Shown here: one piece after another, positions 1 to 64,000 of the stretch
How the letters are laid out: each line of letters starts with the position of its first letter
Position numbering within the stretch: the stretch's first letter is position 1
Origin: Heptranchias perlo
Lineage: Eukaryota
Reading direction: 5' to 3'
NCBI RefSeq assembly: GCF_035084215.1
Contig: NC_090337.1
Location: forward strand, 37,386,001-37,450,000
Length of the DNA: 64,000 nucleotides
Program-made: the position numbers and the translations under genes
Notes under the pieces: model-generated
Seen by the model: only the letters and a program-made list of their open reading frames with translations
What the model was told of the DNA's origin: nothing
Databases searched by the model: none

Positions 1-1162
1 TGCCCATGCTTACAGCAGCCTGTAATTAATATCAGACATTATTTTTTGTTTGTCAATTTTCATCCCACCAGATCTCCTGAAGTCACTGGCTGCTGCTGGA
101 GTCACAACTCCACAGGTGCCAATTGCTCTCCACTACCTCATCCAAGAAGCCATTCTTCATATGGGAGCATATTCAGTATCAACAAGCTATTCAACTGCAT
201 GGAGGGAGAGGGGATCATCACAGCTGCAATGATCTGGTCCTTATCCAATATCCATACAAGCACACTTCCCACAGGGGCAGCTGGCGAGCAATCAAAAGCT
301 CGAGTTCTGGCCAATTTTCCCCTCCACAACCCAGAGGCAAAGGTACCATGAACCATGATAGGTTAAATGTCCACTTCTAAAAATGAGCGAGGATTCAAAC
401 ATCTACATTGTGCTGAGATCGCCCCGTAATGTACCTCTCCTCTGGCTATGCAAGGCTCCATCGGTAGCCCAATCTTGGCCAGCCGTCCTCCTCAGGCCCC
501 GATAACCTCGGCATGCCTCCCAGTTTTGGAACCTCTGTCTGAACTGAAAAGGTTATTTGAAAATAATTTGTGAAATTACTAACACACTTCAAAGATTTGA
601 TTTTTAATACTATACTCATTCTATCCTTATGACAGATTTTATATCGGTGCACAACTGGTAATCTCAAGCAGGTAAGATGGTCAATTTTCCATAAACACCA
701 ATACATAAGTTGGTTAGGTTTATAAGACAGTCACAGATCAGGAAGGCCATTTGGCCCATCTTAATTCATCCATCAAGCACAATTCCCTCCCTCCATTGCA
801 GCATCTAATTGTTTCTTAAATGTTTCCAGGGTTCTAACTTTCATCATTCTATGTGGAGTCACTCGAGAACTCAGACCTTTGACACTAGGGATTTGCCTTG
901 AGGCTCTTCTCTGCACTGCCTCCAACAGTTGAATGTGCGGCCAACACAGAGTGAACTGCTGAGAGTTTGGTAAGTGAGAGTTCGGTGAAGTGGGGGAAGG
1001 AGGTGCTGCTTTGCCTTGCTTTTCCTAACTTTTTCCGCAGAGCGGCAATGGACCTGAGCAGTAAAGACTGAGATTGGGGAATAAAAGCAGCAGTAGACCT
1101 GCAACAAGAGAAAACTACTGTGCGACGTCACAGGTGAGGCAGGAGAGTCCGAGAGGTGAGTC

Positions 1163-2063
1163 ATGGACACTACCAGTGTCCCTGGCGACCATGTGTGCAG
1201 GAAGTGTGTCCAGCTGCAGCTACTGGCTAACCGTATTTCGGAGCTGGAGCTGCGGATGGATTCACTGTGGAGCATCCGCAATGCTGAGACTATCATGGAT
1301 AGCACATTCAGTGAGGTGGTCACACCGCAGGTAAAGATTATGCAGGCAGAAAGGAAATGGGTGACCGCCAGGCAGAATAAAAGGACTAGGCAGGTAGAGC
1401 AGGAGTCCCCTGGGGCCATCTCCCTCTCAAACAGATATTCTGCTTTGGATACTGTCGGGGGAGATGGCTTATCAGGGGAAAGCAGCAAGAGTCAAGTTCG
1501 GGGCATCACAGGTGGCTCTGCTGCACAGGAGGGGAGGAAGAAGAGTGGCAGGGCTATAGTGATACGGGATTCATTTGTAAGGGGAAACAGACAGGCGTTT
1601 CTGTGGCCGCAAACATGACTCCAGGATGGTACGTTGCCTCCCTGGTGCTAGGGTCAAGGATGTCACGGAGCAGCTGCAGGGCATTCTGGAGGGGGGAAGG
1701 GTGAACAGCCAGTAGTCGTGGTCCATGTTGGTACCAACGACATAGGTTAAAAAAAGGGATGAAGTCCTGCAAGGTGAATTTAAGGAGTTAGGAGATAAAT
1801 TAAAAAGCAGGACTTCAAAGGTAGTGATCTCAGGATTACTACCGGTGCCACGTGCTAGTGAGTATAGGAACAGGAGAATAGACCAGATGAATGCGTGGCT
1901 GCAGGGATGGTGTAGGAGGGAGGGAATTAGATTCCTGGGACATTGGGACCGGTTCTGGGGAAGGTGGGACCTGTACAAGCGGGACGGGTTACACCCGAGC
2001 AGGACCGGGACCAATGTCCTCGTGGGGGTGTTTGCTAGTGCTGTTGGGGAAGGTTTAAACTAG
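1163..2063 (+). pseudogene. CR1 ORF1 (zinc-finger/leucine zipper + SGNH/GDSL esterase domain), frameshifted
   Basis: HVCRKC followed by heptad leucines, and SGNH blocks VIRDSFVR (GDS-like), CLPGARVKDV, VHVGTND and DGLHP across frames. Confidence 0.85.
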
Positions 2064-2304
2064 AGTGGCAGGGGGATGGGAACCTGAGAGGGGAGTCAGA
2101 AGTGAGTAAAGTTGAGAGCAGCAAGAGAGGGGAAGACCCAGGGGAAATTTACAATACAAATAGTACAAACAGTTGTTCAAGAACAAGTGAAAGGGAAAAG
2201 CGTAGAGCAGCAGAAAGTGTACTTTAGACACTACAGATAAAGTAAAAACTAGAAGGCGTAAGGCGATTAACCCAGCATCAAAGCTGAAGGTCAGGCTAGG
2301 AAGT

Positions 2305-5090
2305 GTGGCCCAACTAAGAGTTCTATATACAAATGTACGGAGTATAATGAATAAATTAAATGAACTACAGGTTCAAGTTCAAATTCAAATTGGAGGGTAT
2401 GACATGATAGCTATTACTGAGACATGGCTGCAGGATGGTCAGGATTGGGAACTAAACATACCGGGTTATAAGGTCTACAGGAAAGATAGAGAAAATGGAA
2501 GAGGGGGAGGAGTAGCCCTAATGATTAGAGATGAAATCACTTCAATGATAAAGGGGGATATAACAAGAGGTAAGCAGCCAACAGAGACTTTATGGGTTGA
2601 ATTGAGAAATAGGAAAGGATCTAAGACTGTAGTGGGAGTTGTACATAGGAGCCCTGGCAGCAGCTCTGAAGTGCTAGATTGTATAAATGCGGAGATTAGA
2701 CAAGCGTGTAAGAAAGGCATAGTGGTCTTAATGGGGGACTTTAACCTTCATATAGATTGGTTAAAGCAGACTAGCAACTGTCAGAAAGGTAGCGAATTTC
2801 TTGAGTGTGTCCGGGATAGTTTTCTATAGCAGTATGTCCTAGAGGCAACAAGGGGGCAAGCCATACTAGATTTAGTAATGAGTAATGAACCAGATTTAGT
2901 TAACGGCTTAACTGTGTGTGAACATCTATCCAATAGCGATCATAACATGATCGAGTTCAATGTAGTGTTTGAAAGGGAAAAGTGAATCAGCTGCTAAGAT
3001 TCTAGACTTGGGCGAGGCCGATTTCAATGGGATGAGACAGAGACCGTCCACAGTAAACTGGGCAAATCTGTTAATGGGTAAAACGACTGATGATCAATGG
3101 GAAATGTTTAAAGAAACATTTAACGTGATACAGAATCGGTTTATACCCCTAAGGGGCAAGAACTCTACTTGCCAAAAAAAACAGCCATGGACAACTAAAT
3201 AGGCAAGGGACAGTATAAGACATAAGGAAAGGGCATACAAAAAGGCAAAAAATGGCACAGATCCTGGCGAATGGAAAAGATACAAAGAGTCACAAAACAG
3301 ATAGTAAGAGCTACAAAAAGAGAGTATGAAAAGAAAGTCACAAGGGATATCAAAACCAATACGAAGAACTTCTATAGTTATATTAGGAAAAAGAGGGTGG
3401 TCAGGAGCAGTGTTGGCCCCTTAAAAACTGAAAGTGGGAATATTGTCATTGACAATGGGGAAATGGCGGACATGTTGAACAATTATTTTGCGTCAGTATT
3501 TACAGTCGAAAAAGAGGATAGCATGCCGAAAATCCCAAGAAAACTTATATTGAATCGGGGACAGGGACTCGATAAAATTAACATAAGTAAAGCAACAGTA
3601 ATGAAGAAAATAATAGCACTAAAGAGTGACAAATCCCCAGGACCAGATGGTTTCCATCCCAGGGTTTTAAAGGAAGTAGGTGAGCACATTGCAGATGCCC
3701 TAACTATAATCTTTCAAAGTTCTCTAGATTCAGGAACTGTCCCTCTGGATTGGAAAATTGCACATGTCACTCTGCTTTTTAAGAAAGGAGAGCGGGAAAC
3801 CAGGGAATTATAGACCAGTTAGCCTAACATCTGTTGTGGGGAAAATGCTGGAGTCTATAATTAAGGATAGGGTGACTGAACACCTCGAGAATTTTCAGTT
3901 AATCAGAGAGAGCCAGCATGGATTTGTGAAAGGTAGGTCGTGCTTGACAAACCTGATTGAATTTTTTGAAGAGGTGACTAAAGTAGTGGACAGGGGAATG
4001 TCAATGGATGTTATTTATATGGACTTCCAGAAGGCATTTGATAAGGTCCCACATAAGAGACTGTTAGCCAAGAGAGAAGCCCATGTAATCGAGGGAAAAG
4101 TACGGACTTGGTTAGGAAGTTGGCTGAGCGAAAGGTGACAGAGAATAGGGATAATGGGTAGGTACTCACATTGGCAGGATGTGACTAGTGGTGTCCCACA
4201 GGGATCTGTCTTGGGGCCTCAATTATTCACAATATTTATTAACGACTTAGATGAAGGCATAGAAAGTCTCATATCTAAGTTTGCCGATGACACAAAGATT
4301 GGTGGCATTGTAAGCAGTGTAGATGAAAACATAAAATTACAAAGCGATATTGATAGATTAGGTGAATGGGCAAAACTGTGGCAAATGGAATTCAATGTAG
4401 ACAAATGTGAGGTCATCGACTTTGGATCAAAAAAGGATAGAACAGGGTACTTTCTAAATGGTAAAAAGTTAAAAACAGTGGATGTCCAAAGGGACTTAGG
4501 GGTTCAGGTACATAGATCATTGAAGTGTCATGCACAGGTGCAGAAAATAATCAAGGCGGCAAATGGAATGCTGGCCTTTATATCTAGAGGACTCGAGTAC
4601 AAGGGGGCAGAAGTTATGCTGCAGCTATACAAAACCCTGGTTAGACCACACCTGGAGTACTGAGAGCAGTTCTGGGCACCGCACCTTCGGAAGGACATAC
4701 TGGCCTTGGAGGGAGCAGCGTAGGTTTACTCGAATGATACCCGGACTTCAAGGGTTAAGTTACGAGGAGAGATTACAGAAATTGGGGTTGTATTCTCTAG
4801 AGTTTAGAAGGTTAAGGGGTGATCTGATCGAAGTTTATCAGATATTAAGGGGAACGGATAGGGTGGATAGAGAAACTATTTCCACTGGTTGGGGATTCTA
4901 GGAGTAGGGGGCACAGTCTAAAAATTAGAGCCAGACCTTTCAGGAGTGAGGTTAGAAAACATTTCTTCACACAAAGTGTGGTAGAAGTTTGGAACTCTCT
5001 TCCACAAACGGCAATTGATACTAGCTCAATTGCTAAATTTAAATCGGAGATCGATAGCTTTTTGGCAACCAAAGGTATTAAGGGATATGG
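2305..5090 (+). pseudogene. CR1 ORF2 endonuclease/reverse transcriptase, broken into several ORFs
   Basis: ORF pieces 2305-2829, 2969-3202, 3271-3813, 3758-4138 and 4154-4663 carry consecutive EN and RT motifs. Premature stops at 2827-2829 and 4661-4663. Confidence 0.9.
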
Positions 5091-5888
5091 GCCAAAGGCA
5101 GGTATATGGAGTTAGATCACAGATCAGCCATGATCTTATCAAATGGCGGAGCAGGCACGAGGGGCTGAATGGCCTACTCCTGTTCCTATGTTCCATGTGT
5201 CTTAAAAAGAGATCTGGACACAGTACTCAAGGTGCAGTCTGGCCAGAGCACTGTACAGTTCAATCACTACTTCCTCTGACTTATATTCTACTGTTTTTGC
5301 TATGAAGTTCAACATTGCAGTGGTTGTTGGTTGTTCAACATGTCCAATCAACGCAGAGCAGCAATAAGTTTACTTGGTCTCCTTGAGCTTTTTCAACACC
5401 AATCATGGACTATTTGTGTTGCTTATTTTTCCTTCCCATGTGCCGTACTTCACAATGATCTGCGTCAATTTCATCTGCCATTGTTTTGCCCACATATTTA
5501 TTTTGTCCAACTCATTCTATAATTGATAAGCTGCGTCCTCCAATTCCACTGCCCCTCCCAGTTTGGTATCATTCGCAAATTTGACCATTTTGCATCGAGT
5601 TCTTGTACCCAGATCATGTACATAAATTACAAACAGTAATGCCTCAACACCCAGCCCTAGGGCACCCCACTCAACGCTCTTTCTACCTACCCACTCCACC
5701 CACCCCCCCAACTCCCCCCACCCACACACACAATTCTTTTAGTGAGCTCTCATTGTTTTCCCCATCTTTAACCAATTTCTTAACCACTCCCAGAATTTAA
5801 CTAAGAATCCTACAATTTGAGGTGTGCTTGCCGTTTCCTTGTACAATGTACAAATTAAACATTTCAGATTGTTAAAATTTGTCCATAC

Positions 5889-5996
5889 CCTGAACTTGTC
5901 ACTTTGGGTAGAATTTGCCACAAGATGAGTTATTTTGCCAGTATATTCTTTACGAATAGTTGCTCCCATATGATGTGCCAGGGTAACAAGATTAAG
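5889..5996 (-). CDS. ECT2: ECT2 coding exon 6 (BRCT1 region); the gene continues beyond the left edge of the window
   Basis: LNLVTLAHHMGATIRKEYTGKITHLVANSTQSDKFR resembles human ECT2 VRLVTLVHHMGGVIRKDFNSKVTHLVANCTQGEKFR. AG/GT borders, 108 nt, phase 0. Confidence 0.95.
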
Positions 5997-7017
5997 CTGC
6001 AAGTAAAAAAAGACAATTGTGCAGTCATTTTCAAATGAATTACTCTTGTAAATACAAAGGCATGGGCAACAGGGAGCTACAGATATATTTTCACATCTTT
6101 TGTAATAAAACAAAAATACTGTTCAAGTTTACAGTCAACCTATTAGTTTACCACAGGGTCCAAACACATCTAATTTTTCTTCAATAGCTATCACCCCCCC
6201 CCCCCCCCTCATATTACATTTATCAATTTATGTAGTACATCTGACATTCTTGTTTAAGCCTTTTCAAATAGCCAAAGGCTGCCACAATAATCAGCATGCA
6301 CTTGTCACCTGGCTTTCCTCAAAAATAATTACAGTTAGCATTCAAAAATGAAAGATTATCTATTACCATAACCTTCTCTGGAGCAACAAATACAATTCCA
6401 TGCAGGCTTGTGGTAAAGTTTTAAAACATTTGTCTGGACTAGACATTATTTCCTTTGATACTATTCTGCTACAACCAGAAGTACCAGGCATACTATGAAA
6501 AGCAAAACGTGCACATGAAAAAAAACTTTCATTATGCAATCAAACTCACAGATAACATTGTTCTACCATGAGTGGGGTTTACAGATAGTTAAAACAATTA
6601 CATATTCATAATGCGTTGCTATCTACCGTTGATAGCATTGTTACAGGCCCAATCGAAACAGGAGAGATTTAATCGAAACTTCAACTATTTCAACTACTTT
6701 TTCAAGGGATCTTATGTTTTGGAATATTTTTGGAGTGGGTGAAAAACATTATTGAGAATTGCAATTTAATTGATTCCTCATGAACACTTCACTAATTTAT
6801 GGATTCAGAATTGATGCTTCCTAAACACTAGATGATCACAACTTAAATAAAAAAAACATTCCATGGGGAATAGAGTGGCTCTGTAGTATACTAAAGTGGT
6901 ATTTCATGTGCCGAACGACATGACAATGCTCACTATCAAAATCCTTGTAATATAATACTTTCTGTTCACCATAAATCATTCAGTCATTAGAACTTTGACC
7001 AAAGCGTAAACTCTTAC

Positions 7018-7104
7018 CAACTTCTCTTTCTTGAATCCAGTGAAACACAAGACCAGATCCAACATACTTGTACAGTACAATGGCCGTGATGTGAAAGGCA
7101 GAGG
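7018..7104 (-). CDS. ECT2: ECT2 coding exon 5
   Basis: PLPFTSRPLYCTSMLDLVLCFTGFKKEKL vs human PLPFSCRPLYCTSMMNLVLCFTGFRKKEEL. aag|...|gtaag, 87 nt. Confidence 0.95.
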
Positions 7105-8059
7105 CTTTATGAAGCAAATAAAATATAAACTTCATTAAAGTAATCATTTAAATACTTAAATGTTGTTTCTTAGTTAACAGGTATGAAATCTTTCTCACTT
7201 TTTTAAAAAATAAAAGAATGTGGGCTGAGCCATGTCAATTTAAACTTATAAAACTTCTTGTGCCTCCTGCAGAAGTCTCTACAAGCAGACAGCAGAGGTC
7301 AAAATTGAATAGTTTGACAGTACATTTTTTTCATAACGGAGAATTAACTTGCAATTAAGTGTGGCAAAATCTTCTGGAGAACTGGAACTACTAAAGTTGA
7401 TTATATGTTTTTCTGATGTTGTTTATATTGCAAACCCACTTTTGGATTGAATACTGCAATTGCATCTAGAATTCCTGATGCTGTAGAAATTGCTCCATTT
7501 ATATTGTGGGTCAGTTTCTACAACAGGAAATCACATTTGAGCAACTGAGCACATCCAAGTTCCTCCATACAGAGGGTTAAAATAGCTAAAAGCCAAGGGT
7601 GGAATGGCTCCTCCCAAAGAGCGCGAGATTCTTTAGGATTCTCACATAAAAAGGCACCATTCACGAGAGTACTCAGGGAATCTCCCATTTTCTCACGTGG
7701 CCACTCTGCCCCTGATAACAGCAACTTTTTTCTCCAGCATGCACTACCTTCCCCAATGGCTGGAAAAGGCTCATACACACCAGATACAATTACACAACTA
7801 TCAAGAACAGAACATTCGTCTTTGCCAGTAAAAGTATATGCACTGCCAGATGCAGTGCTGCTTTGGAGATGCAAGCATACACTGAATCACTTGCTAGTGC
7901 ACACCACCTCCTATAGCAATAGCGACACATTGTTTATTTTACCATTAACTTTAGGGCTGCCATCAGTAGCAAAATAGGAAATTATATGACTATTTGAGAA
8001 ATGTACACTGCCCTACCATAGCACAACCATCAAATGAAGGGATCAAAAACATTTTACAT

Positions 8060-8610
8060 ATGGACACATACGAGATAGTCATATCTGAAGAAACACTTCA
8101 AGAGATTAAGCCAATAATAACTTGGAATATAGCACCTTTAACATGAACAAAAAATGTCCAAAAGCACTTCACAGAGGAGGAAATTAAGCACGCGCCAAGC
8201 CTTTACAGGAAGCTTAGGAAAGGTTGAACAAAGTTAGATTTTGAAAAGGCTTTTAACAGGAAGGGAGGTGAGGGGCAGAGGAATTTTGGAAGGAGGAAAG
8301 AAAGAGGGAAAATAGTTCTAGAGAATAAGGGCAAGGGAACTTGAGATTCTACCAAAGATGGGGTGGGGTAGAGGAAGAGTTACAAAGGAAGACCAGAGTC
8401 AGAGGAGATCAGAGGGTACACAAACCTGCAGAATGAAAGGTGGGAAGAGACTGTGGTTTTTAAATCTAATGCATTAGGAGTTGAGGAACAACATAGGGCA
8501 GTGTGGTGGAGTGATTAGTAAGCAGGACAGGACGCAGTTGATGACTTGGCAGTTGGGAGGCTGGCGATGACAATGGTGTGAATACTTGAAGGGAAAATTT
8601 TAACAGGGCC
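8060..8610 (-). mobile_element. Degenerate L2-like LINE 3' fragment
   Basis: Reverse complement resembles the L2 3' ends at 33000-33490 and 60200-60830. Highly decayed. Confidence 0.45.
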
Positions 8611-8611
8611 A

Positions 8612-8706
8612 TGGAGAAAGAGCAGGGGAATGGGACTAATTGGATAGCTCTTTCAAAGAACCGCCACAGGCACGATTAGCCGGATGGCCTCCTCCTGTGC
8701 TGTACC
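8612..8706 (+). mobile_element. Short CR1 3'-tail fragment
   Basis: ggagaaagagcaggggaatgggact...gccggatggcctcctcctgtgctgta is a CR1 3'-UTR signature. Confidence 0.6.
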
Positions 8707-9565
8707 TGCTACAATACTATGAATAAGATTTTTAATGGCAGTGGAGGTAAGGCAAGGGTGGATGCTTGTAGTGTTGCAGAGCTCAGCTGCTTTGAAGCCT
8801 ATGATGTTGAGAATATGCAGCAAACAAGGACATCCATGCAGCTGCAGCATCTTCACAGGAGTTACAAAATAGCAATTGCAGCTGTGATATTTCAGATCTA
8901 CTGATGCCAGTCTTTGGGTCGACCACTTGCATTTTCTCCTCCAGTGCAGAAGACGGACATTCCTCAATTTCACTAATTCAAACCCTCAAGGTAAAGCAGC
9001 CAAATAGAAGGTAGATTCACTTAACTGCAGCAGTTATTGCTCAAATTGAAGTTTTTGTAAGGACTTCACTGTACTGAACCTTGGCATACCAAAATTCTGG
9101 ATCTCGTACAGGCTGTTTGCCTGCCTGACCCCTGATCATACCAAAGAGTGGTTAGTTTCTCCACTCAGGTAGTTGAATTTTAATTACGCGCTTCTCTCCA
9201 TCCATCTGATTCCCAGCTTATATTCGTCAACATACACCCCACAGCACTTAATGCAAATTCAAATTTAAAACTGTGCTGGAGCACTGTTCATCAGTGAGGG
9301 GAGCAGAGAATGTGTTGTCTGTAAGGCTAGCTAGTAATTTGCTTCAAAAGCAAAACAGAAAATGAGTCAGAGTAAGAGCACTTTAGAATATTATCCTGAT
9401 TAAAATTAAACAGCACAATAACTCCTGGGGCTTCTAGCAATTTATAAGTTAATAAAATCACTGAGGAGGGTTCTGTTTTTTCTCCCTCTTCTCCCCGGCC
9501 TCCCCACAAAAATTTTGAAAATCACATTATTTATCACACACAAGTACATTGATGTTTAACTATAC

Positions 9566-9745
9566 CTCTCCTTTTCTCGCACAGTGAAGCACAATGGGAG
9601 GTCCCAGGATTCTAGTGTCCATCTTGCGCAAGGTCTCATAAGGCTGGCCTTCGAATTCTCCCAACACAAATATAGTCTCAAATTCAGCATTTTCTTCAAC
9701 AAAATCTTCCACTCTTTCCAACTTAACGAATGGCAGCTTGACTTC
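9566..9745 (-). CDS. ECT2: ECT2 coding exon 4
   Basis: EVKLPFVKLERVEDFVEENAEFETIFVLGEFEGQPYETLRKMDTRILGPPIVLHCARKGE aligns with human DIKVGFVKMESVEEF...RVIGPPVVLNCSQKGE. tag|...|gtata, 180 nt. Confidence 0.95.
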
Positions 9746-11885
9746 CTAAATCATTGTAAACATGAAAGAAAAATCAGAAACAAATCCTGTGCAGTGCCTA
9801 CTGCATGGTGCAGAATAGAAGAATAAATCTCATCACCTATACTAAAAAAAAAATCTCCATCAGATTAATTTTGTAAATTACATATTATTACATCAGGATT
9901 GCATTTTACAGTTTTGGATTTAAAAAAACTCAGCTCCTCCAAAGCTTCCTTAAAAGCAGGAACTAAGTGTCACAAAACATATTTGAAAGTTCTTTATCTG
10001 AATGCACCTAGCATTCGTAACAAAATGGACGAGTTAACGGCACAAATAACTACGTATGGGTATGATCTTGTGGCCATTACAGAAACATAGCTGCAGGGTG
10101 ACAACGACTGGGAATTAAATATGCCAGGTTATTTAACAATCAGGAAGGACAGGCAGGAAGGAAGGGGAGGTGGGGTGGCTATGTTAGTAAAGGAAGGAAT
10201 CACTAATACAGAGAAATGACATTGGGACAAAGGATCAGGATAATGAAACAGTTTGGGTAGAGATAAGGAATAATAAGGGGAACAAAACACTAGTGGGCAT
10301 AGTATTTGGCCTCCTAATAGTTGCAACTCTGCTGGAAGAAGTATTAATCAGGAAATAGTCAGGGCATGTAATAAGGGAACAGCTATAATTATGGGGGATT
10401 TTAACTATCATATTAACTGGACAAATCAAATTGGGCAGGGCAGCCTTGAGGAAGAGTTTATTGAGTGTATTAGGGATGGATTTCTTGAGCAGTATGTAAC
10501 TGATCCTACAAGGGGGAAAGCAACCTTGGACCTGGTCCTGTGTAATGAGCCAGGATTAATTAATAATGTCCTAGTTAAGGATCCCCTTGGAATGAGTGAC
10601 CATAACATGGTTACATTCCATATCCAATGAGAGGGTGAGAAGGTTGGTTCTCAAACAAGCGTACTGAGCTTGAATAAAGGAGACTATGATGGTATGAGAG
10701 CGGAATTGATTAAAGTGGACTGGGAAAATAGATTAAAGGGTAAGACGGTACATGAGCGGTGGTGTTCATTCAAGGAGTTATTTTACAACTTTCAAAAAAT
10801 ATATATTCCACTGAGGAAAAAAGGGTGTAAAAGAAATGACAGCCATCCGTGGCTAAGTAAAGAAGTTAAGGATAGTATCCGACTAAAAACAAGGACATAT
10901 AAGGTAGCCAAACTTAGTGGGAGGATAGAAGATTGGGAAGTCTTCAAAAGACAGCAAAGAGTAACTAAAGGATTGATTAAGAAAGGGAAGATAGATTATG
11001 AAAATAAATTAGCAAAAAATATAAAAACAGATAGCAAGAGTTTCTATAGTTATATAAAAAGAAAAAGGGTGGCTAAGACAAACATAGGTCCCTTAGAGGA
11101 TGAGACCGGGAAATTAATGGTGGGAAACATTGAAATGGCAAAAATGCTGAACAAATATTTTGTTTCAGTCTTTACGGTAGAGGACACTAAGAATATCCCA
11201 ACACTGGACAAACAGGGGGCTCGAGGGGCGGGGGCGGGGAGGAGCTAAATACGATTAAAATCACTAAGGAATTGGTACTCAGTAAAATAATGGGACTCAA
11301 GGCGGATAAATCCCCTGGACCTGATGGCTTACATCCTAGGGTCTTGAGGGAAGTGGCAGTAGGGATTGTGGATGCTTTGGTAATAATTTTCCAAAATTCT
11401 CTGGACTCGGCAAAGGTCCCGGCAGATTGGAAAACTGCTAATGTAACACCCTTATTTAAAATGGGTAGTAGGCAGAAGGCTGGAAATTATAGACCAGTTA
11501 GCCTAACATATGTGGTGGGTAAAATTTTGGAATCTATTATCAAGGAGGCAGTAGCGGAACATTTGGATAAACATAATTTAATAGGACAAAGTCAGCATGG
11601 CTTTACGAAGGGGAAGTCATGTCCGACAAATTTGCTTGAGTTCTTTGAGGACATAACGTGCAGGGTGGATAAAGGGGAACCAGTGGATGTAGTGTATTTA
11701 GACTTCCAGAAGGCATTCGACAAGGTGCCACATAAAAGATTATTGCTCAAGATAAAGCATCACTGGATTGGGGGTAATATTCTGGCATGGGTGGAGGATT
11801 GGTTATCTAACAGGAAGCAGAGAGTTGGGATAAACGGTTCATTCTCGGACTGGCAACCAGTAGCCAGAGGTATTGCTGCAGTTAT

Positions 11886-12256
11886 GAGGACGGCCTCAAC
11901 CGGGATCTTGGGTTCATGTCACGCTACACGTAACCCCACCAGCAAAAAGGGGGAAAAAAATTTATATGTTTTTTAAAATTCTCTCTCTCTCTCTCTCTGC
12001 CATTTTAAGTTTCTTTCTGCCTGCCTGTGTAAAAGACACAATGTATATCGAGTGTACTGGGACGTGCTGTTCTCCGTGACTGGCCTGTTTGAATAACAAC
12101 GACACCTTTTGATTGGTGTGATGCTGTCCCAACATCGTATAAGATATGCGATTTGAGAACCTTTTCATTCAATCATCTGACGAAGGAGATAATCTCCGAA
12201 AGCTTGTGATTTAAAAATAAATTTGTTGGACTATAACCTGGTGTTGTAAGATTCCT
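11886..12256 (+). mobile_element. Penelope-like retroelement 3' fragment flanked by a 9-bp TSD
   Basis: Begins with EDGLNRDLGFMSRYT* (GLN-type GIY-YIG C-terminus of Penelope/Poseidon ORFs). TGCAGTTAT is duplicated at 11877-11885 and 12257-12265. Contains a hammerhead core. Confidence 0.8.
12171..12211 (+). ncRNA. Minimal type-I hammerhead ribozyme
   Basis: AAUCAU-CUGACGA-A-GGAGA-UAA-UCUCC-GAAA-GCUU-GUGAUU: intact core, stem I AAUCAU/GUGAUU, stem II GGAGA/UCUCC, palindromic AGCU in place of stem III. Confidence 0.8.
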
Positions 12257-13529
12257 TGCAGTTATATAAGGTATTGGTGAGACCGCACCTGGAATACTGC
12301 ATACAGTTTTGGTGTCCATGCTTAAGAAAAGACATACTTGCTCTCGAGGCAGTACAAAGAAGGTTCTGGGGATGAGAGGGCGGACATATGAGGAGAGGTT
12401 GAGTAGATTGGGACTCTACTCATTGGAGTTCAGAAGAATGAGAGGCGATCTTATTGAAACATATAAGATTGTGAAGGGGCTTGATCGGGTGGATGCGGTA
12501 AGGATGTTCCCAAGGATGGGTGAAACTAGAACTAGGGGGCATAATCTTAGAATAAGGGGCTGCTCTTTCAAAACTGAGATGAGGAGAAACTTCTTCACTC
12601 AGAGGGTAGTAGGTCTGTGGAATTTGCTGCCCCAGGAAGCTACATCATTAAATACATTTAAAACGGAAATCGACAGTTTCCTAGAAGTAAAGGGAATTAG
12701 GGGTTACGGGGAGCGGGCAGGAAATTGGACATGAATTTAGATTTGAGATTAGGATCAGATCAGCCATGATCTTATTGAATGGCGGAGCAGGCTCGAGGGG
12801 CCGATTGGCCTACTCCTGCTCCTATTTCTTATGTTCTAATACAAGACATTTACTAAAATTATGTTGTTGCATGGCATTCACCAGCTTAAATCTACATTTT
12901 GTAAATATAATTTAGCTTTCCATTAATAAAACAATGATATTGCGCACAAACCCCTCTCCAGGACTTGGCACCAAAATTTGCTTAAAGCTTGCAAAGCTCA
13001 AGTCAACAATAGATAACCAATCATTTCAATCAAATGGTAAGCAAATACATGGAATGCTGCCACAATGGCTATGCACGTTATGAAGTATGAAGTTAAAAGT
13101 ACAGTGGAACTTTAATTACACCCCATAAAGGGGACCACCCATATGGTTAATAGAAATTAGCAAATATTAAAATCTCCAAATTTGGTCCTGCGGGGATGGT
13201 ACTGTAATAACCTAAACTCATGAATGAAGACAAGTGCAAAACAATTGACATTAATTAAATTTCATCTTTCCTTGAGCTGGAAGATTGATTTCTTTCAGGC
13301 ACAGAATTAGTGTTAATGGGTTTTGCAATTAGGCAACATTTCACATAAGATTTTTATCTTGAAGATTATGGCAAGTAATTGGAATGCAGATAATTGAGAA
13401 TCCACTATGTGTGAAAATGTGGAATCATCTAGTTACCAAATATCAAAAAGTTAGTACCAAATCATGATCCTTTTATCACAAAGTTACACAATGGGTAAAA
13501 GAAGTATTGCTTGGCCTGTCTGTAGTCAG

Positions 13530-13900
13530 AAGCTCCTTACTGGCCCAGTGGGTAGAGGTATTGTACGACGTACCACGAAGCCATACAGAATGGGAGATCC
13601 TAGGTTTGATCCCCTGCCTGTGCTGAGGTAGCTGATCTAAGCTGGGGCGATAATTGGGGCATTATAAATTAGCCTTAGCACCCCTAGACTCAGGACATTA
13701 ACAACAAAAAAACCACAATGTGCAAGAGTTCACACTCCTTATTGTTATCCAGTGACCGCTGCTGCAATACACGTGCGCCTGGACATTGGGCGAGAACAGA
13801 ATTGGCTCGGCTGTGATATTCTCCTACATTGGCCATCTAGGCTCACACTTGAAAAAAAATCATTTGAGCAAGTTACTGAAGTGCTTACAACATCAGTGAA
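13530..13900 (+). mobile_element. Ancient tRNA-head SINE (MER131-like)
   Basis: A-box-like tggcccagtggg and B-box-like ggtttgatcc, then tgtgctgaggtagctgatctaagctgggg...tatccagtgacc...ggctcggctgtgat...ctaggctcacac. Family name is from memory of the consensus. Confidence 0.6.
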
Positions 13901-15012
13901 ATTGTATTGTAGCATCTTCAGCAATAAAAGAGGAAAGAAAAAGAAAAAAAATGCACTAAAACCTTTTTACATAAAGAAATGCTTTCGTTGTCCAATGTTA
14001 AACAACTTACAGAAAATAAAATAATTAAGTCTTCTGGATGCAGACCATCAACCATGCAGCACTTCTGAGAATCTTGCATTTCAAAGAGAATTCAGTGGCA
14101 CAGTGTAAGACTATGTTAAATCCATTAAAAATGTTGCTACAAGTGGGGTTACTGTTAGTCCCTGGTAAAAACCTTTGCAAGGGCAGGAAAAGATACAAAA
14201 ATACAGCTTCCAGATTGTAGGTAACAAAGATTTGTTCACAAGCAGCATAGATAAGAGAGTATTTGGAGATAAGACAATGCTAAAATCCCAAAAACTAAAC
14301 CCACCATGCATGTGCACAACACTACAGTAATTAATACTGGTTATAAACTTGCTGCTGTAAAATGCTACAAATAAGTATTCCAGTCCTATCTTCTTACATT
14401 AAAATGGCTTAAAACAATATTGAAGTATACACTATTAAAGTAGAAGATACATTTTTTTTGAGGTGCTAGACATTTGCTGATATCATCTTTAAAGCAACAA
14501 CCAAACAAAAATTATACACCACCAGAATTTGCCCAAGGACATTAATTTTCTATTCCATTAGATAAAATGCAATTATACTTGGTTTGGGTTGGCAGAAATT
14601 ACTCAAAAATCAGTAAACTAAATTATAACCCTCTTCACTCGATATTGTTGCTTCACCCAGACAGATTATTTCAGTTTTTAAACTGAAGCTCACGTGCACA
14701 AGTTACCAACTAATAAGAATCTAGTCAAATGTAAAAGTCCAATCTAGAAAATGCAACTAAAAAGGTCCCAAAGTGGACATGAGTGATAGTTTTCCAAAAA
14801 CTACATCAATAGAAATTTTATCAAGATTTTGTTGTTTTGAAACATAAAATTAGCTGAGTGAACAGTTTCCACTTAGATTCTCGCCAAGTTTGAAATTCCA
14901 GATATTAAACAGATTTCCTTAATTTTAAGACAAATCTGAAGTGCACAGGTATTAGGCCAATGTGAACTATTGCAGGCAGGAGGAATTTACTCCAAAGGTC
15001 ACCAAAACCTAC

Positions 15013-15108
15013 CATAATTACAATAGATTTTATAAACCGTTGACCCAACTTGCTATTAGGTGCGCTTTCCTTCACCATCATCAAAAGAACTTCCATTTCT
15101 TTAACTGT
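15013..15108 (-). CDS. ECT2: ECT2 coding exon 3 (in-frame cassette-type exon, 32 aa)
   Basis: TVKEMEVLLMMVKESAPNSKLGQRFIKSIVIM vs human TIKIMEVPVIKIKESCPGKSDEKLIKSVINM. cag|...|gtagg, 96 nt, phase 0/0. Confidence 0.85.
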
Positions 15109-15976
15109 CTGTGAAGTAACAAGAGTTGATATAAAAAAGTAAAGCACTAGTTTTGGAAGCCAAAGAGCTCCATTTACTGCTGTATTGCAGCTTTATATTA
15201 CAATATCTTATTTGGCAATTTTTTTGCATGAATACTAGATGAGGGCAGAGTCAGGTACAACAATAATGCCTGCCACTTTTCCCCCTCTTGGGTTACATAG
15301 CCCACTAACGCTCACAGTTCAGACCCTCATTAGTAATGGCCACTTGAGGTATCAGAGGGCCCCACTCAATCAACCATATCTTCACATGAGTTTTGCCTTT
15401 GGGAAGGCACAGAAAGAGAGGAGAGAAAAATTAATTTTTCAGAGAACCAATAAAAAAGTTAAAGGGGAAAACAAAACACTATTCCTCTAAATTTAAAAGC
15501 CAGGAACTAGTTACATTGTGTAAAATGGGACTGCATTACAGTGAACCACTGAAATGTTCTACCACAGAAGATAACAAATACTGACTCAGTTTCACATCAA
15601 TAGTTCAGCTTTAGCCATTGCTTATGAAGCTGATGTTGGAGTTATGTACCAGACCTGCAAATTGAGACAGTAACAAAAAATATCACTTAGCTGAAAATAA
15701 CTTGCCAAAAATGTCTCAAATCTTCAAGCAAAATTGAGAAAATAAAACTTTCTATCGCTCTACTTTAAAGAGAAAAATGATACGATCTTCACCCAAAATT
15801 GTATCTTATGACCATTTTAGGAATGACAGGTGTTTTACTAATATGATTTACTATCATAGTAAGAGAACCAGACAATCATTTAAAATTAAAAAGACTCTTA
15901 ATACAACACACACCACTGACATCTACAGATGGAAAGAAGATGAAGGTGACTGAAGTTTTAAACCTGAAGTTATTAC

Positions 15977-16053
15977 CTCCAAGGCTTTCAGAATCTCTTC
16001 AGTGTTCCCAATTTTTCCCATTAACACAACTTTTGTTTGAATCCGAGGTACAC
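15977..16053 (-). CDS. ECT2: ECT2 coding exon 2
   Basis: (G)VPRIQTKVVLMGKIGNTEEILKALE vs human EMPQIETRVILVQEAGKQEELIKALK. tag|...|gtaata, 77 nt, phases compatible with neighbours. Confidence 0.92.
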
Positions 16054-16269
16054 CTAGAAAAGGAACCAAAAAATGTATAAACACGAATTGGTGTCCCATG
16101 GTATTGACTAAATGTAGTTTTCAAGTGAAGGCGGGTTAGAGGGCAATGAATAATTGGACTAGGGCATGCATACATAATTCAGTGCCCATTTCAAAGTCAC
16201 GCATTCTGTCCTTTTTTATTTCCACCATCAATTCCTTATGTCCATATTTATGATGCAAACTGCTAACTT

Positions 16270-16640
16270 AAACTTGACACTATAATTACACCTTTTGGCC
16301 AGTGGTGGAGAAAGCTTTAAACTATGTAGGGGCAAAGGAGGGGAGTATGTCAAAATGTGTGACAGAGACCAGCGGGACAATGGGCAGGGCAGTTATCCGA
16401 ATAAGAGTCCTGTACATGAAAGCACTTGGCATAAGAATTAAAACAAGTAGTTAGAAGCACAAATTAAGCTTAAAGGATATCATGTACTAGCCATTACAGA
16501 GACCTGACCACAAGTTGGGCCTGGTTTGGAACTAAATGTTCTACACTATAGGATCTATAGAAAGAACAGGGGAATTGGCAAAAAAGGGGATACAGCAATA
16601 TTAATAAAAGACACAATTACAGCAGTAGAAAGAAGGGATT
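16270..16640 (+). mobile_element. Highly decayed CR1 ORF1-end/endonuclease fragment
   Basis: gtactagccattacagagacc (VLAITET) followed by ELNV...YRIYRKNR remnants. Confidence 0.5.
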
Positions 16641-16805
16641 TAGACACACACACTTTACACTGTGACTAAGTTCTTGTTTGGGCAGGTGGGGGGAGGAGGT
16701 AGAAGAGATGGGCAAGGAAAAGAACAGAAATTCCCCTATAGACAGAGACCTGCAAGTAGGACATATTAATACAATAACTGATACCTCAGTTGCTTTACAA
16801 AGTTT

Positions 16806-16966
16806 AAACAGAAAATGCTGCAAATACACTGGTCAGTCAGCATCTGAAGAGAGAAAAGATGGATCTACACCCAAAATATTACCATATCTTTTCAGATACG
16901 GAGTGACCTGCTTGTTTATTTCCAACATTTTCTGATTTTATTTCGGATTTCCAACGTTTGCAGTTT
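16806..16966. repeat. Palindromic Penelope-derived short element (copy 1, decayed)
   Basis: aaacagaaaatgctg...cagcatctg at the left and cagatac...tgacctg...tccaacattttctg at the right form inverted arms shared with copies at 18372, 34955 and 38883. Confidence 0.6.
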
Positions 16967-17813
16967 ATTTTTACTCTGCTTTAGAGTCGCCTCCAGTAAC
17001 AACAGACTAAAGCCAGTGCAAAGTCACCAGGGCTTATTTTTTTTTGGGGAGGGATGCCCGTGACCTCGGGTTTCAATGTTGGGTCCACCATTTAGGATCT
17101 AGGCTAAAGGTCTTCAGAGAAAACGTCAGTCCGACTGAGATCAAAGTGAGGAAAAAACATCGTATATGCTCAGTTGTTTGTTGCTACTCAATCTACCCGG
17201 CAAAAACATTAAGAGGGTATACAAGATTGTCCTTTTAAGTAGCGGGTCACTCGCTTGAGGAAACCCTGGATCAGTCAACTGCCTTAACGCCACAGACACA
17301 TTCCCTACCCCCCACAAAAGTATTTAAGATATTTCTACAGGTGACTGCCCACATCTGCACTTTTCAGTTGGGAGTATTAAACTAGGAACACTGTAATCTG
17401 ACCTGGCTAAACACTCCATCCCAATGATGTAGTACTTATATACAACGAACGATGTTTCATTAACTGTCGCAGTTTTTTTCAATCTACATGAAATTGTACA
17501 TCCAGCATCAGCACAGGTCAGTTTCTCAATGTGTTTAACATGAACACTCCTTATTGTAAATATTTAAGTTACAGTCCGTGCTACAAGATTTACATCACCA
17601 ACAGGAATATTCAGGTAAAATCAGTAGTTGCATTAAAAAGAAATGCAGTTATAAAGATATTTTATTGTTCGAATAACCGGTGTCGTTCACTCGCCTCAAC
17701 CAATGCTGCAGTTTGTCTCTCTAACGGGTACCGGGAGATGGGGGTCGCAGAGTGAATGTTCCGTGACCGCTTTCAGAAGCGTAAACCGGAATCATACTGA
17801 AACACTCCGTTAC

Positions 17814-17943
17814 CTTCAACATGGTCCGATGCGGCCTCGGCGAACAGGAACTCCTTGGAGGAGTCGGCGAGTCTCGAATCGAATGCGGACGAGTCCACCA
17901 GGAGACTCCTGGCGCTGGCGGCCACTGCGGTCCACTCCGCCAT
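17814..17943 (-). CDS. ECT2: ECT2 first coding exon (ATG at 17943)
   Basis: MAEWTAVAASARSLLVDSSAFDSRLADSSKEFLFAEAASDHVE vs human MAENSVLTSTTGRTSLADSSIFDSKVTEISKENLL. Donor G|gtaacg, phase 1. Confidence 0.9.
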
Positions 17944-18034
17944 TGTAACACGGGCTGTGAAGAGCAGCTCCCCGCAAGACAAGGGTAACGGCTCGCTCAC
18001 AATTAAAGCGCCTTCCGATACAGCGAGCACTCAC

Positions 18035-18345
18035 AAACCGCGAGCCCACGGTCAGCGCTTTTTTTTAAAAAAAAGAAAGCCCGATTTAAATTTGGCCCTG
18101 ACGCGGGTTCAAACGGGTTTAGAACCTCGCCTTCCACTGTCCTCAACGGAAAATTCAAAATTCGATCCCCTCTCGTAAGCGCTTATCTGATTGGTCCAAA
18201 CTGATATCCTATTGAAAGTGCGAGCGGCTGCACCTGATTGGTTGTCACCGGGGAAACTAAGGTTCTAGAGTGTGTAATTGATTCTGACGACACCTGAACG
18301 ATGTCCGATGGCTCAGCGAACCATCATCTTGTCCTCGATTGGATA
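18035..18345 (-). promoter_or_regulatory. ECT2 promoter/5'UTR exon with CHR-like and CCAAT elements
   Basis: CpG-rich. Minus-strand TTTGAA at 18108-18113 and 18154-18159. CCAAT (plus ATTGG) at 18190-18194, 18237-18241 and 18338-18342. Candidate 80-nt 5'UTR intron 18034(GTGAGT)..17955(CAG). Confidence 0.65.
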
Positions 18346-18371
18346 AAGGTGATCCTTTGAGGGAGGTTCTG

Positions 18372-19297
18372 CAACAAAAGCAAAATACTGTGGATGCTGG
18401 AAATCTGAAATGAACACACGAAAATGCTGGGCAGCATCTGTGGGGAGGGGGAGGGCAAATCCGAGGACCTTCTGGTGGGTCTGCTCCTGGGCCTGGCCAT
18501 CCACAGGTTGGACGCGGCCCGTGGGGGCAGTCGCTCCGACTGTCTGCCTCTCTTCCGCGGTATGCTCCACGCCCAGGTGGCCCTGGAGAGGGAGCACGCG
18601 GTGTCTGCCAGTACATTTGAGGCTTCCCGTGACCGGTGGGTACCACAGGGGCTGGAGTGCATCCTGGATCGTTATAATAAAATTATTATTTGACTCTGTT
18701 ATTTGGTCTAGGATTTGTTGGAAATAAAACACACCCTAAACCACCACCCCCCCCCCTTATAAAAGGGGGACCTAAAACACAAAAAATATACTGCGGATGC
18801 TGGAAATCTGAAATGAACACATATGCTGGGCAGCATCTGTGGGGAGGGGGAGGGAAAATCCGAGGACCTTCTGTTGGGTCTGCTCCTGGGCCTGTCCATG
18901 GTGGTCATCCACAGGTTGGACGCGTGGGGGTGGTTGCTCTGGCTGCTTGTTTCTCTTCCCCGTCTTGGCCCTGGAGAAGGATGCTTGAGTTCTTCCCCGA
19001 TCAGTGGGCATCGATGTGTAGTGGATAGCGAAAAGAATATTATTATTTAACTTGATGGTTCCTTTCTTTGATATGATTTGGGTGTTTATTGTTTTTGCCC
19101 CTCTAAAAAGGGGGCACTTTTGTTAGATTTCTTTTATTTGCGTTGATGATACAAAGGCATCTGTGGCGTGAGAAACAGAGTTTAACGTGTCAGGTCGATG
19201 ACCTTTCATCAGAACTCTACCTGAAACGTAACTCTGTTTCTCTCTCCACAGATGCTGCCTGACCTGCTGAGTATTGCCAGCATTTTCTGTTTTTATT
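18372..19297 (+). mobile_element. Composite repeat: palindromic Penelope-derived element interrupted by a Tx1/L1-like LINE 3' end, with a tandem duplication
   Basis: Two units (~18372-18775, ~18778-19150), each made of the left arm plus EGKSEDLLVGLLLGL...LEREHAVS...RWVPQGLECI (Tx1-like ORF2 C-terminus). GCATCTGTGG at 18434, 18833 and 19157. Right half of the palindrome at 19157-19297. Confidence 0.7.
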
Positions 19298-19689
19298 AGT
19301 TAGGTTCTGATTTACCTAAGGTTAGTGACTGCTGATTGGACTATGTCAAGGTAAGAAGCGTCTGGTTGGATGATACTGCTTGCCTTAGAAACTTTATGAA
19401 GGAAAGACTAAACAGGCACCTGTAAGGATGCACTGGGTTTCCCCAGTGACATCAACTAAAAACCAAATAAATACACCCCCCTTATTAAAGGGGCACAACT
19501 AATAACAGAACTTAATCGTAAGAAAAAAAGGAAACTTTTCAAGCTAAATAACGTTATTCCTGTCATCCACCAAACACCCCAGTCCTGGTGGTGCCCACTG
19601 ATCACAGTAGGAACAGGAATGTGACTTCTTCAAATCAGGCCAAACAGGGTTCAGGAGAGGAAGAAGCAGAAGTGACATCCTCTTAGTCT

Positions 19690-20100
19690 TCAACAAGAAT
19701 GGACATCCGTTGTGTTCCTGGATGTGAAAAAAGTTTTTGACAATGATTTACCACAATGGACCGCATTATGCCATCTCTAGGTAAACAATTCCCAGTGAGC
19801 TGATTCAATAGATGACAAATTTCCTGCAAGAGCACTTAGTGTCAGGGTCAGCACAGCAATATTCTCCAGATTTTGCCCAATGCCAGGAGTTCCCCTGGGC
19901 TCAGTTTTCAGCCCACTCTTGTTCCACATTTATGTCACTAACACTCCAAAGCCAGAACAAAGGATTGGGACTTGCTTCCAGATTGCTGATACCATCACTG
20001 TTTCGATGTTCTCCATGGGTTCAGTGATAGCATTAGAAAAGCTCCACAGATGCCTGGATGATGTGAAGAATGGACAAACGAATGGAGAATTCTGCTGAAA
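19690..20100 (+). mobile_element. Decayed non-LTR reverse transcriptase fragment
   Basis: VVFLDVKKVFD and GVPLGSVFSPLLFHIYV remnants. Confidence 0.6.
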
Positions 20101-20689
20101 GCAGGACATAATTAAACTAGGGCACGCAGATGTAATTCAGTCCCCATTTTAATGTGTGTCAAATATAGATAGGCAGTTTCCATTATAAATGAGGAAACAG
20201 AAATTGATAATGGGAAAAATTGACAAAGTTAATGCAGATGCAAGATTTTTATTATATTACTTTTCGATCTCATATAGTGTTGTACACGGAGAGTCAAGAC
20301 CAAGTACAGCCGTGTGGCAAAAGTAGTCGTAGAGGGTATGGGATAACTGCACCACACCATGCCAACATAATTTATTCCCTATTTCAAAGTTACATATTCT
20401 GCTCTGACTATAAAAAAATTCTGATATTGTAATTCTATATTGTTAAATTTCTGAAATAAAACACCAACATCAATTTAGAAGTTTATTAACAAAGACCAAC
20501 AGCAATCATAAGTTAAAACAAATTATCATAATAAAATACAATCATCCAGGGGAAAAAATACTCCGTCAAAAATAAACAAATTCCCAAAAAGAAACACAAC
20601 AGTTCGAAAGGTATCTCTGTGTTAAATAATTAAGTCTCCAAATATCATAAAAGTTTTACCAAACTGTATAATGGGGCACAATTGTGTAT

Positions 20690-21070
20690 GCAACAAAGCT
20701 GGAACCCAGAAAACCTGTTGCAGTATTGAATGCCATGGCACAATAAGCGACCCATGCACAAACATTGGAGTAAGTAAAACCTGCGACCTCCACCACCGAG
20801 AAGGACTAGAGCGCCAGGTGCATAGGAGCACCATCACCTCCAAGTTCCCCTCCAAATCACACACTTGGACATATATCGCCATTCCTTCTTTATCACTGGG
20901 TCAAAATCATGGAACTTCCTACCTAACACTATTGTGCAAGCACCTTCATTATACAGAATGCAACGGTTCACAAAGGCCCACTACCACCTTCTCAAGGGTA
21001 ACTAGAGATGGGCAATAAATGCCGGCCTTGCCCGCGACGCCTACATCCCGAGAACGAATAAGAAAAATAA
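20690..21070 (+). mobile_element. CR1-like LINE 3' end
   Basis: cgacctccaccaccgagaaggactag...ggcaataaatgccggccttgcc...catccc...gaata followed by an A-rich tail. Confidence 0.6.
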
Positions 21071-21324
21071 CATATAAATCACCTTACTAATGTTGAAATA
21101 TACAGGCTTCACTGATATATCTGTAATACTGTTTACCTACAACTTTAAAAATGTGCTTAAGTTATAAATAACTTGTTCTTCCTTGCAAAAATCAAATTTC
21201 AGTTACTTATATTATACTAGTTTATCCCCTGTGGCCTTGCACATGGGGAGTAAAGACCAAGTGCAGAATTCAGATCAAACAGGATTATAGGATAATTGAA
21301 TTAGAGCAAGAACGGGGAGAGGGT

Positions 21325-21440
21325 AATTGTAAACAATTTTACAACACCAAGTTATAGTCCAGCAATTTTATTTTAAATTCACAAGCTTTCGGAGGCTTCC
21401 CCCTTCGTCAGGTGAACGATGTGAAATGAAATCCTCGAAA
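21325..21440 (-). mobile_element. Penelope-like 3' terminal fragment (related to 11886-12256)
   Basis: Minus strand reads tttaaaataaaattgctggactataacttggtgttgtaaaatt, matching 12210-12255. Confidence 0.75.
21377..21417 (-). ncRNA. Minimal type-I hammerhead ribozyme (second copy)
   Basis: GUUCAC-CUGACGA-A-GGGGG-AAG-CCUCC-GAAA-GCUU-GUGAAU, with intact core and stems. Confidence 0.8.
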
Positions 21441-21815
21441 ATGAGGGTAGGTAGAGGACAGAGGGGAGAGGGTAGGTAGAGGACAGAGGAAAAGCACAAG
21501 ACAGAGAAAGGGCAGGGGGAGGAGGGATGCAAAAGCATAGGAGGAGGTTGAGGAGAGATGTGGGGAATAAGGTGTAAAGAGGAAGGAGAGAGGGAAGGAA
21601 GGTGAGGAGAGAAGAGGGAGAAAGACAGGGAAAGGGGAGTAGGGGAGAGGGAGAAGAGGAGAGATGTAGGGGGAGGAGGCCAGGGACAGAGGAAGATGAG
21701 GGAAAAGAGGATGGAGGGGGAGGATAGGGTAGGAGAGAGGAGGGGCAGAGAGGAAGAGAAGGAAAGGAGAGGATAGAGGAGAGGGGGAGATGAGGAGGAT
21801 GGGGAAAGAAGGACA
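21441..21815 (+). repeat. Purine-rich (GA) low-complexity tract
   Basis: ~375 bp, strongly G/A-dominated, with a local repeat gagggtaggtagaggacagagg. Confidence 0.85.
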
Positions 21816-24800
21816 GCAAGCTTGGCTCCCCGTGTGAGGTGGGTGAGATGTGCTCAGGTAAGGAGGCTAGATTGCGGTCTCCAAAGTGGGGGAAGGGTTA
21901 TTTGGCTAGTCAGTGTCGGGGGGGGGGGGCGATAGTTGTGTTCAGATGAGGTATGTGGGGTCCGATCACCAGAACAGTGGTCAATATGGGAGGGGTTAAT
22001 GCTGGCTGAGGGATAGTTAGCTAGTCGGTATTGCTCAGTGGGCTGGTGGTGTGTAGTCACTGTACTTGTGCTCAGAGAGGGATCGGGGGGTGGTGGTTAG
22101 CACAATATCTCTTCTCAGTGGGAGAAATTCCAATGTGAAATTGGAAAATAGTGATGATAGTTATGCTGTAGCCAGGGTTCAATGCTGGAGGGGAAGTTTG
22201 TGCTCTTTGCTTGTTGGGGGTGGGTGAGGCGGGCATTCAATGTAGTGTTTTGTCCAGTTGTAATATTTATGTTCAGTGGGTGGGATTGATAATAGGTTTA
22301 TGGTTCAATTCTAGAATTTCTGCTAAGTGGGGATTCAGCTGTGAATTGCAGTTAGAATCTACATTCTATCATGATCCGATTTGCTGAGGCAAACATTGCT
22401 ACTTTTTTCCTGCCTAGTGGCAGTTATTCTCTGGTGCAGCACTAAAATAGAGAACTCAGATTTAGCAGTTGAACGAAGTATGGTTCATTTTAGTGACTGG
22501 CTTAGGCGAGGAAGATCAATTAAACCAACCGAAGTTGTTCTGACGATTGCTTTTTCTTCTAATTTAAGGGAAAAGCTGTTAAGAGGCAGGGAAGCGTTGG
22601 TGTCGAAAGGTTCAGAACAATTTAATAAAACAGGCTTTCCACCATCCAATCCTGCCTTGCCAGTTCATGCTCTTTTCCTGGGCCTGCTTTTCTTCCCAAA
22701 CTGACCCACTCTGAGACCTCTTGCCAGGGCCTCCAGCTGCTTTAATAAGAATCTGCTTTGCTCCCTGAGCTATTCCGCTCTGGTTCTCTCCCATTGCTGA
22801 TTCCCACTGCTTTCCTTGAGGCTTCCAACAACTGCTCCCCCCAATTCATCCCATTGGTTCTTGTTATTTTTCTGGGCTTGCTTTCCTCCCTGAACTCATC
22901 CGCTCTTTCCTGTTCCCACAGCTTTCACACACTACCTGGCTGCTTTAATGGTGACCCGTTCTGTTCTCCTGGTCAAGCTTCTTTCTGTACTGCTTGAATT
23001 ACATGTACCTTTTTAAAAAAAAAATTAGCCCTGCTGTATTTTTTTTAAATGACCGTTATACTTTTTATAATGATATCAAATCAGAAGTGTGAATAGAGCA
23101 AAATATATGCAAGTAACTGAAGAGAACTTTAGAAAGGAAGAACTTGCATCTTAAATAAATTTTGTAGATGTAGATAAGTAGTATTAAAATATTGTACCTA
23201 TGAAGCTATGCATTTTTTAATCAATAAGTTATGTATGCTTCCTGTCAGTTATGCAATATATTGCTTCAGTACATTTGCTATTGACAGCAATAGATCAATC
23301 ACTGTTGTATTTAGATTGCAGCAGGATTGCAGTAAATAGAAACCATGGGGGCAATTTTTGTCTATCACCCTGATTTTCAACATGAACAGGGCAGTAGCAG
23401 GACCAATTTTTTTTAAATCGTGCCAAATTTGCACCCTAGGGCTGCCTGATGTAATTTTCGAGCAGCTCAAATATTTGGGAGTATCTGTTCTTTGCAGTTT
23501 AAAATTTTAAAAATATCCCAAATAATATAACTGCTGCTTGGGAACCTTATAAAGTTTTAAATTAGTTCGACTACAGCCAGCTTGAGTCTAAAGCAGTGTC
23601 AAACTATCTCAAGTTGATTGTTATAAGTATACCATTAAAATATGTACAGCAAATAGTAGGAGCTGCCACAATATACTATCACCCAATATTCCTCTCCCTT
23701 GTACCAACATGTACAAAAGATGTGAATGTCCCAGAAGCAGCCTTCTACCTGTAAGCACCCAAACCCACCCGTATTTCCAGGTTTGCCTATATGGGACATG
23801 GGCCAGGATGCCCAGGAAAATCCACTGACAACTGCTTCTCTGACCTGCAACTTTCTGTGCTCACAACATCTGACAACACATCCTCAAACACAGAGATAGG
23901 CATTATCACCGAATATATCGCTTCCTCTTTAGTAGGGGAAAAGCCATGAACAATAGGACTGTTTGATATTGTACTAAAATGTTCTTATCTAATGTTCTAG
24001 ATATAAATACAACTTTTTCTCAATTAAATATCAAAACAATTAAAAATAGCTTTTATTATTTTGCTAAGCTGCCACTCATGACCATGTTCTAAAAGTACAT
24101 GTCGGATACCTGCGAAATATATTTAACAGGAGTTATATTTTGGGATTTTTTGGCCATTTTCCCACAGAAAGGATTTGGAAAAAAGTTAAAGCATTGTGAC
24201 AAGTTTAGAAAATGCTGAGGCAAAAGCTAGTTAAGATGCTAATGAGCTGGCTTTGAAGTTTCCTTTGGCTGTAAATAATAAGCAATTTGTTAGTGTGTCT
24301 CAATCAAAAACCACCTCATATTCATTGTATTAGAGTCTTTATTCTCTTTTTTTTGGCAGTAAATGGAAAGATACAATATTGAATCTGGCAGTGAGACTTT
24401 TTGAAACAGATACTGCACAGGCAAAGATGCAAGGGCTTTCATGGAGACTAAGAGGTCAGAAATGCTGGATGTCATTGTTTAAGTAAGACGACCCACTGGT
24501 GTAGGAAGGTTTGGTGTGTTCTTTATTTTGTGTTAGTACATGAAAATAAATTGTACAGTTTGAATCAAGTGAGTCTGATCATAACTGGTGTACAGTATGT
24601 TTACCTTACTGTTAAAGTGGTTTAATGATTCATATCTGGCCTTATCTCACCAAGTGTTGGTTCGGTCCACGGTCGGCAAGATCAAAGAAGTACACATGCA
24701 AAAGATACGAATATCCAGTTCAGGTCATAAGAGGGTTATGCTAGCCCACAAAGATAGAGGGCAGTGTGAGTCAACTTCTGTAAAAAGAATGACACACAGA

Positions 24801-26989
24801 GCACTTAACAGAAGTGACTGTGGCCTCTGTGCCATCAAAGGCATCACCAGCAGTCCCACAGTTGTAACAAGGACACAGCATTTTCTGTTTATACCAGGAG
24901 TATCCAATTTAATGGAGCTTCTTTCTGCTGCTTTCTTCTGCTGAATTTGATGCAGCAGTTCCATTGGCTAGTTTGTAGTTCTGATTTAAACTCATCAACT
25001 TCAATCATGCATGTCAAGTTACTGCCTGCAAGGATAATCATGCTGAATACACCATTACCTTCACGCTAGAATGGCTGGTACAGTATAGCATAAATTACTA
25101 GAGGTTCTTCCATCAGGATTTATGAATAATAAAATGTTTTGTTTTATCATTAATACAATTGCCCAAGACACAATAATGTTCATTAAAATTTGCAGCCATT
25201 GTATGCTACTGCAACTTGCATTATAGTTTAAATTTGAAATGTAGTTACAATTCAATGTTTACATGACACTTGGTTTCTGCGTCTACTAATTTACAAGATG
25301 ACTTCCATGGGTTAAACATATGTTATGCTCACTAAGGGAGATGAATTGCTTTGGTTGTTACTTCTGAATGAATTTAAAATATTGTGACCGTGATCATGAG
25401 CAAGTCAAGTGGAGCTCACAATTATACTGCAATGATAGAGGAAGAGATTTTTTTTATTTGGTACTTGTGTGAATTATTTGCATCACTAGTGCAACTAATT
25501 AACTTAATGGAATAACAGCAAGCAGGCAGCAACAAAAGATGAATGCAGCTCAAATTTGTTTTTGCACCAGCATGAATCTCCTGTCAGAAAAAAAAACAAA
25601 GTTGCAAGAAAGTAGCTCATCATTTTCTTTTACATGTGTCTCAAAAGTTTTGGGTGAGAGGGACTCCCTATAACATCTGTTCCCAAATCTGTTGATCCAG
25701 CTGATGCCAGTCTTTGACCCAAAGTTGGCAGTTGTGATCAGTTCCAGTGTCAGGTTGCTAGCAATCAAGATATCCAGGAACTGCCAGCCTAATTTGATAT
25801 GCAGTTTTATCGAGCATTAAGCAGTGCCAAAACTATTTAATGTAATGGGCAGGTGCAAAGTGTGTAGAACAGGCCAAATTGGGTAGCCTGTCAGCTCACA
25901 AGATGTACTGTGCCTAAGGCTGAATGGCCCAGTGCATAGCATCTCTACGAATAGCCAAGCACGAATTTGAAACTGAGCCCTCGTCTCCAATTTTTAAGTA
26001 GGAGAAGCAGCTTTGATATGTTTGAGGGAGCAGAAATGCCTGGTCCATCGTTACATTCTCCAAAGTAAAATTCTGACACACTGATTTGATGATCTCAGCA
26101 CTATCCTAGTCTTATGATGTAAAGATTCAGCCTAGACCTGGACCAAGACTGGTCATTTTGCTTCCAATATAGCAACACAGCACAATAATATCCTTTCAGA
26201 TGGTCAGTGTCTGAGATTGCAAAGATGAGAAAGTTTGGCACAAAACACTCAAAACAAGATTCACAGATACTTTCATAAATTTCCATAGGATTCCCTTCAG
26301 TTGTCCTTTTGACCATCAATGAATTTTCCACAGAATTTACAGGCTCAGTTGTCTGGAATTCATCAGTTACTACTAGTGAAAATGCCTTGCTTAAAATCTG
26401 CATTTAGATTTTAAAGCTAAAGCTTGGCATATTAAAGCCTTTTTTGCAGCAATAAGAAACCCTAGTCCAAACACTTGCCCATCAAAAAAGTCTAATTTCT
26501 CCTAATCCTAGGAGAGAAAAAAAAATTACGTGAGGACCGATCAGTTAAAGTGTACTCTCTGAAGCATGTTCAATGAGAAAGACACAGATCAGCTGGTTTT
26601 GAAGTTGTCAGTCCAGCTTTTTAACCTAAAGCAAGGAAAAACTGAAGATAATTATTGAAGTTGGCAAATGAGATTTTCATGTTGAATCTCTCTGTTTTAC
26701 GTCGCAATCCCGTTATTTGAATGCAATATTTTGGTCCTGTTCTTCTTCAATAGGACCACATCTTGCCTGGAGAATTTATTTTCCATATATTTAATGTACA
26801 TGTTTTCCTACTTTTTACAGGTCCGAAGAGGAAAAGATAAAATATTAGGTCACAGATACTTTCATAAAGTATCATTTTAGTGATGAGCATCAAATGAAAA
26901 AGATGAAGAAAACATAATGAGCAAGAGAAGTGTGGGTGACTGATTACTAAGAAGCCACTTAGCAGAAACAAAACAAAATCCTGAAGCAC

Positions 26990-27590
26990 AAAATATATAT
27001 TGTCCCTGGTTTTCCCCATTCTAGAAGATAGCGTGAATGACCGTTAGTCTCCTGTTTAAAAAGTTTTACATATTGTAATGGCACTTTTTTTAAAAAAAAG
27101 CACGATAGAATGATTACACAACGAGAATGGTACACAATATTCCAGATGGTATCTGACCAATCTTTTCACTTAATAGTAGGAAGGTTATTATCATTCTTGA
27201 AGAGGTACAGAGGTGAGCAATGAAGACAATCCTGGCCACCATAAATTTAACATAAGGAAAGGTTAAAAAGTTGGGACTCATTTTCTTTGCAAGAGACACT
27301 TGAAGGTGATTGAACGCAAGTTCAAGTTTATGAAAGGGAACTGACAAAAACAGATGCGGGCAAATTGCACAGTGATGAAGGATTCCAAAACTAGGGACAC
27401 AAATTAAAAATTAGGAAGTTAGGAGCAAGGGAAGTCAGGCAAAGTGTAAGGAGTTAGCAGGGAAGGCCACTGAAGTAAACAATGTAAATTAGATTAAGTA
27501 CATTTCCAACAAAGGACTGGGGTAGATCTGTGAAAAAGGGACAGGCTCATTGGCCCCCAAAGCCTTTTTCTAAAAATGCTTATGCTCTTA
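26990..27590 (+). mobile_element. Highly decayed CR1 3' fragment
   Basis: gaagaggtacagagg...caatcctgg, aaggtgattga, ctagggacacaaattaaaa resemble the CR1 ORF2 C-terminus and 3' end. Confidence 0.45.
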
Positions 27591-28465
27591 ACCTCAACGC
27601 ATGTAGAATTTGAAACTCTTCCTTAGAGGCAAATATATTCAAAGAGCTATCACAAGCCCATTGAGAAGATCAGCAGCAATATATTGTAATAGTGATTGGT
27701 ATTTTATTTCTGATTTACTGAAGGTTGTTAGAAAATTACTTATATCGGCAAAGATTTTCTTTTTTAGTATTGGAGTTAAAACACTATCAACCAGCCATTA
27801 TCTGCTGAAATAAATTTGAGGCACAGAATCCAGTAATCCATCCAGACATTAGTGCTGAATTTATACTGTAGCTATCAGTCTGAGACTAGTAGCTGCAGAA
27901 CTGGTTCCAGTCAAACATTACCTTGCTTATACTGTTTCATATGCTATGCTCCTACCCAGGAGAGTTTTGCACATGTGCCAATGTCTGCTCCCAGCAGTAA
28001 AAATTTAGATGTTTATAGAACACGGGTCCCAACATTTAAATATGCTCCAGGCAAGTTAAAAAGTGCCCAGTGGAACCAACAGATTAATTCCAATTTGCAA
28101 CAGACCCCCGAGTACGTTTCAAAACCAGGTTTGACGATTCACTGGAGTAATATTCCATGTGGTGTTTTGAGAGACTTGTTGCTGGAGCACGATCAAGCTC
28201 TGACTCCAGAGTTACACTGCATTTTTAGTATCATTTTGCAGCAACACTACCGTTACAGTATAAATACACCCCAAGCCCAACTTCAACACAAGCCAGTGTG
28301 ACTTAACATTAATGAGTGATGACCCGACTATACATTTTAGTTAAGAGTTGAAGGTAATAGAAAATTTCGCCAATTTATGCTGTCCAAAAAAAATGCACTA
28401 ACACGTAACTTTCAGATTCTGCAATTGGACAACATATACAGATAGATTCTTTCCCCTTTTTATTA

Positions 28466-29425
28466 CTATGTATTACTATTCCACAGATCATCAGTCTTAC
28501 TTTCTCTCAGTTGATTGATAATTTTGGTGAGATTGTCAATTTTCTGCTCTTTTCTTTTTAGTTTTTGTTGGAGTACTCTGAATTTTTGCCTATGTTCTTC
28601 ATTCTTCTTTCTTTCCCACGCAAGCTTCTTTTCTAGAGTTCTCCTGATTATATCTGGGCAAGGACTCATAAAGTAACTGTGATCCTGAGGAAATGTCATT
28701 CCTGACAAATCCTGATCATCATGAGAAGATAGCACCATCTCAGAGGAACACTGCAGTTCTTCAGAAGCCAGAACTGGAGTGGATAGATGGGTCTCCGTTT
28801 CTGGGATGAGCACTTCTGTAGATATCCAAGTTGTTCCTTCTGATATTGTTACTCTATCAGATATTAGGTCTGCAGATGTTGTAAATAAACATGGCAAAAT
28901 ACTAGTGCTCACTGCAGATACATCCATTGAACCCACGAGCGCAGTGGATGTATCCGATAGTACTTCAGGTCTCGATAATACATTGGCTGTCCAATGGAGG
29001 GCATCTGAACACAGAGCTGCAGCTGAATCTTGAGATTGTTCCTCTGAATGAGTTGTTATTAATCCACTTGAAACTGATTCCATCTTTGCATCTGTTGAGC
29101 ATGTTTGAGGTTGTGCACTGCAGTTAAAGACTGTGAGGACTTCTGAAGACTCTGCTTCAGATTTTAGAGGAACTTCCAATACTTGAGAGAATTCTGCTAA
29201 GTTCAGGACCGCTGCTGCTGCTAGTTGAGCTAGTCGCCCTGTATTAAGAGTCTCTGTAGTTAATGTAGACTGCACATCCGTGATTTTAGTTGGCTCAGCT
29301 GGCTGACTTATTGCTTCATCAACCGAATCAACTTGCAACGGCAAAAGCGACATCTGTACCTCCGAAGTTCCCGTATGGTGTCCAGCAGAAGCTTTTGCCT
29401 TATGTGACCTTCTGGAGCTTGTGGT
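28466..29425 (-). CDS. THAP domain-containing protein exon 3 (low-complexity linker, DHSY HCF-binding motif, coiled coil, stop)
   Basis: tttgcag|ACC acceptor and a 960-nt open frame ending in TAG. QDHSYF followed by RTLEKKLAWERKKNEEHRQKFRVLQQKLKRKEQKIDNLTKIINQLRE. AATAAA at 28464-28459. Confidence 0.9.
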   Translation of the reverse strand, partial: TTSSRRSHKAKASAGHHTGTSEVQMSLLPLQVDSVDEAISQPAEPTKITDVQSTLTTETLNTGRLAQLAAAAVLNLAEFSQVLEVPLKSEAESSEVLTVFNCSAQPQTCSTDAKMESVSSGLITTHSEEQSQDSAAALCSDALHWTANVLSRPEVLSDTSTALVGSMDVSAVSTSILPCLFTTSADLISDRVTISEGTTWISTEVLIPETETHLSTPVLASEELQCSSEMVLSSHDDQDLSGMTFPQDHSYFMSPCPDIIRRTLEKKLAWERKKNEEHRQKFRVLQQKLKRKEQKIDNLTKIINQLRESKTDDLWNSNT

Positions 29426-30135
29426 CTGCAAATTAGTTAAAATTAATGTTTGTATTGTGTTATTTCTAAAAAAAATAATCTAAATACATTTTACACGGCA
29501 TCATAACATCTTTGAGATAATTTAAACTCAATGTGCCCAGTGCTACAAAAAACTTCAGGGGCCATTCAAAATGGTCATTTTCAGTAGTACACAAACAAAA
29601 TCCCATGTCCTCAAACTCAAACCTCAAGTCAAAACATTTACTTGTTTTAAAAATACGTGTAATGTACACTTTAAAAAGAACTAGCGCCCTCAGTCATATT
29701 CTTGACTTCTACAGCCAGTAAAAGCGTACCAATTCAGTATTCCCACAAAAGATACTGCCTGCAATTCTTTTGAGACACCGACAGTTAACAATGGTACACC
29801 AAAGGGATCATGCTTTTGAGGACACCCTCTCAGCAGTTCTTCTAAAACACTGCAAGACTTTGGTAACTATTTAATTCAGTCAATTACAATGTCATCTAAA
29901 GCAATCAGTATTTGGGTTATTTGCTACTTAATGGAGAGGGCTAAAAGTCCTTACAAAAAGTGTACATTGATTACCCCCGCCAATAGACAACTTACATGCC
30001 ATATATAATTGTGAAAACTTATTTGTGGTCACTTGGAGCAAAAATAAATGGGATGCAAAAATGGGTTTTAATCAACAAGTTACCAAAAAATCATTTACTA
30101 AAATAAATGCCGAACACAATAATGATTAAAACTAC

Positions 30136-30325
30136 CTTATTTTTAGGAGGTGGAAATATGGTTGGAACAGAAGAAAATTTTAAATGCCTTCGATCATTCC
30201 GTTCCTCAAAACAATCTTTTGTGAAGTGATCACTACAGAGAGTTGCTCTTGGTGATGGTATCCAGTTTTCCCGTGCTACAGCTTTCAGCCAATTTGCCAT
30301 GAGATCTGGTCTTGAAATTGGAAAT
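30136..30325 (-). CDS. THAP domain-containing protein exon 2
   Basis: FPISRPDLMANWLKAVARENWIPSPRATLCSDHFTKDCFEERNDRRHLKFSSVPTIFPPPKNK carries the THAP P-W-C-H-F-P signature and AVPTIF box. catag|...|gtagt, 190 nt. Confidence 0.93.
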
Positions 30326-32999
30326 CTATGTTGACAGAGCCCAAAATAAAACAGAAGTAGGGATTCAACAAAACTTACTGAAATTGCAAGTATCGTAAAT
30401 AGCTTTTTCAATTTTTAATATTTTTTAAATTTGAGAAGCTGTACCCATTAGTCAACGCATCTGCTCTGCAACTCTGTGCATAATTGTCTGTCAGCAACAG
30501 CCCCATTCCGCCAAGTCGTCTTAAACTCACTTAACATTTAAATGAGTTTGGTCAGTACAATTCTCTTAATAGAAAGGTGGGGTTTAAGTCATAAAAATTG
30601 GACCACCAACCATTAAAGCTCTGCAATTCTTAGGATGTGAAAATAAACAGATACTCAACAATAGGATAAACAAAAACATTAATAGGTTAGAAAATACATA
30701 TTAGTAGGCATGTCAAAAATCCTAAACCTACGTAATACTGGTACAAGACATAACCAATGGCGCTGAATAAGAAAATAACAATTAAAACTGCAATAAACTC
30801 AAAATAAATCTCTCACTCTGCAAGTACCTCCTATGAAAACTGATCGAAATCCCTCCAAACTAAAAACTAAGTCATGCAGATTACTGGATACAAAAGCCTT
30901 CAGGTCATAAATTCATGCAACACTCAAAAGGAAAATCTCAAACACACTTTCAGCTTATCTGGCATATTACAAGTAAAAACATTATAAAATGTCAATCAAA
31001 AAAGAAAAATACTGACCCTAATAAAAACACTTACTTCCTGTTGGTTAAACATTGAATGTAAACATCTACCAACCAAATAAAGCAATCCACACTAAGCAAA
31101 GGCATGACACATTATGGATTTTTCACCAGATGTTGATTTAACACGTCAACCAAAGAAAAAGCAAAACAATCAGAAAAACAATTCCCACAGAAAAATAATA
31201 TTGAAAGTTCTTGTCCTTACACTTGCATAAACAAATGGTGAAAGACTAAAAACTTTTCTTGAAATGACCACAAATTTTTCATGTATTCTGCAACCTCACT
31301 GTCCAAACTCTAACCTCAGATTAACACATCAAAGATAAGTTTGCAGGACTGCTTCACATACACCATGCACACTGCATACCTAAATGGTGTGCCCAAAATT
31401 GGTAAACAAAGAACAATTTCACAACATATCAAAATACAATTTTATACGGTGCAATTGCTACAATTTGGGTTGTATCCCGTCGTTTCTGTTGAGCAGGAAT
31501 AAGAAATATCAAGCAAGCTTGCAATTCTTATAAACTGACATTAGTTTGTACACAAATTACATAGGAAAGCTGGTTTCCAGGCCAGTGTGTCATTTTGTGC
31601 ACTGGAAACAGTATGGGATATCACAATACACTCCTGACTTTTCCAACTGACTGAAAATACCACACTGACAAAATGTGAACAGAAGCAAGGCAGTAGCTTC
31701 GATATACTTAACTTTGTGCGATCCGTTCCAAAACAATAAAAGTTCCTCTTTAGCAGCTTTACATGAGAAATGAACCTACGAGTCCCTCATTAATCCCGAA
31801 ACCCATACAGTGGCATGGGAAACTGGAGAACATCAGTCTGTTTATATCTCACTTTTTCCTTTGATGTCCAGACAGATGCAATGCAAGAGGATCTCGTACA
31901 ATAATAATCAAATTGGAATTACTTCTTGTGAAGAAAAACCATCAAGTCAGTTTCCAACCCCCCACAGACTGCCTCTCGGGCTTCCAGATACAATTTTCAT
32001 ACCACTAGAACAAAGCAAAACTGCATCTATATACTTGACAGGATTGTGTCTTATCAACCTTCCCTAATGCCAACAGAAAATTTCTCCCCGAATGCAGTCA
32101 CAAAAATTGTAGCAATACTGATGCAGCTAAAAATTTTTTTAAAACTAGTAGATCTCCTGTAGCGTTGCCCGTGGCAAGTCAGAGGATTCACTGCTTTATA
32201 ACAATAGGGGTGTTAAGATCATGTAGGGGAAATATCAGGCCCACTGATTTACAGGAATTGAATAAGTAAAATTCCATTTATATTAAGTGGTATTCTGGAA
32301 TCACTTCTTGTGCTTTGGGGGTTGAATTCCATGGCTAGCTATTGTTCTGTGAAAACCCTAAATGAGCAGCCTTTACTATTCCTTCACCTATGTAAATAAT
32401 TTTTTTAAAAACCTTTTATCAGTTTTGAAGCCAAGTATATGGCAAGACAGCATGCAAGATGTATCAGTTGAAATTAGATATCTGGGAGATATAACAAATT
32501 CTACTGCCATAAACAAAAACATTGCTGATACATTTCTTATTTTAGTGTGGGATGGCTCAGGTTCCAAGTCACGCCATTTTCAGAAATTTCTCGGTTTGAG
32601 CTAGTTAAGAAAATATGCTTATGAAACAGTACTAGCAATAGAAACTAACAGGAAAAATGATTAAAGCCATGATGGCCAAAGAGATGTATGCAGACAAACT
32701 TTACCATCCATCTACTGAAAAAGGGAGTGTAGCAGTGTGGATCTGGCAGGATAATGGAATGAAACATTTTTTAAAAAAGAAGCACTTTCCAATATGCCAG
32801 ATTTCAGACCCCATAGTAAAGTGCTTTAGTAAACTTGTTTTAAACTGCAGGAAAAGCTATTAAACAGAATCTCATAATAATGACAAATATAATATATCCA
32901 ATGAGGTTGGTTAACATACACAGCAGCATCACATCTATTTTGGCAATTGCTTTAGAGATAGGCTGTTAAAAGAGAGCAACGAACTTTGCGATTCTCCGA

Positions 33000-33490
33000 G
33001 GTATTCCAATGCTCTCCTGGCTGGCCTCCCATCTTCCAACCTCCATAAATTTGAGCTCATCCAAAACTCTACTAACCCATATCCTAACTCGCACCAAGTG
33101 CTGTTCACCCATCACCCCTGGCTCCCAGAACACCTTGACTTTAAAAGTCTCATGTTTGTTTTCAAATCCCTCCATGGCCTCGCCCCTCCCTATCTGTGTA
33201 ACCTCCTCCAGCCCTACAACCCTCCGCCATCTCTGCGCTCCTCCAATTCTTGCCTCTTGCGCATCCCCGATTTTAATCACTCCACCATTAGCGGCCGTGC
33301 CTTCAGCTGCCTAGGCCCTAAACTCTGGAATCCCCCCCCCCTAAACCCCTCCACCTCTCCTTTAAGACGCTCCTTAAAACCTACCTCTTTGATCAAGCTT
33401 TTGGTCACCTGTCCTAATATCTCGTGGCTGGATATCAAATTTTGTTTGAAAATCGCTCCTGTGAAGGGCCTTAGGTCTTATTTTTACTAC
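33000..33490 (+). mobile_element. L2 LINE 3' fragment
   Basis: FKSLMFVFKSLHGLAPPYLCNLLQPYNPPPSLRSS...GRAFSCLGPKLWN is a typical L2 ORF2 C-terminus. Confidence 0.85.
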
Positions 33491-33705
33491 CTTAAACGCA
33501 AGTTGTACCTGATTAAAATCGCCATCTACCTGCGTCACCGTGACTTACCCGCCTTATACTAAAGAAAACTGCGGTTTTACAAAATTTGCGCACATTTGAG
33601 ATTTTACGGTCGGAAATTTTATCAAAGAGCAATTTTTTTTTAAAGGAAAAGGCCTGGAGAAAAGTTAACCTCACAGCACCAACGAGAATTGGCCTCTCAG
33701 GGTAC

Positions 33706-33776
33706 CTGTGGAAAGTTATGCCGCTGCCTTTCTTGAAGCGGTTCTTACAGTCCAGTGCGCTGCACGAGACTGGCAT
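33706..33776 (-). CDS. THAP domain-containing protein exon 1 (ATG)
   Basis: MPVSCSALDCKNRFKKGSGITFH(R) with CxxxxC. 71-nt exon ending AG|gtacc, phase 2, which joins exon 2 in frame. Total 406 aa. Confidence 0.93.
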
Positions 33777-34484
33777 CTTCCAGGTGCGGGCAGCGCCGGC
33801 CGCGAGCGGGCACCGACTCTCTGCCTGGAAGAAAGATGGCGGCCTGGCGGCGGTGACGTCACTTCGAATTCGGAACCTGGCCTCCCGAATAGATTAGAAC
33901 GCTGGGGAGAAAAAAAAAAGACACGAAACATTCGCATTCCTTAATTCGAGTCAATCCTTCAATGCGCGAAGGTCATAAATATGATCGGCTTTATTTATAT
34001 ATATTTTTTTAAAACCCTTCATTCACCCTTTAAGGAGGAATCAGTACCGCCCTTTCTTTTGTTTTGCAGCCTCCCCTCCCCCCCCCAAACTAGCGGAGCC
34101 CCAAGGATTGTGGTGGCTTTAATTAAACTGCAGTGACATTGTCTCCACAAATAGCACAAACGGATTTAACAAACTTAAATGGTTTTCCGGTGCCCAGGGG
34201 ATTTTTTTTGCGCAGTGCACCCCCTCCCTCCCTCCCTCCCTCTGCGTGGCCATTCTCTTCCGGTAACAACCGCGGCCCGTCATTTCTGAAAGTGAAATGT
34301 TACCAGCGTTAAAAACTACAACTCCCGGCATCCCGCCCTCCCCGCCCGATTGGCCGACTGATAAATCCGCATCGGCCTGATTGCCCCCCCCCCCTGTGCT
34401 GCCGGCGTTAAGTCACTGTCGCGGGGTGAATTGTATCGCTGTGTTTCCAGGAGCGTTTCCATTTTTGCCCCGGATTCCGCAATA
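33777..34484. promoter_or_regulatory. CpG-rich bidirectional promoter between the THAP gene and NCEH1
   Basis: YY1-type AAGATGGCGGC 33833-33843, CRE palindrome TGACGTCA 33854-33861, ETS-like CTTCCGG 34257-34263, ACTACAACTCCCGGCA 34315-34330, ATTGG 34349-34353 and GC boxes. Confidence 0.75.
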
Positions 34485-34622
34485 ATGCGAAAAGTCGTCC
34501 CAGTGATCGTGATCGCTGCCGCTTTGACAGCTTACTATGTGTACATCCCACTGCCGAACACGGTCTCCGAGCCCTGGAAACTGATGCTCCTGGATGCAAC
34601 GTTCAGAGGAGTCCAGGATATG
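34485..34622 (+). CDS. NCEH1: Neutral cholesterol ester hydrolase 1 exon 1 (N-terminal membrane anchor)
   Basis: [46 protein letters not shown]|gt. The [22 protein letters not shown] segment is characteristic of NCEH1. 138 nt. Confidence 0.95.
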
Positions 34623-34954
34623 GTATAATTTCTCCTTTTGTTGACGTTGCTTTCTTTTCAAGTTGCAGAATATTTAAAATTGAATCGTAGAAGTATCATA
34701 ATACGTTGACCTTTTTGCATGTTCGTAGTTTCAAAGGTGTCTCAGACTTGCAAATTATAAAATGGTTCAGTCACTTGTCTTTCTCTGCTGCTTATGTAGC
34801 GTGGCACTATTCATGCATACATCCTTTCGCGTACATCTGTCCTGTTGCAATACTCAAGTAATAAGGTACTCCCAAAGAATGTCACATCAAAAAAAATTCA
34901 CGTCGGATCACCCTGTAGATAATGACGATGAAATGAGGAGTGGCAGGCGGTGAT

Positions 34955-35085
34955 TCCTGAACTGCTAAGATATTCGAAGATACTAGAAATACACAGCAGG
35001 TCCGTCAGTATCTGAAAAGAAAACAGACAAGATTAAAATTTTGGGCGCACCTGCAGTGCATTTCTCATTTTTTTTCTGTTTTTAC
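34955..35085. repeat. Decayed palindromic Penelope-derived element
   Basis: aaatacacagcaggtccgtcagtatctga arm matches the other copies. Confidence 0.45.
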
Positions 35086-35109
35086 CATTTTTAAATATCT
35101 AATAATGTA

Positions 35110-35445
35110 GGAATTTGCACTAATGTAGTACCATATCTCGTCTGCAGGATGACCCAAAGTACTTGATCCCCAAAAAATACTTTGATGTACTGTCATAGAG
35201 ACAAAAGGGGTAGTTAATTTGCTCGGAGCCATATTCTTCAAACAACAAACGAGATGAATGACCTAATTAATCTGTTTTATCTGGTAATGTTGGTTGGGGG
35301 AGAAACATTGACTAGGACACTGGGACAACTTCTTGCTTTTCTTTGAATAGCGCCATGGGATCTTTTATGTCCATCTGAACAGGCCCATGGGGCCTTGATG
35401 TAGTATCTCATGTGAAGACAGTGATAGTATTACACTTAAATGTCA
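35110..35445 (-). mobile_element. DeuSINE (SacSINE1/AmnSINE-like) fragment
   Basis: Reverse complement contains the Deu-domain-like string gatggacataaaagatcccatggcgctattcaaagaaaagcaag...ccaaccaacatt. Confidence 0.65.
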
Positions 35446-38400
35446 GGTGTTGGGTTCAGTATATATTCTCAGGTTTTGCTTGATTTACCTATAGGAGGGG
35501 GCAGGGTGAAACTTTACAGAACCCTTAAGACATGAAATGCATTGAGCGGGTAATAGATTTATATCTTATGCATTGCTAATTACTTCAGTTCAATAGGAGG
35601 CAAAATTTAGTACTATGCATTTGAAAATTTCAGATTTTTTAATGAATTCCTGGTAAAAAATAAACTTTATTTTTAAAATGTGTTTCTGTCTGGAGGGTAC
35701 TAGGCAGTTACTGGCAGACCCTTAACCCAGTTGAACTTTGCGCCATCCAGATCAGCAGGAGCGACCAAACATCTGTGTTTGTACCACATGCTGTCTGGCG
35801 AAGCCAATCAGGCTGTGGATAAACAAATACACACAGCTTTTGTCTGCTTTTTTAGTCTACATTCAAACTGTCAGCCTTGACATAGCAGCAGGACTGCTAC
35901 TCTGTTAGACTTTTTAAACATTTTAAACTTTTATCTGATAGGGTGCTAGTGGTATCGATGTGCAATATCATCAATTCACCATCAGGCAAGCATACAACTT
36001 CTTTAAAGAATCCATTCCTGGAAGCCTTGTAGGATGATTTTATTCTCCACTATACCATCACCTAATAGTCCACCTTTGCATAAATAAAGATGTTCCAAAT
36101 ATAAATTAGTTTTCAGTTTCATGATTTTAGGATTGTATAAACATGATTGCTTCTGACGTCACTTCCCACAGATGATCTGTACCAGACTTGTGCCACAAAA
36201 TAGAGAAACCTTTTTTTTTCTATAAGGGTACACAATCCCTCTACCTCCACCCTAGTTCCCTTTGTTTGCCCCTGGAGTGTTTACTACCTATGGTTGAGAG
36301 AACAGATAAGTGAGCTGCTCCCAGATATTCAGTAATGCCACTGAACTAGCTACAAGGCAGTGCATGGGAGTGGCTCAGGGGCAATTGTATCTCCAATAAT
36401 TTTCTTTTTCATCTTCCTGTGAAAAGGTGCTTGAATTTCATTCCGTGCTTCCTCACAATCATGTAGCTAAGACTAAGAGCTCAAAAATGTTGGGATTAAA
36501 CATGAATCCCACAACACCCATGGCACAGTGTGCTGGAAAGCTGTGGAGATTTTAAAGAGCTGTATTTGGGGAATTTTTGGGCAAGCCTAGTGGCATTATT
36601 TTATCCACTGGCTTAAGTTTGTGTTGCAGCAGTTGCTGCATCTGTTTCAGTGCAAACTTTTACAGTCAGGCTTTCCAATATTAATCTTACTTTGTATTTT
36701 GCTATTATGTATTTTATTCATTTTGTATTCTAAGCTTTAACGCAGCAGGTAATAGTACTCAAAGTGGAACTATGTTGCCCAAGAGAATATAAGTTAGTTG
36801 ACCTGTCAGTAGCAATAAAGCTAAAGTGGGCAATGATAAATATATAATGAGAGGATGAGTGAAAAACCCTGGGAGAAAGAGAGACAAAAGAGGTTAGAGC
36901 GAGGAAGCTAAGGGGAAAGGGAGAGCAGTTGGAGGAGCAGTTTAGTGAAAGAAACTAAACTGTTTAATGTAGATTTGAACAACAGGTTTTAGATAATGGA
37001 GGCATCAAAGTGCAGGGATAAATATCAACAGGTAAAGAAATGCGTGAAAAGATCAGAATGAGGAAGGGAATCCAGTGGACAAACTGTGGAAAATAATAGG
37101 AAAGGGAAAGAAAAATGACACAGTGATTCAACCTAGGATGTCTGTCATAGTTTCTAGCATTTGACTGAAGAGGCCTGGGAGAAGCTTGCCCATTTTTCAG
37201 TAAGGAATGGAACATAAACCAAATGTAGGAGTCTAAGGAGAAAAAAAAATAAAATGAGAGTGGGACAGGAAATATCGAACCTGAACCTCGTGACAGTAAG
37301 AATAAAAAATTTAAGAAGCACTTGTAACCCAGTTCCTACCCACAACTAAGAACACAGTGAACCTTACACATATTATCAGGCATTGTTTGTTATTTAAAAT
37401 GCTTTTCAAATCCGTTGTTGTGGGATATGTTTGGCACTTTCCCCTCTGATTTAAAAAAAAACTCCCAGGTGACAATTTGTATATGAACAGATGCTCCACT
37501 CCTAATAAGTCCCAGGCTTCTGTCTCAGAAATATTCTGCAGCTGTTAGATATGTGAGAATGGCCTGGGCTACTTCATCCTTCTACCACCACCAACTCTAT
37601 GGGAAAGTGCCGCCTATCCCAATGAATGCAAACTCTGCATATGAAGAATTGTGGCACAATCTAACATACATTGAGACTTTTTATCAAAGACAGTTTTTGG
37701 TGTGTTGAAAGCAAGATTTTGGTGTGTTGGAAAATGATATTAATTTGGACAAAACATAAGTAACCTGTTATTAAAATAGCTCAGGTCTCAAATGTTCTGT
37801 AGTGGGTGAGTTTTCGTAGTCATCTCATTATCCACCCACCTGAAACCCACCAGGAGTTAAAATTAGGACCCTTGTTGCAGTTTGTGCATATTTTGACAGT
37901 TGATACAAAGTGAAAGTCTTTCTTGGGTCTGATGAGTCAACATAGTAATTCTACTATAGGTAGTTTATACTGTGTCTGTAGATATCTACATTAGATATTG
38001 CAGGTTGAAAAATACTAAAATAGTTGGAAATTATTCATTGATAGAGCAGGCTGAAGCAAACTGCTAATGATGACAACAGAAACTGATTAGGTGTACTGAG
38101 CAGAGACAACACATGGAGTGATAGGAAGTTCTGCTTATTTTAACAAGAATGGCCTGTGTGTGTTCTAATTTCCGAAAGGGGTATGTAATACATTGACATT
38201 AATATTACAGTAATAAAGCTGCTCAGATGTTTGGAGCAGCTTTACTTTTGTGGTACTAGTCAATCTCCCTTGGCATTGCACACAGCGAATCAAGACCAAG
38301 TATAGTCTTCAGGAAAAGCAGGATTAAAGAGTGGAGGATAATTGAACAGAACACATGATCTAATTCAGTCCCCATTTTAAAATCTTACATTCTGTTCTTT

Positions 38401-38496
38401 ATTTTTGTATAATACTTTGATTTGATGTCATTTATACTTAAAAGCAAAACTTTTGACCAATTTGGGAAGTAGGGAAGAAGAGCTGGTTGGAGTAAA

Positions 38497-38657
38497 GGGG
38501 GGTAATTTTAACTTTTGACGAGTGTGTAAAATGGGCGATATTGGATCAACCGCCCGTTATACATCTCTCCCGATTTTCCTCTCCATTGACTTCCAGGAGG
38601 AGTTTTTCTGGCTGAGGAGCTGGGAGATGAAAAACTGAGGGACTACAATACCACCCC
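38497..38657. repeat. Ancient palindromic MITE-like repeat (MER133-like half element)
   Basis: gtgtaaaatgggcgata...cgcccgttatacatctctcccgattttcctctccattgacttc. A related copy lies at ~42708-42780. Confidence 0.5.
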
Positions 38658-38882
38658 TGACAGGAGGGTAAAACTATAGCATGATAAGCTTACATAGGCA
38701 CTTTCCATTACAAATATGGTCATAGGAATTTATACTGGAAAAAAAATTGACACAAAATCGTGACAGAACTTGACAAGAGGAAGTAACACTTTGTGGATAG
38801 AAGGTGCTCACAAAAGTAAGATTTTTGATATATTAAATAGATACTAACCATATTCAACTGAAACAAAACATGTAAACATCTT

Positions 38883-39101
38883 AAACAAAAACAGAATATG
38901 CTGGAAACACACAGCAGGTCAGGCAGCAAACGTAGAGAGAACAGACAAGGGGTTTCAGCTATAGACCCTTCTTCAGAACTGCAGTCCGTGGCCAAAACAC
39001 CTTTTCTGTTCTGTCTTTGAATGCTGCCTGACCTGCTGAGTGTTTCCAGTATTTTCTGTTTTTGCTTCAGATTCCCAACATCTGAAATATTTTGCTTTTT
39101 G
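38883..39101. repeat. Palindromic Penelope-derived short element with a decayed hammerhead
   Basis: Inverted arms aaaaacagaatatgctggaaacacacagcaggtcaggcagc / gctgcctgacctgctgagtgtttccagtattttctgttttt. Minus strand contains CTGAAGA-agggtctatagct-GAAA. Confidence 0.7.
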
Positions 39102-39907
39102 TTCACGTAAACATTTTTACCTCGGCTTATCCAGCTTTTCCTTTTTCTCTTCTTTCCCATTCTTTTGCTCTTCCATTTTACTTTAACTTGAGATCTAACT
39201 TATGGATGCTATTCATCTAACTATTGTATATCTTTTCTTTGAAAGTTTTTATTAAATTTAATATAATTTATTGCCTGTTTTTCCCTTGTCTCTCAGGCCT
39301 AGCATTCATTTTAGAGATCATAACGCCATCAGCAGCACATTCATTTTAATGAGTTGCCTTTGGTAACTCATGCACTTACAGGGTGACTGTTGGTGTTATG
39401 ATCGGAAAGCTTAGGCTGAAATCTATATTTAAAAATTGGCCTTCAATTGGCTGAAAACAAGTTGCAATTTTTTTTCAACCAAGAGTGCCAGAAATCTTAA
39501 GATTGATATGAAGTTGTTTCTTATAGATACAATAAAGTCAATTTTTGAAGCAATTTTTTGGCATCAAACATGGGAGCACTACCAGGTCTACCGTGCCAGA
39601 GATCAAACTGTGACTAGGCAACATAATTTGTCGTCTAGGGATTAAAACTCAGGAAGATCTAGTTTGTTGGAATCCAAATGTGTTACAGACAGATAGGATC
39701 CAGAATTCCTTGCATGCTGAGTATCCCAGTCTCAGCTCTGTTGCCCAGGCAAGATACAGAACATTAGCCAGGCATTTCCCCACAGCAAGAGAGGAAAAAC
39801 TGGAGGGTCTGTCAAGCTGACCTGCACTTATAAAGCCAGAGATGTGCGAAGGGAAAAAGGAGGGAAAAAAGCAAAGTAACTTAAAAAAACTCTTTTCTAG
39901 TACCTAT

Positions 39908-41201
39908 GGGGGTGAAATTGGGCTGTGTAGCACCCATTTTGTAGCCGCTATACGGACACCTAAGCCCCAAAAATAGCGTCTGGGATGCGCGCGCACACTT
40001 CTGATGTGAAGTGCGCAGAATGCCATCTTGGTAAAAGGGTTTGGGCGCGCGCACCTAACGAGCACTGGTAGCATTTAGAGTGGGGAGACTATGACGCAAA
40101 TCAGTTCGCAATGCTGATTTAAAGGGATTGCTGCTATTTTGGAACTCCACACTCCATCCAACGCACTGTCTTAACCTCGCACAGCTGAACATGACTTGGA
40201 TCAAGTTTCAGTACTCTATAGGGAGAGGGCTGGCTAGCTGACAAGCAACAGCAAGGGCACTGGCAGAGTGGCAGGGGTGGGAGTAGGAATGCTGTCATCC
40301 TGAGAGAGGACAGCAGGTTCATGTTCCATGGAGCCACTGCCAATTGCTGCCTCCCGTTATGCACCACCTTCTCCTGCAAGAAAGAGGGAAGTGTGTCAGT
40401 GAGTGTCCTGCAAGATGTTTGGGTGATGTGGCTGTCATGGTTGAATAGCTGCCAGCGTGTGTGACCTGTGAGTTGTGGGTGTGCGGCTTGCAACTGTGAT
40501 AATGTGTGAGGGTGAGGTGAAGCATTTGATTTGAAGGGTTGGGTACTGATAGAAAGAGTTTGTTGGTAGGTGGCTGATGGAGGGGGGGTGTAGTGTGTTG
40601 AGCAGTGGATGAGGCTAGTGGTGAGTTGGTAGGAGACGCCACTTGAAAGTTGACCTCACTCACCCTGACCACACGTGACAAATCATTAAACTTCTTCCTG
40701 CACTGCATCCATGTTCTTGGCACTATGCTCCTGGCATTGACATTATCCACTACTTCCTCCCACTGTCTCTTGAGCATGTCTGGAGGGCCTCTTATCTCTC
40801 TGCGGATATAGGATGCCCCTCCTTCTGTCCAACTCTTGCACCGAGGCCTGTAGTGCATCATCAGAGAACCTCGGTGCACGCTCTATTGCAGGCGCGGCCA
40901 TTCTTCCAACTATCGCAGCCCAGGAATCACTTCTCACACCATTTCCTGCAGCCACAGTCCACTTCCCCTTTAAGAGGTTCAGGCTGCCTTGAAGTAGTGC
41001 TAGTCACTCCCGATGTCGGGGCCACTGGCTGCACACATCAGCAGATCAACAGCGCAGGTAGTGCTGGCTGAACGTAGCTACCATTGAAATCATCAGGCAG
41101 CACGAATATTACATGCTGCCTGCATCGCAAACAATGGAAGCGGGTTAATCGTGCACTGCGATCCCAGCACCCGTGTTCGGGGGTTGTCCAATATAACCGC
41201 C
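39908..41201 (-). mobile_element. Non-autonomous PIF/Harbinger element retaining a Myb/SANT gene fragment
   Basis: Imperfect TIRs GGGGGTGAAATTGG / CCAATATAACCGCC. Minus-strand RAPRFSDDALQ...QWEEVVDNVNARSIVPRTWMQCRKKFNDL|gtgagt, frameshifted. Confidence 0.75.
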
Positions 41202-43713
41202 TAGATTCCTACTTAAAATAAATGTAAAATATATCTGAGGCAAGTAATGGGGAAAATGGAAAGATTTTGGCTGCTTTCCCCCACTGCAGTGGGCAGGTGG
41301 TATGAGTTCGACAGCAGTGATAAATCCAAATATTTCTACTACTGCAAATTTTCCATTGCCCTTACCTTAATTTTGAAGGGCTGATTTTCACGAATCTTTC
41401 TCCCAGGAAACACATATTTTACTGGGCGTAAACGTCAGGAAAATAGGACAGAGACTTGTTTCCCTTGGATTCTGCCCCTTTTTTTGTTACCCCAGGAATT
41501 TTGGGGTTTTCCTTGGGGTCGGAGCTGGGCATGCGCCTGCAGTAGGTGCAAGTATGTGTTCTTGATCTCCTGCCTCCTTTTCCTTGGAGAATGCACACTG
41601 AAGGTCAACTGCAGGGGTGTCCAGTGAACTGTAGCCTGTCCCTGTACACTTTGGTTGGCAAGAGTCCCAGGGGCAGGCTGAAGACAGCATGGTAAATGGT
41701 TATTTTTATTTACTCCACCCCCTAGGATGTTTGGATATAATCAGGACCTTCTAGCTGCTGATGGAGATCAGGAGTAAGAAGGTCCCAATCTGAGGCCTAA
41801 CATGCAGCTGCCCCATCAGCATGTGCTGGGGATGCCCTGGGGCGAGTAGGAAATCCTGGACCTCAACGGGAATAGCATACTTTGTTGCTGCTCCTGTCCG
41901 GCTGTGAGGCAGAGTGGGTTAGGAAAGCTGTTCCTTAAGTATTTAAATCTGATAATTTGACGATTATTTTGAGCATCCCACCATTCAAAGGAGAGGGTTG
42001 GGATATCTGGTTCAGTTGTTAAATATCTTTCCAGGAGTCTATAGAACACCTTTGATATCACTGGTATTGGATCTTGATATAGATATATCTGGTCCAAGTC
42101 TGAAATCTTGGACATCAATGTTCTATACTGCCATATCGTTATCTTAAAATGGTTTGTAGTATTTGGATCCTGTAGCACTAATTGTTTTCTTTGTAATATA
42201 TAAACATGGGTCTGATATGTAAATTCTAGATGGACCAATCTTCCCTAGTCTTCCCCCTTCATGAGATAAAGTAGAGTTAATGAAAATGGCTTGTAAAGCA
42301 GTTTTATTTATTTTTGCATGTAACGCTCTTCTTTAAAACAAATTATCTTCCTTTTTTAATCTTAAAAGCAAATGATAGTTCAGTAAAGAATAGGAATTTG
42401 GGAAGTTTAGTTCACCATTTAATAATGCTGCTCAGATATGGTTTTCACCACAAGCCTTGCAGAAATCCCAGTTGACCTTGGTTGAAGAGGAACTGACAAG
42501 CTCTGTTCAAATTACATGCCAGTTGTGCATTTATTGACCTTGATGTTAGCTACTGAACCAGTCATTGACACTAGTAACATTGTTATTCAGAATATTGTGG
42601 TAAATTTATTTAGCGTATGCAGACTGAATGTGACGCTAAAAATGTTTGGGCTTTCTAGATTGAAGAATGTTAGAAATTGTACAGTGCAGAAAAAAAGAAA
42701 ATAGAAAAGGGTGAAATCGATCAACGGCAGCAAATCTGCAGCCCATTTTACACCGTCCGATTTCTTTTCCATTGACGTGAGCATGCTGCTCCCGCATTCA
42801 CAGGCCGCCAATATCTGGTATTGTAAATTCCCAGTGGTCGAACAGAAACCCTCAGTGACCTCCTAGACTTCATAAATCAGTAGAATAAACACTATCAGAC
42901 AGTAGCTTATGATATAAACTACTGAACAGTTTCATTAAGAATGAACAGATAAGCACTATCAAAGACAATACAGTAAATTACTGTGGCTCCTGTGGCTTAC
43001 AGAACTTTATCTACATCTCCTCGATACAAAGAAAGACAAGCAATACAAGTCTTCACTAATTTTCTGTTAGCTATATTTGGATCAAAGTACATATGCGGGG
43101 AAATTCTTGGCGGGCTGCTGCACCACCAGAAGTGCGGGGGGGTGGAACATCTACCTGTCAATCAGAACAGCAGTGACTCTGGGCTCTATTTTCGCACCCG
43201 CGATCGGGTGTGTTCGTGGCGGGGGGGCTGCGAAAATCAGGGATTCCCGGGGTGGGTCTGGAGCCCGGCTCCAACCCACCCCATTTCCGGGTTCCCCAGT
43301 GAGACGCTCACATGCGCGTGCAGCCCCCGCATGTGGGACTCCCTCCGGCAATTAAAGCTGGCGGGGTGCCACTTAAAGTACTTGAATAGGTACTTCAGGT
43401 TGTTTACAGACCTGATTGACCTGATATTTTAGGAGGGATCGGAATTTGCAATTAACTGAGACTATTTCCCGTACTGGGGGAAACACTCCCAGTTGAAATG
43501 GACGTGTTGCAGCCACCAGCCTGTGGCAGCTGCAAAGGTCCATTTGACAGGTTGAGGGGGGAGACCCTCACTCATTGCAGGAGGCCACTCTGTCACTTTG
43601 GACAAAGTTTGGCCTCCACCACCCTCCTTCTAACAATCAAATGTATAAACTTGCACACTTACCCCGGTGTCCAGACACATTTACCTACCTTGCGGACCCC
43701 CTCAAACTTCCGG

Positions 43714-44125
43714 ATGGGGGCCATAGCTGCAGTCATGACCTCCTCGGAGGGCGAACAGCCTCGCCGGCCACGCCGGCCAACTCTGACACGTGGAGCTCCA
43801 CAACACAGTGCTGTGACACATCCACCTGCACATCAGGAGGGAGGGCAACTGCAGAGAGAGATGCGTTGCAGAGGACACTACCCTCGCAATAGGCTCTACA
43901 GACCGAGGCTCAACTTCCTAGACCTCTCTGAGCAGCAGTGCACACGGAGGCTCAAAGTCACTCGACATGTAGTCATGGACATATGCAGCCTCCTTCATGC
44001 CTAGCTGCTCCCGGCTGGCCCGAGTACCATCTTCTTACCTGTCGCTGTCAAAGTCACCACTGCCCTCACAACTTCTCCTCCGCATCCTTCCAGGGTGCCA
44101 CCGGGGACATCGCCGGCATCTATCT
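43714..44125 (+). pseudogene. Harbinger transposase N-terminal fragment (HARBI1-like); DDE core absent
   Basis: RLYRPRLNFLDLSEQQCTRRLKVTRHVVMDICSLL..*..LPVAVKVTTAL / FSSASFQGATGDIAGI, with a stop and a frameshift. Confidence 0.8.
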
Positions 44126-44344
44126 GGCGTCTGCACAAAAGAGCCCTTCAAATACACCTACAGCCACTCTGCAGTGACCCAATGGGTGGCGTCAAGAATG
44201 CGTATTCATGGTGAACCCCATGATAGGGACCTATACCACAAGCCAGTCAAGAATGGGCAAGACGTGGCAGCAGTGGTGATAATAATATTTATTGTGCATG
44301 TGAAACAAAACAAAAGAAATGAAAAACATGACAAATCGTCAGAC

Positions 44345-46227
44345 ACCCTTATGCATTCCCTTTGTGCTCACAAAACCTTCGCCTTGCGTTTCCGGGAACC
44401 CCTACGTGGTGCTACCCCGTGGCTTCAGCAGAGGTAGTGGCAGGTTGCTTTTGTCCATGCCCTGACCGATGAGATGCTTTGGGCCGACGCCCTCTGGGTT
44501 TGGGTGCCCGTGAGGGCCCCTTCAAAGACTGTGCCACCTGCACCTGTGCAGGGGCAGACTTGGCCACTTGGAGAGGGGACAGCATTGCGGGTACTGGTTG
44601 AGAGGGGGGCAACAGATGAGACATGGGAGCGCTTTGAGTGGCGTCCCCACTTCCATGTCCCCTTTCACCATCATCCCTCTCGTGGCCCAGGCCCACTTCA
44701 CTCCTTCCACCCTGCTGGATGGCAGTTTGGAGGACTTGTGTGAGGCCTTGGAAGGCCAGTTGTAAAGTATCTGTCAGCCTGTTCAAGGCAGCAGAATGTT
44801 GCTCACCCTGAATCCGAATGGCCGTTATCAGGGCCTGAATGGACTCATTGTTGAGCTCGAGGGAGGCTAGCCTTTCCTCCACCGCAGACATTCCTGCACC
44901 TACCCGCGACACTATCTCAGAGATGCCTTCATGTCCCTGCGACACTATCTCGGAGATACCCTCCTGTACCTGTGCCACCATTCCCCTCATGCAGGAGTTG
45001 GACTCCTCCATCCTCTGCGCGATTGTGGAGATTGCACGTGGCACCTGTTCCAGCACCTCGGCAATGTGCTGCTGCCCCTCGATGACTCTGCTTTTCATGG
45101 CTGGCCCCCAGGGTTCAGCATCTGGGTCCAGCTGAGCAGAGCCTGGAGAAGAGTGCTCCCACCGACGCGGACTCTCCACGGCTGCCCCTGCCACCAGGGT
45201 CTGCTCGTGCTCACATGTGCGTGGTGACTCACCATGTGCAAGCCCAACTAAGTGAGGACGGGGACCCACCGAGGTGTATGTATCTGCGCTGGTGGATGGC
45301 TGGCTCAGATGTGACGATGGACCCTCAGAGACCGGCAGGTCCTCTGAGGAATTGCCCTCCACGGTCACGGCGCTCACAGATGGCCCTGCAAGAGAACAGA
45401 AAGCAATATTAGTCATGTGGACAGATGTTGAGGTGTTGCAGATGCCAAGTGATGCTAAGATCATTCGCTATCATGAGTGCTGAGTGTTAGCTGTCACTGG
45501 CCGTTTGTGCAGCCCCAGCCTCGGCATCCGCCACGGACAGGCACTCCAGCGTGCGGCTGATGTCCAATGCCTGCTGCTCCGCGTCCATTAGGACCACCTG
45601 GTGTGACAGGCCCCCTCCGGTCCATGCCCTCTCCCGGGTGTTCTGGCATCTCTTCTTCTATCAAGGCAAAACACAGAGGCGTGATTGAGTGATGCTTGCA
45701 TGGTGAGACGCTGCATGCATTGGTGTGGGTGGGGTTGAGCATGAGGGAGATGCATGAGAGGGTGCGTGTGCAACATAGCTATGATATTGTATGAGGATTG
45801 GGTTGCGTGGTAGTGTTCGAATGGGGACGGTGGGGGGGGGGTGAGTACGTGCAGGCAAGGTGAGGATGATAGTTGAGTGGATGTGAGGAGTGATGCGAGA
45901 GCGTTGTGGTGGCAGTGCAAAAGGGGTTGTGTGGTGGTGGAGGTGATGTGGAAGACGGTGTGTGGGAGAATGCGTAAGTATACTCACTTTGCCTAACCTG
46001 GTTAGATCATTAAATCTCTTCTGGCACTGGACCCAGGTTCGTGCCACATTGCTGTAGCTGGTGACCTCCTCGGCCACCTCCAGCTAGGCCTTCTTCGTGG
46101 TGGAGGGAGGGCACTTCCTCCCATCAGACGGGAAAAATATTTCCCTCCTCCTCCTCACCCCATCCAGCAGCAGCTGGAGTGAGGAGTCTGAAAATCTTGG
46201 GGCAGCCTTCCCTCTGGCGTGCTCCAT
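44345..46227 (-). pseudogene. Harbinger Myb/SANT-like DNA-binding gene (3 exons), disabled
   Basis: Exon 1, 46227-45988: MEHARGKAAPRFSDSSLQLLLDGVRRRREIFFP...KKA*LEVAEEVTS...RTWVQCQKRFNDL|gtgagt, with in-frame TAG at 46086-46084. Exon 2 from 45657: KKRCQNTRERAWTGG. Long coiled-coil exon 3 lies within ORF 44412-45464. Confidence 0.8.
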
Positions 46228-47596
46228 TGTTTAGCATTGGTTGTTTGCTGCAGGAGGAGTATTGGTGGACTGCCCCTTTAAATAGGGCTCCTCCAGCTGA
46301 CAGACCTTACTGCGCATGCGTAGTCCGCCCGCCGTGCAGCTTACCAGTGGGAAACCCGGAAGCAAAGGTAAGTGGCTCCAATTATCCTGTAATTGCGTGC
46401 GGAGCACACTGATTTCACCGGGCGCGTTACCCACGTGCCCAGTCGACCCCCCGCTGAGAACCCGCCGCCCTCCTAATATCGAGCCCTTTGAGTCTCAAAT
46501 CCTGAGGACAGTATCATTAACTTAAATGGGATGGATGCTCATGTTATATATGGCAGTTGCTGGACGTCCACCCTGTGTGAGGCAGGAAAATCGGAATGGT
46601 GCTTTGCCGCTCCGTTTTGGTGGGGGGGGGTTGCTGGTCAGACCATTATACCCGAAGGCAGAGGAAATGTTCTGTTGCCTTATTCCTAACTGCAATCGAT
46701 CGCTGTTGGGAAACAGCATTGTGGGCCCCACTTACATCTCTGTACGGCAAGAATGCATGCATCATGCAGGTGTATTGTGTTAAGTATTCACTGAAGAATG
46801 CAATTAAACCAGAAAAGCGATTATTTTAACAGAAGATTTCTACTTTTGCACAAATCTGACTGGAATTGTTAAGAAAACTGCTGTTTCTGATTGAGATTTG
46901 GTAATGTTGCACATGCTCAGCATTAAAAAGATAGCTGGAGAACAAATATTTGTATCAGAATAATGACTGCAATGGTATGTTTAAACAGTTGTATTTTGTT
47001 GATATCCCCTTTACTTTCTATTTTTGTTTTTTAGAATTGAAAGGGAACAGTTGGCTGACCTTTTGCCTACATCCTTGTATCTTGTCAAACCATTTTATAG
47101 TTTGAGGTTGCACATGATACATTGGTGAACTTTCTTCTATATTCAGCAGTGGCCAGCTGGCTTCTATACTTTGTGGCAGCTGAATAATTGCTTAAGGACT
47201 GAATGTTTTATTTTTGAGCATTTGTTCACCCTTCGAGGTAGGGGGGCTTGCAGAAGTGATCACACATTTAATGTCTGTATTTAGCAACCTAATATAATGT
47301 TACTTCTGGGTAACACAGCATAAATTGTTGAATATAAACATTGTCCCAAGTGCTTATTGCAAGATCGTTGACTATTCAAATAAAATTTTGTTTTATGAAA
47401 ACAAAATAAACTTGGGCAGCAACACATTATAGACCTGAACTATGCAAGATAAATTAATTTTCTTTTTGTGACTAATGTCTTTTTGAAATCCTGAACAAAA
47501 GAACTAAAATTTCTTTTTTTGAATATTTACTCTTTTATATTACTTTAAACTACTGTTTAACAGAATACATAACCTCACCATTCCATACTATTCCAT

Positions 47597-48196
47597 ACGA
47601 TAGAACCATAGAAAAGATACAGCACAGAAGGGGGCCATTCGGCCCATCATGTCCGCGCCGGCTCGAAGAACAACCAGGTGCCCATTCTAATCCCACCTTC
47701 CAGCACCCGGTCCATAGCCCTGCAGCTTACAGCACTTTAGGTGCAGGTTCAGGTACTTTTTAAAATAGTTGAGGGTCCCTGCCTCTACCACCAATTCGGG
47801 CAGCGAATTCCATACACCCACCACCCTCTGGGTAAAAAAGGTTTTCCTCATGTCCCCTCTAATCCTTCCGCCAATCAGCTTAAATCTATGTCCTCTAGTT
47901 CTTGAACTCTCCGCTCGGGGAAACAGGTACTTCCTGTCTACTCTATCTAGGCACCTCATAATTTTGTACACCTCAATCAAGTCACCCCTCAGCCTCCTCT
48001 GCTCCAAGGAAAACAACCTCAGCCTATCCAATCTCCCCTCATAGCTGCAATTTTCAAGCCCTGGCAACATTCTTGTAAATCTTCTCTGCACTCTCTCCAG
48101 AGCAATTACGTCCTTCCTGTAACGTGGTGACCAGAACTGCGCACAATACTCCAGCTGTGGCCTTACCAGCATTTTATACAGTTCCATCATTACATC
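47597..48196 (-). mobile_element. CR1 LINE 3' fragment (young)
   Basis: Open frame LYKMLVRPQLEYCAQFWSP...RRLRGDLIEVYKIM...FFTQRVVGVWNSLP, plus a 3' tail. Confidence 0.9.
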
Positions 48197-49732
48197 ACCA
48201 GTTCAGTTTAAGACCAGTATTAATTTCTGTTAAAGCAATTAGTATTTAAATATTGTATTATCTGTTTAACTAAGCAAGTGTAGGAGAGGAGAAGAAATAA
48301 CATATTTTGGTGTTAATGTTTTAATAAAACATAAATTATAAGTTACATCTTCACAAAAACTCAGGAGGATGCAACCACAAGCTAACTGTTTTGGATAGAC
48401 CCATCAATGAACTGTGATCATTAAACCTAATTTCTAGTTGCATTATGGGTTATGTATAAAGACATTTTCCCATAACTTAAATTATAAGTTGTAGGACATT
48501 ATCTGTGGTACACCATGTTAAAACATTGATGAGCTGTGGCACAGAATGTTGGAACTTGAGTTCTCTCCTGTAGTTCTCCACATAGTGAGTTGCTCGATCA
48601 TCTCAGCTCAGCTGGAAGGGGATGGGTAGTGCTGGGAGAAGTAGAGAAAATTCCAGCTTAGCTAGATCTGTGCAAATTTGCCTTTTAGGGATCTGTTCAA
48701 AATGTAATTGGCTAAAACCTAGAAACTGGTCACTTACCATCCCTTCAAATTGGTGAATGTAGGGATCCTAAGAAAAAGATCATTAAATGAAATGTACCTT
48801 TCACATAATAATCTGTCAGGCATCCTCTTTAAATCCCCATTGCACAGTTTGTTATCCATCTCTATATTAATAATAAAAGTTATGCATCTAGCAGCTCAAT
48901 GTCGCACTTTTCAGATTTGAAAATATCACACCTGCAAAATGCATGTTATATTTGCACTTGATTGGCACAAGTATTATATTCATAAAACAGCAACAAATCA
49001 CAACTGAACAGATATAGAACCAATCATCTAAAAATGTTTATTTTTACAGTTTCTCTGGCTCATTTACCAAAGTTACAGCAGATGAAGGAGAGAGCGCCCA
49101 TGGACACTCACTCCTGTTATTTTCAGCAATATATTGGCCCTGAAAATCTTCAGCTGTTCTGGCATACTCCTCCCTTGGCTTCAGCAGGAAACTATACTGG
49201 AACCTAATGCACTAAGTCCTGGTCTTAAGTTGGGGATTCCACGATGGCCTTTAGAGGGTAGAGTTTTCACCTGCCCCAAATATGTCTATTGGCATAAAGA
49301 TTGGGTAACGACTCCCCATAGCGGGAGTTCCCATGGCACAGGCTTTCACTGGGGTGGTGGAGGTACACCAGGTGAGACATGTACCAGCAGTAGTGGGGTC
49401 CTCTCGGGGGGGTCCATGCCACAATTCTGTTCTGGACCCCCGAAGATCTGGGATATGGAATTTATTTTTGGAATTTTTAAAATGGCCCCTCGATTAACTG
49501 TTCTCTTTGTAATGGACGCTCAACCCAATCAAAGACATTCTGGGAGGTTATTAAATAAGTCAAGTTTAGGTACTGACCTGTGGACAAACCAGCCTCAGAC
49601 TCCAACATTTACTAAAATCAAGATGAATCCCTTTCTTTGTATTGCGAGCAGACCAGATTAAAGTTGGACATGGTATAAATATCTTTTCTCACATTGCTGC
49701 AAGGTGAGGAAAAACAAGGTGATTTCAGGCAT

Positions 49733-51003
49733 TGAATAAGAACATAAGATATAGGAGCAGGAGTTGGCCATATGGCCCCTCGAGTCTGCTCCGCCATTTA
49801 ATAAGATTATGGCTGATCTTCGACCTCAACTCCACTTTCCCGCCTGATCCCCATATTCTTTGATTCCCTTAGGCCCCGAAATTAGCAGGGAGGCGGGATG
49901 GCAGTGGGTGGGTGATTGGACGCCTGGGTAACTCGCCCAATAGAAAATATCAATTTCCCAAACGATCGTGGGTCAATTGGAGCCACTGAACGTGGCTTCC
50001 GGGTTTGCCGTCTGAAAGCTGCGCAGCGGGCGGACTGTGCACCCGCATCACAGGCTGTCAGCTGGTGATGTTGCTCGTCCTCGGATGTAGTGGTGAATGC
50101 AGCCCTGGCGCCCCCCATCCTGACGGTGTGAGTTTGAGGGGGTCCACAAAGTAGTTAAGTATGTTTGAACAGCAGAGTTTTGGGTGGAAATTAAGAATTT
50201 TGGTTGAAAGCACAAAGGTCTTGCGGCCAAAAGTTTGTCTGAAGTGACAGAGTGCCCTACTGCTATGAATGACGTTTTCTCCCCACCTGTCAAATAAGCA
50301 TTTGCATCTTCCACTGGCTGCTGGCTGAAACACGTCCGTTGCAACAGGGATTGTTTCGCACAGCAGGGGAAATACACTGAGGATGCTTCAAAATCGTACT
50401 CCTGCCAAAATTTCAAAACAATTAAGTACTTCAACTCGCTGACAAACTATGCAAAATATCATCCCGCCGGCTTTAATTGCCGGTGAGACTTCCACATTCA
50501 GGAGGCGCGCGCGCACCCGGACGCATCACTGGGGAACCCAGAAGTCGGTGGGTTGGAGCCGGGCTCCGAACCCGCTCGGGATTTCAGCGATTTTCGGAGG
50601 CCCCCCCCCCCCCGTCCCCAACGTACCCCCTCCTTCACCCGAAAATCGAGCCCTTAGAGTCCAAAAATCTATCGATCTCAGCCTTCAATATATTCAACGA
50701 CTGTGCATCCACAGCCCTCTGTGGTAAAGAATTCCAAAGAGTCACAACCCTCTGAGTGAATAAATTTCTCCTTGTCTCAGTCCTAAATGGCCGACCCCTT
50801 ATCCTGAGACTATGCCCCCTAGTTCTAGACTCTCCAACCAAGGGAAACAGCCTCTCAGCATCTACCCTGTCAAGCCCTCTCAGAATTTTATTTGTTTCAA
50901 TGAGATCACCTCTCATTCTTCTAAACTCCAGAGAGAATAGGCCCATTCTACTCAATCTCTCCTCATAGGACAACCCTCTCATCTCAAGAATCGAGCTAGT
51001 GAA
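49733..51003 (-). mobile_element. CR1 3' fragment interrupted by a Harbinger-derived insertion
   Basis: GLSYEERLSRMGLFSLEFRRMRGDLIE...QRVVTLWNSLP at 50982-50657. The tail continues at 49868-49733. Confidence 0.88.
49872..50653 (-). mobile_element. Non-autonomous Harbinger derivative (MITE-like) with TTA TSD
   Basis: TTA at 49869-49871 and 50654-50656. TIRs GGCCCCGAAATT / AAAATCGAGCCC. The minus-strand end is similar to 43181-43380 and keeps the transposase start MGGARAAFTTTSEDEQ. Confidence 0.88.
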
Positions 51004-51324
51004 TTATAAAGAAACAACTGACTCTTGCAATAGTTTACATAACCATTTCTGCATTTCAGTCTGGGTTATTCTGACATTACAATTTGTATGAGGAAACAAC
51101 CCTGGTGAAACAAAGTCTGTACATTTAATGAATTACTGTGAAATAACTGCACAATCCTTACACTGAAGTTATATTTAGACTCGTTTATTTTATGTACATT
51201 AAATAAATATCTAGTTTTAAGTGAAATTTTGGATGTTATGGCTTCACAAATAAACGAGGGTCAGAAAAATTTATAATGTGGATACAATTTGCTGAAAAGA
51301 AATTCTATTGTATTTGTTTCCCAG

Positions 51325-51553
51325 TGTCATCTCGTGCAGCAACTGGGACTTGGCCACCACCTGAAGGTTCTGAATTTTGTTATAACCATGTTTGAGATGC
51401 TTGCCCCTCAATCAAGTGAAACAGTTGAAGTGACAGACACGGCATTTGATGGAGTACAAGTCAGAGTGTTTGAACCCAAGAAGAGGCTGGATGGTGAACT
51501 AAAGCGAAGTATTATTTACATACACGGTGGAGGCTGGGCTTTAGGAAGTGCAA
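51325..51553 (+). CDS. NCEH1: NCEH1 exon 2 (HGGG oxyanion motif)
   Basis: cag|CHLVQQLGLGHHL...FDGVQVRVFEP...RSIIYIHGGGWALGSA|gtaagt, 229 nt. Confidence 0.96.
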
Positions 51554-52660
51554 GTAAGTGTACTACAAAAGGAAGTAGTGAACTTTTGCTCAGACATGTT
51601 TTGCAAGTTACAAGAGATTATTGAAGCTTTGAGACATTTTGTTAAATATCCAGACCATACATTCTTTATCATTTAGCATCATTTTAAATGTGTGCTTTTA
51701 ATTAATTTGGTATAGCTGCTGGAGTTTAAAGACAAATAGATAGAGTAGCCTCGATTTTACATTGGTGCAGAGTCTCACCAGCAGTGAACGTGATCAGGAA
51801 TTCTGTCATGCGGGTCTGCATGCCCAATATACTGCGCACTACAATTTTCAGTGAAGAAGGTAGACAGCTTTCGATGTTAATGATCCATTGCCTGCCACCC
51901 CCTGCCCGCCCTCCTCCCCACCTCCTCAATAGCGTGACTTTCTCATAGAAGCAATAGCCTGGAATAATAAATCACAAAATTTGTTTCAAAATAACAAAAT
52001 GTCTCAAAGCTTCAATAATCTCTTGTAACTTGTAAAACATGTCTTTGAGCACAAGTTTTACGTGAACGTAGCTGTTCAAGGACCACTTCACTCCGCCCCC
52101 TTGCTACAGTGGCCTGACCTGAACTGGGAAAAGTGTGCCATACTTGTATCCAGAACAGGCTTCTTCTGGGTAAAAAGATGTCTGTCAAAAAATATACTTC
52201 AAAGGTATTAATGCCCTTCCCCTCAAACCCGTTATCCATTTCCAGGACAAAGCCGGGCTATGGGTCTGATAAACAGGGACCCTGCAGAAACAGGCACCAC
52301 AGCCAGAGGCCCTTCAAATATCTGGTATGGTAAGAACTGCAAACGTAGGCTTAGGCTTTCCGGCCCCATCCCGCCGGTTTTCTGTCGGGCAGGGCCGGAA
52401 GTGCATTTGGGGACTCACATCTTCCCCCTCTCCTTTTCCAGAGGGCAGTCCAGTGGCACAAAATCTGCCTGCCCATATGAAGGTGGGGGTGTGGAAATTA
52501 CATAGAAATGGGGGAAACACAGTCTCCCAAATGGAAAGCCTAGTCCATAATGTCCTCCATCACCCATTAATAAGCATTAACCAGAAAGTTTGGTTGGCTG
52601 CATATAAAAAGATCTGACTCCTGAGAATGCAATCCTTTTTTTTTTGTCTTGCTTACACAG

Positions 52661-52730
52661 GAATGCGATCATATGACCATCTTTGTCGGAAGATGGCAAA
52701 AGATATGAATGCTGTTCTTGTCTCTATTGA
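52661..52730 (+). CDS. NCEH1: NCEH1 exon 3
   Basis: cag|(R)MRSYDHLCRKMAKDMNAVLVSI(E)|gtaagt, 70 nt, phases compatible. Confidence 0.95.
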
Positions 52731-53767
52731 GTAAGTAATAACAAACTATATCAGCATAATTCTCCCAGATGATGCATTTTTAGGACAATTTTGTTTTTTG
52801 CTTAAGAGCTCAACTTAATAATCATGGAAATCTATAGACATAGAGGCTGTTAAAGGGCTAGTGAATTGGGTTTTTGTTATTTTGAACAATGTATAATTCC
52901 AAAATTCATCTCCAGTTATTCAATAAGAAAAATCTGAATTAAAGATAAATTTTGTGATTAGATTCCTTCTGATTTCCACTTCAGTATTTTCACCTGCATG
53001 GAAGGGAATTTGTTAACTGTGACAACTGCAATTTTTTCATATTGTAGCCAAAAATGTAACAATGCCAAGAGGCTCAATTATGGCTGGATGCAACATGATT
53101 CCTTTGCACTTGGACTATCAAATCAAGGATCTGAGTCAGAGAGTCCTGCCTTGGCCCTTTATTCTTGGCTGTATGCCACTTCTGGTTCAGGAAACCGACA
53201 GATAGAAACTGAGTTTTCATTTCCGAAAGAACTTATCTGTCAACGCAAATGGAGTACAAAGGAGAATTTCCAAGTCATTTTTGGTGTAATGTCAGCAAGA
53301 ATTGAGGCAAGTAACTTTAACCCTTACAGAACCGCTGGTTAGGCCGAAGCAAGAACGGGACAACCTAGGCCAAGCATGCTTGGCACATGGTCCACTCAAC
53401 GCTGACCAATTTCCGAGAGGGGTCTTTAAACAGACGTTAAGCCCCTCGTTAGCATGAGTGACAAGTTTAAGGCGGCCAAAAGAGACGTCTGAATATCACC
53501 CATGCCGAAATGGCATAGGACATCCTTGGGCATGGGACACAGACCCACGAAATTGGATCTTGTTGCCCCATTTCATGCCCGAAAAACAGCTGCGACAAGG
53601 TCTAATATCAACCCCACAGAGACTTAACCAATGAGGAAGAAAACAAATCAACAGATGTCCAAAGAAGAAAATTGACATATTTATGATCGACACAATAATT
53701 ACTATAGACACAAAACTTTTACACAATGATCACTATAGACACAAAACTTTTTATTAAATTGGATATA

Positions 53768-53793
53768 GTGTGTGTGTGTGTGTGTGTGTGTGT
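53768..53793. repeat. (TG)n microsatellite
   Basis: About 13 GT units. An imperfect 31-bp tandem duplication lies adjacent at ~53690-53752. Confidence 0.9.
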
Positions 53794-53941
53794 ATGTATA
53801 TAAGTCTTGAATTCATTGTTCATATCAGTACAGAATTAAATTTTTTAAGTTTTACTGTTATGAATCAGACTTGCATCAAGTCAAAGACTTTACAAATTGA
53901 GTCTTATTGAAATTAATTACATTGTGCTTTCTTAAATTTAG

Positions 53942-54113
53942 GTATCGTCTTGTCCCAGAGGTTCGTTTTCCTGAGCAGATTAATGATGCTTATAGTGCTA
54001 CCAAATATTTTCTGCAGCCTGAGATCTTGTCCCAGTATTCAGTGGATCCAAATCGAATTGCAGTGTCTGGAGACAGTGCTGGAGGAAACTTGGCTGCTGC
54101 TGTAAGCCAGCAG
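53942..54113 (+). CDS. NCEH1: NCEH1 exon 4 (catalytic GDSAG)
   Basis: [17 protein letters not shown]...[24 protein letters not shown]|gtaatt, 172 nt. Confidence 0.97.
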
Positions 54114-54855
54114 GTAATTACCTTTCACTATGTATTGGACAAACTACAGTCGTTTTATCATAATATTACCTGATGACCTCTCACTAATCAGCATGACATC
54201 TCCCACTGGAGTGGTCTTAAACTTAGAATTAGAACAAATCCATTTTTGTGGAGTGCATCGTTGCACTTGATACTGTTGAGGAAATCAATTCAAAACTTAT
54301 AACAATGAGTGTACACTTAAAAAGCGCTGATTGCACAAAATTGGAGCCAGTGTTTTAAATGTAAACAAATGTTAATGTTTGTCCCAGGCATGCTGCAGTG
54401 ATGTTCAAGGTCAGAGTATTATTGAAGTGCCTTTAAAGAATCCTTTACAGTTTTAAAAATATCCACAAGTTGCTTTTTCATAAAGGAAATTCAAGGCTTA
54501 TAGCAGAGAACATCGCAATTATGACTTCAGTGTCACCATTTGGTCTGTTATGATACATTCATTCATCTGCCCATTTCCTGTATCTGCGACATGATTTTAA
54601 GTTAAATTCTGCAGCTGTTCTACTATTTAACATTGATATGTATATTTTCCAAATTATTTATGCAATACTACAACTTTCTTTGTCAAAGCTGTAAAGGTGA
54701 ATGATCAGTAGTTTGAGTACACTTTTGTTTTGAGTATTTTCTGAATCAACAGAAACATTGTAACATTGTTGCAAACTCTGGTAGCATCCAAGTCTCTTAA
54801 AAATGTTGTACGTGCATCAAAAAAAAATCCTTTAATTTTTTTTTTGTGTATGTAG

Positions 54856-55473
54856 CTTGTTATGGACAGAAGCATCACCACCCGACTCAAGCTTCAAGCT
54901 CTTATATATCCGGTACTTCAGGCTCTTGACTTCAATACTCCTTCCTATCAACAGAATATGGCCGCACCTATCTTGTACAAACCGGTCATGGCCCGTTTCT
55001 GGCTGGAGTACCTGAATGGTGACCTGAGCTTTGTCCAGGCAATGTTGGTCAACAACCACACAGCCTCAGACCTAAGTCAGCTGACTTCTATCCGAGCTCG
55101 CTTAAACTGGACAGCTCTTCTACCAAAATCATTTAAAAAGAACTACAAACCTGTCATCCAGGTAATGGGAAGTCCACATGTTATCAAGGAGTTGCCAGCA
55201 TTGCTGGACCCAAGAGCAGCTCCACTAATTGCAGATGAAGAAATCCTGCAGTTGTTACCAAGGGCCTACATCCTGACCTGTGAACATGATATTCTAAGGG
55301 ATGACGGAATAATGTATGCAAAGCGCTTAGAAGATGCTGGCATAGAAGTGACTCTCGACCATTATGAAGATGGATTCCATGGTGCCATGATATTTGCACT
55401 GCCACCTACCAACTTCGATGTAGGAAACAGGATCATGAACAACTATATAAACTGGCTGGACAAAAATTTGTGA
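54856..55473 (+). CDS. NCEH1: NCEH1 exon 5 (catalytic Asp/His, stop)
   Basis: [24 protein letters not shown]...[11 protein letters not shown]...DGFHG...WLDKNL*. The five exons sum to 1227 nt = 408 aa. Confidence 0.97.
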
Positions 55474-57699
55474 AGTTTTGGTCAGGGGTTGGGAAGTTGC
55501 AATAGAAAATGTTGTTACTGCAAGCTCTTATTTTGAAAAAGACCTACATATTTATGCAATGCAACAATCCAATGCAAATCTGTGTTATAGAATTACTGAA
55601 GTTATCTCACTGGGCTTGATCCAGTTATAATGTGCATTCTCTATACCACAGCAAATCTGTATCAATCAAAGAGTAATTTGGAATTTGGGAAGAAATATCT
55701 GTGTTAGCTGTTGGCAAGGTTTTGAATAGTGCACAGAAAGTGGTACTGCCTAGCATCTCATTTACTTCTAAGGTTAAGATGTATGTGAAAAAATCTTCAT
55801 TAAGTCAATAATGTTTTGTGCTAATCTTTATTGTCATTGATGGAAACTGCCTTTTGGCAAACTGAATTAAGAATCATTTCAAATATATAAAGATTACCTG
55901 TGGACACTGAAGGTGTAGGAATTTGTCCTGTATGCACTTGAATGAATATAAAAAATCAAATCTGTGTGGTTATGTAAAACTCCTGGGACTGCAGCTGGAG
56001 TGGAACTCCCACAAGATCAACTTTGATGGGATCAAAGAACTATTAAGTTCCAAATTTAAAAAGAACTGTCTTCTTTTCTACTAACTTAACACATGCAAGA
56101 GATGAAAATTTACTTAAAATTAATTAGAGTACTTTCAGTAACATTTTTGTGTACAAAGACCACCAGTTACATCGAATAGTTGCTGATAAAGTTATAGAGT
56201 TTAGATAATCCTGCACCCATTTTTTTTCAACTACCAAAATAGCTCATCTCACCAATCAACAATCTGTACAGTCTCATGACCTAAACGTTTGTGATAACCT
56301 TTGCCTAGTCTGACCAAAATCAGTTACTCTCTGGGGGGGGGGGGGAGGTGGTGGTACTTGGCAACAGTTAATGCAGTTTTATAATTACAGTTTTTAAATA
56401 AGGGTGGAGGATCTATAAACTTACTTTGTTTTCCAACTGCAGATATCACTTTAATTGTTTACCATAAAATAACTACTGTCACTATGTCATTGTCACCCGC
56501 AGATTGTCAGGACTAAACTCTATTACAGTGTTCAGAATTATTTTATTTTGGCTGAAATCCATTTCCAGTTATCCAAAAGGCAGTATATTTAGGTCTTTTT
56601 TGTTTTGTAAGTTTTTTTGCTAGTTTTAGTTTGGTTTTTATTTTCTATAATATTTTCCTGATCATGTTGAAAGGCTTTCTCAAAAAATCAACCAACTAAT
56701 TTGCAGTCTTGGAAGATTTTACTGTTAACTGCATGGTACAACATAATTGAATACTTCTAAGAGCTTCGGTATGAAACATGCCAACATTATATCACGTTGG
56801 TATAAAATTGTGCTGTATCACAGTGGAAGAATGAAGATTTGCACCTGTTTTCCTACTCCACAAGTGTCTGATCTCAGTTGGGCTGTTGGTGGAGCTGTCA
56901 CAGTTACCCATAGGACTAGTATTACAAAACTAGGATATGGAGCACAGATCACAGAGCTGGGTCCTTAATTGCTCAAAGTTTATAGGATATGGCCAGTGAG
57001 GAGGCAGAGAAACCAAAGATATGTAATTTTTAAAAAAAGATTCAAAGGCTAATCAAACAATTCATAAAGATTATTTGGTGTATAAAGAGCAAGCTGTAAG
57101 ACTCCAGACTTGATTTAGGATGATTATAAATTGTAATTAAGCTGGCTTAACATCTTTGGTTTAGACTAATCAACATATTTGAACCTGTCTTGATCATTTT
57201 GATTCCTATCCTTACTGTCGGTCTTGTGCTGTTACATTCATCGGTTTTTACTGGGGGGTGGATGATATTGACACATTTTGCAAATTAAATTGATCACCTG
57301 AATGGATTTTTAAAATTTAGCTTTTATGTAGGGAAACAGTAAAATTTTCGTATCTGTTCAACTGGAAAACCAATTCATGATCTCATCACACCATTACCTA
57401 GATTGTGGTTCACCTCTTGAAACTATATTTTTGCAATTAATTTGCATAAAAGATCACTGAATAAACAATAACAATGCTGCAATTAGCTATTGCTACTGAA
57501 AAACTCCAGGTAGTCTCAGAATGTTGATTTGAGAGTTTCTCTAGTATATAAAGTTTTTGCTTGCTGCTACTGTGACTAACTCATTTTAAGTTAATACTCA
57601 GTTTGAAAGTAGTTTGTCTTTGAACTTGCACATTAAGACAACCCCACACCCCCTTTTCCTTCTCTCCTCTGCTGAAAGCAGTGACTCATACCAGGGTGT

Positions 57700-57960
57700 G
57701 GTATCAAAAGCTCCAGTAGACCTCTGATGTCTTACCTAAATGGTTATCTTTCATGTGAGCCCAGACTGTGTTGGCAGGGTCAGCACAGCCAAGCTTGATC
57801 CTTTCCTCACCTGACGCCCATGCATATCCAGGAGTCACTTGATAGTGATCAGGAGTGAGGAACCGAGCCGATTATTTTTGACTAAGATCAATTGTAGCGT
57901 CTTCCTCGTCTGTAGGCTCAGGACCACAATACAAGTTACCCACTGAGCCAATAGGAGAGC
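57700..57960 (-). mobile_element. MER131-like SINE, antisense, in the probable NCEH1 3'UTR
   Basis: Reverse complement matches 13530-13900 (tggctcagtgggta...ctcctgatcactatcaagtgac...ggctgtgctg...gggctcacatgaa). Confidence 0.55.
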
Positions 57961-60199
57961 TTTAAACAGATTTTAAAACTTTTAATTATCACTTTAATTA
58001 CGGATCAGTATATGGAAACCAATTAAAAATGTGTTCACATAATGTTTTTTAAACCACACGAGTGATCATTTAAGCACTTAAGACTTCTTCCAAAATAACC
58101 ATTGCTATGGTAAAATTTTATCACCTCATACTTACCTTTTAGATGGAATTATATACATTTTGGGAACATGGTTTATGGACTAGTAAAAATACAAATAGCA
58201 ATCAACCAGTCAAATCGATTGGCAATAATTTGAAATTTAGTGACCAAAAGTAAAAGTTTAAGGAGTGCTATATTTGGTAAGTTGGGGTGGAGGACGAAAG
58301 ATGTTCAGATCAGTATGAAAGATGTAAATGCAAGAGGATTTTTAAAAAATCCATGTCAAGTGTAGAGATTTCTCTATAAAATAGTGATTTATTATCTGTT
58401 TAAGTTATATTGTTTACATTTGAATCCAGTGTGTGTGATGGTAACACTCAGGATCACATTGCTGAACAGAACTGCTCACTTGCAGCAATGAAATTCTAGG
58501 TGTTTTGTATAATCACCAGGGAAAAATAAATTTAAATAATATATATAGGAAGGAAATCAGTGTCAATTCTTATATAGAATGTGGTATCAGTTAAATATGA
58601 ACAAAGATACAATTGCAATTTGTTAAGAGTTGTACTATGTGAAAATAACAGAAATTTGAGTCTGGCACATAACTTTTTAAATTATTAACAGGAACCTGGC
58701 TTATAATAGAAAAAATATAAGCAAATTAACTGATAATTTGTTAGGAATGAAGCTTTTACTTACATAAATGAATAGACTACAGAATTCATAAGCACTATTA
58801 GTGTCAGGCCTTTTCTTGAGAAAGAATCTGGATTCTGATCTTAACACCAATTTCTCTGTATTTTGTGGACATGTGCGCTTGTGTGTTTAAAGGTTTTGTA
58901 TTGTATTTTTTTTTAATTAACTGTGACTCAAGCCAGTGAGATAACATCAAAAGAACTGATATCTTCTCTTTACTGGGATCATATAGAAATCTAGTCTAAA
59001 TAGTGGCTATGTATCAGAAATGAGAGTTCACATTTCATCTTGTGATTTGTGAGCTGCTTTAAAAAAATAATTTCATCGATGAAATGGATCCCAGTAACTC
59101 TGACTGCTAGGACAAGACATCTTAAACCGGCAGGGATCAAGGATACATCTCCGTCTCCCAAAATAGATAGTCAGATCAGATGAAGCTTATCCCACAGCAG
59201 ACACTGACCATTGGACCTTCCTATATATTGTTTAAAAAGAACACTTTAATAAAAAGACATGTATAATGTGTTCTAAATTACTATAGCAACAAACAGCAGA
59301 AATCTATTTATTAATCATCAGGTTGGAAAAATGTAGCTGGACAATGAACAAAATGCAATTTCTTTTTTTCCTAAAAAGGTCATTTATGGCAAAAGGGTCA
59401 AATGTGTGTCTTGGAATGACCTAATTCAGATCACAAGGTTTTCCATTTGACTCCGTACTTATGCTGTATGTTACTGTATTTAATGTTTTCGTTTGTTCTA
59501 TTGTATTGTGGCTGTATACAATGTAAAGTGCACTTTAAAATAAGTAAGGCAAATAAAACTAAACTTGATCACTTAGAGAAAGCAATTTGCAAACATTTAT
59601 TTAACTAATAGCTACTTTGTTATCCCCCCTACATGCCATTTAATTCTCCTTGTCGCAAAATGTTTATCCTTGAAATAGGATGGTTTGTGCTTGAGAGTCT
59701 ATAACCACTAAGGAGCAGCTTTTGAGACTGTTAGTACAAATAATAAATATTCTTGAATTCAAATTATGATTAGTTATTCTGGTAGTGATCAGAAATTTGA
59801 AAACATGGGCCATTTTTGGGATCAGAATTTTTGAAGTGATTTGTTCCCTCACCATCATGTGTCTGTTATCCAGATCAGCTGTAGACAAGAAGTCAGAGGA
59901 TTTAGCATCTCAGTTTCCAGTGCTGACTTGATTCAGATATGTCAGTGAAAAATCTGTCAGCTCAGATATTCACCATAATTTAGGATTGTTTACATATATT
60001 ATTTTTGCACACTATATGATGTAAACATTTAGGCAATACATATTTTAATAAGTCTATATGCATAATTGATGAGTTTATATTTTGACCATCCCTCATAATG
60101 ACTAATCATCCGAAATACAGTGGTCCAGTTTGAATTTTCAAAGGTTTACTTTATGACTATAAAAAGATTGAAATATCCTAATTAAAATGTGTCTGCTTT

Positions 60200-60830
60200 A
60201 ACCCTGTACTTCTGAGCGTCCGCCCCCATATCTCATCACTAAGACTACCTACTTCCACCTCCACAACATTGCCTGCTTCTGTCCCTACTTCAGGCCATAT
60301 GCTGCTGAAGCCCTCATCCATACATTTATCACCCACAAACTTGACTATTCCAATGCTCTCCTGGCTGGCCTCCCATCCTCCACCATCTACAAACTTCAGT
60401 TCATCCAATACTCTGTGCCTATATCCTATCCTAAGTCCTGCTTGCTCATCACCTGTCCTCGCTAACCTACTTTGGTTCCCGGTCCTCCAATGCTTTAAAT
60501 TTAAAATCCTCATCCTCATGATTAAATCCCTCTAATGCCTCGCTCCTCCCCATCTCTGTTATCTCCTCCAGTGCTACAATCCCCAAACTCTTTGTTCACT
60601 GACTCTGGTGTCTTGTGCCTCCCTCCACCCTTTGCCCCATCATTGGTGACCATGCCTTTAGCCGCTTAGGCTCCATTCTCTGGAATTCCCTCCCTAAACC
60701 TCTCCGACTCTTCAGCACCCTCTTTTGACTTTAAGATCCACCACTGACTACGCCCCAATATCTCCTTTGGTTTGCATCCATTTTTTCCCTTATGCTTCTG
60801 TGAAACATCTAGGGATGTTTTTCTACAGCA
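60200..60830 (+). mobile_element. L2 LINE 3' fragment
   Basis: Similar to 33000-33490 (tattccaatgctctcctggctggcctcccatc; tttaaaatcctcatcctcatg). Confidence 0.8.
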
Positions 60831-62309
60831 CTGTATCAATTCAACTTCTTGTAGTACTACATATAGATACAATAATCACTGAATATGACAATCAAAAAGA
60901 AAATATATTTTCATCTTTGTGAGTTTAATATATAGTGGTATTATAGAAATCCTCTTTTTTGTTTGAATCAAATATTTTCTCCATCGGTTAATAGAATCTT
61001 CGACTCTCCTTCCAATACGTATCTTATTTTAACAAACTGTACCCTGTTTTCTAGACATTGTATAAACAAATCCTCTAGATTTAGATAATTGTCTCAGAAA
61101 CTGTTCGTTTGGGTTTCAACAAAGTTCAGGGGCCACTGTGGTTGAATAATTCAAGAATATTTATTATTTGTACTAACAGTCTCAGAAGCACAAACCATCC
61201 TATTTCAAGGATAAACATTTTGCGACAAGGAGAATTAAATGGCATGTAGAGGGGGATAGCTTCTGATGTAGCTTATGGGCAGTGTGATCTATACTAATAA
61301 TAAACTATGGAAAGAACCAGGCCAGGGATGACAGTGAGTGAACAAATACCTAACATGTTTCAATGATGATTTGGGGAGGATGAAGCTGGATTGGTACTTA
61401 ACTGCATTCTTTCATTAACAAGGTTACATTACCAGTACAGATTAAATGTGAACTGCCAATTTTAAGGTTTAAAACAAAATTGTACAGTAATAAATAATTA
61501 ATTATACAGGAACAATTACACCACAAGCAAATCACTTATACTATTCGTAATCTTTCTTTTCACAGTTCCTGACATTGTTCCATGTTTTGCTAAATAATAT
61601 CCTGACATTAACTATAACATTTGTTTGGGGAGAGGGGTGGGAAGAATTTTTCTGTTCCTCAAAGTGAGGAATGCCAGAGCTAAATAATGTAACACTTTTG
61701 GGTACTTGGGTCTGCATAAAGAATTCCTAGATCAAGAATAGTACAGGTTAGTTCCAAAGCATCTTTCCTTGGCTCTGCCCAACAATGTGCCTTAACCCTA
61801 ACCTCAAGAGAGCGTTGCCCACTGCACCAGTGTTAGATGGCAATTTCCTACACAAAGCATCCTTATAGTCTCTCTGATAGAAACTGTCAATTTGTACTTT
61901 TGATTCATTTAGTGCTGTGCAGCTGTAAGGAACTGGGTTGGAATGACTCAAAAGGGAAGAATTTCATCCCAGCAGTCTAAGCTGGATTTGAACCTGAGCT
62001 TTAGCGAATGCGTATTGTATGGGACAATTTAATTCCATCCTTCCAATTCACATGAACATAGTGGTTTTTGATGCATCTTCCAGTTATCTCCAGATGAACT
62101 TTTTATCTGAAATATTTTGCAATTTAAAATGAATAATAAACATGTTCTTAATTTTTCATGAATTGTTCTTTTAAAACATGCTTTTTTCAATTATGGAACA
62201 GATTCCTAAATATAGCCAGCTCTTCTTCCCTCCACTCTTGTTTCTGGTTCAGATAGATTATTGCATCTGGTCACAGTACTACATGCTGCCTTGGAAGCTA
62301 CTTGTTTAC

Positions 62310-63090
62310 AAGTCAGTTGTTCACATTCTTGCCTAAGACAAAGGTTGTAGGTGCAATCCCACCTATGGACATTAGCATATAATCTTGGCTGATAATGTTG
62401 CACTGAAGGAGCGCTGCATTGTCCAAGATGCTGTTTTTCAAGACATTAAATCAAGGCCCTGCCTTTCTGCTCAAGTGGATTTAGAAGATCTCATTACGCT
62501 ATTTGAAGAAGAGCTGTCCTGGTCTTTCAATCAGTTTTCTACTCATTTCAGTACATTCACTAGCTAAAAAAATTATCAGATTACTGGGTATCAGCTGGAT
62601 AATGGAGCATGAGTGGAGGTGTATTCAACATCAGGGATGTTCATGAGAGACCAGCAAGTTATTTCACAGCATGCTGGGGAAGGGGGAGTGAGAACTTTTG
62701 TCAGTGACTAGGATGAATAAGCTTATTCCATAAGGATTACAATTCTTTTTCCTTGAATTGTTGATCACTATGTTTGAAATCGTGGGAGGAATAAATAGTG
62801 TAGAACAAGCACAACAGCTGTATTTTGGAGCTTTTTTTTGCTAGAATGTAATTGTGTATAGTTTTTTTGATTGTTTTTGGAGAGAAAGATTTACTGGAAG
62901 ATGATTGGTGGATAATGAAAGCAGAAAATAATCATTTAAGGAAAACTCAGAGAGTCAGGGTGCAGTTCATCCAGATGATGAATAAGCTTACCTCTATTTA
63001 AACATTTCTTCCTCAACCAACATCAAAAACAAGTCAACTGGTCAGTCATCTCATTGCTACTTGTGGGATCTTTGTTTGCCCAGAATTGTC
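62310..63090 (+). mobile_element. DeuSINE-like SINE split into two pieces (62310-62525 and ~63000-63090)
   Basis: tRNA-like head, then gcgctgcattgtc...caagtggatttagaagatctcattacgctatttgaagaagagc, resuming at cctcaaccaacatc...ctcattgctacttgtgggatct. Confidence 0.55.
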
Positions 63091-64000
63091 ATGGATTATG
63101 TTGACGAGAGATTCAATATCTACAGATCGTCATGTATGGTTAGTCTTGCAGTGTATAAACAATCACAAAAGAGCAGAGTAGTTTTTCACCTCAAATAACA
63201 CTTAAAAAGTGTTGTATTTACAATTATCTGTTTATTGAACTTAACAGTTTTTTACATTAACCATTTAACATTGACATCTTAAAAAATTCTTAAAGAAGAT
63301 TAAAAAAATTAACAGGATTTGTTTCAATATAAATATTCTTCATTCAAATAAACAAGACAATCGCAGAAACGTTGGTTTATCAAAATGCAGATCAAAAAAT
63401 GAAACTTTACATGTAGATTCACAGCAACATTATATAAAATGTATTTTATACTACTACAAATTATTATATATAATTTCTTATGTATTTGTATTTTTTACAT
63501 TTCCATTAGTTCACATTTGTGCATGCATTAAGCTTCAAAAAATGTGGATTTCAAAAAGATGCTGCTCGAGAAACTGAAATCCACATTTCTTGAAGTTTAA
63601 TGCACAAGAGTTAACAAATCTAAAATGCAGCAAAATTATATATGAGTCCAGTCTACAGTTTTAATTGATTTATTTTATTACTAATTGATTGAAATATAAT
63701 TTTTGCAGAACACACTCCATCCTCACAAAGTTCTCAGGAAATTTGCTGATTATGATGAACTGCATGCAACAGTTAAAAGGCTACATTTTCCACTTTTGGT
63801 ATTATTAACACCTGGATGGCTATTCACATTTTGGACAAACTGAAATGGTAGTGGGCAGTTTACACCCAATTTTCCTTGGTCAGCCCCTCAGCATAACTTC
63901 AAATGCGAGTTTAGACAGATCTAAACAGGAGACTAATGGTGGGAGAGGAAAATAGTGCAAATTTAAAGGGAGGGAGACAATTAAAGGCAAGGGTCACGGT

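What the first reader, a model, noticed from the sequence alone, without database searches (positions are those of the whole stretch)
12171..12211. Intact minimal hammerhead ribozyme with an extra A after CUGACGA and a palindromic AGCU stem III
Seen: all core nucleotides (CUGANGA, GAAA, UH) and stems I and II can form, with predicted cleavage after CUU (12205). Known: Penelope-like elements carry minimal type-I hammerheads whose palindromic stem III needs dimerisation, and an extra residue between A9 and stem II occurs in some natural hammerheads. Inference: this is a self-cleaving RNA family of this genome's Penelope elements. It lies antisense to ECT2, so it would not cut ECT2 pre-mRNA.
Basis: partly seen in the sequence, partly recalled or inferred. 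Interest (0 to 1): 0.7.

Follow-up and report, generated by a model that had tools for sequence, protein, structure and literature searches.

The report
Penelope retrotransposon's minimal hammerhead ribozyme
This is one of more than 80,000 copies in this genome of a tiny, already described self-cutting RNA motif carried at the end of a Penelope-type jumping gene, here a lone antisense stub in an ECT2 intron that likely does nothing, although two other copies joined to U6 RNA at the predicted cut suggest that the family does cut in living cells.

Summary
Observation confirmed: full core, stem I (6 bp), stem II (5 bp), extra A, AGCU palindrome, cut predicted after 12205. The motif lies in a 371-bp truncated end of a young Neptune-type Penelope-like element (PLE) with a 9-bp target duplication, inside an older LINE in a spliced ECT2 intron, antisense. 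It is 100% identical to the ends of a full-length copy with an intact 891-aa RT/GIY-YIG frame and two hammerheads 3,040 nt apart. The motif occurs 82,594 times (control 2). The extra A and the palindrome are the published norm of PLE minimal hammerheads (PMC4209133), not a variant. Insertions almost always keep the cut site intact, and 5' junctions do not pile up there (169 vs 202 and 152). Two independent loci have U6 snRNA (5 T) joined at the predicted cut, and none at about 40 neighbouring positions: indirect, n=2 evidence of cutting in vivo. The scan noted this motif class (1,179 notes) and the U6 junctions (6 notes, at least 3 genomes) before on other DNA; the U6 lead came from there. Known kind.

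The parts
12171..12211 (+). Minimal type-I hammerhead motif; predicted cut between 12205 and 12206
12184..12184 (+). Extra A between A9 and stem II (family norm)
   Evidence: PMC4209133
12200..12205 (+). Palindrome: 4-bp AGCU helix III in a dimer, extendable to 6 bp through a competing A14-U17 pair
11886..12256 (+). 371-bp 5'-truncated 3' end of a young Neptune-type PLE; ends 51 nt after the predicted cut, at the family's short end
11886..11933 (+). Last 15 codons and stop of the PLE RT/GIY-YIG frame
12216..12221 (+). AATAAA 10 nt after the predicted cut, shared by the subfamilies seen
11877..11885 (+). Left copy of the 9-bp target-site duplication
   Evidence: a paralogous LINE site in L270 has one copy
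12257..12265 (+). Right copy of the 9-bp target-site duplication
11191..12837 (+). Older LINE fragment that received the insertion (RVT_1 hit at 11191-11976; bounds approximate; the label CR1-like is recalled)
9745..15975 (-). ECT2 intron that holds the insertion
21325..21440 (-). Second stub (about 116 bp) of a sister subfamily with its own intact hammerhead (core starts 21411); opposite strand, upstream of the ECT2 start codon

Best explanation
The motif is the minimal type-I hammerhead in the terminal repeat of a young Neptune-type Penelope-like retrotransposon, and this copy is a passenger in a truncated antisense insertion that likely never cuts anything. In source elements two copies flank one 3,040-nt unit (shown). 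A single copy cannot close helix III (A15.1-U16.1 around a 2-nt loop), so two copies would pair through the AGCU palindrome and cut after CUU (inferred from the anatomy and from published PLE hammerheads). Cutting is likely slow or protein-assisted, so most RNA is reverse-transcribed uncut or after re-ligation; that is why inserted copies keep the site whole (copies shown, cause inferred). A fraction likely is cut in germ-line cells, leaving a 5'-OH end that an RtcB-type ligase can join to U6 (junctions shown, ligation inferred).
For: Identity to a full-length element with an intact 891-aa frame, RT motifs, CX4CxxC linker, GIY-YIG and CCHH residues, hammerhead in both repeats. 82,594 motif matches against 2 in the reversed control; 2,176 of this subfamily. 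Core intact in 96 of 100 and 83 of 100 listed copies with the core left free; 8 of the 17 breaks are G12A at a CpG (counted by eye). In 12 hand-picked variants 93% of stem cells pair and 4 of 11 pairs change on both sides (9 of 500 shuffles as high). The active dimer is nested and pairs fully, at -16.9 kcal/mol against -19.6 for two monomers and -19.5 for the mispaired dimer, fitting the low activity reported in PMC4209133 and the protein-assisted cutting in PMC11167929. 3' ends of this subfamily lie mostly at +52 to +60 (17 of 37) and +90 to +97 (17 of 37) past the cut. U6 with 5 T is joined at +1 at two loci of two subfamilies with different target duplications, at none of about 40 neighbouring positions.
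Against: No cleavage assay and no raw RNA reads. 5' junctions of insertions show no excess at the cut: 169 at +1, 202 at +2, 152 at +3; direct junctions 9 of 30 against 13 of 60, p 0.44. The U6 evidence is two events, and the two T before the cut make junctions at -2, -1 and +1 look alike, so a template switch is not excluded. Core conservation in a young family is partly just youth. The covariation set is small, related and was found with a pattern that fixes the core. PMC11167929 found no RNA-seq reads ending at the cut and no need for cutting in vitro in a Poseidon element.
Confidence: 0.8

Rival explanations
1. The motif is kept as a folded signal (protein binding, packaging or reverse-transcription start) or as a hitch-hiker, and does not cut in cells.
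For: Copies keep the site intact and 5' ends ignore it; the active dimer is predicted less stable than two monomers; U17 allows a competing pair; PLE clades without hammerheads proliferate well (PMC8557442 passages).
Against: Among the 100 listed copies the one core position that differs between abundant variants is N7, the free one; two U6 junctions at the predicted bond and none nearby, including the longer ATTTT match at +4 to +8.
Confidence: 0.13
2. Cutting at both repeats followed by ligation gives a 3,040-nt RNA circle, and the circle is the normal template for new copies.
For: L031 holds 3.9 kb of sense sequence, more than one unit, and crosses the site twice intact; the U6 junctions imply ligatable ends; proposed in PMC4209133. 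This overlaps with the best explanation and differs only in making circles the main route.
Against: An uncut tandem read-through transcript gives the same DNA; same-strand tandems exist (three copies 3,081 nt apart). Contigs cannot tell the two apart.
Confidence: 0.25
3. This particular copy has been co-opted to act on ECT2 or on an antisense transcript.
For: It lies in an ECT2 intron with an intact core and an AATAAA.
Against: It is antisense, alone, 100% identical to copies on other contigs, so it is too young for conservation to mean anything; the intron is spliced across it.
Confidence: 0.02

Closest known systems
Minimal hammerheads (min-HHR) in the terminal repeats of metazoan Penelope-like elements (Cervera and de la Pena 2014, PMC4209133)
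   Same: Type I, no loop 3, palindromic 15.2-16.2, a nucleotide between 9 and 10.1, G10.1-C11.1 pair, in both repeats of full elements, mostly dispersed as single motifs; reported in Xena, Poseidon and Neptune elements of fishes.
   Different: Copy number 82,594 against about 4,000 (coelacanth) and 9,000 (Xenopus) quoted there, by a different search; cartilaginous fishes are not named in the parts I read; low sequence variety here.
Neptune clade of endonuclease-bearing PLEs (PMC8557442; bioRxiv 10.64898/2026.07.22.740005)
   Same: One frame with RT, CX2-5CxxC linker and C-terminal GIY-YIG with CCHH; partial tandems, inverted truncated copy, optional 30-40-bp tail.
   Different: No tree built; Nematis shares the linker and is set aside only because the preprint found just Neptune and Poseidon in vertebrates.
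PAc, Poseidon element of Anolis (Frangieh et al. 2024, PMC11167929)
   Same: Two internal 3' end sites about 35-40 nt apart; uncut RNA is the main template.
   Different: There the hammerhead overlaps the start of the frame; here the predicted cut lies 93 nt upstream of the first ATG.
U6/LINE-1 chimeras made by RtcB ligation (Moldovan et al. 2019, PMC6789731)
   Same: U6 ending in 5 T joined to retroelement RNA that needs a 5'-OH.
   Different: Partner is a PLE and the junction is one fixed site, the predicted ribozyme cut, not scattered sites.

Membership tests
PLE minimal type-I hammerhead | Complete core CUGANGA, GAAA, UH | tested here: met
   family-wide
PLE minimal type-I hammerhead | Helices I and II, ends meeting in helix I | tested here: met
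PLE minimal type-I hammerhead | [quoted passage not shown] | tested here: met
   (pair G-C in 12 of 12)
PLE minimal type-I hammerhead | Palindromic 15.2-16.2 allowing a dimer helix III | tested here: met
   (structure can be built; predicted less stable than two monomers)
PLE minimal type-I hammerhead | Located in both terminal repeats of a full PLE | tested here: met
   (L031: 3964 and 7004, same strand)
PLE minimal type-I hammerhead | Self-cleavage as a dimer | not testable with these tools
   only indirect: U6 junctions
Neptune-clade EN+ PLE (parent element) | Single frame with RT and C-terminal GIY-YIG bearing CCHH | tested here: met
   Pfam hit for RT only, GIY-YIG read from motif; several relatives carry PF01541
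Neptune-clade EN+ PLE (parent element) | CX2-5CxxC linker between RT and endonuclease | tested here: met
   residues 753-761; definition from PMC8557442
Neptune-clade EN+ PLE (parent element) | RT phylogeny inside Neptune rather than Nematis | not tested
Non-LTR retrozyme | Short non-coding tandem units, each with a type-I hammerhead | tested here: not met
   single copy that begins inside the PLE frame and is identical to an autonomous element's end
Rfam hammerhead families | Score at the gathering threshold of a hammerhead model | tested here: not met

The most novel reading that the evidence does not exclude
U6 snRNA copies ligated at the predicted bond in two subfamilies are a fossil record that minimal Penelope hammerheads cut in the vertebrate germ line, that their 5'-OH product is an RtcB substrate and stays a template for the element's RT, which makes ribozyme-plus-ligase circles a direct, testable route for Penelope retrotransposition.
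Probability: 0.6. Interest if true: 0.6.

Novelty: new member of a known kind. Interest (0 to 1): 0.27.

Why it matters
The motif itself adds one more host and family to a class described in 2014. What stays open in the papers read is whether these weak ribozymes cut in cells and what for (PMC8557442 calls the function unclear; PMC11167929 saw no cut ends in RNA-seq). This genome offers a very young family with an intact frame and identical repeats, a ready substrate for the test, and two U6 junctions that point to the exact bond. A specialist would not be surprised by the intronic copy.

Tried and rejected
Rfam: no hammerhead hit. Extra A as a novel variant: rejected. Pile-up of 5' ends at the cut: not seen (394 vs 339 at -1; 169 vs 202 and 152); none of the 30 sampled +1 loci was scored as running on into the frame (the script tests three 8-base starts, and L165 reads a few codons in with a fourth). 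The +2 control (6,128) was spoiled by a subfamily with an extra G and was dropped. One search had a mis-sized pattern (30 hits) and was dropped. In one search the script's classes were corrected by eye for 4 of 90 loci (L178, L183, L197, L244 counted as direct) before the Fisher test. These T-excluding patterns cannot see junctions whose flank ends in T, as the U6 ones do. A looser U6 pattern added no locus (L271 is unrelated); L251 is unrelated. No RNA holder listed on record; four guessed-RNA runs are contigs of one sample, cover the whole unit and show no intron-like joint in it, and cannot show ends, strand or level. Dimer with the second window motif: rejected, opposite strand and 9.2 kb away. 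Retrozyme: rejected. Lunse et al. (PMC5785218) is not held; only its title was seen. Sequence look-up in earlier findings was blank.

Full report
Observation. A strict descriptor gave 0 sites in 100 shuffles of the window and a loose one 0.18 per window, while the window has two real sites, 12177(+) and 21411(-). Folding recovers stems I and II, but the energy is not unusual (z -1.42). In three flanking contexts stem II holds (P 0.75-1.0) and stem I varies (0.15-0.94). Rfam has no matching hammerhead model.

Surroundings. The motif lies in a 371-bp insert, 11886-12256, between two copies of a 9-bp repeat; a paralogous LINE site elsewhere has one copy of that repeat (L270), so it is a target duplication. 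The host sequence is an older RT-coding LINE fragment. ECT2 runs on the minus strand: the exon at 5889-5996 matches solved ECT2 at E 1e-10, the one at 15977-16051 weakly (E 0.21), and one contig in one of four guessed-RNA runs of one sample joins 9744 to 15976 with minus-strand GT..AG ends. The insert is therefore intronic and antisense.

Parent element. The insert has 47 listed matches among 40 scored of 1,079 candidates, four other places at 100%. L031 is a full-length copy: an inverted truncated arm, then two 881-bp direct repeats around an open frame of 891 aa from the first ATG, with identical hammerheads at 3964 and 7004, 3,040 nt apart, and the predicted cut 93 nt before the ATG. The protein has RVT_1, DKG, YIDD, a CX4CxxC linker, a GIY-YIG motif and CCHH residues. 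By the definitions in PMC8557442 (passages) that is Neptune or Nematis; bioRxiv 10.64898/2026.07.22.740005 (part 1 of 5 and passages) found only Neptune and Poseidon in vertebrates, so Neptune is likely; no tree was built. The closest named relatives are shark proteins at 80-96% identity.

Family. The motif pattern matches 82,594 places against 2 for the reversed control; this subfamily has 2,176. With the core left free, 96 of the 100 listed copies of the subfamily and 83 of 100 listed copies of all subfamilies have an intact core; 8 of the 17 breaks are G12A at a CpG (first places on contig 1 only, counted by eye). The extra nucleotide is A in 100 of 100 and 98 of 100; one has G and one match is a truncated copy. 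Among 12 hand-picked variants, 93% of stem cells pair and 4 of 11 pairs change on both sides (9 of 500 shuffles as high); the set is related and was found with a core-fixing pattern, so this is modest support. In the list two same-strand pairs lie one unit apart and 22 pairs are inverted (by eye); most copies are single or inverted.

Comparison with print. PMC4209133 (parts 1-2 of 4: abstract, results, discussion; figures and supplements not seen) describes this class, names the nucleotide between 9 and 10.1, the G10.1-C11.1 pair and the palindromic 15.2-16.2 as conserved traits, reports it in Neptune elements of fishes, and finds no activity as monomer and low activity as dimer. PMC11167929 (parts 1-2 of 4) shows protein-assisted cutting, no need of cutting for insertion in vitro, no RNA-seq ends at the site, and two internal RT starts. 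PMC6765202, PMC7229834 and PMC6155905 were seen as passages and agree.

Mechanism. A monomer cannot close helix III around two bases (sequence). The double hammerhead can be built with all pairs standard, at -16.9 kcal/mol, against -19.6 for two monomers and -19.5 for a dimer with A14 paired to U17 (secondary structure only), so weak or assisted cutting is expected. The DNA record shows that templates usually span the site: of 37 distinct subfamily copies, 17 end at +52 to +60 and 17 at +90 to +97 past the cut, one runs on into the frame and two end elsewhere, and L031 crosses the site twice. 5' junctions are no commoner at the cut than beside it: 394 vs 339, and 169 vs 202 and 152 with point mutants largely excluded; direct junctions were 9 of 30 vs 13 of 60 after correcting 4 classes by eye, p 0.44. 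This window's copy has no same-strand partner and is antisense, so it is likely inert.

Evidence that the family cuts. Four matches form two loci. L247 holds a full U6 (118.8 bits) and L245 a U6 3' piece read by eye and by script; in both, five T are followed by base +1, in inverted arms with 12-bp target duplications and different subfamily sequence. Patterns covering about -20 to -8, -3 to +10 and +10 to +22 found no other junction (one unrelated hit, L251), although +4 to +8 offers a longer match to the U6 end. Of 17 exact U6 3' ends in the genome, 9 look like genes (full length, 4 T), 2 are the arms of L247, and the other 6 join no PLE. Mature U6 ends in five U with a cyclic phosphate and RtcB joins it only to 5'-OH RNA (PMC6789731 passages), which is the end a hammerhead leaves. 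Against: n is 2, and the two T before the cut hide a junction at -2 or -1; my rough chance figures are 0.006 (3 of 40 positions, twice) to 0.06 (1 of 4 T-runs, twice). One search for U6 snRNA, Penelope, ribozyme and chimer found 0 papers, and a search on in vivo cleavage listed none on this point (listing only). The scan has noted such junctions in at least 3 other genomes; those notes are unchecked and not independent support.

Verdict. A real, ordinary member of a known class; interest 0.27. The only part beyond the known is the indirect record of cutting in vivo, thin in this genome and already noted by the scan elsewhere.

Noticed in passing
window 21325-21440 (-): A second intact hammerhead stub of a sister subfamily. 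Contigs cover 20224-24500 almost without a break, with similar depth on both sides of it; it lies upstream of the ECT2 start codon (17943) and may sit, in sense, in a long 3' UTR of the next minus-strand gene. Contigs cannot show strand or ends.
   Followed up: partly
L245 1440-1660 (G000:C5) and L247 1420-1720 (G000:C35): U6 snRNA joined at base +1 after the predicted cut, inside inverted Penelope arms with 12-bp target duplications.
   Followed up: yes
L254, L255, L257, L269, L270: Other U6 retrocopies with 5-8 T where the genes have 4; L254 and L270 are joined to LINE-like sequence also found in the window, L255 is an inverted partial U6.
   Followed up: partly
L258-L265 (G000:C28:14.52-14.55 Mb): Cluster of eight full-length U6 genes 2-11 kb apart.
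   Followed up: no
L035-L064: Subfamilies keep about 91-97% identity in the protein and a shared sequence after the hammerhead, but differ strongly in the stretch between stop codon and hammerhead.
   Followed up: no
L045/L046, L052/L053, L130/L131, L133/L134: Short fold-back insertions whose turning point lies at or just before hammerhead stem I.
   Followed up: no
L125-L154: A subfamily of several thousand copies with an extra G in the 3' arm of stem I, which shortens the stem to about 5 pairs.
   Followed up: partly
window 11870 region: The host LINE appears to lack part of its RT region just before the insertion site (judged from recalled family sequence, not tested).
   Followed up: no
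window 28466-33824 (-) and 51325-55473 (+): A minus-strand gene with a THAP-like start (recalled; no Pfam hit) and a plus-strand abhydrolase gene (PF07859), likely NCEH1, the neighbour of ECT2 in other vertebrates (recalled).
   Followed up: partly

What the first reader, a model, noticed from the sequence alone, without database searches (positions are those of the whole stretch)
21377..21417. Second hammerhead shows compensatory changes relative to the first
Seen: the core and GAAAGCUU are identical to 12171-12211, but stem I changes AAUCAU/GUGAUU to GUUCAC/GUGAAU and stem II changes GGAGA/UCUCC to GGGGG/CCUCC. All substitutions preserve pairing (A-U to U-A, U-G to C-G, A-U to G-C, plus wobbles). 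Covariation between two copies within one window is direct evidence of selection on RNA structure. This copy is on the minus strand between the THAP gene end and the ECT2 promoter, so THAP read-through RNA would contain it (inference).
Basis: partly seen in the sequence, partly recalled or inferred. Interest (0 to 1): 0.7.

Follow-up and report, generated by a model that had tools for sequence, protein, structure and literature searches.

The report
Penelope retrotransposon stub with minimal hammerhead
This 41-base motif has the full layout of a known minimal hammerhead ribozyme and sits in a recent 117-base stub of a Penelope-like jumping gene, one of about 82,000 such motifs in this genome; its base-pair-preserving changes are real but likely reflect selection on the jumping gene, and this lone copy is predicted to cut its host RNA poorly or not at all.

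Summary
Observation confirmed; interpretation partly supported. The motif at 21417-21377 (minus) is a minimal type-I hammerhead: CUGACGA, extra A, G10.1-C11.1, GAAA, palindromic AGCU in place of stem III. It lies in a 117-bp 5'-truncated pLTR stub of a Neptune/Nematis-type Penelope-like element (PLE), bounded by a 7-bp target-site duplication. It is 100% identical to 40 of 45 other listed matches and is absent from the matching RNA contig of a related organism. The 12171 copy comes from a sister subfamily (proteins 96% identical). The genome holds 82,458 such motifs (control 3), so 1.6 are expected per 64 kb. All seven stem substitutions keep pairing (chance 0.0005-0.006). Selection therefore likely acts on PLE lineages, not on this copy. 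RNA contigs cover both flanks, consistent with a long THAP 3' extension, but show no sign of cutting; the class needs a dimer. PLE hammerheads and their covariation were published in 2014, and this scan noted the same on other DNA. Ordinary.

The parts
21326..21442 (-). 117-bp 5'-truncated pLTR stub of a Penelope-like element (subfamily 2), ending without the 30-40-bp tail
   Evidence: 100% identical over 116 nt to the pLTR behind the RT ORF in L209; 40 of 45 other listed matches are 100% identical over 114-119 nt; family copies diverge from the window outside it
21443..21449 (-). Upstream target-site duplication, TACCCTC
   Evidence: Sequence; present once in the organism B contig (tables 5 and 5c)
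21319..21325 (-). Downstream target-site duplication, TACCCTC (first T shared with the element)
   Evidence: Sequence
21377..21417 (-). Minimal type-I hammerhead: stem I 21417-21412 with 21382-21377; CUGACGA 21411-21405; extra A 21404; stem II 21403-21399 with 21395-21391; GAA 21390-21388
   Evidence: Sequence, fold, alignment A2 and pair counts
21383..21387 (-). Palindromic AGCU (21387-21384) in place of stem III, then U17 (21383); predicted cut between 21383 and 21382
   Evidence: Sequence; unchanged in 91 of the 91 tail-anchored copies that reach it (n=101); cleavage not tested
21367..21372 (-). AATAAA carried in by the pLTR, 11-16 nt 3' of the predicted cut
   Evidence: its use as a poly(A) signal is not shown
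11886..12256 (+). 371-bp stub of sister subfamily 1 (ORF end plus pLTR) with a 9-bp TSD (11877-11885, 12257-12265), in an ECT2 intron, antisense to ECT2
   Evidence: 99.5% identical to the L068 element; ECT2 exons on the minus strand on its far side
12171..12211 (+). Minimal hammerhead of subfamily 1
24154..33904 (-). THAP-domain gene: exons about 33904-33706, 30325-30136, and 29425 to at least 24154 (stop at 28466, long 3' UTR)
   Evidence: Splice joints with CT..AC ends in run contigs; Pfam THAP E 5e-12
20224..24183 (-). Transcribed stretch containing the stub; likely a distal 3' extension of the THAP mRNA (strand and continuity inferred)
   Evidence: Contig pieces in X1-X4 (one sample) and in X5; minus-strand AATAAA at 20253-20248 near where the listed pieces end
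17500..18500 (-). CpG island, likely the ECT2 promoter and first exon
   Evidence: CpG o/e 1.02 and 0.86; ECT2_BRCT0 exon at 9745-9563

Best explanation
This is the minimal hammerhead motif of a Penelope-like retrotransposon's terminal repeat, carried here in a recent 117-bp truncated insertion with a 7-bp target-site duplication; its stems were likely kept by selection on active element lineages, and this lone copy is predicted to be a mostly uncut passenger in the host RNA. In the intact element (3.04-kb tandem units, pLTR-ORF-pLTR) two motifs would pair through their AGCU palindromes to form stem III and cut after U17, processing long transcripts, possibly helped by the element's protein (inferred from PMC4209133 and PMC11167929). 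The stub likely arose by target-primed reverse transcription that began about 57 nt 3' of the cut site on uncut or re-ligated RNA and stopped early.
For: Shown: identity to a pLTR behind an RT ORF; intact 891-aa RT + GIY-YIG ORF between two hammerheads 3040 bp apart in the sister subfamily; 96% protein identity between the subfamilies; 82,458 motifs against 3 in the control; TSD and an empty site in organism B; tail or no tail in 50 and 51 of 101 copies, as described for PLEs. Fold: 89.3% of 440 cells paired, against 27-48% when slid; at the eight inner pairs 21 one-sided changes keep G-U, 2 are two-sided (one row) and 5 break the pair. Stem II pair 5 shows G-C 12, A-U 10, C-G 4, G-U 2. Copies decay after insertion: G12 to A in 7 of 101 (three of the seven are repeats of one insertion). 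Listed contig depth is similar on both flanks (60/80, 33/35, 22/29, 26/29; weak evidence). No cis partner: the only other intact motif in the window is on the opposite strand.
Against: No cleavage assay, raw reads or stranded data were available, so inactivity of this copy is inferred. Contigs cannot show ends, strand or level. The covariation score (0.188 against 0.146 shuffled, 0/500) is inflated by relatedness, as the tool warns, and R-scape was not run. The tree rests on 92 columns, and mosaic pLTRs may confound it. Genomic copies show no sharp pile-up of 5' ends at the cut site (111 at +1, 153 at +3, 33 at -4), so there is no evidence here that the ribozyme cuts in vivo even for the element. 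The empty site rests on one contig of one run, laid at 85% likeness.
Confidence: 0.88

Rival explanations
1. The stub cuts the extended THAP transcript in trans, by pairing its AGCU palindrome with abundant PLE RNA or with help from PLE protein, and so lowers or shortens that isoform.
For: Sense orientation in a transcribed stretch (strand inferred); the palindrome is unchanged in 91 of 91 copies; family contigs are very deep in X4 (a poor measure of expression); the anole PLE hammerhead cut only when PLE protein was added (PMC11167929).
Against: A 4-bp intermolecular helix is weak (the whole AAAGCUU duplex is -4.9 kcal/mol); even linked dimers cut poorly (PMC4209133); similar contig depth on both flanks; organism B transcribes the region without the insert.
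Confidence: 0.06
2. The stub affects the host only through the AATAAA it brings, acting as an extra poly(A) signal in the THAP 3' extension.
For: AATAAA at 21372-21367 on the minus strand.
Against: Contigs continue for more than 1 kb beyond it, to 20224-20269.
Confidence: 0.03
3. The fold is kept in the element for a reason other than cleavage, such as a protein-binding or reverse-transcription landmark, or it is a slowly decaying relic.
For: No pile-up of copy ends at the cut site; in the anole element, catalytic mutants did not affect insertion in vitro and no reads ended at the cut site (PMC11167929); the outer pairs tolerate mismatches.
Against: The catalytic boxes are nearly invariant across subfamilies while the neighbouring pLTR aligns only patchily; only position 7 varies freely (C, G, U), as for a true catalytic core.
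Confidence: 0.03

Closest known systems
Minimal hammerheads (min-HHR) in pLTRs of metazoan PLEs (Cervera and De la Pena 2014, PMC4209133; parts 1-2 of 4 of the text read: abstract, results, discussion, start of methods)
   Same: [quoted passage not shown]
   Different: Copy number (82,458 for one pattern, against about 4,000 in coelacanth and 9,000 in Xenopus in that paper); stem II is 4-5 bp here against 7-8 bp in the Schistosoma motifs.
EN+ PLEs of the Neptune/Nematis type (Craig et al. 2021, PMC8557442; passages read)
   Same: [quoted passage not shown]
   Different: Neptune versus Nematis was not resolved: no reference sequences were at hand for a tree.
PAc (Poseidon) of Anolis carolinensis (Frangieh et al. 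2024, PMC11167929; main text read)
   Same: pLTR hammerhead, two 3' end classes (tail or no tail), and no sign that cut RNA is the main template.
   Different: In PAc the hammerhead overlaps the ORF start; here the cut lies about 90 nt upstream of the ATG, and the protein has the linker cysteines that Poseidon lacks.
Non-LTR retrozymes and amphibian satellite hammerheads (PMC7229834, passages; bioRxiv 10.64898/2026.07.22.740005, part 1 of 5)
   Same: Type-I hammerhead that needs a dimer; very high copy number (126,247 in axolotl).
   Different: Those are 170-400-nt tandem repeats without an ORF; this is a solo stub of an ORF-bearing element.

Membership tests
PLE minimal hammerhead (min-HHR) | CUGANGA and GAAA boxes, U16.1-H17 cut site, stems I and II, type-I topology | tested here: met
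PLE minimal hammerhead (min-HHR) | Extra nucleotide between 9 and 10.1, and a G10.1-C11.1 pair | tested here: met
   A at 21404; G-C in 39 of 40 haplotypes
PLE minimal hammerhead (min-HHR) | No stem III; palindromic 15.2-16.2 | tested here: met
   AGCU; unchanged in 91 of 91 copies that reach it
PLE minimal hammerhead (min-HHR) | Located in the pLTRs of an RT + GIY-YIG element | tested here: met
   L068 and L069: hammerheads on both sides of an 891-aa ORF; L209: ORF followed by this exact pLTR
PLE minimal hammerhead (min-HHR) | Self-cleavage as a dimer | not testable with these tools
   No assay or raw reads; the genomic 5'-end test showed no sharp pile-up
EN+ PLE, Neptune/Nematis type | Single ORF with DKG, RT, CX2-5CxxC linker and C-terminal GIY-YIG | tested here: met
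   Translation; RVT_1 E 3e-10; GIY-YIG E 5e-4, 20.7 bits, just below the 22.6 cut-off
EN+ PLE, Neptune/Nematis type | Tandem and inverted pLTRs, optional 30-40-bp tail | tested here: met
EN+ PLE, Neptune/Nematis type | Placement in an RT phylogeny (Neptune versus Nematis) | not tested
   No reference set fetched
Canonical monomeric hammerhead (Rfam families) | Stable stem III; score above the family threshold | tested here: not met
   No stem III; no Rfam hit
Non-LTR retrozyme | Short tandem non-coding repeats, each with a hammerhead | tested here: not met
   Solo 117-bp insert with a TSD
Host-domesticated UTR or intron ribozyme | Conserved at the orthologous site across species | tested here: not met
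   The organism B contig lacks the insert and has one TSD copy (one contig, one run)

The most novel reading that the evidence does not exclude
Because tens of thousands of stubs share one invariant AGCU palindrome, any host RNA carrying a sense stub, such as the long THAP 3' extension here, could be cut in trans when PLE RNA or protein is abundant, coupling host mRNA turnover to transposon activity genome-wide.
Probability: 0.06. Interest if true: 0.7.

Novelty: new member of a known kind. Interest (0 to 1): 0.14.

Why it matters
As a finding it is ordinary: minimal hammerheads in PLE terminal repeats, with compensatory changes between subfamilies, were described in 2014 (PMC4209133). Its modest value is as test material. 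It is a young, core-intact stub with a clean TSD and a natural empty allele in a relative, inside a transcribed host region. That makes it a ready substrate for the open question of whether PLE hammerheads cut in vivo and whether solo copies can be cut in trans. Two searches found no paper on this family or on host-UTR effects in the held library (0 hits; 3 hits, none on the point by title and abstract start).

Tried and rejected
Rfam at gathering score and at E<=10: no hammerhead family. The run search listed no holder on record as RNA; X1-X4 show splice joints, so I treat them as RNA. No contig spans the whole insert, so neither cut nor uncut RNA can be shown directly. Downstream contigs reach only 26 letters into the insert, below the tool's 31 for a bridge. 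No joint skipping the insert was listed for X1-X4, but the tables are cut, so this says nothing on polymorphism. X9 and X13 gave no listed piece at the site. Pile-up of 5' ends at the cut site: three copies ending at +3 among 101 prompted genome-wide counts. These gave 111 at +1 (29 of 30 inspected scored as truncated, one of them an internal deletion and five inversion junctions using stem I microhomology), 153 at +3 (21 of 30 truncated, four sharing one flank) and 33 at -4 (14 of 15). The flank-letter filters differ between patterns, so the counts are only roughly comparable; rejected as a sharp peak, though a small excess is not excluded. RNAcofold gave full duplexes, not the catalytic dimer, so it is uninformative. 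The pair 2203 bp apart in L031 was a satellite duplication, not a full element. The idea that the motif lies in an ECT2 5' intron was dropped, because the ECT2 CpG island is at 17.5-18.5 kb. Lunse et al. (PMC5785218) is not held; I saw only its title and a review's summary. No supplementary files were read; they may list cartilaginous-fish motifs.

Full report
Observation. They differ at 7 of 22 paired positions and at 2 loop positions, and all 11 pairs are kept. A simulation gives 0.0005 for this outcome by chance, or 0.005-0.006 with transition bias. The layout is a type-I hammerhead with an extra A after A9, G10.1-C11.1, and AGCU instead of stem III; the predicted cut is after 21383. A relaxed scan finds only these two intact motifs in the window, on opposite strands. 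Rfam does not cover this variant.

What it is part of. Searching the own genome with 21315-21440 gave 1438 candidates, of which 40 were scored; 40 of the 45 other listed matches are 100% identical over 114-119 nt. The 12171 copy gave 871 candidates; its 39 other matches are 99-100% identical. Two loci hold that subfamily as hammerhead, 891-aa ORF, hammerhead at a spacing of 3040-3041 bp. The ORF has RVT_1, a weak GIY-YIG hit, DKG and a CX4CxxC linker, which PMC8557442 (passages) gives as the mark of Neptune/Nematis PLEs. The finding's own subfamily has the same ORF, 96% identical in protein over 773 aa and 96.4% in DNA, followed by this exact pLTR. The pattern CTGANGAAG-N7-16-CCGAAAGCT occurs 82,458 times (reversed control 3) in 3.25 Gb, or 1.6 per 64 kb; the downstream pLTR motif occurs 93,252 times. 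Two per window is therefore the average. Earlier notes call the host a shark; I did not test that.

This insertion. The stub is 21442-21326, flanked by TACCCTC on both sides. One 652-nt contig of organism B (run X5) joins 21325 to 21517 through 33 letters that begin as the window does at 21450. It thus has one copy of the duplication and no insert. The stub is young, and the surrounding RNA exists without it. The other copy is a 371-bp stub (11886-12256) with a 9-bp TSD, antisense in an ECT2 intron.

Covariation tested. From the loci I took 227 motif copies, kept 135 with an intact 5' side, and collapsed them to 52 haplotypes. For alignment A2 I dropped 10 from loci fetched by the truncation searches and 5 identical over the 41 columns, and added 3, giving 40. 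Of 440 cells 89.3% pair, against 86.0% shuffled and 27-48% slid. Four pairs have a two-sided change (7 of 500 shuffles reach that), and the covariation score is 0.188 against 0.146; relatedness inflates these measures. At the eight inner pairs (320 cells), 21 one-sided changes give G-U, 2 are two-sided (both in one row) and 5 break the pair. This is the signature of structure on this strand. Stem I pair 5 is unpaired in 25 of 40 haplotypes (U-A 13, A-U 2). Stem II pair 5 is G-C 12, A-U 10, C-G 4, G-U 2 and unpaired 12. On a tree built from flanks only (45 haplotypes, 92 columns), copy 1's stem I A-U is nested among U.U and C.U relatives. The stem II A-U appears in three separate places, near A.C or G-U forms in two of them. 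So the fold is real and stem II pair 5 covaries repeatedly, but the two-copy comparison overstates the case. The selection is inferred to act on replicating elements, since inserted copies decay (G12 to A in 7 of 101; strict core in 75 of 101).

Host context. Four runs of one sample show the THAP gene spliced (33706/30325, 30136/29425) with a last exon reaching at least 24154. Further contig pieces cover 23171-24183, 21401-23128, 21003-21351 and 20224-21029. The upstream pieces run 40 or more letters into the insert and so bridge that junction; the downstream pieces reach 26 letters, too few to count. A minus-strand AATAAA lies at 20253-20248. Depths on the two flanks are similar (60/80, 33/35, 22/29, 26/29), which is weak evidence against wholesale cutting.

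How it likely works. In the intact element, successive motifs in a tandem transcript would pair AGCU with AGCU to make stem III and cut after U17. PMC4209133 found no cleavage for a single Schistosoma motif and low cleavage for dimers. PMC11167929 found that the anole motif cut only with PLE protein, that catalytic mutants still inserted, and that no reads ended at the cut site. Here 50 of 101 copies carry the tail and 51 do not, matching the two reverse-transcription start sites described there. 5' ends do not pile up sharply at the cut site (111 at +1, 153 at +3, 33 at -4, with the caveats under Tried and rejected). The stub spans the cut site intact, so it was copied from uncut or re-ligated RNA (inference). 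Alone in a host RNA it has no cis partner and is predicted to be nearly silent.

Novelty. This is a new member of a known kind. The scan noted the same on this genome (241 notes fit the look-up) and on other genomes; these are unchecked notes and are not counted as support. The bold reading, trans-cleavage of host RNAs through the shared palindrome, is not excluded but has no positive evidence (probability 0.06). Interest 0.14.

Noticed in passing
window 19212-19185 (-); related repeats near 38884-39063 and 16806-16857: A second, older minimal-hammerhead-like repeat family, with GAAA changed to GACA at 19191-19188. RNA loose ends at 19229 show an intact form with an ACGU palindrome (table 7; self-matches).
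   Followed up: no
L068 5760-5990 against L209 5540-5770: The two subfamilies share 96.4% ORF DNA identity, yet the pLTR between the ORF stop and the hammerhead aligns only patchily, which suggests fast promoter or leader turnover.
   Followed up: partly
L250, L259, L262, L265, L269: Head-to-head inversion junctions that use stem I complementarity as microhomology exactly at the predicted cut site (5 of 30 inspected).
   Followed up: partly
window 11886-12256 within about 10000-12850: The copy-1 stub interrupts an older LINE-like repeat in an ECT2 intron (CR1-type label recalled, not tested).
   Followed up: partly
L031, L203, L205, L206: PLE stubs inside a GA-rich satellite are multiplied by duplication of the satellite, which inflates copy counts.
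   Followed up: partly
window 33700-34630: The THAP gene and a plus-strand gene (NCEH1-like, label recalled) share a CpG island head to head.
   Followed up: no
window 30445-30759: In run X1 the THAP contig starts from an alternative upstream piece at 30445-30759 instead of the 33706 exon (table 8).
   Followed up: no
window 21450-21820 (-): A pyrimidine-rich low-complexity tract is the landing site of the stub; it is also present, diverged, in organism B.
   Followed up: partly

What the first reader, a model, noticed from the sequence alone, without database searches (positions are those of the whole stretch)
28466..33776. Intact THAP-HBM-coiled-coil gene occupying the ECT2-NCEH1 interval
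Seen: three exons with canonical splice sites give an uninterrupted 406-aa protein with a C2CH THAP domain, a ~260-aa Ser/Thr/acidic linker, DHSY and a basic coiled coil. Known: in human, NCEH1 and ECT2 are head-to-head neighbours and I know of no THAP gene between them. THAP domains are shared with P-element transposases, D/E-H-x-Y binds HCF-1, and the 71-nt first coding exon resembles THAP1-type genes. Inference: this is a lineage-restricted or ancestral-but-lost THAP transcription factor that I cannot assign to THAP1-12.
Basis: partly seen in the sequence, partly recalled or inferred. Interest (0 to 1): 0.7.

Follow-up and report, generated by a model that had tools for sequence, protein, structure and literature searches.

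The report
Ancient extra THAP gene of sharks
This is an intact, spliced shark gene for a THAP-family DNA-binding regulator that databases mislabel as THAP5-like; it is a separate old family member shared by sharks, rays, chimaera and coelacanth, likely lost in mammals, and predicted to work as a paired gene regulator like its human cousins.

Summary
Three exons (71/190/960 nt) give a 406-aa protein identical to the RefSeq Heptranchias perlo model 'THAP5-like X1'. Both introns are skipped exactly in transcript-like contigs, and coding change against a related species is mostly silent (pN/pS 0.19). It is not THAP5 or THAP4: both lie elsewhere in this genome, beside a DnaJ gene and with nitrobindin exons. 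Close counterparts occur in sharks, rays, skates, chimaera and coelacanth (72% identical THAP domain, same DHSY-coil tail) and form their own branch (support 99/96). An exhaustive profile search showed no such counterpart in other bony vertebrates. So the gene is best read as an old jawed-vertebrate THAP paralog lost in most bony lineages, not a shark novelty. It likely works like THAP1/7/11: zinc finger on DNA, coiled-coil homodimer (model 0.52 vs control 0.00), HCF-1 recruited through DHSY (untested; THAP5's motif fails). Open points: THAP6/7/9 were not in the tree, coelacanth synteny is untested, and its sister paralog is unresolved. This scan already noted the same gene in another genome (e1-9590266). 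New member of a known family; modest interest.

The parts
33706..33776 (-). Coding exon 1 (71 nt; Met1 to Arg24, holds C5 and C10 of the zinc finger); transcript contigs reach 33901-34106 upstream
30136..30325 (-). Coding exon 2 (190 nt; rest of the THAP domain: W36, C54, H57, VPTIF box)
28466..29425 (-). Coding part of exon 3 (960 nt; linker, DHSY, coiled coil, stop)
29189..29251 (-). Conserved helix in the linker (residues 146-166); candidate partner-docking site, inferred
   Evidence: 20-21 of 21 identical in 9 sharks and rays, 16 of 21 in chimaera, 6 of 21 in coelacanth; helix 150-161 at low pLDDT
28673..28684 (-). DHSY, HCF-1-binding-motif consensus (residues 335-338)
   Evidence: DH-S/N-Y in all 12 rows of alignment A3
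28490..28657 (-). Basic coiled coil (residues 344-399), predicted parallel homodimer
24154..28465 (-). 3' untranslated region, about 4.3 kb, continuous with exon 3 in contigs of 3 of 4 runs
   Evidence: table 8
30445..30759 (-). Alternative first exon (119-nt intron to exon 2); gives RefSeq isoform X2, which lacks C5 and C10
   Evidence: 1 of 4 runs; P0001
33501..34500 (.). CpG island, likely shared head-to-head promoter with the NCEH1-type gene (ATGs at 33776 and 34485, 709 bp apart); M4 motif at 34315-34327
34485..34622 (+). First coding exon of the neighbouring Abhydrolase_3 gene (NCEH1 by recall); later exons near 51277-51621 and 54856-55470
5877..5996 (-). ECT2 BRCT exon (left neighbour; likely promoter CpG island at 17501-18500)

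Best explanation
This is an intact, spliced, single-copy THAP-family gene that forms its own branch with counterparts in sharks, rays, chimaera and coelacanth, was likely lost in most other bony vertebrates, and is predicted to act as a paired DNA-binding regulator that likely recruits the co-regulator HCF-1. Shown: gene structure, splicing, purifying selection, distinctness from this genome's THAP1/2/3/4/5/8. Inferred from THAP1/7/11: the C2CH finger binds promoter DNA through its beta-sheet and a basic loop; two chains zip together through the 344-399 coil so that two fingers on long flexible linkers read paired sites; DHSY, 5 residues before the coil, docks on the HCF-1 Kelch domain. Inferred history: it arose by duplication within the three-exon THAP1/2/3/5/8 group before cartilaginous and bony fish split, and was lost at least twice (ray-finned fish; lungfish plus tetrapods).
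For: Splicing. Selection: 26 coding differences to run X5, 16 silent and 10 replacing, pN/pS 0.19, binomial p 4e-5; 0 replacing against 7 silent in exon-2 THAP plus HBM/coil. Counterparts: 14 clusters, all cartilaginous fish where named (13 named), plus coelacanth XP_064418129.1: THAP 59/82, HBM-coil 39/61 identical. A profile built without the coelacanth scores it 147 bits on THAP (next 96.5) and 88 on the tail (next 33). Tree: clade of 7 rows at 99/96; joining it to THAP5 alone is rejected, p-AU 5e-5. True THAP5 is head-to-head with a DnaJ gene on C21; true THAP4 has nitrobindin exons on C13 at 66.35 Mb. Shark-mammal THAP1 and THAP3 orthologs share 61/81 and 61/82 residues; this gene shares 38/81 and 35/81 with them. 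Same intron phases and near-equal exon sizes as shark THAP1/2/3/5/8: exon 1 71 nt as in THAP1 and THAP2, exon 2 190 against 193-202. Homodimer model 0.52 against best of 3 controls 0.00, runs agree in at least 84% of contacts, pLDDT at least 78; the mark was reached by 21 of 30 solved microbial pairs and 0 of 23 single chains, but by only 7 of 16 animal pairs, and the THAP11 coil is solved (PMC6402169), so the pass may be from memory. HBM lies 1-13 residues before the coil in human THAPs, and THAP7/11 bind HCF-1 through it (10.1101/813352).
Against: No binding, localisation or target was tested. THAP5 has the motif yet failed HCF-1 co-IP. Absence in other bony vertebrates rests on protein searches only: 150 of 5216 profile hits were listed, 20 of the 147 outside the clade were looked up by name, and the word-seeded search from the coelacanth domain scored only 17 candidates. 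Coelacanth and chimaera synteny were not testable. THAP6, 7 and 9 were not in the tree and not located in this genome. The tree has 83 columns; sister grouping with THAP1, 2, 3, 4, 5+8, the frog proteins or the teleost proteins is not rejected (p-AU 0.11-0.30). The AlphaFold model did not fold the THAP domain (pLDDT about 40). The pN/pS uses 27 listed of 33 counted differences from one run and does not cover exon 1.
Confidence: 0.78

Rival explanations
1. The gene was not lost everywhere but transformed: the teleost THAP-ARL14EP fusion or the frog proteins with two or three THAP domains plus DHTY and coil descend from it.
For: Both rank just below the clade in the profile search. The 3 teleost domains tested score best against this clade (250, 220, 238 for coelacanth against 218, 204, 214 for shark THAP1). 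FastTree joins teleost and this clade at 82, together with an unnamed row. AU tests do not reject either grouping (p 0.15, 0.19).
Against: They were picked by a profile of this clade, which biases the ranking. Identity is paralog-level (38/81 and 35/81). In own-genome searches the teleost domain hits THAP1 and THAP3 first and the frog protein hits THAP4 first. Neither is among the 22 best tail scores of 163 proteins. The careful tree leaves both unattached.
Confidence: 0.1
2. It is the divergent, relocated ortholog of a named human THAP that I could not place (THAP6 or THAP7), so it is not a new paralog.
For: No THAP6-, 7- or 9-like gene was recognised among 19 THAP matches in this genome (recognition by recall). 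No THAP exon in 50 kb beside the zf-CHY (RCHY1-like) exon, where human THAP6 lies by recall. THAP6 and THAP7 also have HBM and coil.
Against: A true ortholog should outscore paralogs as the coelacanth protein does; nothing outside the clade passes 100 bits on the THAP profile, and the mammalian hits named were THAP1 and THAP3. Coil position differs: 148-193 in THAP6 and 237-281 in THAP7 (PMC6402169) against 344-399 here. Genome searches are lower bounds.
Confidence: 0.07
3. It is an independent domestication of the front end (THAP, motif, coil) of a P-element-like transposase rather than a duplicate of a host THAP gene.
For: THAP domains derive from P-element transposases (PMC13631171). Many top profile hits share the THAP-DHxY-coil layout, and those named include insects and a scorpion. 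No sister paralog is resolved.
Against: Intron positions and phases match THAP1/2/3/5/8. Single copy. No convincing terminal inverted repeats: the longest arms within 22000-36000 are 27 nt or less and 70-89% complementary. No transposase domain in Pfam.
Confidence: 0.05

Closest known systems
Human THAP1 (PDB 2JTG, 2KO0; Pfam PF05485)
   Same: Best solved match (E 2.6e-24). C2CH finger, 71-nt first coding exon as in shark THAP1, HBM followed by coiled coil.
   Different: Shark THAP1 is a separate gene on C1. Linker is about 250 aa, protein 406 against about 211 aa. THAP1's six specificity residues Q3, K24, Y50, S51, S52, R65 (PMC2879526) read V, R, R, A, T, E here; shark THAP1 itself keeps only 1 of the 6, so this hints at, but does not show, another DNA target.
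THAP5 (source of the RefSeq name 'THAP5-like'; nearest ESM Atlas clusters)
   Same: Overall layout: long linker, late coil (331-372 in human THAP5), three coding exons.
   Different: True THAP5 is on C21 head-to-head with a DnaJ gene (the human THAP5-DNAJB9 pairing is recalled). THAP identity 33/82; grouping with THAP5 alone rejected, p-AU 5e-5.
THAP4 (source of the names 'THAP4-like' in coelacanth and stingray)
   Same: Long linker and coil at a similar position (362-398 in human); same contig C13; THAP identity 40/82.
   Different: True THAP4 lies 29 Mb away with nitrobindin (PF08768) exons and keeps THAP and linker in one long exon. This gene has no nitrobindin domain.
THAP7 and THAP11 (functional models)
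   Same: Homodimer formation and HBM-Kelch binding to HCF-1 shown there (10.1101/813352).
   Different: THAP domain only 23/73 identical to the shark THAP11-like gene (label recalled). THAP7 was not compared.

Membership tests
THAP-domain proteins (PF05485) | N-terminal 80-90 aa C2CH zinc module with W and AVPTIF box | tested here: met
THAP-domain proteins (PF05485) | Zinc-dependent sequence-specific DNA binding | not testable with these tools
   inferred from conserved ligands and basic loop residues R66, R69, R70 in shark, skate, chimaera, coelacanth
THAP-HBM-coil transcription factors (THAP1/2/3/5/6/7/11 layout) | D/E-H-x-Y motif 1-13 aa before a coiled coil | tested here: met
   DHSY 335-338, helix from 344; definition
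THAP-HBM-coil transcription factors (THAP1/2/3/5/6/7/11 layout) | Coiled-coil homodimer | tested here: inconclusive
   model passes (0.52 against 0.00) but may echo the solved THAP11 coil
THAP-HBM-coil transcription factors (THAP1/2/3/5/6/7/11 layout) | HCF-1 binding through the motif | not testable with these tools
   motif does not guarantee binding: THAP5
THAP5 orthologs | One-to-one orthology and position beside DNAJB9 | tested here: not met
THAP4 orthologs | C-terminal nitrobindin domain; branch with THAP4 | tested here: not met
THAP1, THAP2, THAP3, THAP8 orthologs | One-to-one orthology | tested here: not met
   each has its own gene in this genome; THAP1 and THAP3 named through; THAP2 and THAP8 labels are recalled
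THAP6, THAP7 orthologs | One-to-one orthology | tested here: inconclusive
   no reference sequences from the tools; not located in the genome
P-element transposase / THAP9 | Catalytic transposase domain and terminal inverted repeats | tested here: not met
   only THAP in Pfam; no convincing inverted repeats

The most novel reading that the evidence does not exclude
A thirteenth ancestral jawed-vertebrate THAP factor with its own DNA target and a conserved co-repressor helix in its linker, whose zinc finger was not simply lost in ray-finned fish but reused as the N-terminus of the teleost THAP-ARL14EP fusion protein.
Probability: 0.08. Interest if true: 0.55.

Novelty: new member of a known kind. 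Interest (0 to 1): 0.32.

Why it matters
It adds one slot to the ancestral jawed-vertebrate THAP set and corrects names: the same gene is called THAP5-like, THAP4-like ('peroxynitrite isomerase', an activity it has no domain for) or uncharacterized in different species. A regulator whose two working ends stayed 64-72% identical between shark and coelacanth yet seems gone from mammals is a clean case for asking which targets passed to THAP1 or THAP3. It is a familiar pattern (old paralogs kept by sharks and coelacanth) with a familiar mechanism, so it changes annotation more than biology.

Tried and rejected
AlphaFold model of the whole protein: only the coil is confident, so no fold search was run. 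Open-frame enumeration of splice sites: too many combinations stay open to be evidence. No run was on record as RNA; the evidence used is the exact intron skipping in contigs. Difference lists of X9, X13 and X17 were cut (79 rows not shown), so only X5 went into pN/pS. IQ-TREE with the mixture model on 176 domains did not finish; FastTree on all 176 and LG+G4 on 45 and 24 chosen rows were used instead; the other rows were left out for time. TNFSF10 beside the NCEH1-type gene: no TNF match near C13:37.45 Mb among 24 matches of 34 candidates, so that support for the name NCEH1 was not obtained. Tnp_P_element search found nothing and rang in no control: uninformative. ESM Atlas returned only generic THAP5-like and THAP2/8 clusters. 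The M4 promoter motif is not above chance in the window (2 found, 0.57 expected, 10 of 100 shuffles as high). The linker helix does not pick out the coelacanth protein in a leave-one-out profile (0.6 bits), so its conservation beyond cartilaginous fish is weak. Literature: ten searches found no paper on this gene; the supplements of PMC10416458 hold neither LOC103173673 nor LOC106704418. Supplements of other papers were not seen.
Full report
Observation. On the minus strand, 33776-33706, 30325-30136 and 29425-28466 join through GT-AG introns to a 406-aa frame, identical to RefSeq XP_067851435.1, 'THAP domain-containing protein 5-like isoform X1' of Heptranchias perlo. Many other splice choices also stay open, so I tested with contigs of public runs. 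Intron 2 is skipped in 4 of 4 runs and intron 1 in 3 of 4; the fourth uses an alternative first exon at 30445-30759; the 3' untranslated part runs to about 24154 (one sample; the tool only guesses that these are RNA). Four runs from up to four other studies, of three related organisms, also cover exons 2 and 3 without the intron (3 of 4 with the joint at the same place), and all 4 run on into letters that match exon 1 at 33708-33737 (compared by eye).

Anatomy. Pfam finds only THAP, residues 5-81. C5, C10, C54, H57, W36 and VPTIF are in place; the linker is 28% Ser+Thr; DHSY is at 335-338. The best solved match is human THAP1. The AlphaFold model is confident only for the helix 344-399. A homodimer model of residues 330-400 scores 0.52 against 0.00 for the best of 3 controls, as a parallel in-register coil with at least 84% agreement and pLDDT at least 78; the mark was reached by 21 of 30 solved microbial pairs, 0 of 23 single chains and 7 of 16 animal pairs, and a THAP11 coil structure exists (PMC6402169, passages), so this shows likeness more than binding. 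The tail search finds one copy in the genome, 1 of 15 candidates.

Neighbourhood. ECT2 lies to the left on the same strand (PDB 4N40), with a CpG island at 17.5-18.5 kb. An Abhydrolase_3 gene starts at 34485 on the other strand, 709 bp from the THAP start codon within one CpG island. Its name NCEH1 is recalled; a check for a neighbouring TNF gene did not confirm it. Two papers list ECT2 and NCEH1 together at human 3q26.31 and name no THAP gene in those lists (PMC11577113, PMC8592943, one passage each); that they are immediate head-to-head neighbours in human is recalled.

Selection. Against run X5, 26 coding differences split into 16 silent and 10 replacing, pN/pS 0.19 (binomial p 4e-5). All 10 replacing changes are in the linker; exon-2 THAP and the HBM-coil have 7 silent and none replacing. 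This uses 27 listed of 33 counted differences. At protein level the THAP domain is 75-79/82 identical in nine sharks and rays, 67/82 in chimaera, 59/82 in coelacanth; the HBM-coil 54-59, 51 and 39 of 61.

Distribution. The exon-3 search gave 14 clusters, the 13 named ones all cartilaginous fish. The full-length search added a coelacanth cluster whose member XP_064418129.1 aligns from end to end, 162/413. A profile without the coelacanth scores it 147 bits on THAP (next 96.5) and 88 on the tail (next 33). HMMER over 1.84 billion cluster representatives gave 5216 hits; of the 150 listed, 3 belong to the clade and none of the other 147 passes 100 bits on THAP or 38 on the tail. Twenty of the 147 were looked up: they include rodent THAP1, sloth THAP3, lungfish THAP4-like, four frog multi-THAP proteins, a medaka THAP-ARL14EP fusion, arthropod proteins and four unnamed clusters. 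A search from the coelacanth domain found 9 cartilaginous-fish proteins and a catfish THAP3 among only 17 candidates. Loss in ray-finned fish, lungfish and tetrapods is therefore inferred from absence in protein sets, not from genomes.

Which THAP is it. The genome holds separate THAP1 (C1), THAP2 (C2), THAP3 (C35), THAP4 (C13, 66.37 Mb), THAP5 (C21) and THAP8 (C44) genes, plus THAP10-, 11- and 12-like loci. THAP1 and THAP3 are named by grouping with named mammalian proteins, THAP4 by its nitrobindin exons, THAP5 by its head-to-head DnaJ gene (human pairing recalled); the other labels are recalled. This gene shares 31-40 of about 82 THAP residues with those six, while shark-mammal orthologs share 61. 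IQ-TREE on 45 chosen domains gives the shark-chimaera-coelacanth clade 99/96. Joining it to THAP5 alone is rejected (p-AU 5e-5); joining it to THAP1, 2, 3, 4, 5+8, frog or teleost groups is not (0.11-0.30), so the sister is unresolved. Exon 1 of 71 nt and exon 2 of 190 nt match the pattern of shark THAP1/2/3/5/8 (71-83 and 193-202 nt, same phases), which favours duplication of a host gene over fresh domestication. THAP6, 7 and 9 could not be included, and no THAP exon was found in 50 kb beside the RCHY1-like exon.

Mechanism. By analogy with THAP1, 7 and 11 (PMC13631171, sections 3, 14 and 29; 10.1101/813352, passages) the finger would bind promoter DNA, the coil would pair two chains, and DHSY would dock HCF-1. 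I put DNA-binding dimer at about 0.9 and HCF-1 recruitment at about 0.7, since THAP5 has the motif and failed co-IP. The six THAP1 specificity residues (PMC2879526, passages) differ here, and V3, R24 and A51 are the same in shark, skate, chimaera and coelacanth; a distinct target is likely but shark THAP1 also differs from human at 5 of 6. Isoform X2 lacks C5 and C10 and would keep motif and coil without a working finger; whether it is made as protein is unknown.

Novelty. The gene is annotated, under three misleading or empty names. Ten literature searches found no paper on it; PMC10027918 (passages) and PMC10416458 (passages and supplements) do not name it; PMC5006282 was seen only as a search listing. 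Verdict: real, conserved, a new member of a known family, interest 0.32.

Noticed in passing
window 30445-30759: Alternative first exon seen in 1 of 4 runs and in RefSeq isoform X2; its product lacks two zinc ligands but keeps DHSY and the coil, so it could pair with and dampen the full-length form (speculation).
   Followed up: partly
window 34315-34327: M4 motif (described as a THAP11 site in the PMC5006282 abstract) in the shared promoter; not above chance in the window.
   Followed up: partly
window 29189-29251: Near-invariant alanine/leucine helix inside the linker in cartilaginous fish; resembles Sin3-interaction helices by recall only.
   Followed up: partly
L008 (G000:C11:5.46 Mb) and L043/L048 (G000:C6:5.185-5.203 Mb): Two THAP12-like loci (label recalled): one with introns on C6, one intronless on C11 whose frame runs into LINE-like sequence, probably a processed copy.
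   Followed up: no
L010 (G000:C18) and L012 (G000:C5): Two THAP11-like domains that group at 100/100; the C5 gene may be a second THAP11 paralog.
   Followed up: no
L045 (G000:C41:14.878 Mb), L044, L046: Divergent THAP-like frames, one with a Cys/His-rich insert and a C-terminal coil; L045 may be the kind of gene in scan note e1-8645863.
   Followed up: no
P0049, P0050, P0088 (teleosts): ARL14EP proteins with an N-terminal THAP domain in medaka and other fish; no paper on the fusion among the 10 listed.
   Followed up: partly
P0037, P0038, P0042, P0044 (frogs): Frog proteins with two or three tandem THAP domains and a tail coil, three of the four with DHTY, against the rule of one THAP domain per protein stated in PMC13631171.
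   Followed up: partly
window 32915-33450, 44415-45467 and 1160-12730: High-copy repeat inside intron 1 (very deep contig cover); transposon-like frames inside the NCEH1-type gene and LINE fragments inside ECT2 introns (class judged by eye).
   Followed up: no
L036 region, G000:C1:195.242-195.292 Mb: No THAP exon in 50 kb on the 5' side of the RCHY1-like exon; THAP6 may be absent or elsewhere in this shark.
   Followed up: partly
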